From the NCBI GenBank assembly GCA_033178465.1, contig GCA_033178465.1_4726.1: 63,111 bases of DNA; one strand, given 5' to 3'. A program made the position numbers and the translations under genes. The notes below the pieces were generated by a model. It saw only the letters and a program-made list of their open reading frames with translations. It did no database searches and had not been told where the DNA came from. Below, piece by piece: positions 1 through 63,111 of this stretch; within the stretch, counting starts at the first letter, position 1; each line of letters opens with the position of its first letter. The stretch is from a phage.

Positions 1-48
1 GGTATGAATTAGGTTTCTTTCCTATCAACGATCATCTATGAGGTCAGC

Positions 49-879
49 ATGTATCCTGAAGCATCATGGCAGGAGGAAGTGTTATCTAAAATAAACGCCT
101 ATCTCCAGCATCCGTTGTCCCTGTCGGACGTTACGTTAACGCCAGCCTGGTATGGTGCGTCGGGTCGGTTACGCCTATCTATAGCCCCCGCACCACAATC
201 GGTTTACTACGTCGAAGACCCCGTACAGGTTTATCTTCAACGTCGAGACATTAATAAGCTCTTTATCAAACACCAACCTTTTATTGTCGTTGCTGATAAG
301 ACGACGATAGCAGACTGCTTAACACAGCTGTTTAAGAAGTATGGGTTGAAGATCGATTTAACGATCTTTGATTCTTCAGCGTTAGCGTCACAGGTTAAAT
401 TTGAAAGCGGCGAGAAAACCATATCTGTTCCCGTTCGTTCTGACGCATCGGCATCGTGGTACGGTACGTTTCAATTCCTCGCACGAAAAGATGTAAGTAC
501 CGATATTAGCGAACTGTTTACGGTACGAGAACCGCTAACCTCGTATTATCCAGAAGATAGTAAACAAGGGGATTTCCACACATTCAGTACATACGGCATC
601 AAGCTAAATTTACCGCCGCAAGATGCGATACGTTCGATGTCGGTTGGAGATACTCCAGAAGGATACAACGCATTCCGTTTAGCCTCATCGCTGATTTCAA
701 TGAGTTATACCTTAGCTTGGGAACTCATCACAACAGCCAACGTCGTTTATAATGGAAAAGTTGCCGATGCGAACGATTTAGATGTTCCAATACTTCCGTC
801 GTTCGGAAGCTCTGTTCTGGTATTAAAACCTCATTCCGATAGCGACGTCAGCAGCAAACTTTATTTTAGTTACGATTAA
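49..879 (+). CDS. hypothetical protein; N-terminal ~150-aa module paralogous to 4696-5223 and to N-terminus of 11277-13889 (putative fibre adaptor/attachment module)
   Basis: 276-aa ORF, ATG with GAGG 7 nt upstream; N-terminal residues share conserved pattern (…RRDI.K.F…YG..….DF…) with two other proteins in window; immediately upstream (13 nt) of a 1198-aa protein. Confidence 0.6.
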   Translation: MYPEASWQEEVLSKINAYLQHPLSLSDVTLTPAWYGASGRLRLSIAPAPQSVYYVEDPVQVYLQRRDINKLFIKHQPFIVVADKTTIADCLTQLFKKYGLKIDLTIFDSSALASQVKFESGEKTISVPVRSDASASWYGTFQFLARKDVSTDISELFTVREPLTSYYPEDSKQGDFHTFSTYGIKLNLPPQDAIRSMSVGDTPEGYNAFRLASSLISMSYTLAWELITTANVVYNGKVADANDLDVPILPSFGSSVLVLKPHSDSDVSSKLYFSYD

Positions 880-892
880 GGTGGAGTAAATA

Positions 893-3800
893 ATGGCGAC
901 ATTCTTACCTGACGATAAGCAGGATCTGGTTGACCAACTCAATGTACTAAATAAAACAAATATCCCGGCTGATGGTATCGCAGTCACTGCTGTTGGCGAT
1001 AGTCAAAAACTTGACGGTGTTGGAAATTACACAGGGACGGTTACGGTTAATAAACCAAAACGGTCATTCGCGACACTGTTTCCGTTCGGTGCGATCATGA
1101 AAAAAGAAACCGGTAACGAGGATGTTACTGGCCGCGCTGCACTCGCGTTATTGAACGAGCAGTTCCATCTGACGATTGCAGAAAGTTATTTCACAGAAGA
1201 ATCTTTAAATGCAACATACCAGTTAGGGACATGGAACAGCATCTCCGCACAAATCGCTTTAGAACCAACCAAGGATAACCCTTACTGGAAAGATACGTTG
1301 TTCATCTCAATGTATCGGTCAACGCTAGGTGCTTTGGAGGCATCTGATGCAAGCGCATCATCGAGTATTTATGTTGATTTAGGATCGGCTAGAAAAGCGT
1401 TCAATCTGAATCGTACCGGCGTATACAAGTTACCTTTACCAACAACGTCCAGTAGTGTACCGGACCGTTATGAATGGTGTCAGTTATTAGAAATTACACC
1501 ATCGGTTGTTGGCGGGCAGATTGACTGGAGCAACTACTTAACGCTGGAGCCGTTAACGCCGACGTTCCCAGTGATGGAAATCGATACAACCTATTACTTC
1601 CTGCTTTGGACATTTAACCGTAAAGATTGGTACGTGAAACAAATCACCGCATCGGAGCGTTATAACGATGTTGCTCAACTTATTGGTAAATGGGTGCTTA
1701 CAGCGTCGCCGGTTAATTTCGTTGGTTATGGTCATGCAAGATTCTTAACCCGAAACACAGGAACGTTTACCGATCCAGAAACCGATCATTACGTGTTAAA
1801 TGAAAGCGGGGTAATGGTAAACAACCGTCATTTCATTGCAGCAACACGACAAGAAGCGCAACCGGATGGTGACGCAACAACAGAAGGACAGTCGTTGTTA
1901 ATTCTGGGTGCGGGTATATTCAGTCATACAACGGATGACACCAAGCTTAAAGCGCATTATCTCACATTAGCAGAGGCATCGTTCGATGCGTATATAAAAG
2001 CGTTCTACGCAGGCCTTGAACCACCGGATACACCGACACGCTGGATCGCTAACTGGATCGTTAATGGTAAGCAACCGGTGTTGGCTCATTATCCTCTTGC
2101 AAAAGACGATTACCCAACACACGGGGGTTTCCATGACACAGCGGTTACATTCACCAGCGGTATCGGGAAAATAACACACGGTGCACCCACGTTCGGGGAA
2201 TACATGGATCTTGTTGTTCAGGTCTATGAGGGTAAACTCGGCTGGCAGAATTTGAACGCCGATGTGTTCAAAACCAATGATGAGGGGACGATTGACTGGG
2301 ATACAAAGGGTACAGTGTTCCCTATCGAGAAAGTTGCGTTACGCACAAAACGATACGTAAGTGCGGACGGGGACGATCTTGAAGCGTGTACTGACGATGA
2401 GGTAGGTACCATCGTACTCAAAGATAAATCCGTCAGCGGTTCTTATTTGGTTGCGTGGGCACCCCGCGTTCCTGTTGAATATGGCGGATACCTCATCAAA
2501 ACGAACGAGTGTCAGCATAACCGACCGATCCAGGTGCCGGTCACCAGAGACTACATGGGAAACGCGTCAGACGCTGAACAGTGGTTTTGTGAAGCAGCCT
2601 ACACCTTATATCGTTTAACGCAGCAGGAGCGTTATCAGAAAGCGTACAAGGCATCTTTGTTTACGATTGAAGAATATACCCGTATTGACGCTAACGATAA
2701 GTTCTTCCGTCAAGTAAAAGGAACCGATCGTTACGACACCGACGGTATCGCTTACACGTATACCTATCCATCGAAAGCACCGTTCACAATCACACGCGAT
2801 ACTGATGGCTGGATCGTGATTCAAGCATCTTCAGCACAAATTTACCTTGAACAGCAGGCCATTCCGTTCCGCGTCAATCGTGATTCAATTCTTCGGGTAA
2901 CCTGCGGCGGTAAAGATACAGCAGGTGTTGCAATTCCGGTTGAGATCTCATTATCGCTTTCTTTGGACAAAACCGAAGCGAAAGCCAAAACGTACAAGCT
3001 GGTATTACCTTCCAGCGCTGAACCGAAAGGATGGGATTTCAAAATAGGCTCATTGATTCCTGCTGATGCGGTTGATGAAGCTTCAACGCCAACCGGTGAT
3101 GCTGTTACAGGTTCTGTGTTGATATCGGCTGATAAAGTCGGCTGGAAAGACGATGTCGCCATCACAACAGAATTCAGCGAAGCGGTGGAAGATTCCTGGG
3201 ATGGGTTGTTCTTAAAAGCGCAGCTTACTGCGGCAGGCGGGCAATTTGAATTCAACCCAACCGCAAAACAGATCGTAAGACAGGTCAGTTATTTCGCGTC
3301 GATTGACTACAACGTTCGTGTAGAAGATGCAAATGGTTGGCGATGGTGGTATATGCTACCGGCCACCACAGCAAGAAATACATTGACGCTTTCGGCGAAC
3401 GGATGGACGCTTTCAGGGTATCAACCGGGCCACGCTGATACTGACCCTAGACCTTCTGCACCTGTGTGGGGCGATGGCTCAACTGAAATTCTGTTCTTGC
3501 CTGACGACAGCGATATCGCTGAAGGGGTATTTAAGCTCTACGCCATCAACAATCCGCCGTCAACTTACACCACGGATGACGGATACACCATGTTGTTTAC
3601 GTTAAAAGCAATCTTTGAGGCAGAGGGCACATTGCGTGTTGGCGATTGCACGATTGTCAACCAACGTCTGGATCCATTGCCTTATACTCCGGGTATTATT
3701 CCGTTCTCTAACAACTATATCCCTAACGCACCGACGTTCGACAGCTGGCGTGGTCAGCCTTATCCCGGCTACCAACATCCATGGGTCTTCCTGGATATGG

Positions 3801-4489
3801 ACGTATCGGCTGAACGACGTGACCTCATGATTCAGAATGTTGTGAATTTCTGGTATGACTCACAGCAGTGGTACTATCAGAAATTCGGTGTTTTAGGGCC
3901 AGGGGCAAGTGCGTACGTGTGGGATCGTTGGGATGCGCCAAGCGGATCAAAAGTTAATGATTTTACGATGTACCACTTCGGCGATCAGACAGCATGGTCT
4001 GGTTATCAGCCGAGGGCTTTCTTTTCAGCGGTGCGGCTTTATGCTGGACTGCTTGATCGTGGTTTAGCCGTCCCTGAGAAATTAACCACTTACATCAGTC
4101 ATTGGATTGATTTCTTGTTTACGTATCAACAGGAAAACGCTTATCAATCTCCTACGGATTTTCCGATGGATAAACCCCCTGCTTTTATCCCTAATGACTT
4201 TACTGGTCACATGGCAGGATTATGGTTGGCTGGTGCGTCGTTAGCAATGTTGTACGGACATCCCAACGATAAAGGCTATTCTGTTGCTGTTAATGCGTAT
4301 AACGAAATCGTTGAGAACTACATCAACCGCTACACCGTTGATGACGTAATGAACGGTGGGTGGAGTCCCGCACCAGATAGCGCTAATCTCGGCAGAGACG
4401 GAATGTATTTTGGTTTCTGGAGTGGGGAGATCCTCCGAGGATTAGGCTATTATATTGCCTTATTACGTGATGTAAAACCGACAATTTAA
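893..4489 (+). CDS. large putative virion protein, possibly tail fibre/tailspike-like receptor-binding protein (function inferred from context only)
   Basis: 1198-aa ORF, ATG with AAGGTGGAG RBS; follows the small adaptor-module gene exactly as fibre gene 5230-9198 follows 4696-5223; Trp/Tyr/Gly-rich; no motif recognised. Confidence 0.5.
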   Translation: MATFLPDDKQDLVDQLNVLNKTNIPADGIAVTAVGDSQKLDGVGNYTGTVTVNKPKRSFATLFPFGAIMKKETGNEDVTGRAALALLNEQFHLTIAESYFTEESLNATYQLGTWNSISAQIALEPTKDNPYWKDTLFISMYRSTLGALEASDASASSSIYVDLGSARKAFNLNRTGVYKLPLPTTSSSVPDRYEWCQLLEITPSVVGGQIDWSNYLTLEPLTPTFPVMEIDTTYYFLLWTFNRKDWYVKQITASERYNDVAQLIGKWVLTASPVNFVGYGHARFLTRNTGTFTDPETDHYVLNESGVMVNNRHFIAATRQEAQPDGDATTEGQSLLILGAGIFSHTTDDTKLKAHYLTLAEASFDAYIKAFYAGLEPPDTPTRWIANWIVNGKQPVLAHYPLAKDDYPTHGGFHDTAVTFTSGIGKITHGAPTFGEYMDLVVQVYEGKLGWQNLNADVFKTNDEGTIDWDTKGTVFPIEKVALRTKRYVSADGDDLEACTDDEVGTIVLKDKSVSGSYLVAWAPRVPVEYGGYLIKTNECQHNRPIQVPVTRDYMGNASDAEQWFCEAAYTLYRLTQQERYQKAYKASLFTIEEYTRIDANDKFFRQVKGTDRYDTDGIAYTYTYPSKAPFTITRDTDGWIVIQASSAQIYLEQQAIPFRVNRDSILRVTCGGKDTAGVAIPVEISLSLSLDKTEAKAKTYKLVLPSSAEPKGWDFKIGSLIPADAVDEASTPTGDAVTGSVLISADKVGWKDDVAITTEFSEAVEDSWDGLFLKAQLTAAGGQFEFNPTAKQIVRQVSYFASIDYNVRVEDANGWRWWYMLPATTARNTLTLSANGWTLSGYQPGHADTDPRPSAPVWGDGSTEILFLPDDSDIAEGVFKLYAINNPPSTYTTDDGYTMLFTLKAIFEAEGTLRVGDCTIVNQRLDPLPYTPGIIPFSNNYIPNAPTFDSWRGQPYPGYQHPWVFLDMDVSAERRDLMIQNVVNFWYDSQQWYYQKFGVLGPGASAYVWDRWDAPSGSKVNDFTMYHFGDQTAWSGYQPRAFFSAVRLYAGLLDRGLAVPEKLTTYISHWIDFLFTYQQENAYQSPTDFPMDKPPAFIPNDFTGHMAGLWLAGASLAMLYGHPNDKGYSVAVNAYNEIVENYINRYTVDDVMNGGWSPAPDSANLGRDGMYFGFWSGEILRGLGYYIALLRDVKPTI

Positions 4490-4492
4490 CCG

Positions 4493-4513
4493 ATGGGGCG
4501 GTAACCGCCCCAT
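4493..4513 (+). terminator. GC-rich hairpin after 893-4489 (second hairpin at 4548-4582 followed by AATATG)
   Basis: ATGGGGCGG-TAA-CCGCCCCAT inverted repeat directly after stop codon. Confidence 0.5.
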
Positions 4514-4695
4514 GAACTTTGGAGTGCAGTAGCGTAACCGTATTATCCTCCCCTCTATCTCGCTTTGTCGGGGTAGAGGGGCAATATGCGCGGAATTTTA
4601 TGCGGTCGTCTGGACTGTTTACGTTTACCTCGAATCACACTCTGGTTTCGAGGAGTTATATATTTTAATTTGATTGTTGGAGGAGGGTTGCGCTT

Positions 4696-5223
4696 ATGCG
4701 TTCACTTTACCCGCCATGGAAAGACGAACTGATTACGTTGATAAACCAACGTAACGGTAGCGTGTTCAGCAGCTCCGATCTTACATTAACCTTGGATGGG
4801 AGTTCTGGTGCTAACAGGGCAAAAGTGATCGTCACAGCAAATGAAGGAACAAGGTGGTGTGGTGAAAGTTTTATCACTTACACACGACGTGATATCGCGA
4901 AAGCGTTTCTAGGGATACCGATGAAAATCGTTTTGGAGTCGGTTGAAACAACAACTATAAGAGCGGTTATTCAAGCTATTTCAGATCAGTACGGATTCAT
5001 CTTTGAAACCGATGCTGATTTTGATTCAGCTATCCTTGCTACTGTCATTGATTTTCGTGACGACACATCCAAGAAGATCTCGATTCCCATCGCGAATACC
5101 TCCATGGTTTGGCGTGGGCAATTGGATCTTATCGTGACAAACCAGCGTGATACATCACCAGCGTATCTTTGCGCCGGTGCGGCAACTGTCATCGGTGATG
5201 TCATCACTATTTACCCGGGATAA
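4696..5223 (+). CDS. small protein consisting of the shared ~150-aa N-terminal module (putative tail-fibre adaptor/chaperone)
   Basis: 175-aa ORF; GGAGGAGGG RBS; paralogous to 49-879 and N-term of 11277-13889 (e.g. RRDIAKAFLGIPMKIV vs KRDLAKAFLGIPVKII); stop 6 nt before fibre gene start. Confidence 0.65.
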   Translation: MRSLYPPWKDELITLINQRNGSVFSSSDLTLTLDGSSGANRAKVIVTANEGTRWCGESFITYTRRDIAKAFLGIPMKIVLESVETTTIRAVIQAISDQYGFIFETDADFDSAILATVIDFRDDTSKKISIPIANTSMVWRGQLDLIVTNQRDTSPAYLCAGAATVIGDVITIYPG

Positions 5224-5229
5224 AACGCC

Positions 5230-8200
5230 ATGAGTACAACTTATAAAACGGTCATTACCGATAAAGGCGCTGAACGTATTGCCGCAGCGCTACTTCCTGA
5301 CGGTGAGAAACTAAGAATCACACATTTTGCTGTTGGTGACGGAAACGGCTCTACACCAACCCCGACCGCCAGCCAAACAGCGCTCGTACACGAAGTTTAT
5401 CGTGGGGGAGTTTCTAACATCCACATTGATGTTGACGACACAACTCGGATTGTTGTTGAAGGCATTATTCCCACCAGTCAAGGTGGGTTCTGGGTGCGTG
5501 AGATCGGTCTGTACGACGATCAGGGTGAACTTGTCGTTGTCGGCAATGCGCCAGAAGGGTACAAACCACTGCCTTCCGAAGGGGCAGGACGTGTGTTAAA
5601 TTGTCAGGTATTTGTTGTCGTAAGCAATACCGATGCGATCGAATTGAAGGTTGTTAGTGACGCATTCTTACCAGACGCGACCACCGAGAAACGGGGATTA
5701 ACGATCCTTAGCAGCGAAACAAATAGTGACGACGAAACCAAAGCCGCAACATCAAAAGCAGTTAAAGCTGTGATGGATGTTGCGAAAGGAAAGTACACGG
5801 CTGTGGACGCTAGTACCACTCGTAAAGGGTTGGTTCAGTTAACCTCGGCGACGAACAGTGATAGTGAAGTACTCGCACTATCCGCGAAAGCCGGGAAAGT
5901 CCTAGCAACACAAATTAGCGCTAAAGCGGATCTTTCTAGTCCGGCATTTACCGATAAGCCGACAACACCAACCGCAGCCGAAGGCGATAAAAGTCAGCAG
6001 ATTGCGAATACCGAATTTGTGATGCGTGCTATCGCATCGCTGGTCGACTCGTCTCCAGAAGCGCTAAATACGCTTAATGAGCTGGCTCAAGCTTTAGGGA
6101 ACGATCCTAATTTCGCAACGACAGTAACCAATGCGTTGGCAGGTAAACAGCCGTTGAACGCGTTGCTGACAGCGTGGTCTAACCTAACAACAGATGCGAA
6201 TAAACTCCCTTATTTTACTGGACGGAACCAAATCGGACTAACTAACGTAACGTCAATAGGTCTGAATCTGCTAAGCAAAGGAAGCGTTGATGCGGTCTTA
6301 CTGTATCTTGGATTGACAGAAACCATAAAGGCAGCTAAGACAGCATTGCAGGCTGGGAATAACGGTAGTGATATCGTAGATAAAACCGCGTTTGCTAAAA
6401 CGATCGGGTTATCGCCAGAGACGTACCTGAAATATAACGGCGATATGGCGATAGATGCGGACCTTAATACCTTCGGTCCAGTCGAAGCGTCTATGGGTAT
6501 TTGGTCGAAAGGCACATCTACAAACGCAACGTTTGCGAAGAACTTCCCGGAAGAAAACGCAGTCGGTTATTTAGAAGTTTTTAGAGCGGGTAACTACGGC
6601 GGAAGTCAACGTTTCACTGTACGTAACGGTAACATCTATACACGTCATCTTACTGCTTCATGGAATGGGACAAACGGTCCTTGGTCAGAATGGCGTAATG
6701 TTGCCGGTTCCGCCAGAACGTTGAACGAACAAAATAATCTGAATGACTTAGGCGGTGAACCCGCATTGGGTGTTTGGAGAAACAGTACAAGTACGTTAGC
6801 AACAGCTGCGCTGAATTATCCTGAGGAAGGTTCCTTTGCCCAGGGTGTATTAGAGGTCCTCAAAGGTGGTAACTACAGTTACACACAACGCTACACTACT
6901 CGTAGAGGTAATGTGTACGTTCGTTGTCTACAAGCCACGTGGGATGCTTCAAACCCGCAATGGGAGGAATGGCGCTGCGTCGGCTGTCAATCTGTCAGCG
7001 CATATTTCGAAGGCGATCTCGACACGTTAACTTCACCTAACCGTTATAGCATTACCGACAAAGCGACAAACGTTCCTTTAATCGACGGCACTAAAATTAT
7101 CGGTATCTTGGACGTCAGTCGTCGTTTTGATAACATTAGCATCGAACAAAAATTCACCTCGTTTGGTTCTGGTAGTAAAACCACAGGTCGCGTTTTCACT
7201 CGTGTATTCTCCGGCCAATCGAACGGTAAATGGAGTGACTGGCGAGAGGTTTTCACATCGTATTCACTTCCGTTGGTTTTGGGTATCGGTGGGGCCGCAG
7301 CTAAAGTCGATTCGTTGGACTGGCAGACCTACGACTTTATTCCCGGCCAGATGTTAACGACGCCTTTGAACACCATGCAGAACATTCCGTCCGATATGGA
7401 TTGGGGTGTGATCGACGGTAACCTAGTCAACATCCTTGTCGGGCCGTCTGATGACACCGGTACCGGTCGGAGTATGTTGGTTTGGCGTAGCACGGTGTCT
7501 ACCGCGAATTATCGGTTCTTTGCTGTTCGTATCGCTGGCACCGCCGGTAATCGTACGATTACGACGCGTCAGATGCCTGTGCTTAACGCTGCTCATACCT
7601 GGGCAGAAAAACAGACATTCAATAAAGGCTTAGCTGGTGATTTAACGGGTAATGCCACTACAGCAACCAAGCTACAAACCGCCCGTAAAATCGGCGGTGT
7701 CGCGTTCGATGGCACAGCTGATATCGCGTTACCTGGCGTCAATGCAGCTGGTAATCAGAATACAACCGGTAACGCAGCAACCGCCACGAAATTGAAAACC
7801 GCTGTTACGATCGGTGGTGTGAGTTTCGATGGTTCGGCCAGTATCAGTCTACCGGGTGTTAACGCAGCGGGAAATCAAAGCACCAGCGGAAACGCAGGAA
7901 GCGCAACCAAACTTCAGACCGCGAGAACCATCGGGGGTGTTTCTTTTGATGGTACTGCGAACATTGATTTACCAGGCGTAAATAAAGCAGGTACGCAAAG
8001 CACATCAGGGAACGCTGCAACAGCGACAAAACTCCAGACAGCCAGAAAGATCAACGGTGTTGCTTTTGATGGTACGAAAGATATCAGCTTCACGATTAGC
8101 GCGATCGCATCACGAGGTCGTGTAACCGCATTAGCGAATGCTGTTCAAGGTACCAGTACCGGTGTCCAGATGTACGAAGCGTACAACAACGGATACCCAA

Positions 8201-9198
8201 CAGCGTACGGTAACGTTATGCATCTTAAAGGGGCCAGTGCCAGCGGTGAAGGTGAGATCCTTATTGGATGGTCTGGGACATCAGGGGCGCACGCGCCAGC
8301 GTATCTTCGTTCTCGTCGGGATGCGGCGGATGCGAACTGGTCGGAATGGGCACAGATCTACACCTCGAAAGATAGTATCCCTGGTGTGAACGCAACCGGA
8401 AACCAGAACACGACGGGTAACGCCGCTTCAGCGACAAGGCTTCAAACGGCAAGAACGATAGGTGGGGTATCATTCAACGGTACAGCAAACATCAACTTAC
8501 CTGGTGTTAATACCACAGGTAACCAAGATACCACAGGAAATGCGGCGACAGCGACCAAATTAAAGACAGCCCGGACAATAGGCGGAGTGTCTTTTGACGG
8601 CAGCGCTAATATTAACCTACCTGGCGTTAACACCGCTGGTAATCAGAATACTTCAGGAAACGCTGCAACAGCAACGAAGTTGCGGACTGCGCGTACAATC
8701 AACGGGAAAGCGTTCGATGGTTCGGCGAATATCACGTTAACTGCGGCGGATTTGTCTACGTATACGAAGTCAGAAATCGATACGAAATTAGGATATAAAG
8801 CATCCAGTAGTGATATCCCTAACATGGCGATTAAAACATCCACGCTTTCATCTGGTAGTATGAACATGTCGTTTAGTGACTTCATCAACTATCTGAAAGG
8901 TGAAGGCGCATTCAGGAAACGTTATTGGATCGGATTTGGTGATATGATGGGCGCGAACGCTGGGAGTACAGGAACAATCACCGGGTTCGGTGCTCTCCAG
9001 CTCGCTGGTACGATCATTGAAGTATTCAACTTCCCTAACGGGATGGATTATACGATACGTATTACTACGCAACATAAAGCAGATTATAGCGGTTTGACAA
9101 ATATGATTGTAGTGTATCATTATCGGAGCGCATTGTCGCCTGCCGGTCAATGGTTGAAGTTCGCTGGTGCGACAGGAGCGACAAACGAAGGGTATTAA
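5230..9198 (+). CDS. tail fibre protein (lambda Stf / P2 gpH-type N-terminal domain plus tandem fibre repeats)
   Basis: 1322-aa ORF; N-terminus (…ITHFAVGDGNG…ASQTALVHEVYRG…VEGIIP…GGFWVREIGLYDDQGELVVVGN.PE.YKP) matches the conserved N-terminal domain of P2 gpH/lambda Stf-like fibres from memory; two blocks of ~40-aa repeats (GNxxTATKLxTARxIGGVxFDGxAxIxLPGVN). Confidence 0.85.
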   Translation: MSTTYKTVITDKGAERIAAALLPDGEKLRITHFAVGDGNGSTPTPTASQTALVHEVYRGGVSNIHIDVDDTTRIVVEGIIPTSQGGFWVREIGLYDDQGELVVVGNAPEGYKPLPSEGAGRVLNCQVFVVVSNTDAIELKVVSDAFLPDATTEKRGLTILSSETNSDDETKAATSKAVKAVMDVAKGKYTAVDASTTRKGLVQLTSATNSDSEVLALSAKAGKVLATQISAKADLSSPAFTDKPTTPTAAEGDKSQQIANTEFVMRAIASLVDSSPEALNTLNELAQALGNDPNFATTVTNALAGKQPLNALLTAWSNLTTDANKLPYFTGRNQIGLTNVTSIGLNLLSKGSVDAVLLYLGLTETIKAAKTALQAGNNGSDIVDKTAFAKTIGLSPETYLKYNGDMAIDADLNTFGPVEASMGIWSKGTSTNATFAKNFPEENAVGYLEVFRAGNYGGSQRFTVRNGNIYTRHLTASWNGTNGPWSEWRNVAGSARTLNEQNNLNDLGGEPALGVWRNSTSTLATAALNYPEEGSFAQGVLEVLKGGNYSYTQRYTTRRGNVYVRCLQATWDASNPQWEEWRCVGCQSVSAYFEGDLDTLTSPNRYSITDKATNVPLIDGTKIIGILDVSRRFDNISIEQKFTSFGSGSKTTGRVFTRVFSGQSNGKWSDWREVFTSYSLPLVLGIGGAAAKVDSLDWQTYDFIPGQMLTTPLNTMQNIPSDMDWGVIDGNLVNILVGPSDDTGTGRSMLVWRSTVSTANYRFFAVRIAGTAGNRTITTRQMPVLNAAHTWAEKQTFNKGLAGDLTGNATTATKLQTARKIGGVAFDGTADIALPGVNAAGNQNTTGNAATATKLKTAVTIGGVSFDGSASISLPGVNAAGNQSTSGNAGSATKLQTARTIGGVSFDGTANIDLPGVNKAGTQSTSGNAATATKLQTARKINGVAFDGTKDISFTISAIASRGRVTALANAVQGTSTGVQMYEAYNNGYPTAYGNVMHLKGASASGEGEILIGWSGTSGAHAPAYLRSRRDAADANWSEWAQIYTSKDSIPGVNATGNQNTTGNAASATRLQTARTIGGVSFNGTANINLPGVNTTGNQDTTGNAATATKLKTARTIGGVSFDGSANINLPGVNTAGNQNTSGNAATATKLRTARTINGKAFDGSANITLTAADLSTYTKSEIDTKLGYKASSSDIPNMAIKTSTLSSGSMNMSFSDFINYLKGEGAFRKRYWIGFGDMMGANAGSTGTITGFGALQLAGTIIEVFNFPNGMDYTIRITTQHKADYSGLTNMIVVYHYRSALSPAGQWLKFAGATGATNEGY
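7648..8100 (+). repeat. tandem ~120-bp (40-aa) tail-fibre repeats, ~4 copies, inside fibre gene
   Basis: Protein repeats GNATTATKLQTARKIGGVAFDGTADIALPGVNAAGNQNTT / GNAATATKLKTAVTIGGVSFDGSASISLPGVNAAGNQSTS / … read directly from translation. Confidence 0.8.
8416..8740 (+). repeat. second block of ~3 tandem 40-aa tail-fibre repeats inside fibre gene
   Basis: GNAASATRLQTARTIGGVSFNGTANINLPGVNTTGNQDTT / GNAATATKLKTARTIGGVSFDGSANINLPGVNTAGNQNTS / GNAATATKLRTARTINGKAFDGSANITL. Confidence 0.8.
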
Positions 9199-9252
9199 TA
9201 TCTTGCGATTATCCTTATGGAAGTCACTTCCGTTAACACACAAGGAAATCTA

Positions 9253-9759
9253 ATGATGAAAAAACTCTGCGCGATCGTTCTTGGTATGTTGATGGTGCTT
9301 TCTCTGGGTGGGTGCGCTACGCTGGAAGGCTTACCGAACCTGGATAAAGACCTGACACAACTGGTGGGGTTAAAACCTGTTGAGAAGAACAGCAATCTCG
9401 CTGTGTATTCCTGCTGGGGAGCAACCCAGGAATTCGAACATTGGAAACCGAAGTTTTCAACCACGGAAATCTGGAACGATAAGGTTCTGGTTGTGGATGA
9501 AGGTAGTCAGTTTACCGTCGACTCTCCGGTAACCGTTTTCGAGTCCACACAGTTGTACACCACGGTGAAAGACTACGTTGATCTGGGGTTCAATACCGCA
9601 ACCAGCGAACGCTTCTACCGTATGAATAAACCAACCCTGTCTTACGCAAGTTCAACCCTGAACTCGAACGGTGATGGTGTTGGTATGGTCTTCTTCAATT
9701 GTTCTACCGATCGTGCGCTGATCGCCGACCCGGATTCCGTTGAGGTTATCAGTAAGTAA
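9253..9759 (+). CDS. putative lipoprotein (signal peptide with lipobox LGGC); candidate receptor-masking/superinfection-exclusion protein
   Basis: ATG at 9253 with AAGGA RBS; N-terminus MMKKLCAIVLGMLMVLSLGGC = basic n-region, hydrophobic core, Cys after LGG; located directly downstream of tail fibre gene. Confidence 0.65.
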   Translation: MMKKLCAIVLGMLMVLSLGGCATLEGLPNLDKDLTQLVGLKPVEKNSNLAVYSCWGATQEFEHWKPKFSTTEIWNDKVLVVDEGSQFTVDSPVTVFESTQLYTTVKDYVDLGFNTATSERFYRMNKPTLSYASSTLNSNGDGVGMVFFNCSTDRALIADPDSVEVISK

Positions 9760-9768
9760 TTAAGTATG

Positions 9769-9796
9769 CTCCTCCAACCCGTAAGGGAAGGAGGAG
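9769..9796 (+). terminator. conserved palindromic hairpin element (family A), followed by CTATGG
   Basis: CTCCTCCAACCC-GTAA-GGGAAGGAGGAG between lipoprotein gene and 9853 gene. Confidence 0.55.
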
Positions 9797-9852
9797 CTGC
9801 TATGGCGTCATCGTATGAAATTTCCTTTTTGAGAATAGAAACGAGGTAGAAA

Positions 9853-10509
9853 ATGGCAATAGCGCGAACTATAGGGTTCACGTCTAGAAGGCACGCTGAC
9901 GGCAAATTAGGGTGGCGTGATCCCGGCTGGAGAGTGGCCTATAATAACAGCATTGTCGCCCATCTTTTTGACTTGCGTTCTTTTGCGCGAGAAGTCGTCG
10001 CTAGACACCCAAACGCGTACTTAGAATATGTCTCTGGGCATGGCGATGCTGAAGAAATTCAACACGGACAATGGAATAACGGGGTATACGTACCAAATAT
10101 ACCTCTCCAAGGATGGAGTGGCGATGTCGCCGCGTACGACTATAAACTATTCTGGAACGCGTCAGCTAACGGCTCAATGGGTAATATTGACTGTGATAGC
10201 CGTAAGCATACATGGAAACCATGGTCGGCGGGTAATCTCTCGGCACCTATTAGAATGTCCGACTTACAATCACATCCGTTCTTTGTTATTATTGAATTTA
10301 AGTATCGATCAACAACGCACTACGTTAAGCTTGGTTCGTTCCAGATAGAATCGTTCAATATATACGAAATGGTACCAGGTTTTCCGGGATGGGTAGGTAA
10401 CGTGATGAGTCAAAACGGTAGGGCAGTGCCTGGCTGGGCTTCGCAGCTTGTTTCAGGGAACTGGTTGACGTCGTTTGTTGGTGGTAAGCGATATCTAAAT
10501 TCAATTTAA
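9853..10509 (+). CDS. hypothetical protein, paralogue of 10612-11253 (putative fibre accessory protein)
   Basis: 218-aa ORF; C-terminal 45 aa nearly identical to neighbour (PGFPGWVGNVMSQNGRAVPGWASQLVSGNWLTSFVGGKRY) while N-termini diverge. Confidence 0.7.
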   Translation: MAIARTIGFTSRRHADGKLGWRDPGWRVAYNNSIVAHLFDLRSFAREVVARHPNAYLEYVSGHGDAEEIQHGQWNNGVYVPNIPLQGWSGDVAAYDYKLFWNASANGSMGNIDCDSRKHTWKPWSAGNLSAPIRMSDLQSHPFFVIIEFKYRSTTHYVKLGSFQIESFNIYEMVPGFPGWVGNVMSQNGRAVPGWASQLVSGNWLTSFVGGKRYLNSI

Positions 10510-10611
10510 GAGAAGCTACTGTTTTATCAGTGGGTGTTTATGTATGTATTACCTGACGACAACACGCATCCGATATCCGCCACCTCAACCACCAACGTAT
10601 AGGACAACACC

Positions 10612-11253
10612 ATGGCTATAAGCACAGATAAAACACCGAATAGCGGCGCACGCTTACAAGATGGTAACGCATGGCACGATAACACCGACGCTTACTACAA
10701 CACCATGATCTGCTGGACGTTCGACGTTCGTGATATTGCGACACAAGTCCAGAACAATTATCCTGGTACCAAATACCTGGAATCGATAAACGGATATGTG
10801 AACGCAAAAGAAAAGAAACACGGACAAGGTACCAACCCTGTTATCATTCCGAATATTCCACCACAGCAATTTACCTCACTTAAGAACATGAGTCCGTCGC
10901 TATGGTGGAACGCGGGCGGACGCGGTAGCAACGGTAACGTTAACTGTGACTCGCGCAGTCATACCTGGCAGCCGTGGAACGCGAATGCGAACTGGTCAGC
11001 CGTCCCTGTGACCGAATTGTTATCGTCTCCTTTACCCGTTGCGTTTGTCTTTAAAGCGGTTTCTGGTAAACATAACGTTGCGGTATGGAACTGTCATCTC
11101 TACAATTTAACTTTCTATTACATCCGTCCCGGATTCCCTGGTTGGTGTGGTAACATCATGAGCCAGAATGGTAGAGCCGTTCCAGGCTGGGTATCACAAC
11201 TCGTCAGCGGGAACTGGTTAACTTCCTTCGTGGGCGGTAAGCAGTACATCTAA
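10612..11253 (+). CDS. hypothetical protein, paralogue of 9853-10509 (putative fibre accessory protein)
   Basis: 213-aa ORF; C-terminus PGFPGWCGNIMSQNGRAVPGWVSQLVSGNWLTSFVGGKQY; shared central motif N.DCDSR.HTW.PW. Confidence 0.7.
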   Translation: MAISTDKTPNSGARLQDGNAWHDNTDAYYNTMICWTFDVRDIATQVQNNYPGTKYLESINGYVNAKEKKHGQGTNPVIIPNIPPQQFTSLKNMSPSLWWNAGGRGSNGNVNCDSRSHTWQPWNANANWSAVPVTELLSSPLPVAFVFKAVSGKHNVAVWNCHLYNLTFYYIRPGFPGWCGNIMSQNGRAVPGWVSQLVSGNWLTSFVGGKQYI

Positions 11254-11276
11254 TTCTAAAGGGCTGAGGTTTTTTA

Positions 11277-13889
11277 ATGAAGTTACATGAAACCGCGCAA
11301 AATGAAATACTAAGATTGGTCAACGAGAAAAACGGACTTTCTCTTACTTCCGACGATGTTGTATTTGCACGTGTTCTATCGGCACCCGAAACAACCTCCA
11401 TTCTTTTTAAAGGGAAAGATGGAAGCCGATACTACAAATCCGTATTCGTCTCGTTGGTTAAACGAGACCTCGCTAAAGCGTTCTTGGGAATACCTGTCAA
11501 GATTATCATTGAAGAAGATACCCAGTTACGTGAAATCATGCAAGCGGTCGCTGACCGTTACGGTATCGCCTTTGACCTCGCAACCGACTTCCTACAAGGA
11601 CAATTAAATAAAACGACAACAACGTCTACCACAGGCCGACAATCCGTTAAAGTAACAGCGGATGAGGGAAGTTTGGTTTGGGCAGGCGATCTTGTACTAA
11701 CTGTTGAAAACCGTAAATACAACCTGTTGTCGCTTATTCAGCATCTTGACCTTACCGGACTGAAATATCTTAACGACGATAGAACGAAGGGTGATGTCGA
11801 GTTATTGATTGCTGGCATCGACCCCGATCGCTTTGTAGGTCTTGCAAACCTACAACAGGGTGAGGCCATTTACCCCGCCTTAGCCCACCGCATCGCGGAT
11901 GCGATTCGTCGAGAAAACGCACCTGAAGATATCGGTTTACCCGCGCTGCGTGGGTTATTTGAAAACGCAACAGTCACGAAGGTGGAACGTACGGACCTCG
12001 GTGATGCGTACAGTGTCCCGATTAATACGAACGACCATTATCAAGGTACTGCCGTATTCCATCTCAATAACGGCAACCCCAAAGGCGCACCAACCTACCG
12101 CTACGCAAAAGGTACGCGTAACCTCTGGCAACCGATGTATTGGATTATCAACGGTCAGTCAACAGAGAACTTCGCGGTTGTCAGTGAAGACATGGTACTT
12201 AATGCGTATATGCGATGCCATACCGCTAACGGGTTGGTCGGGATAGAATGGCGGACAACGGATACGCTGGATCACGGTTGTATTGCGTATGATCCCATGA
12301 CGTCGTTATTCGGTTTGATCTTTAAAGCGAAGATCACGTTTACTGGCGATCAGCGTAACTTTGCAGATACCGAAAACCCGCCGGTTTTAACCGTCGTACA
12401 CAAAGACGATAGCCGTCAGTATATCTCATTAACCCGATATGCGACCGACGTCTCTGAAGACGGTACAAGCGCAATCGTGACGATCGATTTCAATGACGCA
12501 ATGGCGGGGTTCTATGCTGACGAACCCATCGAACTTGAATCGGTAACGTCGTTGATGTTCAGCATGAGTTCTCGACATTATAAGGAAGATGCGACTGAAA
12601 CGACATATCTGGAAACACCGATCGATCTTGGTTTAACCCTCGAGATTCTTCCTATCGATGGGGTGTATCAGGAAATGACGGTTAATCGCCATCATTGTAC
12701 ACCACACGAACTTCGTGCGATAACCGCTTATGATGACCATTACAACATCACACCAGAGCGTGTATTTGAGAACCTGGTTTATGCGGGATATCAAGATGAA
12801 TTAGTACACTATGTCGGAATGTCGCATTTCTACGATACTGTCTGGACGCCAAGTGCGGGTAAGTTACTGGTGAACACCACGGATGTATTAAATCCACCCT
12901 GTATCGCATGGCATGAAGCTTTCGCCGCATATGCTGCAAAACACCATTTCTCTGTCACCATCAGTTTAAGTTACGAATTGATGAGTACCGCATGCCCGTT
13001 CGAGTGGGCGCAGCAGGATTGGGAAGGAAACATTGCAGCAACCGGATATACGCCACCGTCTTGGTTGTTATCTCCATGTAACCAACAGGCGATGGCGTGG
13101 TTAGGGGATGTATTAACCGCGTTTGCCGATATCATCTACCCTCATGTCCAGGACATTTGTGTGCAAGTAGGTGAACCCTGGTGGTGGATCAATACGGCGA
13201 ACAACAAACCGTGTATCTACGATTACCAAACCAAACTGGCTTTCAATAACCGATATCCCAACAAATACGCCGCAGACATCGGTGATATTAACAACCCGTT
13301 ATCCGGTGGTGACTACGATCTCTACGTTGAGTTTTGTAACGAACAGTTAGGATACAGTTGCTGGAATTTGGTTAACCGGGTAAAATCGAAATACACGCAG
13401 ATCAAAACCGGCGTTCTTCCGTTCTTACCGACGATCATGTCGAATGCGTTCACGGAGAAACTCAATCTTCCCAAAGCGTGGTATAATCCAGAGAAATTCG
13501 ACCGGTTCTATTCGGAGTGCTATGACTGGATTATTGAAACGCATGTCACCAAGGCTGAGCAAGCGATCACCATTCCGCGAGATACGCTTGGTTTCCCGGT
13601 TAGTCAGATCCACTATTACCTGGGATTTGTTCCTGGTGAAGATCTTGCACCGCTTTATGGGTTCGATGTTAAAACGCCGTATAAACGCGAACTCTGGAAA
13701 CGTATCATGGGTAACCACGCAAATAACCTGGATATGTTCGAAGGGCTCACTCAGTATATCTGGGCGTATCCGCAGTTCATCGGCGATAGCATTATTCCCG
13801 GCCAGGTTCCCGAAGAGTTTTATTTCCTAGGAAAACGTTATGATATCATTCGTACGGACATTCCTTTTGATTTTACGCCGGACGCTTAA
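11277..13889 (+). CDS. large protein with N-terminal shared adaptor module fused to a ~720-aa C-terminal domain (putative receptor-binding/enzymatic tail protein)
   Basis: 870-aa ORF; first ~150 aa paralogous to 4696-5223 and 49-879; Trp/Tyr-rich C-terminal part, no motif recognised. Confidence 0.6.
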   Translation: MKLHETAQNEILRLVNEKNGLSLTSDDVVFARVLSAPETTSILFKGKDGSRYYKSVFVSLVKRDLAKAFLGIPVKIIIEEDTQLREIMQAVADRYGIAFDLATDFLQGQLNKTTTTSTTGRQSVKVTADEGSLVWAGDLVLTVENRKYNLLSLIQHLDLTGLKYLNDDRTKGDVELLIAGIDPDRFVGLANLQQGEAIYPALAHRIADAIRRENAPEDIGLPALRGLFENATVTKVERTDLGDAYSVPINTNDHYQGTAVFHLNNGNPKGAPTYRYAKGTRNLWQPMYWIINGQSTENFAVVSEDMVLNAYMRCHTANGLVGIEWRTTDTLDHGCIAYDPMTSLFGLIFKAKITFTGDQRNFADTENPPVLTVVHKDDSRQYISLTRYATDVSEDGTSAIVTIDFNDAMAGFYADEPIELESVTSLMFSMSSRHYKEDATETTYLETPIDLGLTLEILPIDGVYQEMTVNRHHCTPHELRAITAYDDHYNITPERVFENLVYAGYQDELVHYVGMSHFYDTVWTPSAGKLLVNTTDVLNPPCIAWHEAFAAYAAKHHFSVTISLSYELMSTACPFEWAQQDWEGNIAATGYTPPSWLLSPCNQQAMAWLGDVLTAFADIIYPHVQDICVQVGEPWWWINTANNKPCIYDYQTKLAFNNRYPNKYAADIGDINNPLSGGDYDLYVEFCNEQLGYSCWNLVNRVKSKYTQIKTGVLPFLPTIMSNAFTEKLNLPKAWYNPEKFDRFYSECYDWIIETHVTKAEQAITIPRDTLGFPVSQIHYYLGFVPGEDLAPLYGFDVKTPYKRELWKRIMGNHANNLDMFEGLTQYIWAYPQFIGDSIIPGQVPEEFYFLGKRYDIIRTDIPFDFTPDA

Positions 13890-13910
13890 CACGTTGGAGG
13901 TGGTGTCTAC

Positions 13911-14480
13911 ATGAAAGTAAAAGACCTTTACAAAATAAAACCGCAAACGATGGGTACCGCGAGCTTGGTTCTCGTTGACGGGCGCTCCCTGGTTGATGCG
14001 CTTAATAGTTACGACAACATCAACATTCCTGTCGGTCAACGATTAAGCATACAGCGGTTAAAAAAGCATCTCGATGATGCTGGATTAGCTCCTGACACAC
14101 GAAAAGAAATCGAAGAATTGGAAATCGATGAAACGAGTTCAGTTGAAGGTAATCTTCCTGATCTTACCGCTATTCATGATAACGCGAATCAACCCGCTGT
14201 CCAAAACTTCGTTGTTGTCATTGCGACAATCTCGCTCTTTTTAGTGACGATAGTATACACCGGTATCTGGGCATGGCTTGCGTTCATCGCGCAAACCAAA
14301 CCGAGCATTAACCATTTGTTCGTTCTGGCAGCTTGCTGGACGATGGTGATCTGGAAATCACAGGGCATCATCAGTCGCGAACGTCGTGATTTGATGTCGG
14401 TTATCGTCGGCGATGCGCCAAGTAAAAATCGCTTTTGGGATAATATCGAAAGCCTGGGTAAAGTGATGAAGAATCGTTGA
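13911..14480 (+). CDS. small membrane protein with two predicted transmembrane helices
   Basis: 189-aa ORF, GGAGGTGG RBS; hydrophobic stretches VVVIATISLFLVTIVYTGIWAWLAFIA and LFVLAACWTMVIW. Confidence 0.6.
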   Translation: MKVKDLYKIKPQTMGTASLVLVDGRSLVDALNSYDNINIPVGQRLSIQRLKKHLDDAGLAPDTRKEIEELEIDETSSVEGNLPDLTAIHDNANQPAVQNFVVVIATISLFLVTIVYTGIWAWLAFIAQTKPSINHLFVLAACWTMVIWKSQGIISRERRDLMSVIVGDAPSKNRFWDNIESLGKVMKNR

Positions 14481-14489
14481 GGGTAACAC

Positions 14490-14864
14490 ATGGCTGATAC
14501 CACCCCACCATGGATCGATCTGAATGTGCATCTTGTCTGGCGTTACGCTGGACGCTACACCCACGCGCACGATTTTAATGACGGTAAACTTAGTTATTAC
14601 AGCATCGCTTTTACCGAAGCACAAATACGTGCATGGTTCGCTCAACTGAATTATCCCAATTTGATTGCGAAGAAAAGCTATTCAATGTCAAGAACACGAT
14701 TAACTGTGACATTGGAGCTGTTCAATAAATCAACATGGGTTGACGCGTACCGGCTTCGTGAGGTTATTGATAGGCAGTTCCGTAAGCATCGTCATGAAGT
14801 GCCATCAATGCCGAAGAAAGATCCTATTGTTCCACCGGAAGATGCCATCTGGAACGAACATTAA
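14490..14864 (+). CDS. hypothetical protein
   Basis: 124-aa ORF, GAGGG RBS; followed by palindromic hairpin 14882-14913. Confidence 0.6.
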   Translation: MADTTPPWIDLNVHLVWRYAGRYTHAHDFNDGKLSYYSIAFTEAQIRAWFAQLNYPNLIAKKSYSMSRTRLTVTLELFNKSTWVDAYRLREVIDRQFRKHRHEVPSMPKKDPIVPPEDAIWNEH

Positions 14865-14881
14865 TAGCATAACAGCATAAG

Positions 14882-14913
14882 CCCTCCTCCAACCCGTAAG
14901 GGAAGGAGGAGGG
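14882..14913. terminator. conserved palindromic hairpin element (family A) between convergent genes; TATG on both flanks
   Basis: CCCTCCTCCAACCCGTAAGGGAAGGAGGAGGG; + strand continues TTATG, complement of upstream flank reads CTTATG. Confidence 0.6.
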
Positions 14914-14929
14914 TTATGTTACCGTTGCA

Positions 14930-15439
14930 TTAGAACAAGTAGAAATGAACGTTTGGTACGGTGGCAAGATACTGTTTGATTTGTGCGCGTACCCATTGAG
15001 GCTGGATTGTTTCGGATTGTCCGTAACCGATATTACCGCAACCAGAACCGACCGGAGGAATTGCGACAATCAACGGTTCAGCTGGACGCTGGTATGAGAA
15101 GCCGTCTCTTTCGAACTGAAGCTCCAATAACCATGCTTTTAACGCCAGTAAACCGTTAACGATATACTCGCGTCGTGTTCTTTCACGCCAATCCGATTTT
15201 GATGGAAACAACACGTAGGTGAGCTGATCGTTCTCGCCATGCTGATATGACACGACTTCGCCCACCTTAAACCCATCTCGACATTGCTTACGGTACGCTT
15301 CAAGAAGACCGGGCACACGATCGGCTGCCTGCTTGGCAAGACCACGTCCCATCACACCGACGGTGTTGACAGGAATAACCCGAACGTCAGCCGGTGTTTC
15401 CCAAATATCCAATCCAATCAAACTGGTAAATCTCGCCAT
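14930..15439 (-). CDS. macrodomain protein (TARG1/DarG-like ADP-ribose-binding/hydrolase fold), candidate ADP-ribosylation-reversing anti-defence enzyme
   Basis: ATG at 15439 (track ORF starts further upstream but overlaps previous gene); motifs VIPVNTVGVMGRGLAKQ and AIPPVGSGCGNIGYG resemble TARG1 (…CRMGAGIAVLFK…MPRIGCGLDRL…) from memory; ~169 aa, typical macrodomain size. Confidence 0.6.
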   Translation of the reverse strand: MARFTSLIGLDIWETPADVRVIPVNTVGVMGRGLAKQAADRVPGLLEAYRKQCRDGFKVGEVVSYQHGENDQLTYVLFPSKSDWRERTRREYIVNGLLALKAWLLELQFERDGFSYQRPAEPLIVAIPPVGSGCGNIGYGQSETIQPQWVRAQIKQYLATVPNVHFYLF

Positions 15440-15440
15440 T

Positions 15441-15770
15441 TTATTTTCCGTTTCGTAAACGTTCTTCTTCTCGTCGTAACTTGTCCTCATCGTCGTCCAG
15501 TACCGCACTACGTTTCCGCAGTTCGTCTTGTGCGATTTTGAGTACCGTTTGCGCGTAAGGATACGGTGCTTGTAAAAACGCATCCAGCGTCATGAACTCT
15601 TTAATACCGAATCGGACATAATCCTCGATTAAGGGTTTAATCCCTAATCTGTCCCAGGGATCTTCAGCAGGGTGCTGAGCCACCCATTTCAACGGCGTCC
15701 AGTCGTTAACGCGATCGTACAAGCCAAACATGGTATCGTACGCAATACCCATTTCGATGTTCAGCTTCAT
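15441..15770 (-). CDS. hypothetical protein (operon partner of macrodomain gene)
   Basis: ATG at 15770 with AAGGTGA RBS (track start at 15800 is TTG); stop 1 nt before macrodomain start. Confidence 0.6.
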   Translation of the reverse strand: MKLNIEMGIAYDTMFGLYDRVNDWTPLKWVAQHPAEDPWDRLGIKPLIEDYVRFGIKEFMTLDAFLQAPYPYAQTVLKIAQDELRKRSAVLDDDEDKLRREEERLRNGK

Positions 15771-15862
15771 ACCACCATCACCTTTACGCGCTAACAGCAA
15801 TTCCCAGATTTTTTCGTCATTACGAACAAGTTGCCCGTCGTGTAACCCGTATCGCGGATCGA

Positions 15863-17527
15863 TTAGAATACCGCGTCCATCCCCTCCTGAAGAGATTGGA
15901 CGGAGTTTAGGGTAAAAAAAAGCTGGGGTACATCCAAAGCAATCAGATCGTAGTATTTCTGGTCACGCAGATTGTCAGCAATATCGGCATTACATTTCGG
16001 ACATTTCCAGGCAGGCATTGCTGCGAGCGCAATCGTCGAATCACCGATGAATTGCATCAACCCATCGATATAGCGTTCACGAAGATCACTATCACGAGAC
16101 AGCTGCGCTAATACCGTTGCTGTATCCGCATCGCTTACACGACGCATGGTGCCGTTTACTGACACATGCATCGATTTGATCCATGCATCATACTGACGCA
16201 TCCAGCTGTAGAACTGACGCTCACGAATAACACGATCACGCTCTTCTTCGGTCATTGACGGACGCGATAGAATATCACGCAGATCTTCCAGGGTATCGCT
16301 TAACCAGCGTTCGCCCATGGCGATTTGTCGTGAGATCTTCGGTACTTCAAGTTCGATGATAACAGAACCGTTGTCGGACAGATCCAGCGTGCGGGAGTTC
16401 GTTTCACCCAGTTCGTTTGCATACTCACGCAAAAGTTCATCTGTCATGACCGGACCTTCGGTCATGATCTGCCGCATACGTTTGGTTATTGCGCTGTTGT
16501 CAACTTGATAGAGTTTCGCAAAGCTTACGGTATCTTCGACACGATAGTCGCAGGTTTCTGGATTCTGATAGCAGGTCTGTACGTAAGGATATCCGTACGG
16601 ATACATGGTTACCAGCACGTTCAACAATAACGCTGGAACATCGGTAACCGGGATAATGTCTTTCAAACGCTGGATATCCAGGTTCGGTACGTTGGCCATG
16701 TAACAGCATTCTAATGCTAATTCGATTGCGTGCTTCATGGTGATAATCGAGGTTGCCGAAAACAGGAAACCGGTACTATCACGTCCACCCAGGATTTTAT
16801 CGCGGGCAATACGTTCGTGCATAATCGCAACACGTTCATTTGACGGTGGATTAAACTGCAGCTTAATACCGCTATGCCATAACGGCATTACCGCAGGCGC
16901 ACCTGATTTCGTATTACGGATGGCAAAATAGATCGCATCGGTTCCTGTCAGCGGCGCTTCGACATCATCGGGAATATGGTTCGGTTGCGGGATGCCAGGA
17001 ATAACGCGACCAACACCCGATGAGTCTACGGGCACGTTAGTCCACTGACTGCCCTTACGTTCCAACGCGCGATCGTGAGCTGGACCACGCGGATGATATT
17101 GTCCATCAGCAACCGATTGCACCACCGCTTTACTGAATTTATCAAACTGTTCGTCTGTAGGTTTACCGCGTTGAGCGACAATGGCTTGCACGGTATCCAT
17201 TGCTTCGTTGATGTATTCCCGGTAATACGTTGTCTGCACACGTGGAGAATATAACGGTAACACCAGCGGCTGGCGTTTTGTTTTCTTCGGACTCTTAGGA
17301 CGAATGTCTTCGCATTGGAAACGTATCGTCGCCTTCGAGAAATCGATTAGCGGTGGATGTGATGGTTCTTCTTCACGGGTTGCTTCTGGAGCCACTACTT
17401 CGTCTTTACTTTCTTGCTGTGCGGAACCAACCGGCTCGGAACTTGCCGGAATCGTAGTTTCAACGGACGACTCTGAACGTTCGGTGGCTTCCTGATTCGT
17501 CACGACATTTTTTTCTTGTTCGCTCAT
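15863..17527 (-). CDS. hypothetical protein, 554 aa, acidic low-complexity N-terminus, C-terminal CPKC pair
   Basis: Long ORF, ATG at 17527 overlapping stop of upstream gene (ATGA coupling); no motif recognised. Confidence 0.75.
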   Translation of the reverse strand: MSEQEKNVVTNQEATERSESSVETTIPASSEPVGSAQQESKDEVVAPEATREEEPSHPPLIDFSKATIRFQCEDIRPKSPKKTKRQPLVLPLYSPRVQTTYYREYINEAMDTVQAIVAQRGKPTDEQFDKFSKAVVQSVADGQYHPRGPAHDRALERKGSQWTNVPVDSSGVGRVIPGIPQPNHIPDDVEAPLTGTDAIYFAIRNTKSGAPAVMPLWHSGIKLQFNPPSNERVAIMHERIARDKILGGRDSTGFLFSATSIITMKHAIELALECCYMANVPNLDIQRLKDIIPVTDVPALLLNVLVTMYPYGYPYVQTCYQNPETCDYRVEDTVSFAKLYQVDNSAITKRMRQIMTEGPVMTDELLREYANELGETNSRTLDLSDNGSVIIELEVPKISRQIAMGERWLSDTLEDLRDILSRPSMTEEERDRVIRERQFYSWMRQYDAWIKSMHVSVNGTMRRVSDADTATVLAQLSRDSDLRERYIDGLMQFIGDSTIALAAMPAWKCPKCNADIADNLRDQKYYDLIALDVPQLFFTLNSVQSLQEGMDAVF

Positions 17528-17997
17528 GCTTCGGTGGCTCCTTGAGATTTAACACTGTTAGCGAATCGGATCTGGTTCTCCATCCCTTCGACACGCAGTT
17601 GGCTCAGGCGTGCAACGTCAGGACGCAGAATATCGGATGCGCGTTCCAGGATGTTCATTAACGACATCCCGTAGTTGTACTGTAACAGAATACTTTGTTC
17701 ATCGACTTCTTTACCGTACATCGGCGTAATGGAGTTCTTGATCGTCGTCAACTCGGTTTGAAGTTCGGTCAGATCTTTATTCGTGCTTGTTGATAACGCA
17801 ACGAACTCATCACGTTTGTTTTGGGTTAATCGTAAACGACAGGGTTGCGTCGCTTGGTAAATAGCCGCACCCAGGGTGCCCAATAACAATTCGCAGTTTT
17901 CGATAGGTTCACGTAACTCGTCCCAACGAATTGCTGTTGTTTCCTGAGCTTTAGGGTTTCCTACGGATTTTTTTCTCGGTTTGGATGAAACTGGCAT
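17524..17997 (-). CDS. hypothetical protein
   Basis: 157-aa ORF, AGGAG RBS 10 nt upstream of ATG at 17997; first gene of minus-strand operon. Confidence 0.7.
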   Translation of the reverse strand: MPVSSKPRKKSVGNPKAQETTAIRWDELREPIENCELLLGTLGAAIYQATQPCRLRLTQNKRDEFVALSTSTNKDLTELQTELTTIKNSITPMYGKEVDEQSILLQYNYGMSLMNILERASDILRPDVARLSQLRVEGMENQIRFANSVKSQGATEA

Positions 17998-18087
17998 GGG
18001 ATGGTTACTCCTGATTAATCTAAGTTGGCGTAAGCTGGTAGTTTCTTCAATAGATTATGAGAGCTAGTAGACATTTACCGCATCGGA

Positions 18088-18966
18088 GTGGATATGATTG
18101 ATTCCGTCTTGGCTTTGTTAGAAGGTAAGATCCCTGAAACAAGGCGTACGCTGTTACAGCACTGCATGCATCGTTTATACCAAGATTTTAAATGCGAACA
18201 ACTGGAAACGTTCTGCAGTACGATGTTATCAGGTGCTGGGGAACAATACGACTTAAACGAATTAGATATCATTTTAACAAACGGATGTATCGAACTTTAT
18301 AAACAACAATTGCTTGCCTTCGGGATCCGAATTAACGAAGGGCAACTATCTCTGGATAGCCTGAAATATCTTCACGCGCTAGCGTCTACGTTATTAGACC
18401 TGGAAACACACGACGATACCGCTTTTCTACTCGCTATCGTTGAAGATGAAGACTACACCACAGCTGAAGCGCTGGCGGAATGTACGCGACACATTTACGG
18501 TGTTGATGCTGTTAACGTAACACCGTTAATCAGTTTCGTGCATTCAAGCTTACTCCCACGCATTCAGCAGGTACTGACCAAGAAGCTGGAGAAAGACAGC
18601 GAAAATATCACCGACGAAGAAAACGTCCTGATTCCGGATCATATTCGTCGACGAATTCGTGTAATCAGCGATGCGTTCCCACCGGTGTTCAGCCAGTATA
18701 TTGATGAAGGGGGTACGATAGCGGTTCCACTAGACTTGCTGATAGCGCAGTGTCGGAATCAGTTGGCTACATTACGCCAGCAACCGTATGCATACACCCA
18801 AGAACTGATTGCATTCGCTTTAGCTTCTGATCTCGAAGATAATGAAATTATTCCCGTCTTACGAGAACTTATTACCGCAAACTTCCCGATGGCTGAAGAA
18901 TCCAAAGAAGCAACCCGAGCGTTATCAGAGTTCGTTTCACGTCGCGGCGACCTGACCCAGGTTTAA
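18088..18966 (+). CDS. hypothetical protein
   Basis: 292-aa ORF diverging from minus-strand operon; no motif recognised. Confidence 0.75.
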   Translation: MDMIDSVLALLEGKIPETRRTLLQHCMHRLYQDFKCEQLETFCSTMLSGAGEQYDLNELDIILTNGCIELYKQQLLAFGIRINEGQLSLDSLKYLHALASTLLDLETHDDTAFLLAIVEDEDYTTAEALAECTRHIYGVDAVNVTPLISFVHSSLLPRIQQVLTKKLEKDSENITDEENVLIPDHIRRRIRVISDAFPPVFSQYIDEGGTIAVPLDLLIAQCRNQLATLRQQPYAYTQELIAFALASDLEDNEIIPVLRELITANFPMAEESKEATRALSEFVSRRGDLTQV

Positions 18967-18979
18967 AAGGAGTTGTTAC

Positions 18980-20281
18980 ATGACACCTCGTGAATATTTC
19001 CTTTACGCGATGCGTGAAGGGCACTACCGTTATCTTGAATGGATTAACGACGCATTTGCTTTTACGGAAGGTGGTGCTGAGAAGTATCAGCCTAAATTAC
19101 GTCGTCAAGGTAACGTCGTTACGGTTACCATCGACGGTGAGGAACATCAATGGGAAACCGAGCCAACAAAACCCTTGTTGAGTTTCTGGGAGCCATTGGA
19201 GCTCGCACCTGGTGATCTACCGTCGGTTAAGAATACGACCACCACAACCTTCGGTGAAGCGTTGTTCAATATGTACGTCCTTTATGATGCTTTTGGTATT
19301 CAGATTGAATATCAGGCAGGACGGTTGACCAGCGGTACACTGGAATCACTGATTGCACCACGCGTAGCGGACGATCCCGAAGAGGGGATACCCGATCCTA
19401 ACGAACGTCCTATTGGCCCGCTGTACGCAAGCGAAGTGAAGAATTTCACCAACAATATTAGTGCGTTAACCGCTATCAACCGTTTAATTGTCCCATCGAT
19501 GAGCGATAAAGCGTTAACGGTCGATGATGATATTATTGCTTATCGCGATAAAGAGTTAGCACGCCTACAAGAGGAAGGTAAGTTCACGCCTGAAGAACTG
19601 ATCAAACTCGAAGCCACGCTAACCAAAATGGATAAGGAATCCTTTAAGGGTGATGAATCGGAAGGGTTCTATATTAACCCTGGCAAGAGTTTCGGTAATA
19701 CTCGAAAGAAAACGCACATCATGATGGGGGTTGAAGCAGACTTCGTTGACCCTGGTAAACGTAACGTTATCACACACAGCCTGGCTGAAGGGATGCGCGT
19801 CGACCATTGGGCGGAGTACAACAACAGTGCACGTGCAGGTTCGTTCTCACGTGGCGCACTGACCGCTTTAGCGGGACAGACGGCGAAAGAATCACAACGT
19901 GCGACACAGAACCTTAAAATCACGATGGACGACTGTGGTACCCACGAACATATTCTGTTCACGGTAAACCGCGATCATATCAAAGATAAGCTGCTTGTCG
20001 GCCGTTACATGATCGACGGTGCAGCGCTTAAACTTATTGATGCTGAATTACTTGCTTCCTTGGAAGGACAAACCATCAAGTTACGTGATCCTCAACGTTG
20101 TAAAGCAGGCCCATTGGAATACTGTGCTACCTGTTGCGGTAACGCGATGGCTCCAACCCCAGACGCGATCGGGGCAGAGATCACCGGCGTAAACAACGTT
20201 TTCATGAACACTATGATGAAAGCAATGCATAACGCCAGTGTATCGTTAGCGCCTTACGATCCTGAACTTTACATTAGTTAA
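18980..20281 (+). CDS. hypothetical protein
   Basis: 433-aa ORF, AAGGAG RBS; C-terminal Cys cluster (CKAGPLEYCATCCG). Confidence 0.75.
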   Translation: MTPREYFLYAMREGHYRYLEWINDAFAFTEGGAEKYQPKLRRQGNVVTVTIDGEEHQWETEPTKPLLSFWEPLELAPGDLPSVKNTTTTTFGEALFNMYVLYDAFGIQIEYQAGRLTSGTLESLIAPRVADDPEEGIPDPNERPIGPLYASEVKNFTNNISALTAINRLIVPSMSDKALTVDDDIIAYRDKELARLQEEGKFTPEELIKLEATLTKMDKESFKGDESEGFYINPGKSFGNTRKKTHIMMGVEADFVDPGKRNVITHSLAEGMRVDHWAEYNNSARAGSFSRGALTALAGQTAKESQRATQNLKITMDDCGTHEHILFTVNRDHIKDKLLVGRYMIDGAALKLIDAELLASLEGQTIKLRDPQRCKAGPLEYCATCCGNAMAPTPDAIGAEITGVNNVFMNTMMKAMHNASVSLAPYDPELYIS

Positions 20282-20306
20282 CCTTGTTAAATGAAAGGAA
20301 ATAAAC

Positions 20307-20933
20307 ATGAGCAAGAATAAAGACCAACGTTCTGCAAAAATGGACGAGGAGATTACTGCGGTAGAAACCACCGTTGCAGATGCTCCGGTTAGTGATGTTG
20401 TAACACAGCCGGAAACGGTCGCTGTTGAGAAGAAGGAAACCGTTGTTGAAGAAAAGCCTGCGAAACCAGCGGTGAAAGAATCGCCTGCTGTTTCTATCGT
20501 GGCTTCTCGTGCCGCAACCCTGGTTGCTCCGTTCCAGAAATATGCGGAAGAAATGGGTCCGACCATGCCGCAAACGCCGCAGTCGTTGATCCGCCATCAG
20601 CGGTCTTTAATGTCTGCTTTCCGTGCGTTACTGGATGTGGATAATCCTGAGGTTTTCCGCACCGCCTTTGCTGATATTCTGAAGATCTGGAAAGATAACA
20701 GCGAAGGGGCATTTAACGCAAACCGTTATCTGTATCGCGGTATCGATAACATGCCGCTGGACTACCATACCCGCATGGCTTTCCTGACAGTACTGCGTCT
20801 GATGGATGCGATCTATGATGAAAGCCGTCGCCAAGTTGAAATCCGCGCTATCGACCTTAATATCGCAATTCCTGAAATTGCTTACTTCGATACGCGTAAC
20901 TATCTGGCAGGTTACATGCGTCGCTTTGCATAA
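20307..20933 (+). CDS. hypothetical abundant protein (host-optimised codon usage), Lys/Glu/Val/Ala-rich N-terminus
   Basis: 208-aa ORF, AAAGGAAA RBS; codon choice dominated by CTG/CGT/GGT/GAA/AAA/ACC unlike neighbouring genes. Confidence 0.75.
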   Translation: MSKNKDQRSAKMDEEITAVETTVADAPVSDVVTQPETVAVEKKETVVEEKPAKPAVKESPAVSIVASRAATLVAPFQKYAEEMGPTMPQTPQSLIRHQRSLMSAFRALLDVDNPEVFRTAFADILKIWKDNSEGAFNANRYLYRGIDNMPLDYHTRMAFLTVLRLMDAIYDESRRQVEIRAIDLNIAIPEIAYFDTRNYLAGYMRRFA

Positions 20934-21146
20934 CGTCTAATGCGACGTAACGGGATTGCTGTCGTTACGACGTAGGAGGTGATCCTGATCTCCCTCACTC
21001 GCGGGGTGATGCGATAATCGTCGTGAGCTTGTCGTGAGAGATTCTCATTGCGGTCATAAACTCTTCCCGCCCCATATAAGGGCAGGGAAGGGCTTTATGC
21101 CGTTGAATTTATCCTGTGCAGAAAATAAAAATAGGAAAAGCACTCC

Positions 21147-21548
21147 ATGAACGAAACACTCGAACAACCCGCAATCTATCGTTGGACATCCGTTTGGAAT
21201 TATTTTTCTTTTAGCGTTGACACCGCAATGCAAGCTGTAATGGATTATAAGAATACCGGCAAAACGAACGAATGGTTAGTCATGCCCTGCGGCGACCTTA
21301 TTCGTACTGAAGGAATGTATTTCCCTAATGCCGGGAAAGACCGCCGTATCCAGGACAGGATGCGTACGACGATTCTGACGAATGGTGACGTCATGATCGA
21401 ATGTTGGGCTGATTACCCCATCGATCGTGAACACCAGGATGAAATCTACCAGCGTTTACGCGATGAAATGGTTGCTGCAATGAAGCGGTATCCGTGTCGC
21501 GTTAAGCTGTATTGCTGGTTAAACGGCAATGCCGTCCACGACATTTAA
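21147..21548 (+). CDS. hypothetical small protein (first member of tandem small-gene array)
   Basis: 133-aa ORF, flanked by hairpins at 21061-21091 and 21554-21594. Confidence 0.65.
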   Translation: MNETLEQPAIYRWTSVWNYFSFSVDTAMQAVMDYKNTGKTNEWLVMPCGDLIRTEGMYFPNAGKDRRIQDRMRTTILTNGDVMIECWADYPIDREHQDEIYQRLRDEMVAAMKRYPCRVKLYCWLNGNAVHDI

Positions 21549-21553
21549 TCTCT

Positions 21554-21594
21554 CTCCCTCTTCCCACCGTCCTCTTGAAGGATGGGGAGGAGGG
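21554..21594 (+). terminator. GC-rich imperfect hairpin followed by GGGTTCTATGCTG
   Basis: CCCTCTTCCCACCGTCC…GGATGGGGAGGAGGG after stop of 21147-21548. Confidence 0.5.
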
Positions 21595-21621
21595 TTCTAT
21601 GCTGTTTATTTCTTGTTAACA

Positions 21622-21680
21622 CAGTTTATTTCATGGCTATATTACTAAGGTGATAAGAGCAAAGTATTTTATCAACTATT
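21622..21680 (+). promoter_or_regulatory. conserved promoter-like element (CAGTTTATTTC-N5-CTATATTAC-N-AGGTGATAA) with downstream inverted repeat
   Basis: 33/36 identical to element at 59784-59819; contains TATATTAC; ~60 nt upstream of gene start 21718. Confidence 0.45.
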
Positions 21681-21717
21681 TAAGATAACTGCAATCAATC
21701 CAATATAAGAGGATGTC

Positions 21718-22146
21718 ATGATGTTACAAGCTATAACCGGGCATATTACCGCTAACTATATTACCGTTGTAGAATTTCTGCGTAAACGAAAATACGAAAA
21801 ACAAAACCCAATTCTTGAAGATAGTACGTACAAAACAAAAATCTTTCGCGTCAATCACAATACAACCGTCGCAACATCTGAAACAGGTTACACAGTTTAT
21901 ATCGACTGTGATGGATTAATCCCTAACGTTAAAGCACGTGCGGCGACACTGTTAAAAGTCAAAGCATTGCTAGATAAAAACAGACCACGCATCACAGGTT
22001 TTGACGGCAAAGACATTGCTTTTGTTTATCACTTCGACAAACGTTATTCATTTTTCCAGTATTACAACCAGGATGGTCTGTTAACGCATAACGGACCGGC
22101 GGTTGAGATTTACAGTCGTTATGCGTTATATGCATCACTGAATTGA
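21718..22146 (+). CDS. hypothetical small protein
   Basis: 142-aa ORF, AAGAGGA RBS; preceded by conserved 36-bp promoter-like element; followed by classic hairpin+T7 terminator. Confidence 0.7.
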   Translation: MMLQAITGHITANYITVVEFLRKRKYEKQNPILEDSTYKTKIFRVNHNTTVATSETGYTVYIDCDGLIPNVKARAATLLKVKALLDKNRPRITGFDGKDIAFVYHFDKRYSFFQYYNQDGLLTHNGPAVEIYSRYALYASLN

Positions 22147-22172
22147 TTTTTCCTGCGTGTGTCTGACGTTTT

Positions 22173-22197
22173 GGTGGGGTTCGCCCCACCTTTTTTT
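22173..22197 (+). terminator. canonical intrinsic terminator (hairpin + T7 run)
   Basis: GGTGGGG-TTCG-CCCCACC followed by TTTTTTT, 27 nt after stop of 21718-22146. Confidence 0.8.
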
Positions 22198-22245
22198 ACA
22201 GCTTTTCATCATTAATTGAACTCAAGAGAATTTAAGGAATTCGAT

Positions 22246-22848
22246 ATGTCAATTACACAATTCGCGAACAGCATTCGTTCCAGTGAAGTCACCGTACAGC
22301 TCCTTAAAGACGAGCTACGCAAAGAACATGAAACCGCAGCCAACTATCTGAAAGAAATCGAAGCGTCAGTTTATAGTGAACTGGATAACGTAGAACGTTT
22401 CTTGCAGGCTGGGATGGATGAAAACATGGATCCAAACAAAGAAGTGTTAAAGCCACGTGTTGACTTTTACGGTTCAGATATCGATCGTGCGATTATTCGC
22501 ATGTATCCTAACGATTATGTCAAGGTCGACCTCAATCCAATTGTAACCAACATCAATATCGACCTGAAAGAAAAGATCGATCTGGCGAGACCTGATGGAG
22601 ATATCTTGCACGCGATGAACGCGATCGCAGTACTGAAAGCAGCTATTGTCGATACACTCAAGGAACGCAATGAACGTCGTCTGGTTATCAGCGTGGATTC
22701 CGATTCATTTTCTTTTTCGGTCTACATCGATGCCGACGGTGAAGAAGGAAATCCAAAAGACGTTCATCGTCAGCTTGCTGAGTACATCGGCGAGAGACCG
22801 AGTTTCGGTATGGGTTCCATAATCGTCGATATGTTAGAAAGCATGTGA
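22246..22848 (+). CDS. hypothetical small protein
   Basis: ATG at 22246 with AAGGA RBS (track start 22216 is TTG); ~200 aa. Confidence 0.65.
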   Translation: MSITQFANSIRSSEVTVQLLKDELRKEHETAANYLKEIEASVYSELDNVERFLQAGMDENMDPNKEVLKPRVDFYGSDIDRAIIRMYPNDYVKVDLNPIVTNINIDLKEKIDLARPDGDILHAMNAIAVLKAAIVDTLKERNERRLVISVDSDSFSFSVYIDADGEEGNPKDVHRQLAEYIGERPSFGMGSIIVDMLESM

Positions 22849-22891
22849 TCGCCCTATCCCAACTAACATTTAGATTAAAAAAGAGGTGAAT

Positions 22892-23386
22892 ATGGATAAG
22901 AAAGTTGAAATGCATGGTATTTGCGGGCGTCCTGCGGAAACGTCTAAAATAAAGGATAGGGTATCAGCTCTTCTCAATTTAGTGCCCAATACCGTACTAG
23001 TTGCATGTTGGGATATTATCGACACAACGATGCTGCGATTCGAGGCGAATTTAAGGAACAACAGTTGCTGGAGTCCCGCTTTGTCGGTTGACGATAAAGT
23101 CTATCTCGTAAACGAGACAACCGATAAAGATAATAATCGTATCGATCGTTGGCGTTTTGCGTTGCACGACAACGTTGTTAGTATCGACGTTATACTGAGT
23201 ATAACAGGTGAATCGTGTATTGCTGTCAATGAAATAGCGGCATACGCCAAACTAAAATTAGCACAGTGTTTTCATTCGCGTGTCCGAGGATTCGATATGC
23301 CCGTTATACTAACAATCAACGGGCACGACGGTTCAGGGCTGTTCGAATTCCACTACGATCCCGACAATGAAAATACAGAAGAGTAA
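22892..23386 (+). CDS. small protein, member of tandem paralogue family (C-terminal …EYxPDNE motif)
   Basis: ATG at 22892 with AAGAGG RBS; C-terminus (…FDMPVILTINGHDGSGLFEFHYDPDNENTEE) paralogous to 23460-23921 and 23921-24385. Confidence 0.7.
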   Translation: MDKKVEMHGICGRPAETSKIKDRVSALLNLVPNTVLVACWDIIDTTMLRFEANLRNNSCWSPALSVDDKVYLVNETTDKDNNRIDRWRFALHDNVVSIDVILSITGESCIAVNEIAAYAKLKLAQCFHSRVRGFDMPVILTINGHDGSGLFEFHYDPDNENTEE

Positions 23387-23400
23387 TTAATCAACGATAT

Positions 23401-23425
23401 CGTGTCCCTTGTTAGGTGGGACACG
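23401..23425 (+). terminator. hairpin after 22892-23386
   Basis: CGTGTCCC-TTGTTAGGT-GGGACACG inverted repeat. Confidence 0.5.
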
Positions 23426-23459
23426 TATCGGTTAAAAGGTGTCGAAGGTGTTAAAAAAA

Positions 23460-23921
23460 ATGACGACATGGGATTCTTACGGTGAGCAGCTGGTAGAATC
23501 GATAATTAAAAGCTTTGAAATACTCGAAGTAAGATTGCAGGAGGACGGGTGCTGGGAATTATTTAACGAGCCCGATTCCGACTCCGAACCTTACTTCTAC
23601 AACCTATCCGTTCCAACAACACAACACGGCAATGCTACGATTGTAGATATCACCGACATCAGAGTTTACAATAATCGTATCGCTGCGACAGCACAATTAC
23701 CTTTCAGCGTAAACGGGCTTGCCGCAAAGCAACTTCTAATGTATACAGCCAACGAGACATTTGGTAAATGCATAAAGTCGCACGGTATCTCGTTCCCCCT
23801 AGCGATCGATTATGAATTATCGGATGGCTGCAATCTCGTTACATTGGAGTATGAACCAGATAATGGAACAGAGAGTGCTGTTATCTCTGTTCCGATGAAG
23901 ATGAAGAAAGAGGTAGAATAA
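23460..23921 (+). CDS. small protein, member of tandem paralogue family
   Basis: C-terminus QLPFSVNGLAAKQL…ISFPLAIDYELSDGCNLVTLEYEPDNGTE; start assigned to ATG at 23460 (alternative GTG 23439/23448 possible). Confidence 0.65.
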   Translation: MTTWDSYGEQLVESIIKSFEILEVRLQEDGCWELFNEPDSDSEPYFYNLSVPTTQHGNATIVDITDIRVYNNRIAATAQLPFSVNGLAAKQLLMYTANETFGKCIKSHGISFPLAIDYELSDGCNLVTLEYEPDNGTESAVISVPMKMKKEVE

Positions 23922-24385
23922 TGGCAACAACGTATTCATTCGAATCTAACGTCAACGAACTTTTCGACTCGCATAAAGACGCTTACGTCACGCCTGTTGC
24001 TGACACCGTCACTCGAAGTATCGAATCTCTCAAACAAAATCTACGCAAATCCGATATTTGGTCGGTGGGACATAGCGATAATGACGGGACGTATTTTACC
24101 ATCGTGGAACGCATCCCAACAATACCGTTCCATAGCGTTTATCTCGACAGTACCGTTGTTTTCTATGTTTACAAGCACCGTATCCTTATCAACATACAAC
24201 TACCATTCAGCGTCAGCGGGGTTGATGCTATACGTCGGTTGTCTGATGTTGCTAATAACGCATTTACGAAATCAGCTATGCCGTGCGATTTCCCTATTAC
24301 GGTAACACTCAAGTTTTCCGATGGTTATGAATTCTACACGATGGAGTACTCTCCAGATGAAGAAGGAACTAACACCAAAGAGTAA
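23921..24385 (+). CDS. small protein, member of tandem paralogue family
   Basis: C-terminus QLPFSVSGVDAIRRL…DFPITVTLKFSDGYEFYTMEYSPDEEGTN; TAATG overlap with previous gene. Confidence 0.7.
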   Translation: MATTYSFESNVNELFDSHKDAYVTPVADTVTRSIESLKQNLRKSDIWSVGHSDNDGTYFTIVERIPTIPFHSVYLDSTVVFYVYKHRILINIQLPFSVSGVDAIRRLSDVANNAFTKSAMPCDFPITVTLKFSDGYEFYTMEYSPDEEGTNTKE

Positions 24386-24399
24386 TTACACGTAAACAT

Positions 24400-24432
24400 G
24401 CCCTTCCCTAGCCGTCAAGGCCGGGGAAGGGC
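24400..24432 (+). terminator. GC-rich hairpin after 23921-24385
   Basis: GCCCTTCCC…TCAA…GGGAAGGGC followed by TGTATACC. Confidence 0.5.
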
Positions 24433-24461
24433 TGTATACCGACTACACAGGAAAAGAAACA

Positions 24462-24902
24462 ATGAACATGAAAACCGACAAATCGATGAAAAAGCGCTTA
24501 GATCGTCTATTCAATGGTCCCACGGTAGCCTCCGTCGTTGAGGATGTTATTACTCAAGCATTCGAATGCGTGGACAGAGGTCTTAATAGTATCCTTGGAT
24601 GGCATCAGAAAGAACGTGAAGGTAAGCTCGTCCAGTGTTACAATGAACGTCACTTTGATGATGGTGGTATCAGTGGCGATTACTTTATCTATTTATTTCC
24701 CGATAAAATCACGATCAACATCGAATTCGATAATGCGATGAACGATCAGGAAATAACATCGATGCGCCAAGCCGCAAAACAAGCCTTCGGACGTTGCGTG
24801 GAGCAATACGATCCTGATGTGTTTATCACGTGCCGCATTTTCATCGAACCGAGAAAATTAATTCAGCATATGTCCTACGGCACCACGGATGATGATATCT
24901 AA
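24462..24902 (+). CDS. small protein, probable divergent member of tandem paralogue family
   Basis: 146-aa ORF; C-terminus ITINIEFDN…VEQYDPDVFITCRIFIEP resembles family pattern. Confidence 0.6.
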   Translation: MNMKTDKSMKKRLDRLFNGPTVASVVEDVITQAFECVDRGLNSILGWHQKEREGKLVQCYNERHFDDGGISGDYFIYLFPDKITINIEFDNAMNDQEITSMRQAAKQAFGRCVEQYDPDVFITCRIFIEPRKLIQHMSYGTTDDDI

Positions 24903-24972
24903 CGAAGGTGAACAACACCTTCAAACATAAATCAATACATCAATCAATCGACATAACCACTAGGAGCATTCA

Positions 24973-25458
24973 ATGAACATCAACTTTACTATCGAATCCG
25001 GCGATTACATGAACGATCGTGATATCATCCCATTCTACCGTGAGGATTTCCGCAACGCTATTCTTAAAACGATTGAGGATGTCTTGGATCTCGCTGAAGA
25101 TCAACTTAGCAGCATCACCCCTGAAACACACGTAAAAGCACGTGACGAAGCTCTGGGTGACTTGTATATACCTAAAGCCTGTGATCGCTGCTGCTTCACT
25201 GATTTCTTCGTGTCTACGCAAGCGGTCGTTACCGACGATGGGAAGCATCACGTGATCCTTATCTTGGCTTCTCATGAGCCTATGATCAATCACGCACTTT
25301 CTTTTACACCCGGGTACATCTATGCCCTTGCAAACAAGCCGATGATCAACGAAATCATTGCTGACATCCTTAGTCAGATTTGCAAAGAACATGGATTCCT
25401 GTCTATTTTCTTAACCGACGCTGACTACAAAGTAACGGTTGGTAACGAACGCGCATAA
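24973..25458 (+). CDS. hypothetical small protein
   Basis: 161-aa ORF, AGGAG RBS; followed by GC-rich hairpin 25463-25499. Confidence 0.65.
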   Translation: MNINFTIESGDYMNDRDIIPFYREDFRNAILKTIEDVLDLAEDQLSSITPETHVKARDEALGDLYIPKACDRCCFTDFFVSTQAVVTDDGKHHVILILASHEPMINHALSFTPGYIYALANKPMINEIIADILSQICKEHGFLSIFLTDADYKVTVGNERA

Positions 25459-25462
25459 ACCT

Positions 25463-25499
25463 CCACCCCTCCCTCCGGCTTCCGCCAGGGGGGAGGGGC
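25463..25499. terminator. GC-rich hairpin between convergent blocks (after 24973-25458)
   Basis: CCCCTCCCTCCGGC-TTCC-GCCAGGGGGGAGGGG followed by CTTCGCATGCG and TTTTCTTTTTG. Confidence 0.5.
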
Positions 25500-26297
25500 T
25501 TCGCATGCGTTTTCTTTTTGTTAGGCGAGGATCAACGGGATGACCCTTATCGTATCACTTGAATCATTCGATGGTCCGCGCTTCCTCTTTCGGACGCGTC
25601 GCATCGAAATGCTCTAAGAGTTCAAACATCGATGGTGCTTTATAAACGATTCTACAGAAGTCTACAGCGTTCGTTTTACCTCCGGTAATAAAGTTGATAC
25701 CTAACTTCCTGAATTGATAGTCAGAGACGCCCTCAATGCGTGATAGCTCACGGAAAACACAGGCTCTGGATAGATTCAACAGGATCTGCCCGTTTGGATA
25801 ACTTGAAGATATATCGAGCTCTTACGATGGCTCAGTAATTTCTATACATGAACACAACGAAAAATAGACCATATCTTAGCCTGTCTTAGATTCGCGTTAG
25901 CAAACCAAACGGTGTTTCTACAACACCTCGACCGACTTCTCCCTTTTCAGAGAATATCCTAATTCTCCTACTCCGCGCAACCGGATGGTCGTTGAACGTT
26001 ACCCGTAGCCTGTCCGTGTTAACCACGCCGACTTATGAAGCCGGTCACGACAGTCCGTAGGGTCTTCGCTGCTACGGTTACCTTATTTCTATCTTCTACC
26101 CTTAGTACCACTGTCGCCTTTCGCTATCCAAGAAAGCAGTGGCTTTTATTGCAACATAGGTAATCCCCTCCAACTTTTTTCTGTCTTTCGACAACCATCA
26201 CGTTTACCCTTTCGGATTGCGTTGTGGTGTGGAGGGGCATTAAAGGTTTCCAGCAATTAAAGAGAGTTCGCCCACTCATTACAAGTAGGGGGACCTG

Positions 26298-27488
26298 TTA
26301 TCGTTCTAATGGAACATTAAATACACGCTTCTTCTTAGGAACTAATTTATTAACATCGAAATCAGGCATGGCGGCAATATCATCAGCGTAGCGGAAGCAC
26401 CAAGGTTGTTTCGTAGGTACTGCGCGTCTATCACAATGGCGACGTACGGTAATCCAGGAGATTCCTAACGCATTTGCAGCAGCAGTTACCGATGGGAACA
26501 CATGTCGCTCGTTCGTCTCTTTATTAATAGCAAGAATACCACGACCATCGGTGTCCTCGACGCGACGATCTTCTCCGAGTTTCCACTCAGGCCAAGGCGT
26601 ATTATCCGTGGCAAACTTGATGTACAAATCGCATTCTGGAATACGTTTTGGTGGATTGTTCACCCACCATTTGAAACGTCCTTTCGGCACGTACGGATAA
26701 GCACGTTCCGCTTCTGCGATACTATTAAAACGACGTTCGATTCGTGCACGGTAATCATAAACCAAAACAGGTTTTGACGTACCTATACACAACCCTGCCA
26801 TACGAGCATGTTGATTGTTCTCAGCATATGTTGCCCATTCGAGGTTATCAAACCAATCGTCACCTTTAATTCCGTTCTTATGGTTTACGGTTAAGTTAAC
26901 AACGTTAGCGTCATATCTCGTAAACGCTAACATGATAGCTCGATGACGATACAATTGCGGTGTAAACCCGCTATCAGGAACCACTTTACGATAAGCGTAT
27001 CCGCCAAGACGCGTACCCTGTTGAACCGTTTTCGTCCACGTGATAGGATCCAACGAAAGAAGACTAATACAGTGTCCTTCTTTATTTATCGCGTAACGAG
27101 ATGCGAACGGAATATAACAATAACCTTCGAATCCCTCAACTTCTAACGGCCCATTACGGAAACGATAGATGTGATTGTTATACGAAAAGTTAGTCGGATC
27201 TCCATCCACAAACAACGATTCAATTTCATCGTAAAGATGGTCTGGTAAAACAACCCGTTCGAGAGCAGTGAGAACGATCATGCCGAGATCGTATTTTCCA
27301 ACGCCTCTATACCAATCGATTTCAACATAAGGGACACCATCTACAACTTCGTAAGGGACGACCCTATCTTCTTTATAGTCGTACAACTCGCCATCTTCAA
27401 ATATACGATAACGACGATTGGTATACGGTAAATAAGCTGAATCTCGATAGTCAATAGTTCCAGTTTGAGTATGTATAGATTTTTCCAT
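26298..27488 (-). CDS. HNH homing endonuclease with C-terminal helix-turn-helix-like DNA-binding motifs
   Basis: 396-aa ORF; HNH motif NHKNGIKGDDWFDNLEWATYAENNQHA; C-terminal FPSVTAAANALGISWITVRRH resembles homing-endonuclease HTH/NUMOD-type motifs; free-standing next to a DNA-metabolism gene. Confidence 0.8.
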   Translation of the reverse strand: MEKSIHTQTGTIDYRDSAYLPYTNRRYRIFEDGELYDYKEDRVVPYEVVDGVPYVEIDWYRGVGKYDLGMIVLTALERVVLPDHLYDEIESLFVDGDPTNFSYNNHIYRFRNGPLEVEGFEGYCYIPFASRYAINKEGHCISLLSLDPITWTKTVQQGTRLGGYAYRKVVPDSGFTPQLYRHRAIMLAFTRYDANVVNLTVNHKNGIKGDDWFDNLEWATYAENNQHARMAGLCIGTSKPVLVYDYRARIERRFNSIAEAERAYPYVPKGRFKWWVNNPPKRIPECDLYIKFATDNTPWPEWKLGEDRRVEDTDGRGILAINKETNERHVFPSVTAAANALGISWITVRRHCDRRAVPTKQPWCFRYADDIAAMPDFDVNKLVPKKKRVFNVPLER

Positions 27489-27577
27489 CTCGTAAACCTC
27501 ATGTAATATCTAGATGTATCGGCCTCTCTTATGCCGCACACAATTCTTACATGAAGTAAACTTTTACAGAACGAAGG

Positions 27578-29077
27578 TTAATCCGCAACAAATAATCGAA
27601 TATAGCTCCTTAAATTAGGCATATCCCAGAATAGATGAATGCCGTTGTCCGCCATGAGATCGCACGGTAATGTGACGATATGTCCGGTTCGTGAGATAAC
27701 CCACTTATCTTCTTCCTGGGTCATGTCGTCAGCGGTACATCCCATGACTTCCCCACGGTTAAGATAAACGAAGAAAAGTTTATCGCAGATACGTTTAGGG
27801 TTAGAACTGAAATCCTTCAAATCCGATGCCGCTAAACGAATCGGGATGGTCATCGAATAGTCTTTTGTTTTCTGGTCCAACGCCTCGATGCCTTGGTTAT
27901 CCCAAAGGTTATATACGCCGTAGTCGATTTGATGGTTCGTTTGCATCTCTTCGTGCCACGCAAGCTCCGTGAACCCCTCTGTACCAGGAATCGCTTTTAA
28001 TTTCGTATGGCATTTATTTCGCTCTAATACCGCATCGAGTGAATAGCGTCCTTCATCCGGTCTTCCTAAACGAACGAACTTATAACCACACATCGCATCC
28101 ATAACCTGATACGTAGCCATCGTATAAAACATCGGCCAGGTCTGCTCAAGGGTAAGGTTGGTTTTACGACCTGAAGCAGATACCTTGTCGGTCTTCGGTG
28201 GTACCCAGCGAGCAATACGATATTTAGGTGGTACACGAGGATCGGAGAAAACATCCTCGGGACGATACCCTTCCTCGTTCAGCGCCTGGAGCATGCGTGG
28301 AATATCGAACGCGATATTCCAGCCAAGGAGATAATCCGGCTGCCATTCGTGAACCTTCTGCATGCATTGGATGACCGCTTGCGCCGGACTTTCTACGATT
28401 CGCACATCGTAATGATATTTTTCGAACGCATGAGGATCTTCTTTGGTGTTCAGACGTTCGGCCAGGTAATATCGAATCTTCTCGTGGGTTTTCTCAATCG
28501 CATTCGGAATATGACCAACGAAGTCCTTGGTATAGCAAAGTATCGCATTGTATCCCATTGTAATAGACATACAGACGATCTTACCGTGCCCGTGGACAAC
28601 GTCGGTTTCGATATCGAAACAGGCAATGGAAGCGGGTAATTTATCGACGTATTCCGGCCATTTTGTATTGTATTGGGTTTTTAAATAACAGCTGGCGCTA
28701 ACGTCCGTACCATAGAGGTATGGACTCCGGGCGAGCTGTTGTAAACGGGTGTTATCGTCAGCACGTCTTTTATAAAGCACCGAACTGATCTTTTCAACCA
28801 GTTCACTTTGGCGGACATCATAGCGACGCACATGCGAGAGCTTCTCGCTTTCCTTTTTATATTTGTTCTTGCGTTTACTCTCTACTGTCACCCAAAACGG
28901 ACGTTTGTAATTCTCAAAGAAGCGAAGGTTCGTCGCTTGCGTATTATCATCGAAGAACACGATCTCTTTTGCGATCATGAGGTCGTTCTTGCTGCCATCG
29001 TTCGCTTCGTTATAGCTGATGTGTCGACATTGAATACCGAGCAGTTTCTTCTTAGGTTTTCGTTCTTGTTCGCTCAT
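27578..29077 (-). CDS. DEDD-type 3'-5' exonuclease domain protein (candidate proofreading/split DNA polymerase fragment)
   Basis: 499-aa ORF; motifs CFDIETD (Exo I), LLGWNIAFDIP (Exo II), YGVYNLWD (Exo III-like); no polymerase palm motifs seen in this ORF. Confidence 0.55.
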   Translation of the reverse strand: MSEQERKPKKKLLGIQCRHISYNEANDGSKNDLMIAKEIVFFDDNTQATNLRFFENYKRPFWVTVESKRKNKYKKESEKLSHVRRYDVRQSELVEKISSVLYKRRADDNTRLQQLARSPYLYGTDVSASCYLKTQYNTKWPEYVDKLPASIACFDIETDVVHGHGKIVCMSITMGYNAILCYTKDFVGHIPNAIEKTHEKIRYYLAERLNTKEDPHAFEKYHYDVRIVESPAQAVIQCMQKVHEWQPDYLLGWNIAFDIPRMLQALNEEGYRPEDVFSDPRVPPKYRIARWVPPKTDKVSASGRKTNLTLEQTWPMFYTMATYQVMDAMCGYKFVRLGRPDEGRYSLDAVLERNKCHTKLKAIPGTEGFTELAWHEEMQTNHQIDYGVYNLWDNQGIEALDQKTKDYSMTIPIRLAASDLKDFSSNPKRICDKLFFVYLNRGEVMGCTADDMTQEEDKWVISRTGHIVTLPCDLMADNGIHLFWDMPNLRSYIRLFVAD

Positions 29078-29100
29078 GGCTTGATAAACTCGTAATAAGT

Positions 29101-29202
29101 GTTAAAAGGTGATTTTCTATATCATCCCCACGTTCTGTTGTTTTTAACCGACCACTCTTATTGCTTGGGGTGTGATGGGTGATGTTACCGTCAAAAGGTA
29201 TT
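29101..29202 (+). promoter_or_regulatory. two direct copies of AAAAGGT(G)ATTTCTAT in divergent intergenic region (candidate promoter/operator)
   Basis: TTAAAAGGTGATTTTCTATATC at 29101-29122 and GTCAAAAGGTATTTCTATGAAT at 29181-29202, between divergent exonuclease and M48 protease genes. Confidence 0.3.
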
Positions 29203-29298
29203 TCTATGAATGCCGTTGCATAGCAGCGGACACATTGTGATTGGTGCGGCCAGCCGATCCATTAACCCTTAAATTTACGTAAATTTAGAGAGTGTACA

Positions 29299-30609
29299 AT
29301 GTCATTACTACAACGCGTGTATGGTCATGACGAATTAACGATGGAGGCCATCAAGTTTCAAGATGGTTCCTTGTTCAAGGAAATGACCGAGTTCTTCAGA
29401 AGCAAACAGGGACTGGATAAAAAAGATGTTTTAAACGTTTTCAAGGACGGTCGTTTAACCGAGATGGTTAAACGCTATACGGGGTTGAACATCGAATTCT
29501 CGGTCGACGTGAAAATGGGCCAGATGAATGCCTACGTGTACCCACCGGATATTTCAACAAACAACACGATCCTGGCGGACTATCATCGATTATGGATGCG
29601 TGGTGTCGATGGTGTCGCACTTCTTAAGAAGATTAAAGATGCACCGGTCGGTTACGTCGATTTAGAAAAAGGTCGCGTTTACGGTATTTTTGAGGAGTTG
29701 AAGATTCGTTCTGCCATCACGTATGAACTACTAACGGCGACAGAACCCTTTCTTCCGGAAGAAAAAGCAGCCATAATGCTGCATGAAATCGGGCACGCAT
29801 TTACTTTCCTTGAAACATTGTCGGAAACGGTTCGTGTCGAAGCCTCAATCATGACCGTACAGCGTGAACTGTTGGGAACAACCGATAAGGTAAAACGTAT
29901 CGAACTGGCGAAAGCGTTAAACAAAACGTTGGATACCAACGTCGACGTAAATAAAATCAGTGATTCAGACGATGGTAGTGTCTGGTACACGGTTTACGTG
30001 TCTAACAAAGCGATGCAGTTAAGAAACGTAAACAACGCTGGACGATATACCGACGTTGCTTCCGAATTCATGGCTGATCAGTTCGCTACGCGTCACGGTG
30101 GTGGGGAGTATCTCGTTAGCGGGCTTGCTAAAATGTATCGGCTTTATGGTACCAACTCCATGAAGTCCAAAACGATGTTCTGGCTCTCCTTCATCATGGA
30201 TGCTACTATAGCTTCTATGATGGCGCTAGGTTTAGCTTCTGTTGGTGCTATCGGCGTGTTGGTTGTTGTCGCGGTAACCGCGCTTTCTGTTTGGTTGGAT
30301 CCGACATTTAGCATTTACGATAACGACATGGAACGATTCCGCAAAATCAAACAAGATTTAATTATACGCTTGAAAGATCGTGATATCCCAAGCGATGTTC
30401 GTTCCATGACGTTGGATACCATCAAAACAATCGATGAAACGCTGAGTGTGATGAACAATAATCGTACCTTCTCACAGATGGTTACGCTTATCCTTCGTCC
30501 TGGGGTTCGTAAAGCAGTTAAACAGGAAGAAATTCAGCAAGTCCTTTCTTCTACAATGAACAACGACCTGTTCAAAACAGCAGCGACTCTTGATTCCATT
30601 ATCGCCTAA
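29299..30609 (+). CDS. M48/HtpX-like zinc metalloprotease with C-terminal membrane anchor
   Basis: 436-aa ORF; HEIGH zinc-binding motif followed ~90 aa later by SEFMADQFATRHGG (E.xADxxA third-ligand motif typical of M48); hydrophobic segment FWLSFIMDATIASMMALGLASVGAIGVLVVVAVTALSVWL. Confidence 0.6.
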   Translation: MSLLQRVYGHDELTMEAIKFQDGSLFKEMTEFFRSKQGLDKKDVLNVFKDGRLTEMVKRYTGLNIEFSVDVKMGQMNAYVYPPDISTNNTILADYHRLWMRGVDGVALLKKIKDAPVGYVDLEKGRVYGIFEELKIRSAITYELLTATEPFLPEEKAAIMLHEIGHAFTFLETLSETVRVEASIMTVQRELLGTTDKVKRIELAKALNKTLDTNVDVNKISDSDDGSVWYTVYVSNKAMQLRNVNNAGRYTDVASEFMADQFATRHGGGEYLVSGLAKMYRLYGTNSMKSKTMFWLSFIMDATIASMMALGLASVGAIGVLVVVAVTALSVWLDPTFSIYDNDMERFRKIKQDLIIRLKDRDIPSDVRSMTLDTIKTIDETLSVMNNNRTFSQMVTLILRPGVRKAVKQEEIQQVLSSTMNNDLFKTAATLDSIIA

Positions 30610-30642
30610 TCTCTTCTATTTTTTACTATAAAGGAATTTAAC

Positions 30643-31083
30643 ATGAATATTTCTGATTTCGCCATTCAGCTGAAAGACCTGGTACGTGATTTCCCAGCCG
30701 AACAACAGACCCGTGCATTAAGTATTGCCGCAGGTTATATCGCCGGTTACAGCATGCCGGTATTCGCTGAAAAAGAAGATCTGACTGCTGACAGCATCTT
30801 CGTTCGTGAACATCTCCCTAAAATCCGTGAAGGGTTGGATAAGCTGAACAAGGTACTGGTTATTGGGCTGGCTGATGCGTTAGACGTTGCCCGCTACTTC
30901 TGGTGCCTGCGTTACCGCATGGTGCATGAGCCAACCGCACCTGAAACCATGCTGTTATTAGCCTCCGCTGTTCGTGACCAAGAAACCGCAGGGCTGCCTG
31001 ACGTTATCGAAGGGGTTGATCCTAAGCTGGTTGCGCAACTCGCAACGGCTTTCGCTAACGCACTGCAAGGAGAAAACGCATGA
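30643..31083 (+). CDS. hypothetical protein, host-optimised codon usage
   Basis: 146-aa ORF, AAAGGAA RBS; ATGA overlap with downstream 931-aa gene. Confidence 0.7.
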   Translation: MNISDFAIQLKDLVRDFPAEQQTRALSIAAGYIAGYSMPVFAEKEDLTADSIFVREHLPKIREGLDKLNKVLVIGLADALDVARYFWCLRYRMVHEPTAPETMLLLASAVRDQETAGLPDVIEGVDPKLVAQLATAFANALQGENA

Positions 31084-33875
31084 GTATCCCAGTTATTACC
31101 CCCGATCACAACGAATTCGGTTTAGCAACCGATTACGGGGTGGTTGAAATGCGTCACGGTATGCTCATGGCATTCCCCGACGAAGACATCCAAACCAGCG
31201 ATGGTTCAAGCGTTGTTACCACCGAAGATCAGGAAGCAATGGTGTCCTTCGACGTTAATGATTTCGTGGCTGTCGGTGAAGAAAACGTTCGTCTCCATGA
31301 ACAATTAGTAACACGTGGTATCTCTCGTGCCGATGTGCCTGAACTACGCATGCGTCTTGGTGACGCATTCCCGAAACAACTGCCGGATGCTTTCTTCACG
31401 GAAATCCCATCACGTAACGGCGTTGAGTTGGTGCAGGAAGGATTCGTTGCTAAGGTCTCTAAACTGTTTGTTGATGGTGCGAAGAAAGTCTGGGAACTCA
31501 TCAAACGTATCTGGGCGTTCATCTTTGCAGGAATCAAGAAAGCGGTACGATACGTCTGGAAGTATTCAAACGTTGATACGAAGAAGTTTATCGCAACAAC
31601 CGATGACGTAATAAACGATATTGTCGATGCGTTAGGTGCTGATTATCCACGTTTCAAAGAAATGTTGGATAAACAGATGACACTTAGCGACGTATATAAA
31701 GAGCTTGCAGGTTACGGTGGTGCGATAAACCTTAAAGAAATCGCAGACAAGAACCTGAAAGAAAAAGCGAAGTCGGTTGCTGAATGGCTTATGGTCCTGG
31801 TTCCTTTTGTTACCGCTAAGCAGAAGGAATTCGCTGATATCGTAACGACAATGAGCCGTAACGGCAGTACGTTTTTGGATATGGTACCAAACGTACAATC
31901 CATCGTTGAATTCAGAAACGCTTTGAACGATTATTGGAAAACTCCGGCATGTGTAGGCGTACTTGCTGGAGTTGTTCCGTTAGTTTCCGATAGTACAGGA
32001 ATTGTCGCCGCCGCTGATATCGTCGAAGAATGGGTACAGAAACATCAAACTGAACTCCATGATGACGCAGCTATTCGCAACAATAAGGAAGCCTGGGTTC
32101 GTGAACTTCACGATCGAATGGCGGAGTTGGCTGAACCGTTTGACGCGTTTAATGAAGTCAAATTCGAACAAACGTTAAATGAAGCCGAACAAATCTTCAA
32201 AGCAACGAAGGAAATGAACCCAACGGCTGATATTCAAGACGGCGATATTGAGCTGTATGAAAAGCACATGAAGCTGACATATCAAACGTTGCTTGCTTAT
32301 AGCCGTTTGATTTCAGCGATGTCGCGTTGGCTGATGGACGTGCAGCTCGCTCATATTCAGGTAGAACAACTCGTTGCGCGATACCGTGCTTTTGAACTCA
32401 AGAATTACTTCCTTGTCCTTGAGCGTGACGCCGACTGGAAACAGATCGTACAAGCATTAAAAGAACGTGCGTTAAAGCCGGTGAACAACATCAAAGCGGA
32501 ATATCAGGCGCAGAAAAAAGATTTTATCGATGTCGATAATGACGCGAAGAAAATCAAGATTGACGTTACGGACTTTTTCAAGTTCTTAAGCTTTGAAGAC
32601 GACGTATCCGGTTGTGCTTACCTAACAGAATCCGACCGTCAGGCGCGCAAAGATCTTGTTGAAATTGACGAAGCCATCTATCGGACTTCGCATCGTGGCG
32701 AGATCAGCAAACCGGATGAGCAGATCTATCTGGAGCTGCGTGAACGGTATATGCCTGACCAGGCGTTAGAGCCGACCATGGAATCGTTCGGTATCATGAA
32801 GATGGCTGTTATCGGTGTCATCATCACGACGGCCTATACTGCGATTCGTCGTCTGTTGCTCTGGATTATTGAACTCTTGAAGAAACGTGCTGATAGCGTA
32901 GCGGCCACCGAAAAAGCGGCCAGCGACGCCATCAAGCAGGCGAAACGTAATGCTAACGTTTATGTTCCTGATGAGCATGTTCGTAAAGAGGTCGATAAAA
33001 CCGAGGATACCGACGCAATGCGTGACGTTGTTGGTGCGCCCAGCAAGTCGGTCTCCGACGTTCCATTAACGACAGAACAGAAACTTTCGGCTGTTTCTGC
33101 GATTGTTGATGGTATCCGTAAAGAGATGGTAACCTTACCGGTCTTCGATCGTCTTCAGCAAGCGTGTACGTCTTTAACGTTAGGTTATTTCCAGGAAGGT
33201 AAGCTGGATACCATTCTTCGTGAGATGCGTCGTCTACGTCCTGATCGTATCGTGTATCTGAACGACCAATGTAAAGAACTCGAAGGGGCGTTAGAAGACC
33301 AGAAACGCGCTAAAGAAGGCGAGATTGCTCCGCGTCTGGCTAACCTGGCCGGTACCATGAAACAGGGTATGGAAGCGTACCGGATGCTGTATGATAATTC
33401 GCTGACTTTCCGTTTCAACGAATTGACAACATCTGCACACTTACCGCCGAAAGACTTCGCGGAATTCGGTGAGAAAGTACTGCAAAGCGGTACTCCAGTG
33501 TATCCGGACACCAACGTACTTCAGCAGTTAGCGACCGCACTTGACGGCAACAGCTATCTGTTATTTACCCGTTCCGGTGACGAATTCAGCAAACTTGCCG
33601 ACAGTAAGTTTAAAGAAATCGAAACACAGTTCCGTCGTTTAAATGACGTTGCTCGCCAGGTGAAAGCCATCCCGCAAGAAAACGCAACCGAGCTTCGCTC
33701 AACCGTTGATTATATCAACGCACAGATTCGTGAAATCGCAGCGTGGTATAGCTTCGAAGAAGCCTTGCGTTCACGTGTGGATGCGTTAGTGACCGCCTAC
33801 CGCGATTACGTCTTCGCTGAAGCGAAAATCATCAACGAGAAACTGCAGAAAGCCGGTTTCGGTAAATTAGCTTAA
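31080..33875 (+). CDS. large alpha-helical protein (931 aa) with one internal hydrophobic segment; possible virion/ejected protein
   Basis: Long ORF translationally coupled to upstream gene; charged/coiled-coil-like composition; hydrophobic stretch MKMAVIGVIITTAYTAI; function not recognised. Confidence 0.7.
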   Translation: MSIPVITPDHNEFGLATDYGVVEMRHGMLMAFPDEDIQTSDGSSVVTTEDQEAMVSFDVNDFVAVGEENVRLHEQLVTRGISRADVPELRMRLGDAFPKQLPDAFFTEIPSRNGVELVQEGFVAKVSKLFVDGAKKVWELIKRIWAFIFAGIKKAVRYVWKYSNVDTKKFIATTDDVINDIVDALGADYPRFKEMLDKQMTLSDVYKELAGYGGAINLKEIADKNLKEKAKSVAEWLMVLVPFVTAKQKEFADIVTTMSRNGSTFLDMVPNVQSIVEFRNALNDYWKTPACVGVLAGVVPLVSDSTGIVAAADIVEEWVQKHQTELHDDAAIRNNKEAWVRELHDRMAELAEPFDAFNEVKFEQTLNEAEQIFKATKEMNPTADIQDGDIELYEKHMKLTYQTLLAYSRLISAMSRWLMDVQLAHIQVEQLVARYRAFELKNYFLVLERDADWKQIVQALKERALKPVNNIKAEYQAQKKDFIDVDNDAKKIKIDVTDFFKFLSFEDDVSGCAYLTESDRQARKDLVEIDEAIYRTSHRGEISKPDEQIYLELRERYMPDQALEPTMESFGIMKMAVIGVIITTAYTAIRRLLLWIIELLKKRADSVAATEKAASDAIKQAKRNANVYVPDEHVRKEVDKTEDTDAMRDVVGAPSKSVSDVPLTTEQKLSAVSAIVDGIRKEMVTLPVFDRLQQACTSLTLGYFQEGKLDTILREMRRLRPDRIVYLNDQCKELEGALEDQKRAKEGEIAPRLANLAGTMKQGMEAYRMLYDNSLTFRFNELTTSAHLPPKDFAEFGEKVLQSGTPVYPDTNVLQQLATALDGNSYLLFTRSGDEFSKLADSKFKEIETQFRRLNDVARQVKAIPQENATELRSTVDYINAQIREIAAWYSFEEALRSRVDALVTAYRDYVFAEAKIINEKLQKAGFGKLA

Positions 33876-33888
33876 TTGTGTTTATAAC

Positions 33889-33919
33889 CCTAGGGGAAGG
33901 CTGAAAACCTTCCCCTAGG
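33889..33919 (+). terminator. perfect 12-bp-stem hairpin between 31080-33875 and 33935-37519
   Basis: CCTAGGGGAAGG-CTGAAAA-CCTTCCCCTAGG. Confidence 0.55.
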
Positions 33920-33934
33920 CCAACGGAGTGTTTT

Positions 33935-36900
33935 ATGAACAAATATCTTGCCGCGGGACTCTCTTCAGCTGATAACGGTCTCCTGGTGCTTGAATCGTTA
34001 ACTGACGGTATTAATTCAACACCGCGTACGACCACCCTTAACGGCGCGTTTCTTGACGATCTTCTGGCGTTAAAAGAAACATTACACCGTGAACAGCAAG
34101 TATCACGTCAACAACTGTCTATGCTTTCGTTATCGATGCCGGAAGCCCTTGACGGTAAACCGCTGGCGTTATGGACAGAGCTTCCTTCCACAACCGGTTT
34201 TCGTGAAGCGTGTCAGATCGTCGATAAAGCCATTACGTTAATGGAAAGCAAGCTGAAGCAAGAAGGCAACGGACAGCTCGTTACATTGCTTCGACATGAA
34301 CTCGAGCGTCTGGACAACCACAAAGAGGATGGCGAAACCTTCAACACCATGATGGTCGATCTGTCTCAGCAACTCGGTGAGCTACATCAAACGCTTCAGG
34401 GGGTTATCGAGCATCCCGATGTGATCGAGGATATGGGGTATGCCATTCAACGTCACGCCGACGAGCTTGCTGCAGTATGGTCACCTGCGTTACCAATAAT
34501 CGCACACAGCCAAGCGCTTGCGACGCTTGTACAAGCCGATACTAACATCCTACAACAGATGCTGGATCTGCAAGCGGCTGATGCCGATATCCCCATGAGC
34601 GTAGAAAATCAGGATATTAGCGCATTAGAGAGATTCATGGACGGTGATGGTTGCTTACTCCCTATTGCGCCGACCGATTGTCCGACCGAATGGTCGTTAA
34701 AAGACCTATTGAACTATATCGGTACCGGGGTCTTCGCGACACGTATTCTGCGGGATGTTTGCCAGCAGTACGGTGATGTCGCTGAACGTGTAAAACAGGT
34801 TATCGCTAAAGCCGAAGGGCTTGCTCAGGATAGCACCTTGGATGGGATCGCACAACTGAATCTGCTAACCCAGATGCAATGCGTTCGAATCAAATATCAG
34901 CGGATGTTCGCACAATCGGTACGTGCGGCCTTGCTGTTTGCACAAACGGTTGGTCAGATCATCCTGGACGTTAAAGATACAGCGGTTGCTGCAAAGAGCG
35001 ACGACTTCTGGGATAAAACCCAGGCGGAAGTAGAAGCTGCTGATGGCTACACACGTATCGAACTCGTACAGGAAGGTTTCTTTGGTCCGATTCTGAAACT
35101 TTTCGATAAGAAGGGACCGAACCCGCTTTTGGATAACAAAGCATCCAACAGCTGGAAATACCTTGAAAATATCCAACAGCAGATCGCTCAAACTTACGCA
35201 AACAAATCATGGGTGGAACGAAATATCCACGATAAGCTTGTCGTAAGTAAACGTGTCGCTCGCGCTCTTAGTTTCGACGACGGTAAAGTTCGTATGCCGA
35301 TGATCGTACTAAAAGAAGCGATTTCTGCAATGCGGTCAGTACAAAAACTTGTTGAAGCTCCAGCACAAGCACGCCATGCCAAGCTTAAGCAGTTGGAAGA
35401 AAAAGCATTACGTCGCGTCAAGGCTGGGGAAAACCAATATCAGGTCGCAAAAGACACATTGGCTGAAGCCAAGAAAATCAAGCCGTTGTCTACAATCCCT
35501 GAAAGCAGCTATCCAAAATGGCTCGGATACAAGTACAGCACATTCTTCAATATGCTGATGTTGGAAGAGCCAGTCATCGACGAACTCCCCAAGCTTAATG
35601 TCGACGATGTAGTCGAAACAGGTAAATTCCTGACGAATGATGCAGCTAAAGCGCTTAAAGAGTTTACGACAGCTGACGTCTTCTGCGGTACAGGTTGTGA
35701 TACAGAACTGTGGAACTATGATGCCTTCGGTGATGACGACGAACTTTACGATCAGTTCTATCTGCATTCAAAGTTCAACGAAACGTCGGCAACAGACGTC
35801 TATTACAACTACCTGGAAGCCTTTGTAAACGTTTGTTCCGCAACGGTAGAATGGCTGGCACGTCAAACAAGCTTGAAAGCGTTGACGATGGAAGGGTACG
35901 GCATTTATACCGCAGAAAGCGCGTGGGAAACGTTACGGCGGACGATGGAATACACCGTCAACATCCTAAAACGTTTGGTTGATTGGTTGGTTAAGAGCTG
36001 GCGTAATGGAAGTGCGAAAGCAGCGATTCAGCAGGCGGAAGCTAATAACAGTCAGCTTACGCGAGCTAAAGACGCCCTGCTTACCGAAGGCACAAAGAAA
36101 CGTTTAGCGTCGTTGCACACCGTCGGTATTCAGACCATTGCGAAATACGCTGAAGCAGGAACGATTTGGTCGGGAGCGTTCAAAGGGGTTACCGACAATC
36201 TGGGTAACGTTTCGGCATTAATCAGCTCGGAAGTGAAAGAGCTATCGAACGGGCGTGAACTCGATCAGGACAAACTCGCTAAGATTCGTGAAGGTCTTGC
36301 TCATGCATTCGAGAAAGGTAACTTCAATAAAGTTCTTCTTGGACATGATGGTATCACTATCGATAATCTCGCAAGTGAAATCCATGATTACCGTGAAGAA
36401 TTGAAGGATCAGTTCAAGGAATCCACGAACGAATCTATCGATGTGGATAAACTGATTCGATACAACGATGGCTGCCGTAAATTCCTGCAGGGGCCGATTA
36501 CCGATGCACGTAACAAGGTCAGCGGACATGAGCTGGATAATCTGCTTACCATGTTGAACAGCATGATTCGTCAACAAGCCTCATCGCCTGAAAATAAAGG
36601 TTTAGGGGCGTTGAAGAACGAAATCGTGAATGCACGCGATCTTGCTAAAGCTGCGGTGGATATTCTCGGTATCGCACAGTGGCTGGAGGTCCGAGCTAAA
36701 CGTTATATTAACGCTTTGAGTACAGTTGTCGATAAAGCGAACAGCGAAGCAGCGGCTGTTAGCGGAACATTGAAACAGGAAGCGTTCGATCTTAACGAAG
36801 TTGTGCTCTCGTCCACCAATTACGATGTTTGTAGCGTCGCAGCCACAAGTCTTGCGGCAAACAGATTCCGCAACTCTCGTGACGAACTTCGTCGTCATTA

Positions 36901-37519
36901 TAACCAAGCCTTGGAGGCTGCGTTTCAAGTCTATAACAGGGCTGTTTATAACCGTGCCGTAATCGGACAGCATCTGTTGGGTGTTATGCCACGGTTTACG
37001 GGTGTATTCAGTAACTATCCGTGGACATTAGGCCTTGACCTTCAGGTGTCCAATCCTTCCGCGTTAAATGCGTTCTGTGAGAAGCTTTCGCGGTCTATCG
37101 AGCTCTATGGTGCAGGCACTGCCGACAGCATCACACAGGCGGTTGCTTTGTTAGATTCAACAGAACTCTGTTATGCGGTGGATCCGAACTATGAAGGCGA
37201 ATCTGGTAAATCATCGGCTTTAGCAACGCATATGTTCGAATATCGACGTCTGGCAAAAGAAGCATTGGAACCCCATAGCGACTTTACCACCGAAGAACAA
37301 CGGCGGGGATGGTACGCGACGTTCATGGACAGTTCACCATCATGGGAACCGGATAATACTCTCCCAGTGGTAACGGAAGATGTTGATCCTTCGCTGATAT
37401 GGGCATTCGCGTCTTTGTTCTGTGCTGCGCTGAATGCGTTTATCGCATTGAAGTACGGTACCGATCTCAAGGTGTACGGTTGGTTCAGTGAACAGCAGAA
37501 CAGCAATAACGTAAGATAA
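33935..37519 (+). CDS. large hypothetical protein (1194 aa), possible virion/ejected protein
   Basis: Long ORF preceded by perfect 12-bp-stem hairpin and followed by conserved palindromic hairpin; no motif recognised. Confidence 0.7.
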   Translation: MNKYLAAGLSSADNGLLVLESLTDGINSTPRTTTLNGAFLDDLLALKETLHREQQVSRQQLSMLSLSMPEALDGKPLALWTELPSTTGFREACQIVDKAITLMESKLKQEGNGQLVTLLRHELERLDNHKEDGETFNTMMVDLSQQLGELHQTLQGVIEHPDVIEDMGYAIQRHADELAAVWSPALPIIAHSQALATLVQADTNILQQMLDLQAADADIPMSVENQDISALERFMDGDGCLLPIAPTDCPTEWSLKDLLNYIGTGVFATRILRDVCQQYGDVAERVKQVIAKAEGLAQDSTLDGIAQLNLLTQMQCVRIKYQRMFAQSVRAALLFAQTVGQIILDVKDTAVAAKSDDFWDKTQAEVEAADGYTRIELVQEGFFGPILKLFDKKGPNPLLDNKASNSWKYLENIQQQIAQTYANKSWVERNIHDKLVVSKRVARALSFDDGKVRMPMIVLKEAISAMRSVQKLVEAPAQARHAKLKQLEEKALRRVKAGENQYQVAKDTLAEAKKIKPLSTIPESSYPKWLGYKYSTFFNMLMLEEPVIDELPKLNVDDVVETGKFLTNDAAKALKEFTTADVFCGTGCDTELWNYDAFGDDDELYDQFYLHSKFNETSATDVYYNYLEAFVNVCSATVEWLARQTSLKALTMEGYGIYTAESAWETLRRTMEYTVNILKRLVDWLVKSWRNGSAKAAIQQAEANNSQLTRAKDALLTEGTKKRLASLHTVGIQTIAKYAEAGTIWSGAFKGVTDNLGNVSALISSEVKELSNGRELDQDKLAKIREGLAHAFEKGNFNKVLLGHDGITIDNLASEIHDYREELKDQFKESTNESIDVDKLIRYNDGCRKFLQGPITDARNKVSGHELDNLLTMLNSMIRQQASSPENKGLGALKNEIVNARDLAKAAVDILGIAQWLEVRAKRYINALSTVVDKANSEAAAVSGTLKQEAFDLNEVVLSSTNYDVCSVAATSLAANRFRNSRDELRRHYNQALEAAFQVYNRAVYNRAVIGQHLLGVMPRFTGVFSNYPWTLGLDLQVSNPSALNAFCEKLSRSIELYGAGTADSITQAVALLDSTELCYAVDPNYEGESGKSSALATHMFEYRRLAKEALEPHSDFTTEEQRRGWYATFMDSSPSWEPDNTLPVVTEDVDPSLIWAFASLFCAALNAFIALKYGTDLKVYGWFSEQQNSNNVR

Positions 37520-37527
37520 CAGCATAT

Positions 37528-37560
37528 TCCCTCCTCCTTCCCTGACGGGTTGGAGGAGGG
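37528..37560. terminator. conserved palindromic hairpin element (family A, inverted orientation) between convergent genes; TATG on both flanks
   Basis: CCCTCCTCCTTCCCTGACGGGTTGGAGGAGGG; followed by TTATGC; complement of upstream flank reads AATATGC. Confidence 0.6.
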
Positions 37561-37581
37561 TTATGCTCATGCTATTTTGTT

Positions 37582-40575
37582 TTAGACACGAAGGCCTTGC
37601 GCTAGCGCTGAACTGTTGCTTTGTGCGTGTTTCACAAAACTTACATCGATCGCTTCGCGTACGGACAAGATACCATCCGCTTTAACATAAAGCTCTTTCT
37701 TCACCGCACAGCGAACGCCATCGTTCTTCGCCGTATAAACACTGAGGTTCTTACCTGGTCCAAAATCATCGATTTCAACGTTCAGGATGTCGTCACCTCC
37801 TTCCTCACGAATCATCGCGATCATTTCTGCTTTAGCCACCGTACGGGACGTTAAGCATTCGTTGATAACTTTCGATACCATCGCTTGAAGGACTTGACGT
37901 AAATCCAGGTCAGCGTATTGCTTAGCTGGTAAGTACAGTGTCACGTTGAACGAAAGGGCAGCAGGAAGCGTTGTTTCCAATCCGTTTTCCACAATCACAT
38001 CCACATACCCCAGCGATTGCTTAGGATACAGCGAAATCTCTGTTTCTTCATAACAGAAATTCCTGAACGTGCTGATATCGTTCTGGATCCACTCAATAAG
38101 CTGTGTAGGAATCGCATTACGATACTCAATCACGTCTGTATCGTTCGCTAACAGATACGACGCATCAATAAAGAACATGTCCAGGTTACGCAGAACCTCA
38201 CGTTCATCGACAGGGATCGGATTACCGTAATTATCTTTCATGATGTCGCCTTTCAGATAACGATAGGCTTGGCTTCCATCACTGTTTAATTTCGGGTCAC
38301 CTTTACGATGCAGATATTTAACAGACAATGTACCATCATCACCTTGCTCAATGATAACCGAACCGGTCTCATCCGTCGCTGGAATATCTTCGTCATACAC
38401 CCACGGAATGTTCTCGGTGTAACGTTTATACGTAATCTCCGAGGCCACCGTACGAGAGCGCATCCAAAGACCATCCAGATCATAACCAAAGGTTGCGGTG
38501 AGACGTTCACGGTAGAAACAATACCCATTTTGAAGTGTGAGTTTCTTAACCAGGTAATTATCGGAAGCACTGTGTAAGATACCGTCGACATCTTCCGGCG
38601 CGTAATCCGTCACCACATGGAAGATTTCCAAATACTGCTGCAGTGATGCCCAATAATCCCGCGGTGTCGATTCATACATCGAGAACGAAGTCAATGCGAT
38701 ATATGGTTCATACGCCGTGGAATCATCGGCCAGGATTCGTGTAAAATCATAATTCGTGGTGATATCGAAGGTGAACAAACGACGACCTTGTTCATCGGTT
38801 GTCGGTGATGCCAACATCGTCGCATAATCGCCCTCACCCCGCGGATTGAACCCCAGCTGGATGTGCACGTTTTTATCGTCGAGCGCCTTCCATGCGTCGT
38901 TACCTTCTACAATGAGGCTTAGACGATATCCTTCAGCGATACGGTCCAGACGGTATCCGGTCACCATAGCGGTTAACGGAATTGTCTCGTTCGCGTCAAG
39001 GAATGCCTGTGTGCCGATCTTAGGGGCATCCAGGTAATAAGCATGGATGTCGAAATCGCTCGTTGCATCTAATACGTAATGAAACGGACTGTAGAACAAC
39101 ATGGCGTTGTTTACCGCGTTCAACTTCGCATCGGAGTTGCCTGCATTAATACGGTCAATTTCATCGTCTGACAACAGTGCGATACTTCCGTTACTGTCAC
39201 GATACAAGCAATCCGGTTTAATCGTAATACGATCGCCGTTATCAGCGACAAACTTACTTTTCACCAATGCTGCAGCTGACGTATAGAAAGACCCCATCAA
39301 CGAACCGGCTTGCGGTACGCTGTCGCTCAATTGCGGTAAATCTCGGGTTGCCAGGAACGAACGATTTGTTACGTTATCGATAGTGGTTACCATCCCATAA
39401 CCCGCATCTTGAAGCACCAGCTCTACCTGCGTTCCCGTGATCGGTACCTTGGTTTTGTTCACGCCCGCCATAACACGTTCACGTTGTTCCTCGAACGTTA
39501 ACGCAGATCGTCCACCCGACAATGCCCCTTCGCTATAAATCCCTTTAATGTTGAATGCACTTAGCGACGCACTGTATTTCTGTTCAGCTTTTGGCGACAG
39601 ATCGATGTAGTTATCTTTCCAATCGGTCACGTCGTAATCAGACGGGTCGACGCTGATTTTCCCTTTCGTCGTCAACACCTCAAGTCGAATGGTGCTTTTA
39701 TCCATCGTACCTTGAGACAAATAAATTTCAGGAACACGCCAGTTAAGTTTGTTCCCTTCTACTTGTAACGCGATGGTCGGTGTTAACGGATCGTAGATCT
39801 GCTGACTGTGTGTTGTCGCTATCTCCGTCCAGGTATCGTTATCCGACGACATGTACGCACGACAATGGTAAAACTGATCTTCGAAGGTAATGCTGCTGTT
39901 CATCCCATGAACGCTGTTAAACGGCACATCTTTTACCAGCGTTTTAAACTGGAACAACGGGATACGCATCACCAACACTTTACCCGCTTTTACACGAACA
40001 ACGCCGTACTCAACTTGGTTACTCTCCAAGGTTTGCAATGGGCTGATATTATCAGTGTTATAAACGACGCGTATCTGGTCGTGCGCTTGCACTTGGATTT
40101 CGATGGGATAATGCAACCCGAAATCCATTCCGGCTACCGTAAACGCCGTCGTACGTGGTATCACTAACTTACGGCTGTAAGAACGGCTTAAATCATCGGA
40201 GGTGGCGTTGTTTGGAATTTCTACCGCGCGATCGAGGATTTCCTGATACCCTAACGAATAAATGATTTCCGTTTTACCCGGCATTGCGAAACGTCCGACG
40301 TACGACTCATCATACATCCAACGATAAAGTTGGTTCCAGTTGGTTGCAAGCTTCGGATACAGTTCGCGAACACGGGACTCATCCCGTGCGTTCTGGTTCG
40401 CAGCCGTTGCCGTTGCAACCTCCAGCAGATAAACAAACGGGCAGCTGGGGTCAACCAGGGTTAATTCACCATCAGAAGCCAAACGGATCATATCGCTTGC
40501 AACAGCCTGCATTTCAATGGGTGAAAGCATATAGCGATTGAGCTGTTCAGCAAGATCTTTGTTGGTTACGCTCAT
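37582..40575 (-). CDS. large hypothetical protein (997 aa), possibly structural
   Basis: Long ORF, ATG at 40575 with GAGGG RBS, 3 nt after stop of upstream gene. Confidence 0.75.
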   Translation of the reverse strand: MSVTNKDLAEQLNRYMLSPIEMQAVASDMIRLASDGELTLVDPSCPFVYLLEVATATAANQNARDESRVRELYPKLATNWNQLYRWMYDESYVGRFAMPGKTEIIYSLGYQEILDRAVEIPNNATSDDLSRSYSRKLVIPRTTAFTVAGMDFGLHYPIEIQVQAHDQIRVVYNTDNISPLQTLESNQVEYGVVRVKAGKVLVMRIPLFQFKTLVKDVPFNSVHGMNSSITFEDQFYHCRAYMSSDNDTWTEIATTHSQQIYDPLTPTIALQVEGNKLNWRVPEIYLSQGTMDKSTIRLEVLTTKGKISVDPSDYDVTDWKDNYIDLSPKAEQKYSASLSAFNIKGIYSEGALSGGRSALTFEEQRERVMAGVNKTKVPITGTQVELVLQDAGYGMVTTIDNVTNRSFLATRDLPQLSDSVPQAGSLMGSFYTSAAALVKSKFVADNGDRITIKPDCLYRDSNGSIALLSDDEIDRINAGNSDAKLNAVNNAMLFYSPFHYVLDATSDFDIHAYYLDAPKIGTQAFLDANETIPLTAMVTGYRLDRIAEGYRLSLIVEGNDAWKALDDKNVHIQLGFNPRGEGDYATMLASPTTDEQGRRLFTFDITTNYDFTRILADDSTAYEPYIALTSFSMYESTPRDYWASLQQYLEIFHVVTDYAPEDVDGILHSASDNYLVKKLTLQNGYCFYRERLTATFGYDLDGLWMRSRTVASEITYKRYTENIPWVYDEDIPATDETGSVIIEQGDDGTLSVKYLHRKGDPKLNSDGSQAYRYLKGDIMKDNYGNPIPVDEREVLRNLDMFFIDASYLLANDTDVIEYRNAIPTQLIEWIQNDISTFRNFCYEETEISLYPKQSLGYVDVIVENGLETTLPAALSFNVTLYLPAKQYADLDLRQVLQAMVSKVINECLTSRTVAKAEMIAMIREEGGDDILNVEIDDFGPGKNLSVYTAKNDGVRCAVKKELYVKADGILSVREAIDVSFVKHAQSNSSALAQGLRV

Positions 40576-40578
40576 TTA

Positions 40579-41785
40579 TTATCCCTCGTAATTTTGCGGA
40601 ATGGTGGTACGGACAAGATCGCGACTGAACGTATCCGGTGGTAACGCCGACGGCTCAAGATCCAGATAGAATTCGTTGTAATCATCAGCGGGTACGAACC
40701 AAAGAAGCTCTGAGGTCAACGGATGAATAAATGGATACATATCGACACGATACGACATGATTCGACGCTCGTAGGGTGAGATAGGTACCAACTCCTCATC
40801 TTCAAGGAACGTACGGGTATCGTTCTCACCGTAATAGAACATCAGGACAAGTCGATTGAATTCATCCTTCAGAATCTCATCAAATGCGTTGTTACCAACC
40901 GCTTGGTATGGAATGGTGATACGTTCGTTATCTTGCGTGAAGGGTTTATCGATACTGTAGTTAGCCATATTACCGATCGGTAACCCGACGGGAAACATCG
41001 CGGTCGGTGCGAAGATATAACGAACATACATCCCAGTCGGATCCAAGATGATACGATAACATCTTGTCCAGTAATCCATTTCATTGTCGATGATGGCCTG
41101 AGGGCTTGGCGTCAGTTCACCATTATGCACGCCTGCGATGTAAATCAACCAAATATAATGAAGGAACATGATAGGGTTACCCATGATGTTCTTGAACGTC
41201 GCGTTCAGGTTATAGGGTTGAAACATATCCACTGAACCGTCAGCCATCACAACGGTTTCTTGGCGTAATCCCGGTTTACCCTGATAGACCTGCATTTCCA
41301 TGTCATTGAAACCGCTGATATCCGTCAGGTTGTCCGTCAGTATACTTATGAATGGATTGCGCTCATCGACGATGGCACGTCCTCGATGGTTCCGCTTTCT
41401 GGCACCCACAGGGTCCAAGTAATCACGGACAACAGCCTGAATGCTGTTAGGGTTATCCGTGCGTAACGACCACAAACGTCGATCTCGTTTTAAGTTCGCG
41501 TCGGTAAGATGTAAATTAGGTCGTGTAAAGAAGGTAATACCGGCATGATCGCGGTTAATCGGAATCGGGCTGTTACCCGGAATAGGTGATACATTCCGAT
41601 ACCGTCTGGCGATACTGTCCTCGTATGTCCCTTGACCGACACTGGTACGAATATTCTTCCGCGCTATTGCCCAATCCGAATCAGTGAATAACACCGCATT
41701 GCCCGCTGCCTCCACAGCTTCGGGTGTTAACGACGCATTATTCTCCTGAATGGTTTGAATAGCTTGGTCGTAGTAATTAGACATT
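40579..41785 (-). CDS. hypothetical protein (401 aa), possibly structural
   Basis: ATG at 41785 with AAGGAAAG RBS (track start 41817 is TTG); diverges from 41819 gene. Confidence 0.7.
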
Positions 41786-41818
41786 TTCTTTCCTTTATTT
41801 GTAAATAAGGATTTCAAT

Positions 41819-42925
41819 ATGGTAGCATCAGAAATTGCCGACGCTGTTAACGTTGTTGCGTCCGGTATCGCTAAAGTCTACGAAGTTAATAAACTTATCC
41901 AGCCAGGTTCGCTGGTTGAACTCTCACAACCTTCACGCGTTATCGCGCCGTTGATCTTTGAACGTGAGCTGTATTATAGCGACGCACGCAATGCGTTAGG
42001 CAACTGCATGCGCACCGCTGAAAACATGTATACCGGGTTCTATTTACTGGCGTTGAATACCATCATGCAGGTGGGTAATATCAGTGTCGATAAAACGCTG
42101 GGTCGTGTGAACCCAAACCGTAACGCTAACCTGATGGATAAGGCTGTTAAATTAGCGCTGGAAAGTGCGGATAGCAAAAGCCTTGTTTTCCTTGATGACA
42201 AAGGATTCAACCTGCAGGGGAAACAAAAAGATAGCCTCGATGTTGGAGCCAGCGACGCGGCGATCGAATTGCTGAACAAAGATGCAAACGCGGTCACCGG
42301 CAAGTTCTTAACCGTGACGCTGACCGATGGTCAGGCAACGATGAAAATGCCGTTGAACATCAGCATGCGTATCGCAAGTTCACCAGCGGAAGTGCTTGCG
42401 TCGATTTTAGCGATTGGCGGTCCACAGAACACCTGGCGAGCACGTTGGCATCGCATGATGGCAGGTGAGCTGTCTTTCTGGAGCGATATGATCCTGCTTA
42501 GCGATCTGGTTCGTGAACACAAACGAATCTCACGTATGGATAAAGAGGGTATCCGCAAGGCTGTTAATGCTGCACGCATCAATGCCGCAAAAGCTGCAGC
42601 GAGCACAAAGATCCCTTCTTCTGGAGCCATCGCCTCCACCTATATCATCTCTAAGGCTAACCAGGAAGCCATCGAGCGTAAGATCGGACGTCGTTTATCT
42701 GACTATACCACACGTCAGAAAGTCATGGCTGAAGCCCTCGCAATGCAGTTGATCATCATCGACGAAGCTGAAGAGATGGTGACCTTCTATTTCCACAGCT
42801 TGGATCAAGGGACCACCGTAAGCTTCAAGCAACTGGAAAAATCCAACAGTTCGTCAACTTCGGGTTCCGATCTCCTGACGATCCTCCAGGCGCTCCGTAC
42901 CGGAAACGTCCCGCAGATTCGTTAA
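41819..42925 (+). CDS. hypothetical protein
   Basis: 368-aa ORF, AAGGA RBS. Confidence 0.75.
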   Translation: MVASEIADAVNVVASGIAKVYEVNKLIQPGSLVELSQPSRVIAPLIFERELYYSDARNALGNCMRTAENMYTGFYLLALNTIMQVGNISVDKTLGRVNPNRNANLMDKAVKLALESADSKSLVFLDDKGFNLQGKQKDSLDVGASDAAIELLNKDANAVTGKFLTVTLTDGQATMKMPLNISMRIASSPAEVLASILAIGGPQNTWRARWHRMMAGELSFWSDMILLSDLVREHKRISRMDKEGIRKAVNAARINAAKAAASTKIPSSGAIASTYIISKANQEAIERKIGRRLSDYTTRQKVMAEALAMQLIIIDEAEEMVTFYFHSLDQGTTVSFKQLEKSNSSSTSGSDLLTILQALRTGNVPQIR

Positions 42926-42964
42926 TACACGTAACCTGTTTCGAAATAGCATAGGTGCTCACTC

Positions 42965-43867
42965 ATGGCAATTGATTTTAAAGAATTCATTCGCGGTTTG
43001 AAGCCGCTTTTTAAACGCACCGGTGTTGCTGACGCACTTGAATCGATCCGTGACGAAATCAACAACACCGCGATTCCTTACTACGAGACATCCGCTTCGC
43101 TTCTCCAAAAAGGGGAAAGCGCCTTATGGAAACTTGCTGATAAGGATCTGCACCAGCGTTTAACCCGCGTTCGCTCTGGAAGCTGGGTAGAAAACGTTCA
43201 CTTAGCGCTACGCAATGCTGTTGATCTAATTCCAGAAATTGTTAAACGTGTTAACAAAAACCTGGAAATCGATGTTGCTGCTGACGGCCTAAGTTTCAAA
43301 GAAGCCGCTCTGGTACGTCTTGTTGAGTCCTTGGGCTTCTACGTTAGCTATGCTCGTACGCTGCTTCGTGCAACGGTCATCTGCGAAAGCATGCCGGGTG
43401 GTGATAAAGCACTTGGTGAGTTCTTCACCAAAAACGAGATTGCTTACCTGACCGCCAATATGTACGGTTTCGCCATTGCCACCGAGGTGTTGTGTGGACA
43501 GAAACAACAGATCCTTGCTGGGTTGGATAAAATCCCGGATGTTGTGGTTTCTGATGAAGACGGTGTTGGTAATGGCTTATACAACGCGGGTAATACCGAC
43601 CCGATGCGTATGGGCTCATGGTCCGACACTCAAATGACCAACACGCTTATTTACCGTTATCGCATCTGGCGCAGCGAACGTGAAGAAGCGTCGTTACAAG
43701 CAGCCAAAGAAGAAGCCCAAGCGTTGGAGTACTGGATTTTGTCACTGAAGCAAAAACAGCAGAATGCAGGCAACGATCCAAAAATCCAGCAGCAGATCGA
43801 ATATCACGAAGAGCGACTGAAGAAACTTCGTTATGATATTAAACGAAAAGAAGAGGCGGCTGTATGA
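42965..43867 (+). CDS. hypothetical protein
   Basis: 300-aa ORF; ATGA overlap with next gene. Confidence 0.75.
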   Translation: MAIDFKEFIRGLKPLFKRTGVADALESIRDEINNTAIPYYETSASLLQKGESALWKLADKDLHQRLTRVRSGSWVENVHLALRNAVDLIPEIVKRVNKNLEIDVAADGLSFKEAALVRLVESLGFYVSYARTLLRATVICESMPGGDKALGEFFTKNEIAYLTANMYGFAIATEVLCGQKQQILAGLDKIPDVVVSDEDGVGNGLYNAGNTDPMRMGSWSDTQMTNTLIYRYRIWRSEREEASLQAAKEEAQALEYWILSLKQKQQNAGNDPKIQQQIEYHEERLKKLRYDIKRKEEAAV

Positions 43868-44394
43868 ATGCACTTCGTGACGTCCCTTTAACGTTATACG
43901 GTACCGGGTTCTTTGGATTTCCGGTTAACGGTGTAAAACGTCAGGAGAACTACGATCGTGACGTTGTTAGTCTGTATCAGCGTCTGGTTGACGGTACTCC
44001 TCTCGATGACTGGAAATACGAGCGTCAGGTTCTTTCCACCCTTTATCGTTTGATGTACCCCATTACCGACTGGGTGGAAATGAACAGCCATAACCCAAAT
44101 CTGAACTTCACCAGTCTGGAGTTTATCCGTGATACACTACGATTCATTCACACGGGTAGACGAGACACGAACGTTCAGATTGCGGGTCAATTGATTGATA
44201 ACTGGTCAGATCGTCAGTCGTTAAGTTCACACCAACGTCTGGAAAGCAGCGGTAAACTTATGAGTTATATCACGTTGTCAGACGAAGAGATGGTGCGTAC
44301 TTGGCTCCATTGGGACAATGGCATCCAGGACATCATATGTACTTTGAATGCGGTGTTTGGGCAACCTATGGCACCGGGTTTTAAGGGCTTTTAA
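43864..44394 (+). CDS. hypothetical protein
   Basis: 176-aa ORF; followed by hairpins 44383-44433. Confidence 0.7.
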   Translation: MNALRDVPLTLYGTGFFGFPVNGVKRQENYDRDVVSLYQRLVDGTPLDDWKYERQVLSTLYRLMYPITDWVEMNSHNPNLNFTSLEFIRDTLRFIHTGRRDTNVQIAGQLIDNWSDRQSLSSHQRLESSGKLMSYITLSDEEMVRTWLHWDNGIQDIICTLNAVFGQPMAPGFKGF

Positions 44395-44458
44395 GTGAGC
44401 TGACGGTTCACTTAAGCCACATTAGCTAATGTGCAATTTATTGTAAAGGAAACAAATT

Positions 44459-45781
44459 ATGCCTTCTATTTTTGATCGTCTTGTCGCAAATCCATCTAAC
44501 GCACAGCTGGTTCAACTGGCTGCTGAGATCGATCCGGATGCAGCGGCAACCGTTGAAGCAGAACCGGCAGCTGATGCTGCAGCAGCGGATGAAACCGTTG
44601 TGGCTGAACTGACCGAACGTGCTGAAATCGCTGAAGATACCGCAGCTGAAACCGAACTGGCTATCGAAGTTCGTGGTGATATCGAGCAGGTTGATGCTGT
44701 TGTTATCGAAATTGCAAAAGACGACGAAACCGCAGAAGCCATGGACGAAGCCATGGATGAACTGACGGAAACCGTTGTTGCAACCGAAAGCTACCTGAAA
44801 GACGGTGGTATGTCTGCACAAACCGCTCAGGAACACATGCGTAACCTGAAACGCCTGTGTGGTACTATCGGTTTCAAACTGCCGGAAACCATGCCGTCCT
44901 TCGAAAGCTTCGGTGGTTCCGCTTCCCGCTACGATGCAACCAACATGATCTTCCTGGAAGAACAAAAATGGTGGCAGAAACTGTGGGCAACCATCAAGAA
45001 CTTCCTGAAAACTTCCTGGGAAACCTTCGTGAAGTTCATGGATCGTATCTTCGACGGCGCGACCAAACTGAAAGCACGTGCTGCTAAACTGAAAGAAATG
45101 ATCGGCAAGCGTAAAGGCGTTGCTAAAAATACCAAAGTTAAACTGGGTAGCGGCGTTTCAGGCTACATCGGTGGCGACGATCTGGTTACCGGCGCGACCA
45201 AAATCGCTGACACCTTCGAGAAAGCAATGAAGGCTGCTGACGATCGCGCTGATAAATTCGTTGGCACCGTTGTTGCTAAATCTCACACCGAGTACGCTGA
45301 TAAACTGAACGCTCCGGCGATCGCTGACGTTGCTGGTCCGGCAGGTTGGGGTTTCAAAGCCAACGATGGTAAAGTAACCTGGGAACGCTCTGGCGAAGCA
45401 AAAGAAGTTGAAGCTACCGTCCTGTCCCTGAATCAGCTGGCTGCTGCGGTTAGCGGTGTTGAAGTACTGGCTGACAAACTGCTGGCGCTGAAAGGCAACA
45501 TCGGTAAGAAATCCCAGGGCTTCAAAGACGCTGTTAAATTCGGTGACGATATGGAAGCCGATCTGTCTAAGAAAGGCGAAGTTTCCGCTCAGGAAAAACA
45601 GCGTGTTCAAGCTGTACTGTCTGCACTGAAAGACGCACGTTCCTGCTACGTGAACCCGCAGACTGGTCTGATGAAATACGGTGTTCAGGCAGGTAACGCT
45701 GTCCTGGATGGCGTTGCTAAAATGCTGAAAGAGTACGGCGGCCAGGCGGCTGAGAAACCGGCTGACGCAGCACAGCAGTAA
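44459..45781 (+). CDS. putative abundant head-internal/virion protein, member of paralogue family; acidic Ala/Glu-rich N-terminal region
   Basis: 440-aa ORF; strongly host-optimised codons (CTG, CGT, GGT, AAA, GAA, ACC, TTC); N-terminal motif MPSIFDRLV shared with neighbours (SLFD-type); AAGGAAAC RBS. Confidence 0.7.
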   Translation: MPSIFDRLVANPSNAQLVQLAAEIDPDAAATVEAEPAADAAAADETVVAELTERAEIAEDTAAETELAIEVRGDIEQVDAVVIEIAKDDETAEAMDEAMDELTETVVATESYLKDGGMSAQTAQEHMRNLKRLCGTIGFKLPETMPSFESFGGSASRYDATNMIFLEEQKWWQKLWATIKNFLKTSWETFVKFMDRIFDGATKLKARAAKLKEMIGKRKGVAKNTKVKLGSGVSGYIGGDDLVTGATKIADTFEKAMKAADDRADKFVGTVVAKSHTEYADKLNAPAIADVAGPAGWGFKANDGKVTWERSGEAKEVEATVLSLNQLAAAVSGVEVLADKLLALKGNIGKKSQGFKDAVKFGDDMEADLSKKGEVSAQEKQRVQAVLSALKDARSCYVNPQTGLMKYGVQAGNAVLDGVAKMLKEYGGQAAEKPADAAQQ

Positions 45782-45803
45782 TCAGTTAATAAACTGACAT
45801 ATT

Positions 45804-45835
45804 CCCTCTCCCTTCCCTTACGGGTTGGGAGAGGG
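45804..45835 (+). terminator. conserved palindromic hairpin element (family A) followed by TTCTATGCC
   Basis: CCCTCTCCCTTCCCTTACGGGTTGGGAGAGGG immediately after stop of 44459-45781. Confidence 0.6.
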
Positions 45836-45883
45836 TTCTATGCCGCTCAGGTTTATCTTTTGAATCATTACTGGAGACAACAC

Positions 45884-47200
45884 ATGGTACACATACCGCT
45901 ATTTGCGACCCAAGGCGATATCAGCCTTGAGGCGTTTGAAAAAGATCCTATTGTTGCTGAGGCGCTTGCTGTGGAGCCTACAGCCGATGTCATCGATGCT
46001 GATGGCGTTGAATTACGTTTGGCGACAATCGACGAACATGAAGATGCACTTGATCGTGCTTTCCCTGCTGTTGCCGCATTACGGGAAATCAGTTTTGATG
46101 TTGCTCCGACTATCGAATCGGCTAACTACAGTGACGTTGCATTAGTTCGTAATGTGCAAGAATCCGCATCGATTGCTCTGGGTCTGCCCTCCGAAGCATT
46201 GCTGACGCCAACCGATCGTGTTGAGGTTGGAGAAGCTTTGGTTGTTGAAGGGTTTAAGGACACCGTTGTAAAAGCCATGAAAAAGATCTGGGATATCATT
46301 GTTGATATTGCCCTGACTCTGGCAGCAGCCTTTGAGAAGCTTACCCGTCTTGTTTACGACGAGACGCGCAATTTTCAGAAAGCTGTTGCAGACCTCGAAC
46401 AAATGCCTAAAGGTAAATACGAGGAAAATAAAGAAGTTGCATTTAAAGCGGAGTGGCGGACGCTTTTCCCTAACCGTAACAAAGTTGGTGGTGTAGACAC
46501 GCTGAAAAGCAACATCGATACCTTCAATCAGATGTTCCTTAAATCGGACGGTTATTCAGTTATTGATGGGTTAGGGTTAAACATCATCGACTTCCATTTG
46601 GATAAGGTTGAAAAACTTCCCGTTGATTATCTGACTTTCTTGAACGCTGTCAAATCGACACTGGAAAATCGCGGTTCTGTGGAAGGTACTGACGTTATCA
46701 CTCCAACGGTTTCCGGAAAACGTATCCGCTACGTCAACGGTGCAGTCTTCTTGAAAGAATTCGATGCGTCAAAAGACAATATCATCGATGCGGTTAAACG
46801 TTACCTCGACTTGGATATTGTCGTTGAAGATGTTGAATGGGATAGTGACCCGGAAACGTACGTCCTACCGACACCTGACGATTTGCGTAGCGTTCGACAA
46901 CTGACGTTCGCGAAAGATCTGTTGATGGTAACAAAACGCGGACGCGCTTTCTCTGAGATATTCTCTCGCAATAAAATTCGCACCATGGAGCGCATCCAGG
47001 AAATCACCATGAAACGCTTCAACGAGCAGAATTTTGACGCAAGCTACCAACCGTATGTCGAAATCTATCCTAAGCTCGTTAAGCGCGCGATTCTGCTTTG
47101 TGGTAAAGAGAACCGTATTGAAAACCAATTCGCTTACCAATATCTTCGTGCATTGACCTCATTTATCAACACTCTCGTTAAAGCTTATACCAAAGGTTAA
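45884..47200 (+). CDS. paralogue-family virion protein (putative head-internal/ejection protein)
   Basis: ATG at 45884 with GGAGAC RBS (track start 45860 is TTG); paralogous to 47210-48499 (e.g. VALVRNVQESASIALGL…VVEGFKD vs VALIRQIASTSAANLGM…VLEGFKE). Confidence 0.75.
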   Translation: MVHIPLFATQGDISLEAFEKDPIVAEALAVEPTADVIDADGVELRLATIDEHEDALDRAFPAVAALREISFDVAPTIESANYSDVALVRNVQESASIALGLPSEALLTPTDRVEVGEALVVEGFKDTVVKAMKKIWDIIVDIALTLAAAFEKLTRLVYDETRNFQKAVADLEQMPKGKYEENKEVAFKAEWRTLFPNRNKVGGVDTLKSNIDTFNQMFLKSDGYSVIDGLGLNIIDFHLDKVEKLPVDYLTFLNAVKSTLENRGSVEGTDVITPTVSGKRIRYVNGAVFLKEFDASKDNIIDAVKRYLDLDIVVEDVEWDSDPETYVLPTPDDLRSVRQLTFAKDLLMVTKRGRAFSEIFSRNKIRTMERIQEITMKRFNEQNFDASYQPYVEIYPKLVKRAILLCGKENRIENQFAYQYLRALTSFINTLVKAYTKG

Positions 47201-47209
47201 GGAACTAAC

Positions 47210-48499
47210 ATGGCCCGCATCTCTCTTTTTGATAACGTCGATAAAAACGCATTCGAACTCGCATTGCTCAGCGCCGAAGATCTTCTTGCGGCAATTCCAG
47301 CGGAGCAAAATGATCCCAACGCAGAAATCGAAGAGGACGAAGTTGAGTTGGTGATTCAACGTACCGACGAGACAATCGATGAATCCAGCGAGCTGGCTGA
47401 AATCGCGGTGCGTACCTCAGCAACGCTGGAAGATACCGCATACATGATCGCACCTACGATCCCTGAAGCACGTGCGAGCGACGTCGCCCTTATCCGTCAG
47501 ATTGCTTCGACGTCAGCAGCTAACCTGGGGATGTCCGATGAAGACATGTTCCAAGCCGACGATCGTTTGGTGGAAGGGCAGGCTATCGTACTGGAAGGCT
47601 TTAAAGAACGCGCAGCACAAGCGTTATACGCAGTTTGGGTAATCATTGCGAATATCGCTGAGCAACTGTTCAAACTGTTCCAGATGTTGTTCAAGAACCT
47701 GGTCGTTGCATACAACAAAATTGTCAAGATCGCAACCGCTGTGAATAAAGGTGAGCGCCATATCAAACAGTTGGATAAGCCCACTGGAAATATGGTCAAT
47801 ATGTTCCCTAATGCTAAATCAGCGAATGCCGTGTTTGCAAGCAAGCATATCGAACAACTCGCTGCAAGCGCAAGCGGGACGGATTCACTGTTTAAGCATG
47901 TGGCTGATATCAATAAAAAGGTCGCAGACCTCACTGACCTCACACTGCTTCCGTCTATCTTAGACAAATACCTGCTGGCGATCAAATCAGCTCTGAATAA
48001 AGTTGTTTTTCCAGAGAGCGGTGGGAAGGAATTCGTTATTCAAGGTCTCGACGCTGTTGAAAACGAACGTGATGCGATTAAAGCCTATACGTTGGTGAAA
48101 AATATTCGGGTTGAGGCCGAGATGACGGTGGCCGGTGAGATAGAGAACGCAAACATTTTCAAAGACGATAACGAACTGAAAGGTGCATTGACTTCCTATC
48201 TTAACGTGTTCCGTACGATAGACTCCTCTTATTTCCACATGGTTGAAGCTTTGGCCGGTTCTGTGGAGCGTACCGCTAAACTCAACGGCATGAAAATCAA
48301 AACGAAGTGGGGTGATATGCTCGACAAGCTGCCTGAAGCCGATCGTGAAACCATCCGTCCTTATGTAAGTGCGGTTTCTGAAATGGCGCGCTTAAGTACT
48401 GTATTGTCAACCAAGATTCTTCGCGCTTCGATACGCCAATATGCGGATGCTGTATTTGCTGCAGCGAAATACTTCGACGCTGTAACCGAAAAAGCATAA
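47210..48499 (+). CDS. paralogue-family virion protein (putative head-internal/ejection protein)
   Basis: 429-aa ORF; N-terminus MARISLFDNV; acidic propeptide-like segment; paralogous to 45884-47200. Confidence 0.75.
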   Translation: MARISLFDNVDKNAFELALLSAEDLLAAIPAEQNDPNAEIEEDEVELVIQRTDETIDESSELAEIAVRTSATLEDTAYMIAPTIPEARASDVALIRQIASTSAANLGMSDEDMFQADDRLVEGQAIVLEGFKERAAQALYAVWVIIANIAEQLFKLFQMLFKNLVVAYNKIVKIATAVNKGERHIKQLDKPTGNMVNMFPNAKSANAVFASKHIEQLAASASGTDSLFKHVADINKKVADLTDLTLLPSILDKYLLAIKSALNKVVFPESGGKEFVIQGLDAVENERDAIKAYTLVKNIRVEAEMTVAGEIENANIFKDDNELKGALTSYLNVFRTIDSSYFHMVEALAGSVERTAKLNGMKIKTKWGDMLDKLPEADRETIRPYVSAVSEMARLSTVLSTKILRASIRQYADAVFAAAKYFDAVTEKA

Positions 48500-48508
48500 C
48501 CACTATAT

Positions 48509-48541
48509 CCCTTCCTCCTTCCCTTACGGGTTGGAGGAAGG
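48509..48541 (+). terminator. conserved palindromic hairpin element (family A) followed by TTTATGGCG
   Basis: CCCTTCCTCCTTCCCTTACGGGTTGGAGGAAGG after stop of 47210-48499. Confidence 0.6.
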
Positions 48542-48647
48542 TTTATGGCGTTGGTATCCGGTTATCTTTTGACTTCTGAATCAACGGTTCAGAAGGTAAA
48601 TGGCGGACATGATCACCCGCCAAGATTTTCCTACGTAGGAGTCCCAA

Positions 48648-49949
48648 ATGGAAAACGTGTTACAACAACCCATGACATCGTTGTTTCAAGGGATTGATGA
48701 TGAACCTGTAGAATCGTTCGGTATCGCTGGCAATATTCTCGATGCCAGTAATATTGAGAATCAGTTTCACTCAATCGACGAAACAAACACGGTGATGAAA
48801 GAAGGTGAACAACACCTTCAAACATTAAATAAACTCAGGTTGGATATCGTCCCAAACATGGCTGAAGTTGAAGAACGCGATATTAACACCATCAAACATA
48901 TCGCAACAACCGCAGCTGCCGGAATGGGAATGGACCCAAACCAAATCATCGAGGGTCTGGAAGAGGAAACTTCCAGCGGGATGAGCTTGAACATGGAAAG
49001 TTTTGACAAGACCGCAAAAGAAGCAACCCGAGCGTTATGGCTTTACATGAACGAGTTATACCGCTACGCGATCGATATCTGTAATCGTTGTTATCGTCGA
49101 TTCGTTCGTCAGGTGAAGCCGTTATTAAAGAAAGCGGCTGCGTTGAAAACTATTTCCGAATACGATGTTAATGAAGATAACGCATTCTGGGAGAACTTTC
49201 CTTACAACTGGCGATATCTTCATCCGAAAGGTGGTGCCGTAAGCAGTATTGCTGATTTACGACAAACCGCAGAAAACATCGTGACGAACACAGGAATCCT
49301 CGCAGCATGGCATCGTCAACTCGATCCGTTATTAATGCAGCTACTAAAAGCACCATCAGCGGATAACAAAGAAGGTATCGCTGCAGAAAACGAAGCCTGT
49401 TGGGAGAATATTCTCGAGGTCATCAACGAGGCGTTATGCGAGAAGCCGTTAACACCTGCCGGAACAGACGATCTGGTCGTTGACGTTCCTGTTGGTGCTT
49501 CCTACCTTAAATTACACAACATCGAAGACGCATCAGGAACGCAATTCAGCGTTGTGTGGGAAGCCGTATCTTTCCAATCAGCAAAAGACGGATTCCGTTT
49601 CTTACCGTTAAACGATGTTATCGACGGAACCAACGCGATCATCAACGCATTAAGTACGTTATGGTCTACGCTACGACAGTTGGAATTTAAACGTTGTCTT
49701 GAAGCAAGCCTTGCCGACCAGGACGAATGGATTCAACCTTACGAGCGTTTGCTGCAACAGATGGACAACGACGATACCACCGCATCCGCTATCGTTCAAC
49801 GTGTGGGTATCGCGCGTAACGTCGTCGGCTTCCAGGCGGTTGCTTTTGCCCGATTCCTGTTAACTGTCTGCGACGTCATCGACGGTCTTAATGATTATCT
49901 TGACGCGCATCTCGAACTTGAGGAAACCAGCAATGCTGCAGACCTATGA
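48648..49949 (+). CDS. paralogue-family virion protein (putative)
   Basis: 433-aa ORF, AGGAG RBS; N-terminal MTSLFQGIDDE motif and segment IKHIATTAAAGMGMD resembling other family members. Confidence 0.7.
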   Translation: MENVLQQPMTSLFQGIDDEPVESFGIAGNILDASNIENQFHSIDETNTVMKEGEQHLQTLNKLRLDIVPNMAEVEERDINTIKHIATTAAAGMGMDPNQIIEGLEEETSSGMSLNMESFDKTAKEATRALWLYMNELYRYAIDICNRCYRRFVRQVKPLLKKAAALKTISEYDVNEDNAFWENFPYNWRYLHPKGGAVSSIADLRQTAENIVTNTGILAAWHRQLDPLLMQLLKAPSADNKEGIAAENEACWENILEVINEALCEKPLTPAGTDDLVVDVPVGASYLKLHNIEDASGTQFSVVWEAVSFQSAKDGFRFLPLNDVIDGTNAIINALSTLWSTLRQLEFKRCLEASLADQDEWIQPYERLLQQMDNDDTTASAIVQRVGIARNVVGFQAVAFARFLLTVCDVIDGLNDYLDAHLELEETSNAADL

Positions 49950-51039
49950 CGGACAGATTCAAGCGTTAAGCTTGTTAAAAACATTACCTGTGCCAGAGAC
50001 AGCAACGCAACGACAAATTCACCAGCTTATTTATCAGCAAGCAGGCGGTATTCCGGCAACCGGTTATACCACAGAAAGTGCTGATCTCCTCACGATGGAA
50101 TCGTACAATCAGCTTGCGATGAAAATCATCAAAGCCATCATCGATGCGATCTGGACAACGTTGCGGAACATCACTGCGTTTATCGCCCGGTTTATCGATC
50201 GTAGTCGCGCACTACAGCTCGAACTCAGCAACATCCGCCGTCACTACACAAAAGCCGTTGGTCGTAAACCCATCGCGCAAAGCTTCGAAGCTTCGTCAAC
50301 GCTGGCACCGCACCTACGGTATGGGAACAGTTTTGGATTCGACTTCACAACTGGGAATACGTTATACAAACAGAATTTGGCAATCGCTGAATATCTCTTG
50401 TCTTCGTCGTTCCGTGATGATTTCAAGCAGTTCGCTAATACGTTAGATAGAGCGCTCGACATTATCTTAAAACAGACGGATACCGCATTAATCGATGTGA
50501 TTAATCGCGATGCGTATACGTTATTGCATAAAGTCTACAGTACGCTGAACGAATCGAGACTTGTCAACGTAACGTTACTGGGTAACCGTACGCTACGACT
50601 CGATCAGGTTACCACCGCAGGTTCTGGTTCAATTCAACAATCCCTCGCTATTCAATCCGCACGGTTTGAAGTCCAGGATGTACCGTCAGTTGAACGGGAT
50701 ATGGTGGTTACAATGCCAACATTAGAACAAGTTGGTGTGCTACTCGAGTCGGTAAATACGGGTGTTGATTTACTGGTTAGTTACCATCGTAAAAAGTACG
50801 CCAACGAGTTACTCGAAATCGCAGGGAATCTACAAGCAAAACTTAACGACGTTTATCGTCAACAAGGTCAGTTGTCAGTTACTACTGCTTCTGATGATGC
50901 TATGGTAGCCCTTTCTCGATACCTTACAGCGTATACCGCGTGGATCAAGGTGCCGCTTGTGGGCTATGCCGAGTTCTTTACGAATTCAACAGCGGCTATG
51001 CTTGATGTCTCTCGCGAGGCGCTGAAATATTACTTTTAA
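49933..51039 (+). CDS. hypothetical protein, possible divergent family member
   Basis: ATG at 49933 with AGGAAA RBS, overlapping end of previous gene; ~368 aa. Confidence 0.65.
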   Translation: MLQTYDGQIQALSLLKTLPVPETATQRQIHQLIYQQAGGIPATGYTTESADLLTMESYNQLAMKIIKAIIDAIWTTLRNITAFIARFIDRSRALQLELSNIRRHYTKAVGRKPIAQSFEASSTLAPHLRYGNSFGFDFTTGNTLYKQNLAIAEYLLSSSFRDDFKQFANTLDRALDIILKQTDTALIDVINRDAYTLLHKVYSTLNESRLVNVTLLGNRTLRLDQVTTAGSGSIQQSLAIQSARFEVQDVPSVERDMVVTMPTLEQVGVLLESVNTGVDLLVSYHRKKYANELLEIAGNLQAKLNDVYRQQGQLSVTTASDDAMVALSRYLTAYTAWIKVPLVGYAEFFTNSTAAMLDVSREALKYYF

Positions 51040-51054
51040 GAGGAATAACGCTTT

Positions 51055-54000
51055 ATGAAAAAATCGTTAGCTGATCTGATGCGTAAGTCGCATCTTAACC
51101 TGGAAAGCGGCGATACACCTATCGAAGTCAAAGCAACGCTTTCTACTGATAAAGAAGAGCAAGTGATCGCATTACCTACAGCGGCACGGCCAGACAGCAT
51201 CGAAGCGACGATCGAATCAGATACGCTCGAGGAAGGGGCTACCGTTGATGACGCTGTTCGTGTGATTCGTAGCACGGGTGAAAACGGCGAGGATGTCGTA
51301 CGTGCTGTTATTGTTACCCGTCCTATTGATGGTAGTTTGCGAATCCGTTTCACACCGAGCAACGGTGGTGTGACCATGGAAGACGGTAACGATGTTCAAC
51401 CGTTCGTTCTGATCGCGGTACCGACCGCACCTGGCGAAGAGCCGAAGAACCCGTATCCGGCAAACGCACCGACCGAGACACCGGCACCGAAAGTGACCAA
51501 TGACCCGACCGTTAACGCTGACCGTGACAACCTGAAGAACAAGATTCAGGATGCGGCTAACGCCATCGATCCAACCAATCCGGCACAAATCGAACAGGCT
51601 GCGCAACCGGCAGAAACCACCGAAGGTGTTAAAGGCAATGTCGTCGAACCGGAAAAAGCAGAACCTGTTGCTGAAACAGCAGCTGAGGTAGCCGAGGCGA
51701 CGCCAGAAACCAAAACGACGGAAGAACCCATCAAAGTCACCGTGATTAAACGTGTCGTAGAGAAAGTAGAAAAGGTTGAAGATACCGTCGCTAACGAACA
51801 ACCTGTTGTCGACGCTAATGACGGTAATACCGGTGAGCAGAAAGCTGAAGCAGTTGCTCAGGAAACAGAACTGCAAGGCGATGTTGAGGTCGATAGCGCC
51901 GACGAAACGTCCACCGAGGATAGCACCACCGAACCCGCGTCCGAAGAACCTACCAACACCGACGCTGATGCTGATGCTACCGACACCACAACCACCGAAG
52001 GTGACGACGATGAAGACGACGAAAACGAAGAAGATGAAGATCTGAAACAAGAGTCGTTCGAAATTCATCAAGAGCTGGAAGCCCGCGGCGTATTAGATGT
52101 TCCTGTTGTTGAACAGCGCGCATCTGTTATTCTCGGCGAAGGTGAAACAGATGTAACCGTCATTGAAACAGAACAACCGTACATTCCTGGCACCATGGTG
52201 GTACGTCGTCTTGATGGGGATAAGAGTGTTATTGTTCGCCGTACTCGTTACGCTGAACGCTTTAACGCTGATGGTCAGGGTGAAGCGATCGCCATTGTCG
52301 ACCCTACTCTGCAAGGCGAACTGAAAATGGAATTCCGTCCGGCTGAAGGTCCGATGGAAAGCTTCGAGATTCGTCCTGAAATCAAAGACGAATACATCAT
52401 GGAATCGTACAAACAGCTTGATGTCGCACTGAACAGCGATCTCAATCTGGAAGACGGGGAAAAGCAACCGGGTCGCTTTAAACAGATTCTGAAATCGGTT
52501 TACGAAGCGGTCGCGAAGTTCTTAAAAGCCCTCGTGGCGCGTTTGAAAAATCTCTTTGGTGTTAATAAGAAAAAAATCGAAGAGAAGGCCGACAAACTGA
52601 CCAAAGAACAACGCACAGCACCAGTGATGAAACTGCTTCCTCCGCCGAGCGATACCAAGAAGGTTGACGTTGAGTGGAATAAACTGGATACGCTGCTCGC
52701 AAACGACTCGAAATCTGTCGATAAGATCGTAAACGCCGTCAAAGACAGTAAACGTATTGCGGACGCGTCGAAGAAATATTTCGATGAGTTAAAGAACAGC
52801 AAGGAAGGCGAGCAAGTTCAGCATCCAGCTGAAATGAAAGCAGCTCTTGGAATGGCGGGCGTGAAAGCGTTCGGATATTCTATCGACGACGCGTTAAACG
52901 GCATTCGTGAGTTCCGTGACGAACTTAGCGCCATGAAACAGCAGGATGATGCTGTGCCGTCCAACGTTAGCGTTGAAATGCTGATCGATGCATCAACAAA
53001 ACTGTTTGACGAAGACCTCCTGAAAGCAGCTACTCAACTTCAGGAGACGGCTGAGCAGTTACTCCGCGATCTGGACAAAGTGGAAAACGAATCAGGCGCA
53101 CGCTACGTCACGCAGCGCACACGTACCCTGATGAACTTTGCAACAACTGCATGCACCGTTTACGGATTCGCCGCAAAAGAACTGGGCGATGTTACCGTTC
53201 GTATACTCACCGCTGTCGCAGCGGCTGATAACGGTGATCTCAAACAGGAAGAGTATCAGGATGTTGCCGGTGAAAACGATCCGGTTGTCACCATCGAGAC
53301 ACTGGAAGGCGATGCTGGTACTCGTGTTGTTGCTGAGGCGGAAATCGTTGATGATCCTGCTGTGGTGGAATTCGTTGAGCGTGCTGAAGAAGCGCAGCGA
53401 AATCTGGCTATCGGTCGCCACGCGGTGAACGCGGTGGAAGGTATTCTGGTAGCGGCACGTGAGATCGGTCCTGATAACTTCCAGGGTAACGTCGAAGCTA
53501 CCGAAATTGCGATGGAAGGATTCATGGATACCGTTAAGAGCGCGGTCAACCGTATCGGTAACTGGATTGAAACCAACCACCGTTACTATACCGCCGCTAC
53601 GGCTCCATGGGATAAGCTGTTCGCCGAAACACAGCAAGCGTTGGCCAAAGCGCGTCGCGGTAACCCAGCAGCAGAACGGATTATTCTGAAACGTTTCATC
53701 CGTCATCTTACCATCGGTGGTGAACCTGTCACCGATGTGAAGAAGCTCATCGCTGCGTTGGGTGAAATCAAAATGCTTGGTAACATGACGCGTGAATTAA
53801 TCGTTGCTATCAATCGTGAGCTCAGCGACGTGCGGAAGAGCAACCAGTCCGAAACATCCGCTGGATCGGTTGTTGGTCTGAAGCGTATTCCTATTCAGAA
53901 ATGGGATAAGCTCATGGTCGCTACCGTACAACCGTGGAAAGACAGCGATCGTAAAGGTGTTGGGTCCAAAGCGTATCTTGGTGAAACGCACATCGTGAAG

Positions 54001-54414
54001 GTGAGCGCGACCTATGCGACAACGCGCAACAACCCGAACGAGGAAGCAGCGAAACTGATGCAGTGGATCTACACCGGTATCAATCGCCAGTTTACGGTTT
54101 CTGACGACCTCACCAGTGAGGAATTACCGGTAGCTACTATCAGCGAACTGGAGGCAGTGCTGCGTGCGGCTCGTGAAGCACATGAAGCTTGGCTTATTGC
54201 TGACAACGCCATGCAGACCCTGCGTTCAATCGATAAATTCCTGGATAGCGAACTCAACGTTGAGAACGATGTTAATAATGTCGTTAACTACGGTATTGTT
54301 CTCGGCCTGGAAGATTGGCTGTTCCATCCGGCATTGACGTTATGGCAACAGTTCAATAAACCGATGCAAGCGGTGCTTTTCCTCATCAAAGCCCATTGCG
54401 GTGCCTACAAGTAA
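51055..54414 (+). CDS. large virion protein (1119 aa) with extended acidic low-complexity region
   Basis: N-terminus MKKSLADLM (family-like SLxD motif); region ~51700-52060 encodes Glu/Asp/Thr-rich stretch (…TEGDDDEDDENEEDEDLKQE…); AAGAGGAA RBS. Confidence 0.75.
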   Translation: MKKSLADLMRKSHLNLESGDTPIEVKATLSTDKEEQVIALPTAARPDSIEATIESDTLEEGATVDDAVRVIRSTGENGEDVVRAVIVTRPIDGSLRIRFTPSNGGVTMEDGNDVQPFVLIAVPTAPGEEPKNPYPANAPTETPAPKVTNDPTVNADRDNLKNKIQDAANAIDPTNPAQIEQAAQPAETTEGVKGNVVEPEKAEPVAETAAEVAEATPETKTTEEPIKVTVIKRVVEKVEKVEDTVANEQPVVDANDGNTGEQKAEAVAQETELQGDVEVDSADETSTEDSTTEPASEEPTNTDADADATDTTTTEGDDDEDDENEEDEDLKQESFEIHQELEARGVLDVPVVEQRASVILGEGETDVTVIETEQPYIPGTMVVRRLDGDKSVIVRRTRYAERFNADGQGEAIAIVDPTLQGELKMEFRPAEGPMESFEIRPEIKDEYIMESYKQLDVALNSDLNLEDGEKQPGRFKQILKSVYEAVAKFLKALVARLKNLFGVNKKKIEEKADKLTKEQRTAPVMKLLPPPSDTKKVDVEWNKLDTLLANDSKSVDKIVNAVKDSKRIADASKKYFDELKNSKEGEQVQHPAEMKAALGMAGVKAFGYSIDDALNGIREFRDELSAMKQQDDAVPSNVSVEMLIDASTKLFDEDLLKAATQLQETAEQLLRDLDKVENESGARYVTQRTRTLMNFATTACTVYGFAAKELGDVTVRILTAVAAADNGDLKQEEYQDVAGENDPVVTIETLEGDAGTRVVAEAEIVDDPAVVEFVERAEEAQRNLAIGRHAVNAVEGILVAAREIGPDNFQGNVEATEIAMEGFMDTVKSAVNRIGNWIETNHRYYTAATAPWDKLFAETQQALAKARRGNPAAERIILKRFIRHLTIGGEPVTDVKKLIAALGEIKMLGNMTRELIVAINRELSDVRKSNQSETSAGSVVGLKRIPIQKWDKLMVATVQPWKDSDRKGVGSKAYLGETHIVKVSATYATTRNNPNEEAAKLMQWIYTGINRQFTVSDDLTSEELPVATISELEAVLRAAREAHEAWLIADNAMQTLRSIDKFLDSELNVENDVNNVVNYGIVLGLEDWLFHPALTLWQQFNKPMQAVLFLIKAHCGAYK

Positions 54415-54430
54415 TCCGTACGCATAAACA

Positions 54431-54450
54431 GCCCGCCCTTCGGGGTGGGC
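54431..54450 (+). terminator. GC-rich hairpin followed by TTTATGCTG
   Basis: GCCCGCCC-TTCG-GGGTGGGC after stop of 51055-54414. Confidence 0.55.
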
Positions 54451-54502
54451 TTTATGCTGTCGACCATCATGTGATATCTTATCTTTCAAACAGGAATCTG
54501 CG

Positions 54503-54886
54503 ATGACACGTGAAGCAAAATTTCTTTCACTCGCACTTAACGGTGCGCAGCAACAGACTTGCTTGGTAGCGGCGTGCCCGCGACATTCAGTACCCGGTAT
54601 GTATATTTGCCGTATTAACCCACATACCGCACACGAAACCGTCGTGCAGATTCCTGTTGCGGCACTACCGGAAGGTACCAACAAACCAATCATCCAAGGA
54701 TTGCCGTTAGAAGCGCTATACGCTGTTTTAAACAACGAAATAGAAACATTAATGGAAACGTCCAATGAAACAGATAAAACGCGTCTAGGGCTCGTTAAAG
54801 AGCTTCTACAGAGCAGTCTGATTCATTATACCGGATATCGACAACAAGGAGGTGAGGAAATTAGCGAGGACGACACCGATGCCTAA
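54503..54886 (+). CDS. hypothetical protein (first gene of translationally coupled 5-gene block)
   Basis: 127-aa ORF, AGGAA RBS. Confidence 0.65.
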   Translation: MTREAKFLSLALNGAQQQTCLVAACPRHSVPGMYICRINPHTAHETVVQIPVAALPEGTNKPIIQGLPLEALYAVLNNEIETLMETSNETDKTRLGLVKELLQSSLIHYTGYRQQGGEEISEDDTDA

Positions 54887-56444
54887 ACTTGATCGAAAAA
54901 TCAATGACGTATACGCGACGGTAACACGTCCGGTTGCAATCGCGGTGTTACGGCAGATCAGCGAGCTTTGCGGGTGGGATTATAATCGGGAGAACATTCT
55001 TTTTCGAGGGGAAGCGCTTCACGCTAAAATGAGCGCTGCGAACGAGCAACCACCGCAAGTTGTTGATCAGGATGTAAAGGGGCCTGCTGACGGGTTTATC
55101 CAAATTGAGCTTAATATTGTCCCCGAAGAACAGGCCTCTATGTACGATACTGTTTACAAACGAAACAGTCTTCCCGTATTTGAAGACCGTAACCTTGGCG
55201 TATCGTTAGTACCTGTTTACAGTACGATGGTTGCAACCATGCAGATCACCAAACGGTTCGAAGATCAGGTCACTGCCGAACGTTGGTGGTACGACATGAA
55301 ACGTTTGCTGACAAGTCAGCATGTCGCCGCCTTCCTTAGCGCCGAATACAGCTATGCGATCCCAACACAGTTTCTCATGTTGTTAAAAGTTATCCACACA
55401 CACCGAGAAGCAATAGCGGGTTACGGGGATAAGTTCAGCGAATACCTTAGGGATGGGTTCGACAACCGTGCAACCACCATGACGACAGTTGCTGGTGACG
55501 GTAAGAGCGTTAAATTGGTTATCAGGGAAATGCAAGAAGAGATCTCTGGTCAATTTGATTTCACCGACGCTCCGAAGCCAGAGAAGAATGAGAACAGTTC
55601 TTCGTACAACGCAACCTTCTCTTACCGTTACACGTACGACACGCCAACACATATCGTAGCACGGTATCCTGTTCAAGTACACCAACAGATACTCCCCGAA
55701 GAGTACCTTTACAAACCGAGCCTTTCGGTGCGTGATAAATCCCGTGCGCGTCGTGGTGGTATGGTGGTGCAGTATCAGGACATTCTTCGTGATTCGTTCT
55801 TGCCCGAGCAGGGTGCGTCGATTCAAGCGTATCGGTATCCTGATCTGGATGAATGGCTACCGCCATCAAGTGTGGAAACCGAACTTCCATCAAGCACGCT
55901 TTTCACCGCGCTGCTTGCCATCGATCCTGAACAACCTAACCTGTTGGTGACGTTGGACTCGTTAGCCGAAGAAGGTGAATTCCATCCCGATCTTGTTCGG
56001 TGGTTCCGTGAGTACCCAGAATGGTCAAAATGTCATTACCAATCTCCTTTTTTCCTTGAGGTTTGGAAGGGCAAATACCGCTACGCAAGAGACGCGTGGA
56101 CATTAACCGACGTCGGTGATCTTGAAGCGAAAGATCCATTAGACCTACGGAGTGATTACCACGTCCGTCTGGCGATACTGTTAGATTTAAGTCAGTTACA
56201 GGTTGAAACACTTGAAGCATTGTGTTGTTATCCCAATCTGGTGGATGAGCTGTTTGCAGTATTAGGTCTAGATAAAAAGTACTGGCCTAAGAAGAACATT
56301 CGGGGATGCTATACGCTAATCGGGCTTATCGAAGCCATCAAACGTATCCCAACAACCGCTTCATGGTTCAAACATCGTAGTTTATTTGTACCGAGAATTC
56401 TTGTCGGTACCATCGTAGGAGTGAAACGCTATGGCGCTCGCTAA
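54879..56444 (+). CDS. hypothetical protein (521 aa)
   Basis: ATG at 54879 with GAGGA RBS, overlapping stop of previous gene (track start 54852 is GTG). Confidence 0.7.
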   Translation: MPKLDRKINDVYATVTRPVAIAVLRQISELCGWDYNRENILFRGEALHAKMSAANEQPPQVVDQDVKGPADGFIQIELNIVPEEQASMYDTVYKRNSLPVFEDRNLGVSLVPVYSTMVATMQITKRFEDQVTAERWWYDMKRLLTSQHVAAFLSAEYSYAIPTQFLMLLKVIHTHREAIAGYGDKFSEYLRDGFDNRATTMTTVAGDGKSVKLVIREMQEEISGQFDFTDAPKPEKNENSSSYNATFSYRYTYDTPTHIVARYPVQVHQQILPEEYLYKPSLSVRDKSRARRGGMVVQYQDILRDSFLPEQGASIQAYRYPDLDEWLPPSSVETELPSSTLFTALLAIDPEQPNLLVTLDSLAEEGEFHPDLVRWFREYPEWSKCHYQSPFFLEVWKGKYRYARDAWTLTDVGDLEAKDPLDLRSDYHVRLAILLDLSQLQVETLEALCCYPNLVDELFAVLGLDKKYWPKKNIRGCYTLIGLIEAIKRIPTTASWFKHRSLFVPRILVGTIVGVKRYGAR

Positions 56445-57747
56445 GAAGCCCGCGAAACCCATCATCAACCCCCAACAACCCGCGAAGGCTCGCGACGATG
56501 TTTATCGTTCTGCGGTGGTGGATGAGCAATACAATAGTCAAATCGGGTTAGTGAATTACGCATCCGGTTATTCCGTAGAATGTGATTATTACGAACAGAT
56601 TCTCGGTCGCGATGATGAACAAAGCAGTTTTCAAGCTAACCGCGATATCGCTGAACAGCAGTACCGTCGCATCAGACATTACCCTATCAAGTTAATGTCG
56701 TCATTGACGCCGTCGTACGACAACGGTACCGCACGTTTTCAATCCGAGGGTACATGTATACTTCCGGCGGTATCGGTTCCTCTTTTAGGTAACATGCTGT
56801 TAATCTCCGGTCTCGATCATCGTATCGCGGTCTACACGATCACCCGAATCACGCCGAAGAACATCAGCTTAGCACCGGCTTACGAATGTGATATTTCCTT
56901 CCAACGTATTCTTGACGAAAAACAGCTTATCGAACTGGAAGCGAAAATCGTTGAGGATACGCTGTACGACCAAGACCAGTTAAAGCACGGAAAACATCCC
57001 GTAATGGCAACGGAGAAATACAATCGTAAGTACGATTATCTCCGTCGTGCACTGGGACTTTGTCACGCATATTACCATGAATTCTACAGCCGTGAATTAA
57101 ACACACTGCTTGTTCCTGGTCAAGATGCTGCAACCTACGATCCCTGGTGTGTTAACGCGTTTACGAAATTATGGTCGTCGCTTGAAGGAAAACCTTCATG
57201 GAACTTCGGACGTCTTAACGTAGACGACAGCCAGGAAGCGAATGCGATTTCTGTCTTTGAATGGGTCATGGACGGACGTCGGGAAGACGAGGCGCGGTTG
57301 ACGGTGAAATTCACACTGTTGTCAACAAAGCGTTTCTATCAGTACCCGGCTGCAGGTGGGATTCGTTTTAGTGGTGCGCGATTCTGTATGTGGCCTGCGA
57401 CCACGTCGCTTGGTGAAGACGTAGGTAAAGAGTTGGCTGTACCTGAAAACACACCACCGACAAATCCGTTGGTGACCAACCTTACATCGATGGAGTATGA
57501 CGGCGTTCCGTTGTTTCCATCGGTAGCGGACGATCCGTACTATGTTTTCACAGAGGCTTTCTATCGCAATCAAGCCCCAATGACGATTATTGAGAGTATG
57601 GTACGTGATATGGTCGATGAGGAAGCGATCAGCCATCCGGCACTGAAACAGATGGTTGACGCAATACCGTTGCTTTCTCCGCTAGATCGTTATTATTTCA
57701 CACCGTTCGTTATTATGCTGTTACGAGCAGGAGCTATTGAACCATGA
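56431..57747 (+). CDS. hypothetical protein (438 aa)
   Basis: ATG overlapping end of previous gene; ATGA overlap with next. Confidence 0.75.
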   Translation: MALAKKPAKPIINPQQPAKARDDVYRSAVVDEQYNSQIGLVNYASGYSVECDYYEQILGRDDEQSSFQANRDIAEQQYRRIRHYPIKLMSSLTPSYDNGTARFQSEGTCILPAVSVPLLGNMLLISGLDHRIAVYTITRITPKNISLAPAYECDISFQRILDEKQLIELEAKIVEDTLYDQDQLKHGKHPVMATEKYNRKYDYLRRALGLCHAYYHEFYSRELNTLLVPGQDAATYDPWCVNAFTKLWSSLEGKPSWNFGRLNVDDSQEANAISVFEWVMDGRREDEARLTVKFTLLSTKRFYQYPAAGGIRFSGARFCMWPATTSLGEDVGKELAVPENTPPTNPLVTNLTSMEYDGVPLFPSVADDPYYVFTEAFYRNQAPMTIIESMVRDMVDEEAISHPALKQMVDAIPLLSPLDRYYFTPFVIMLLRAGAIEP

Positions 57748-58349
57748 GTCTACAACACGTTAAAGATACCCCAACCAAACGTCTATTTGAACGTAAATTC
57801 GAATTCTGGATTCCCCGTAAATTCATGGTGGATAACTACACCAACGAAGTCAGCGGTGTCTACTCTTCAGGGGTTGCAGAAATCGACGATATGGCCATGA
57901 ACGAAGAGGTGCCCGCACAGCTCACGGTACCGCAGGCTGCTGAAAAACATTCTCGTGGTGTCCCTATGCGTATTGCAAATCCTGACGTGAACGCCATGAA
58001 GATGTTCATGCTTCTTCTGGAACACACGGAATACGTTAAATACAATCTCGAAAACGACCCTAACGCACGCGTACCGTCTCTCGAAGCCAGCCGTATCCTC
58101 GAAGAGTTCATGGGTGGTCTGTGGAACGTTGCGCGCGGTCGTATTAAAGACCCAACCGAAATGAGCGGATTATCTTCACGTTTACGTGAAATCGGCCAGC
58201 GCCGTAAAATCGGCATCAACCGCGCACGTCGTGGTGGTCTCAACGCAGGCCCAACCGTTGAAGAGCAACTGCAAGCGGTTCGTCACAGCGAATTCCGTGG
58301 TACGAAGATCGAAGAATTCATCATTCAACAACAGCAACGGGGTCGCTAA
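57744..58349 (+). CDS. hypothetical protein (201 aa)
   Basis: ATGA-coupled ORF. Confidence 0.7.
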   Translation: MSLQHVKDTPTKRLFERKFEFWIPRKFMVDNYTNEVSGVYSSGVAEIDDMAMNEEVPAQLTVPQAAEKHSRGVPMRIANPDVNAMKMFMLLLEHTEYVKYNLENDPNARVPSLEASRILEEFMGGLWNVARGRIKDPTEMSGLSSRLREIGQRRKIGINRARRGGLNAGPTVEEQLQAVRHSEFRGTKIEEFIIQQQQRGR

Positions 58350-58351
58350 AC

Positions 58352-59719
58352 ATGGATTACAAACAGACGCCGTTAGGACGGTATATCGGTACGTTTGCGC
58401 AGGAAGCAGTTGCTGTTGCGTATAAAGTCACCGCGGAATTAATCACGCCGTCAATGACGGTGTCTGTTCCTTTAGTGACTCAAGTCCACACGTATCGAGA
58501 CTATGAACGTAACGCAGGGGATGAACTTTATATTTCTGTAAAGTTCCCACCAGGCAGTTACGGAAAATACATTCTACCGTACCAACAACAACTTAAAATG
58601 CGCATCATCGTGCAGGCGTACAGCCTGATGCGCGGACAACGCCAAACCGTAGACGATGCCGCACAAGCTTACGTCTACCGAGCGGTTTGTTTAACAACCG
58701 TAGACAGTCGTATGTCTGCTACCGACGAACGTACCGCAACCGATTCTTCGAAGAAAGACTATGAACAAATGGTCGATCTTCAATTTCAACTGTTCGATCC
58801 TGTTCTTGAAAGCTTCATGCAATCAGAAACCGGTGAGAACTATACTGGTTCGAAAGTGTTGGATGTGTTGCGACTTGAATTCAGCAAGATACTTTCTGCG
58901 GTTGAAGCTGACACCGGATTCAAAATGCAAGGCGTGGATATTGTTGCACCGAATAACGACAATCCGTTCAAGTTGCTTATTCTTCCGCACGGTACCAACG
59001 CAATGGATCTCGTAGATAAAATACAGAACCAGGTCGGTATCTATTCAGCGGATGTCGGTTGTTATTATCAATCACCGTATCTGTATATTTATCCTCTCTA
59101 CGACGAAACCCGTTTCTCTGACGGTCGACGCACGGCTATCTTTTACAACTATCCTGCCGATATGTTTCCAGGTATGGACAAAACCTGGATCAATCGTGAT
59201 AAATACGTGGAAATTGCGTGTACGAGAGGGGCGTCGGTAAGCGACATCAATAACGCGGCTTCGTTGTTAGGTAATGCGGGCGGGCGTTTTGTTTCGGCAA
59301 GTCAGATGAGTCAGGGAATGACATTATCAAAAGGGGGTGATACGATAATCAGTCGTACCGTAAACGTTAGCGAGTACGTAACGGAAGAACGTAGCGATAA
59401 CGTGAAGGTGGCGAAAGGGATGGGGCGCGTAACCGATAACCGATGGCGTGAATTAAGTAATACTGCTGGATTACGCGGTAGAACAATGCAGTTGGTGTGG
59501 GAATACGCAAACATGGATATGTTGTATCCCGGCATGCCTGCTAAAGTTGTGTGGATGCAGGATAACAATCTCTGCGAAGCATACGGGGTTATCATGCGTA
59601 CCGATTGCGCCGTTACGATGGCAGGTTCTTCTGTACGTGAACCACAGTGGACATGTCATGGTACGGTCACGTTATGGATCGCACCAGAAAAAGACAATAC
59701 CGTTCGTCCAACCGTTTAA
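58352..59719 (+). CDS. hypothetical protein (455 aa)
   Basis: Starts 3 nt after previous stop; followed by conserved palindromic hairpin 59724-59756. Confidence 0.75.
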   Translation: MDYKQTPLGRYIGTFAQEAVAVAYKVTAELITPSMTVSVPLVTQVHTYRDYERNAGDELYISVKFPPGSYGKYILPYQQQLKMRIIVQAYSLMRGQRQTVDDAAQAYVYRAVCLTTVDSRMSATDERTATDSSKKDYEQMVDLQFQLFDPVLESFMQSETGENYTGSKVLDVLRLEFSKILSAVEADTGFKMQGVDIVAPNNDNPFKLLILPHGTNAMDLVDKIQNQVGIYSADVGCYYQSPYLYIYPLYDETRFSDGRRTAIFYNYPADMFPGMDKTWINRDKYVEIACTRGASVSDINNAASLLGNAGGRFVSASQMSQGMTLSKGGDTIISRTVNVSEYVTEERSDNVKVAKGMGRVTDNRWRELSNTAGLRGRTMQLVWEYANMDMLYPGMPAKVVWMQDNNLCEAYGVIMRTDCAVTMAGSSVREPQWTCHGTVTLWIAPEKDNTVRPTV

Positions 59720-59723
59720 TATT

Positions 59724-59756
59724 CCCTCTCCCTTCCCTTTACGGGTTGGGAGAGGG
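59724..59756 (+). terminator. conserved palindromic hairpin element (family A) followed by TTCTATGCTG
   Basis: CCCTCTCCCTTCCCTTTACGGGTTGGGAGAGGG after stop of 58352-59719. Confidence 0.6.
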
Positions 59757-59783
59757 TTCTATGCTGTCTTAAGCGCATCACTC

Positions 59784-59837
59784 CAGTTTATTTCGCGACT
59801 ATATTACCTAGGTGATAACAACGGTTACTGTTATCAC
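59784..59837 (+). promoter_or_regulatory. conserved promoter-like element with downstream perfect inverted repeat GTGATAACA-N8-TGTTATCAC
   Basis: Second copy of 36-bp element; ~50 nt upstream of gene start 59871. Confidence 0.45.
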
Positions 59838-59870
59838 TGTAAATTTCTCTTAATAACCGAGGATACAAAC

Positions 59871-60644
59871 ATGACAGATATTTACATCAAACTGGCTGAT
59901 GACGCTCTTGACACATTACTGGCTGACTACCAGGTCCCAGAACAGACGGATAGTTTCAACGAAATTGTTGGGGCGGACGAAGGACGACATTGGATATTTT
60001 CTCCTGTGGAAAATCAATCGCGCCTTGGTTATCGTACCGTAGAAACATTTAAGGTCGCTCGAATCTTTCGCGCTGCAAAAGACAACACGTATTTCGTTTA
60101 CATAACTCAGGATCATTCCGATGAACCGGGCTACCTAATAAAACTCGATGCGTACGAAGCTGAACGTAAGCTCGAATACGCTCTTAACGAGATTCGTCCG
60201 CGAATCACAAAGAAACGTCGTAGCACCGGTATTCTCCGCGATCTACCAACGATTTATCTTGAAGTCGTTGAACTCCTTAGTCGTCGAGACACTTCGGAAC
60301 TTGTTGAAACGAACAAGCCGATCTATATTCATCCTGAATGCCATACCACGTACGATCGTTACTTAACGATAACAGGTGGTGTAGCAGCGCCATCACCAGT
60401 CGATATTGGCGAGTGGAGAATGATTCGTGAGATCTATCCTGACGGCCGTATCGTGACGTTTTGCGGTCGTACCTGTCTACCTTGCGATGCGTTGAATGAA
60501 AAAGTCCTTTCCGCTTATTTCTCAACGCTAACAAATTCCCGACAGTTCTATGCACTCGTCGTCGATTCCCAGAAAGAATCCATAACCGGTAACGCGGGAT
60601 CGTACTCCGGCTACCCCCACCATTTCTACGCCGATCCTGAGTAA
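59871..60644 (+). CDS. hypothetical protein, paralogue of 60730-61632 (Cys-containing conserved C-terminal domain)
   Basis: ATG at 59871 with AGGATA RBS (track ORF extends upstream through terminator and promoter-like element); C-terminal PIYIHPECHTTYDRYLTITGG…GEWRMIREIYPDGRIVTF matches neighbour. Confidence 0.7.
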   Translation: MTDIYIKLADDALDTLLADYQVPEQTDSFNEIVGADEGRHWIFSPVENQSRLGYRTVETFKVARIFRAAKDNTYFVYITQDHSDEPGYLIKLDAYEAERKLEYALNEIRPRITKKRRSTGILRDLPTIYLEVVELLSRRDTSELVETNKPIYIHPECHTTYDRYLTITGGVAAPSPVDIGEWRMIREIYPDGRIVTFCGRTCLPCDALNEKVLSAYFSTLTNSRQFYALVVDSQKESITGNAGSYSGYPHHFYADPE

Positions 60645-60729
60645 CCCAATATTGGTAGGGCCCTAAACAAAGGAGCCCTACCAGCATCACAAAACCGCAA
60701 TCATCCTTATCGTAATCAAGGAGCTCAAC

Positions 60730-61632
60730 ATGACCATCATTTATCGTGAATTATCCGCTGAACAACAGGCACATTTCCTCGCAATGAAACAACGTTTGGT
60801 CGACAAAACAGAACTTTTAAACAAGACGACCGATGAGTGCATCTGGGTGTTATCTGACGACGCCAACGACAGCCTATGCTCCGTATATATCGAATCAATC
60901 GTTTTCTTCAATGCACCACACAACGACAATAACGCAATCTTCTTTCTCAAAGATCCCAGCGTTCCTGGGGGGATCTCTTATCTTACAAAACCTCGCGAAC
61001 AAGCGTGCGCGAGTATCTTTGGATTACTCGAAAACCTGAGAATCAGGTATAACGGAATGCTGACAACCGTTCCTGATCTTTACGTCAAAGCAATCAAGAA
61101 GTACTATACGAAAGAACCTGTAATCGACTTAAAGAAAGAATTTGACAATTTCAAAATCGACACATCATCGCTCTCAATAGAGAAATGCGATGATATCGAT
61201 AGAACGGAAATGACCGGACCTATCTATCGTCATCCTTGTTGTTCTGAAGGGTTCGATACTTACCTTACCGTTACAACCGGATACGGCAATACGCCACCCA
61301 AAGACGTTCTTATCGGAACATGGTGCGTCGTTCGTGAAGTTTACCCAGACGGTACAATTATTACCGCTGATGGTGATAGACTCGCTCCAGCGATAAGTAC
61401 CTACGCCGACACCTTCAAAAACGAAGGAACGTTCGACCGTCAAAATTTGGTTTACTACGTACTCGCGGTTAATTCAAATCGTCCTTCTCAACAAGGTTTC
61501 TCATCAACAAGGCAAAATGCGCCATACGGCTATCATCCACACAACAACATGTTCAACCAATCTAACCCGTACTACGATGCAATTCAACGAGTACAACAAC
61601 AGGTCAGTCCTTGTAACTCGAAGACTAAGTAA
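60730..61632 (+). CDS. hypothetical protein, paralogue of 59871-60644
   Basis: 300-aa ORF, AAGGAG RBS; PIYRHPCCSEGFDTYLTVTTG…GTWCVVREVYPDGTIITA. Confidence 0.7.
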   Translation: MTIIYRELSAEQQAHFLAMKQRLVDKTELLNKTTDECIWVLSDDANDSLCSVYIESIVFFNAPHNDNNAIFFLKDPSVPGGISYLTKPREQACASIFGLLENLRIRYNGMLTTVPDLYVKAIKKYYTKEPVIDLKKEFDNFKIDTSSLSIEKCDDIDRTEMTGPIYRHPCCSEGFDTYLTVTTGYGNTPPKDVLIGTWCVVREVYPDGTIITADGDRLAPAISTYADTFKNEGTFDRQNLVYYVLAVNSNRPSQQGFSSTRQNAPYGYHPHNNMFNQSNPYYDAIQRVQQQVSPCNSKTK

Positions 61633-61707
61633 ACCTTAACAAACTTAAATCAGTCTATGCATTGATTCTTCTATCCGCAACCCACCTAACATAGAAAGGT
61701 AAAAACG

Positions 61708-62277
61708 ATGTTCAATCCAGAAATCATGATTCTTGATCCTTGGTATCTCAACAAACTTCCAGGAATCAAAATGCCAGGCGATCCTCACGCGTTCGATTTG
61801 ATGGTTGTTGCCGAAGTTACCAGTAATACGGTTAACACCATCGACGATGATGAGGTTCCTGTTGAAGAGGTGTTCTCTGTTACCACGACGTTACTGGAAA
61901 GTCGAGAGCTGACCGAAAACGGCTGCGCCGACGAAATCATTCCTATCGATGGTGAGATGGAGATCATGTTAACACAGGTCGAGTTACAGCATCGCGTCGC
62001 ACCAACAAAAGACACGCCTTATGACAATGAACCTGCAGAACAACCCGATGAGAACGGTCGAGTAAAACTTGCCGACATCGACGACGATGCTCTCGAAGAG
62101 ATCGACGAAAACGAAGAAACGAACTTCTACCAAGCTGAAGCGAAAGAAGCGTTTGATAAAGCGGTTCAGCATGATCGACGTATCACCGAGAAGATGATCC
62201 AGCAACAACTTATCGGTAAACGTCTTAAGCTCGAATTCGCAAGCGGGGTGCTTACTACCTGGTCACTCATCGTCTAA
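61708..62277 (+). CDS. hypothetical acidic protein
   Basis: 189-aa ORF, AAAGGTAAA RBS. Confidence 0.65.
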   Translation: MFNPEIMILDPWYLNKLPGIKMPGDPHAFDLMVVAEVTSNTVNTIDDDEVPVEEVFSVTTTLLESRELTENGCADEIIPIDGEMEIMLTQVELQHRVAPTKDTPYDNEPAEQPDENGRVKLADIDDDALEEIDENEETNFYQAEAKEAFDKAVQHDRRITEKMIQQQLIGKRLKLEFASGVLTTWSLIV

Positions 62278-62347
62278 AACCGAAACAACGTTTTCATTTC
62301 CAAATCACATACCCAACAATCTAAATCCAATTAAGAGGACAACATTT

Positions 62348-62749
62348 ATGTTTAATATTCTTAGTGTACCGCGTTCCCCTGTGAGTTCTTACTTCGGTAT
62401 TATGACCAGTAAAGAACACAATGTGGAATATACTGTTATCGCTAAAGACCCATCACCGATCAACGTAACGTTTGCTGAAGGTACTACCGAACTCGTTCCG
62501 TTAAACGGTGAATTCAGTAAACCTGTTAACGGCGTCTATGAACTCATCACTCGCGATCCGAATAACAACGCGACCTACCGTGTGGTGTGTGCGTTCAACA
62601 ATAACAAACTGGTTATCGTTGCGGATAGCCGAGGATTATCGTGGATGGCTGATGAAGGCGCACATCGTTACTACGAAGAGTGCTTACGAACCGCAGGCAT
62701 CTACGATCTGGTAATGGACGCCCGTGCTAAAAACGACCGTATGTTTTAA
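62348..62749 (+). CDS. hypothetical protein
   Basis: 133-aa ORF, AAGAGGA RBS. Confidence 0.65.
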   Translation: MFNILSVPRSPVSSYFGIMTSKEHNVEYTVIAKDPSPINVTFAEGTTELVPLNGEFSKPVNGVYELITRDPNNNATYRVVCAFNNNKLVIVADSRGLSWMADEGAHRYYEECLRTAGIYDLVMDARAKNDRMF

Positions 62750-62755
62750 ATTATC

Positions 62756-63082
62756 ATGATTACTCGAGAAATCATTTACGACGCTATTATCGAATGCCGT
62801 CATCGCGTCATGCGTGGAACGGTATATAACTACCACTTAAATAACATTATCAGTGAATGTATGGCGGTGATGACTAGCGCGCTGGGTAAACCTAGCGCTA
62901 TCGCACTTTATCCAAACATCACTGAACAGGAGCAAATCAATATCGAAAACCAACGTCGAGTGAATCGCCAATACGATGTAACAGCCATGCACGCATGGCT
63001 TATCGTTGCAGCGAAACTCAACACGCTTCTCACTGAGAACGGCTGGAAATTTTCACCTAATGAATTCATGACAATAAGTTAA
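62756..63082 (+). CDS. hypothetical protein
   Basis: 108-aa ORF; followed at window edge by start of conserved hairpin (63098-63111). Confidence 0.6.
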   Translation: MITREIIYDAIIECRHRVMRGTVYNYHLNNIISECMAVMTSALGKPSAIALYPNITEQEQINIENQRRVNRQYDVTAMHAWLIVAAKLNTLLTENGWKFSPNEFMTIS

Positions 63083-63111
63083 TCAAAGCGGTCATAACCC
63101 CTCCTCCTTCC

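Follow-up and report, generated by a model that had tools for sequence, protein, structure and literature searches.

The 63,111-nucleotide phage sequence analyzed here (GenBank assembly GCA_033178465.1, contig GCA_033178465.1_4726.1; hereafter the window) contains at 45,782 to 45,883 a short intergenic region between two genes read from the + strand. The upstream gene, an orthologue of Goslar gp058, encodes 440 amino acids (44459-45781) and ends in a TAA stop codon (45779-45781, +). It is followed by a composite hairpin (45804-45835, +) in which a TT/TT internal loop separates the 9-bp outer stem (CCCTCTCCC/GGGAGAGGG) from an inner stem of 3 bp (CCC/GGG) capped by a TTAC loop; the predicted folding energy is -27.8 kcal/mol. 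Just ahead of the hairpin the + strand reads CATA (45798-45801), which is TATG on the complementary (-) strand and which, in the predicted fold, pairs with a downstream UAUG and lengthens the stem. The TATG on the + strand (45839-45842) is part of a 3' tail, TTCTATGCCGCT (45836-45847, +), the local version of a (T)TTATGCYGT terminator tail; this copy reads TTCTATGCCGC, a near match to TTATKYYGT with one extra C in the spacer. A T-rich tract, GTTTATCTTTTGA, follows (45851-45863, +), then a Shine-Dalgarno (SD)-like GGAGA (45873-45877) and the start of a 438-amino acid gene (45884-47200, +) whose paralogues lie at 47210 and 48648. The start codon lies 42 nt past G45842, which would be position +1 if the phage non-virion RNA polymerase (nvRNAP) initiated here.

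The window belongs to a close relative of Escherichia phage vB_EcoM_Goslar, to which it aligned on the reverse strand (Goslar 48126-108089) with 92-96% identity, a non-homologous stretch at 59876-61648 apart; the 4-kb segment around the 45804 element was 95.8% identical. Goslar, a jumbo phage of the Chimalliviridae, forms a nucleus and encodes its own multisubunit RNA polymerases. This relationship, together with a gene for a jumbo-phage RNA polymerase beta-like subunit in the window (18980-20281), identifies the source as a nucleus-forming jumbo phage with polymerases of that type. The full Goslar genome (NC_048170) was used for genome-wide statistics. Searches for relatives with the polymerase subunit reached only Goslar-like contigs, and more distant relatives were obtained via tblastn.

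The first-pass annotation had listed seven copies of the hairpin, each directly after a stop codon, and all seven were recovered, 4-22 nt past a stop: six in full and one cut by the edge of the window. The copy at 9768-9797 (9768-9806 with its tail, +) has an 8-bp outer stem, a core in the AACCCGTAAGGGAA orientation and the tail CTGCTATGG, and occupies a tandem site 8 nt past the stop codon. Two copies lie between convergent genes and carry TATG on both strands: 14882-14913 (14875-14922 with flanks), with TTATGTTACCGT on the + strand and CTTATGCTGT on the - strand, and 37529-37560 (37522-37568 with flanks), with TTATGCTC and AATATGCTGT, respectively. A complementary-strand TATG had been claimed for these two and for 45804, and it is present at all three. 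The copy at 48510-48541 (48510-48573 in all, +) is a tandem site with the arms CCTTCCTCC/GGAGGAAGG, the tail TTTATGGCG and a T-rich tract, GTTATCTTTTGAC, at 48561-48573 (+). At 59724-59756 (59724-59767 with its tail, +) the loop is 5 nt, the tail is TTCTATGCTGT and the stop codon is 4 nt upstream. The last copy (63098-63111, +) consists of the 5' part of the element, and its Goslar orthologue (48106-48139) is a complete element at a convergent site. On the + strand, tails of the anticipated (T)TCTATG(C) type were found, with TTCTATGC at 45836 and 59757, CTGCTATG at 9798, TTATG at 14914 and 37561, and TTTATG at 48542.

TATG had also been noted behind other GC-rich hairpins, and it was seen there. 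These are a hairpin of unrelated sequence at 4550-4592 (+; tail CAATATGCGCG), which has another hairpin upstream of it (4493-4513), two more at 21061-21104 (+; tail CTTTATGCCGTT) and 21556-21606 (+; tail TTCTATGCTGT), and a tetraloop hairpin at 54430-54461 (+; tail TTATGCTGT). By contrast, the site at 22173-22197 (+) is a canonical hairpin with a run of seven T (GGTGGGGTTCGCCCCACC-TTTTTTT) and no TATG. The Goslar record annotates some orthologous hairpins, those of 14882 (Goslar 93445-93476) and 54430 (55080-55101) as 'putative transcriptional terminator' and that of 22173 (86155-86172) as a terminator; most family copies carry no such annotation.

The family proper is a composite hairpin of 32-33 nt, CCCTCYYCC-(AA/TT)-CCC-NNNN-GGG-(AA/TT)-GGRRGAGGG, in which a 9-bp outer stem (CCCTCYYCC/GGRRGAGGG) and a symmetric AA/AA or TT/TT internal loop enclose a 3-bp CCC/GGG inner stem and a loop of 4-5 nt. 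A motif search against a shuffled expectation, which the first-pass annotation had proposed as a check, returned four matches to the degenerate pattern in the window against 0.00 expected (100 shuffles). The RNA of either strand was predicted to fold with -25 to -32 kcal/mol (z = -5 to -7). Among 14 distinct family sequences from four Goslar-like genomes, five of the 12 pairs had changed on both sides, 98% of cells were paired, and none of 500 shuffles reached the same; across the copies compared, the loops vary freely and the stems are kept. Goslar contains 15 copies, eight of them between convergent genes. A scan of the whole window against Rfam 15 at the gathering threshold gave no matches.

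Comparison of the four Goslar-like genomes indicated how the copies change. The central 14 nt flips at the same locus (AACCCGTAAGGGAA to TTCCCTTACGGGTT) with its flanks unchanged, the loop drifts among GTAA, GTCA, GTGA, AGCA and AACA, and at one site both arms have been exchanged together. Such changes are those expected of inverted-repeat exchange and copy-to-copy conversion, with the orientation of the centre not under selection. The 33-nt family with its CCC-GTAA-GGG inner stem would then be a lineage-specific variant, homogenized by exchange between copies and by flipping of the centre. The number of near-identical copies (15 in Goslar and seven in the window, the inner core invariant) and the inversion of the centre between strains, which implies a hairpin or inverted-repeat exchange at the level of DNA, could also point to a palindrome that acts as DNA, either as the binding site of a dimeric protein or as a REP/MITE-like mobile repeat, its transcriptional context being incidental. 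We consider this very improbable. All 14 sites examined were occupied in every strain, with neither presence/absence polymorphism nor target duplications, and no empty site was found in up to four Goslar-like genomes, so that there is no sign of mobility. The TATG tail and the T-rich tract that flank the hairpin are strand-specific and follow the direction of transcription, the same tail stands behind hairpins of unrelated sequence, and the combination of varying loops with covarying stems is that of a structure rather than of a sequence-specific site. The exact core, moreover, is confined to Goslar-like contigs. A mobile element was rejected on the same grounds: apart from two coincidental matches in coding sequence and one unrelated conventional terminator, the exact 18-mer core occurred in IMG/VR only in Goslar-like contigs, and no insertion polymorphism was seen.

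The conserved tail is longer than TATG. It begins 1-3 nt past the stem and has the form (T)TTATGC[C/T]GT. Of 76 strong hairpins in the window (both strands), 12 had a TATG within 6 nt, against 1.3 expected, and in the whole Goslar genome the corresponding figures were 58 of 335 against 6.3. The offset of the TATG from the last paired base showed a sharp peak at 1-3 nt (37 of 79 sites). Behind the TATG of 40 Goslar sense hairpins the next positions were C in 25, T or C in 34, G in 25 and T in 21. Orientation statistics, also suggested beforehand, separated the classes of site in Goslar: a TATG lay within 6 nt of 22 of the 45 tandem-sense hairpins (49%) and 21 of the 34 convergent ones (62%), compared with 7 of 47 antisense (15%) and 7 of 200 intragenic (3.5%) controls. 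The converse count agreed, a stable fold standing ahead of 7 of 10 intergenic TATGYYG in the window and 25 of 40 in Goslar, and ahead of 1 of 24 and 15 of 131, respectively, in coding sequence. In four other lineages TATG followed 28 of 51 convergent hairpins (55%) versus 11 of 39 tandem-sense ones (28%). The tail is not obligatory, since about half of the Goslar sense hairpins have no TATG. In divergent intergenic regions TATG was common, not universal. An apparent avoidance of TATG and CATA in Goslar coding sequence, where they are the third and second most under-represented tetranucleotides, was discarded as a codon-phase artefact of the Markov expectation, because the same ratio was obtained for SPN3US and for an unrelated viral contig of 53% GC.

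Insofar as the purine-rich 3' arm contains GGAGG about 6 nt ahead of the ATG of TATG, and this ATG opens short reading frames (3-17 codons; MPLRFIF* at 45840 is one), the arm might serve as a Shine-Dalgarno sequence, with a mini-ORF starting, or translation re-initiating, at the ATG. We give this almost no credence, and it was rejected. The mini-ORFs vary in length, frame and sequence and are not conserved, the SD-like arm is locked in a stem of -25 to -32 kcal/mol, and Serratia phage KpGz_1 keeps the TATGCCG tail although its arms have traded places, GGGAGGGC coming first and GCCCTCCC last.

Hairpins of this kind have been mapped as terminators in related phages. According to the accessible text of Putzeys et al. 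(2024; PMC10914365), 61 terminators of phiKZ located by ONT-cappable-seq share 5'-BCCYCCCCHWWDGGGRRGGBYTTATKYYGT-3', with a TTAT region behind the stem-loop, and the portion available of a study on 201phi2-1 describes that phage's main terminator motif A as resembling the phiKZ motif and terminators of the motif A type as active in a reporter terminator trap without phage factors (PMC11512511). The family described here has the same layout: a stem whose 5' arm is rich in C/T and whose 3' arm is rich in G/A, as in BCCYCCCC...GGGRRGG, then a TTAT(G/T)YYGT tail, evident from the position counts and the offset peak, all placed behind stop codons and in line with transcription, and bidirectional where genes converge. 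Between 100 and 175 kb of phiKZ, GCCCTCCC-loop-GGGAGGGC followed by (A/T)TTATGYYGTT was found, often on both strands. The stems differ in construction, that of the Goslar lineage having 9 bp, a 2x2 internal loop and 3 bp in about 32 nt and that of phiKZ about 8 bp and a tetraloop, and the spacer ahead of TATG is often TTC or TT in the Goslar lineage, unlike in phiKZ. The phiKZ terminators, furthermore, were mapped by 3' ends; the Goslar-lineage family is described here from sequence. Motifs A and A/B of 201phi2-1, compared by their description in the accessible text, belong to the same motif family in a phage of another host and another genus; that text also reports stronger termination at longer, two-motif stems, which parallels the long composite stem seen here (PMC11512511). 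The literature searched yielded no transcript ends for Goslar-like phages, and the one Goslar RNA-seq study in it maps no terminators.

An excess of hairpins with TATG was also seen in Serratia KpGz_1 (8 versus 1.1 expected), Erwinia RAY (10 versus 1.1), Ralstonia RP31 (9 versus 2.0) and phiKZ itself (17 versus 1.4). It was absent in SPN3US, Vibrio VP4B and Bacillus PBS1, in which T-runs dominate. The hairpin with its TATG tail is the Goslar-lineage member of the terminator class already described for phiKZ-like phages, and as an element it is real and largely ordinary. The proposal of a bidirectional terminator is well supported in that position, strand asymmetry, structure and likeness to the mapped phiKZ and 201phi2-1 motif agree. 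With a probability that we put at roughly 0.8, the elements terminate transcription in this Goslar-like chimallivirus independently of factors, and the polymerases that read them are the multisubunit enzymes of the phage itself.

With canonical Rho-independent and bidirectional terminators the family shares a stable GC-rich hairpin past the stop codon, common to convergent genes. It differs in that canonical sites have a run of at least five U at the stem. No tract of at least 5 T in 8 was present 0-2 nt past the stem, where the tails are TTCTATGC, TTATGC and TTTATGG, and the release step must therefore depend on something else. A generic intrinsic-terminator scan of 37000-56000 left 37529, 45804, 48510 and 54430 unreported; canonical terminators are found at few sites in the window, such as 22173. 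Because the family falls outside both the U-tract rule and the generic scan, that it terminates efficiently is predicted by analogy with phiKZ and 201phi2-1.

The 3' ends in the published maps could also have a different origin, as ONT-cappable-seq ends alone do not distinguish true termination from trimming back to a protective hairpin. The elements would then serve RNA processing or stability, the hairpin protecting a 3' end and UAUG(C) marking the place where an RNase, of host or phage, would cut endonucleolytically and so separate the cistrons of a long polycistronic message. The great stability of the hairpins, the single-stranded A/U-containing tail adjoining the stem and the compatibility of trimming with the 3'-end maps are all in keeping with such a role, which we nevertheless judge improbable. 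The same tail occurs in phages of Pseudomonas, Erwinia, Ralstonia, Serratia and E. coli, and its conservation across such diverse hosts favors a reader encoded by the phage over host RNases. We know of no phage RNase with UAUG(C) specificity. In addition, terminators of the same type from 201phi2-1 stopped transcription in the trap without phage factors, as far as the accessible part of that report goes (PMC11512511).

If the elements are terminators, the nascent RNA would fold into the very stable C/U-rich:G/A-rich hairpin directly past the stop codon, and the conserved UUAUGCYGU, 1-3 nt beyond the stem, would take the place of a long U-tract. The polymerase would probably come to a halt near UUAU/G, 4-7 nt from the stem, and release there. 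Since the stem is a near-perfect palindrome, one element would work in both directions at convergent ends, with a tail on each strand. Multisubunit polymerases pause at an elemental consensus, G-10 Y-1 G+1, and sigma70-dependent -10-like pauses are pause signals in the non-template strand; TTNTTT pauses recognized by NusG of B. subtilis reportedly aid intrinsic termination. Like these signals, the tail is a short sequence just past the hairpin that could stall a polymerase, and by analogy UAU|G fits the elemental pause. One cause of the stall might accordingly be the combination of U(-1)/G(+1) and the G-rich arm at about -10, as in that consensus; another might be capture of the non-template TATG by the promoter-recognition pocket of the enzyme. 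The sequences show the anatomy, enrichment, strand asymmetry and covariation of the elements and their match to the mapped terminators of phiKZ and 201phi2-1; we infer that 3' ends form at them in this phage, which polymerase responds and what each base of the tail contributes.

Farther downstream, a T-rich box had been described as a recurrent component of the element. The sequences are where they had been placed, and T-rich or oligo-T tracts 11-25 nt downstream are strand-specific, but they do not form one discrete motif. Only 45853 and 48562 (48562-48572), upstream of two distantly paralogous genes (E = 2e-9), carry the 11-mer TTATCTTTTGA, and a search of intergenic DNA for GTTATCTTTTGA with up to two mismatches returned only these two sites and their Goslar orthologues; the box was dropped as a shared motif. 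A second interpretation, as an early or middle promoter, was also rejected, 45851-45871 resembling the early motif only in ATTAC and leaving no room for a leader. Among sense hairpins, 27-29% had at least 8 T in 10 positions at +11 to +25, versus about 2% of antisense or intragenic ones, and the T content of the downstream tract rose to 53-58% at convergent sites. The T-richness goes with the direction of transcription rather than with the gene that lies downstream. At about a quarter of sites the tract may provide a back-up stop.

In phiKZ the late promoter of the nvRNAP is TATG, with the G as +1 (PMC4666361, PMC12809450), and the beta-like subunit gp123 binds the TATG bases in the opened non-template strand (PMC12809450). 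The tetranucleotide is identical to that in the tail, and the first-pass annotation had described it as nearly the whole of the phiKZ late promoter and had proposed a terminator fused to a minimal promoter or processing site. A TATG by itself does not suffice for initiation in phiKZ. In such a cassette the hairpin would end the upstream transcript and the adjacent TATG would be an nvRNAP late start for the next gene; in one variant the polymerase that has just terminated possibly re-initiates. The cassette would add a second function and is compatible with the terminator reading. Several observations speak, indirectly, for a start of this kind. Among hairpin-less TATGs in Goslar, 18 of 56 lay 30-49 nt upstream of start codons, against about 9 expected, and these copies, some 30-50 nt ahead of late genes, include those of the major head and tail sheath genes. 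At several tandem sites the G of the hairpin TATG stands at a similar place, 42-51 nt ahead of the next start codon; individual tandem copies, 45804 with its 42-nt leader for one, are compatible with late-promoter placement. Goslar gp039 is the counterpart of phiKZ gp123, and in a pairwise alignment with 29% identity overall, seven of the 14 pocket residues are identical (S144, F151, K158, K190, H331, S334 and Q466) and two are changed conservatively (H185Y and Y406F), while N186, S330, N398, Y399 and S402 differ.

As a class, however, the hairpin copies do not have the placement of a promoter that drives a downstream gene. Convergent sites, at which a start would give antisense RNA only, have TATG at least as often as tandem ones and are the richest in it; it is found, too, within clusters of early genes and immediately ahead of early-type TATATTAC promoters. 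The tail extends to CYGT, a longer tail that is already part of the terminator consensus, and it is tied to a hairpin at 1-3 nt, whereas the validated phiKZ late promoter P119L has neither hairpin nor CYGT and a different downstream sequence. The accessible text on phiKZ and 201phi2-1 reports no start sites that coincide with terminators. At two sites the next gene has a promoter of its own: the early-type motif GTTTATTTC-N5-CTATATTAC lies downstream of the TATG and ahead of the next gene at 21556 (motif at 21625-21645) and at 59724 (59787-59807). Its core, TATATTAC, recurs in intergenic regions of Goslar, phiKZ, KpGz_1 and SPN3US, and at 108063 and 120657 of phiKZ the order is the same, a terminator tail and then an early promoter. 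Because the hairpin-adjacent TATG is at least as frequent at convergent ends and also precedes genes driven by early promoters, it belongs to the terminator. Promoter fusion as a general rule does not hold, the evidence being against it for most copies, and the cassette is a doubtful reading, albeit one that deserves to be kept in view; that some tandem copies, 45804 among them, may also initiate is plausible, judging by their spacing.

Less likely still is a reading in which the two functions meet in one enzyme, the hairpin TATG being read by the late-promoter pocket of the nvRNAP so that it would both stall the polymerase and re-anchor it at G(+1) for re-initiation. Goslar gp039 is the counterpart of phiKZ gp123, and in a pairwise alignment with 29% identity overall, seven of the 14 pocket residues are identical (S144, F151, K158, K190, H331, S334 and Q466) and two are changed conservatively (H185Y and Y406F), while N186, S330, N398, Y399 and S402 differ.

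The order of hairpin and early promoter at 59724-59807 recalls the PeSL (promoter-early stem-loop) cassettes of T4-type phages, which Arbiol et al. reportedly described in 2010. As in those, a stem-loop followed by an early promoter borders strain-variable accessory genes, the slot after 59724-59807 holding different genes in Goslar and in the window. Unlike in T4, the exchanged part is preceded by a 5' UTR and a start codon that are conserved, and at this locus nothing was found to suggest that the swap is mediated by the hairpin.

Most copies escape standard terminator finders, and only a part of them is annotated in the Goslar record; the hairpin with TTATGCYGT is a reliable marker of operon boundaries in Goslar-like phages and many other chimalliviruses. 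Its tail motif, conserved across phages of five host genera, contains the exact tetranucleotide that the phiKZ non-virion polymerase needs for late starts, an overlap of which no discussion was found in the accessible portions of the literature on phiKZ-type phages. If the overlap is not functional, the elements are a routine, lineage-specific family of terminators. If it is functional, it would explain termination without a U-tract and would bear on what beyond TATG defines a promoter. Should the late-promoter pocket indeed read the tail, the release element would at the same time be a promoter element, and termination and re-initiation would be coupled inside the phage nucleus.

The central 14 nucleotides of the GC-rich hairpin that follows stop codons and is read as a terminator were found to be inverted at the same locus between close strains. 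This central segment reads AACCCGTAAGGGAA in one orientation and TTCCCTTACGGGTT in the other (window 14882-14913, between convergent genes, and the tandem copy at 45804-45835), based upon a comparison of the window with the related E. coli jumbo phage Goslar and the viral contigs IMGVR_UViG_3300045988_173921 and IMGVR_UViG_3300011560_000001. In the Goslar orthologue of the 14882 copy, both arms were altered jointly, from CCTCC/GGAGG to CTCCC/GGGAG. Together, the inverted center and the joint arm change look like the outcome of palindrome flip-flop and gene conversion. The same hairpin design, in the form CCCCC-AA-CCC-GTAA-GGG-AA-GGGGG, is also present at about 1950-2000 in IMGVR_UViG_3300020577_003345, an unrelated viral contig of 53% GC, where it is followed by a conventional T-tract; this likeness reflects either convergence or chance. 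Long oligo-T runs of T9-T12 occur in Goslar at 36846, 48107, 108131 (two runs of about T10 each), 146607, and 200229 (minus-strand readings), and these lie 10-20 nt 3' of terminator hairpins rather than adjoining them. The two ends of the Goslar record (1-110 and 237245-237307) share one sequence, a family hairpin tail, TTATGCCGTCAAGC, and then a 16-17 nt A run. Because the same sequence stands at both ends, the linear record overlaps itself at a terminator.

The hairpin copies at 45804 and 48510 precede the first and the third of three consecutive genes of about 430 amino acids (45884-47200, 47210-48499, and 48648-49949), which are distantly related paralogues (E = 2e-18 and 2e-9). The 440-amino acid gene in front of them (44459-45781) has no detectable relation to these three. 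The gene at 48648 has a 5' leader with two further hairpins (window 48575-48622), the first formed by CTTCTGAA...TTCAGAAG and the second, at 48601-48622, by TGGCGGAC...CCCGCCA. In Goslar (60927-60948), this second hairpin carries a terminator annotation, yet it lies shortly 5' of a start codon and may be an attenuator or leader structure. Elsewhere in the window, the orthologue of the Goslar tail fiber gene gp090 (5230-9198) contains repeated segments at 7644-8739 that match many positions in Goslar 99.5-101 kb with 66-81% identity. Judged from these matches, 7644-8739 is a diverged repeat-rich region.

A repeated motif, GTTTATTTC-N5-CTATATTAC(C/T)TA(A/G)GGTGATAA, was located at 21625-21645 and 59787-59807, and its TATATTAC core also precedes genes in Goslar (about 9 sites), phiKZ, the Serratia phage KpGz_1, and SPN3US. 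An AT-rich, -10-centered early motif has been described (PMC7598289, PMC8244752). The repeated motif is very likely the virion-RNAP early promoter. Downstream of the second copy, the window carries two paralogous genes of 257 and 300 amino acids (59872-61632), while the Goslar slot holds only a 62-amino acid ORF (gp047). Upstream of the slot, conservation with Goslar covers the terminator, the early promoter, the 5' UTR, and the initial codons, and the gene swap therefore starts just within the coding sequence. At 61654-61657, a hairpin-less TCTATGCATTG that is retained in Goslar precedes the 61708 start codon by 51 nt and is a candidate for a stand-alone TATG start site. Sigma70-like promoter matches in window 37000-56000 numbered 12, about half the shuffled expectation of 23.8 +/- 5.8, a deficit consistent with independence from host RNA polymerase.
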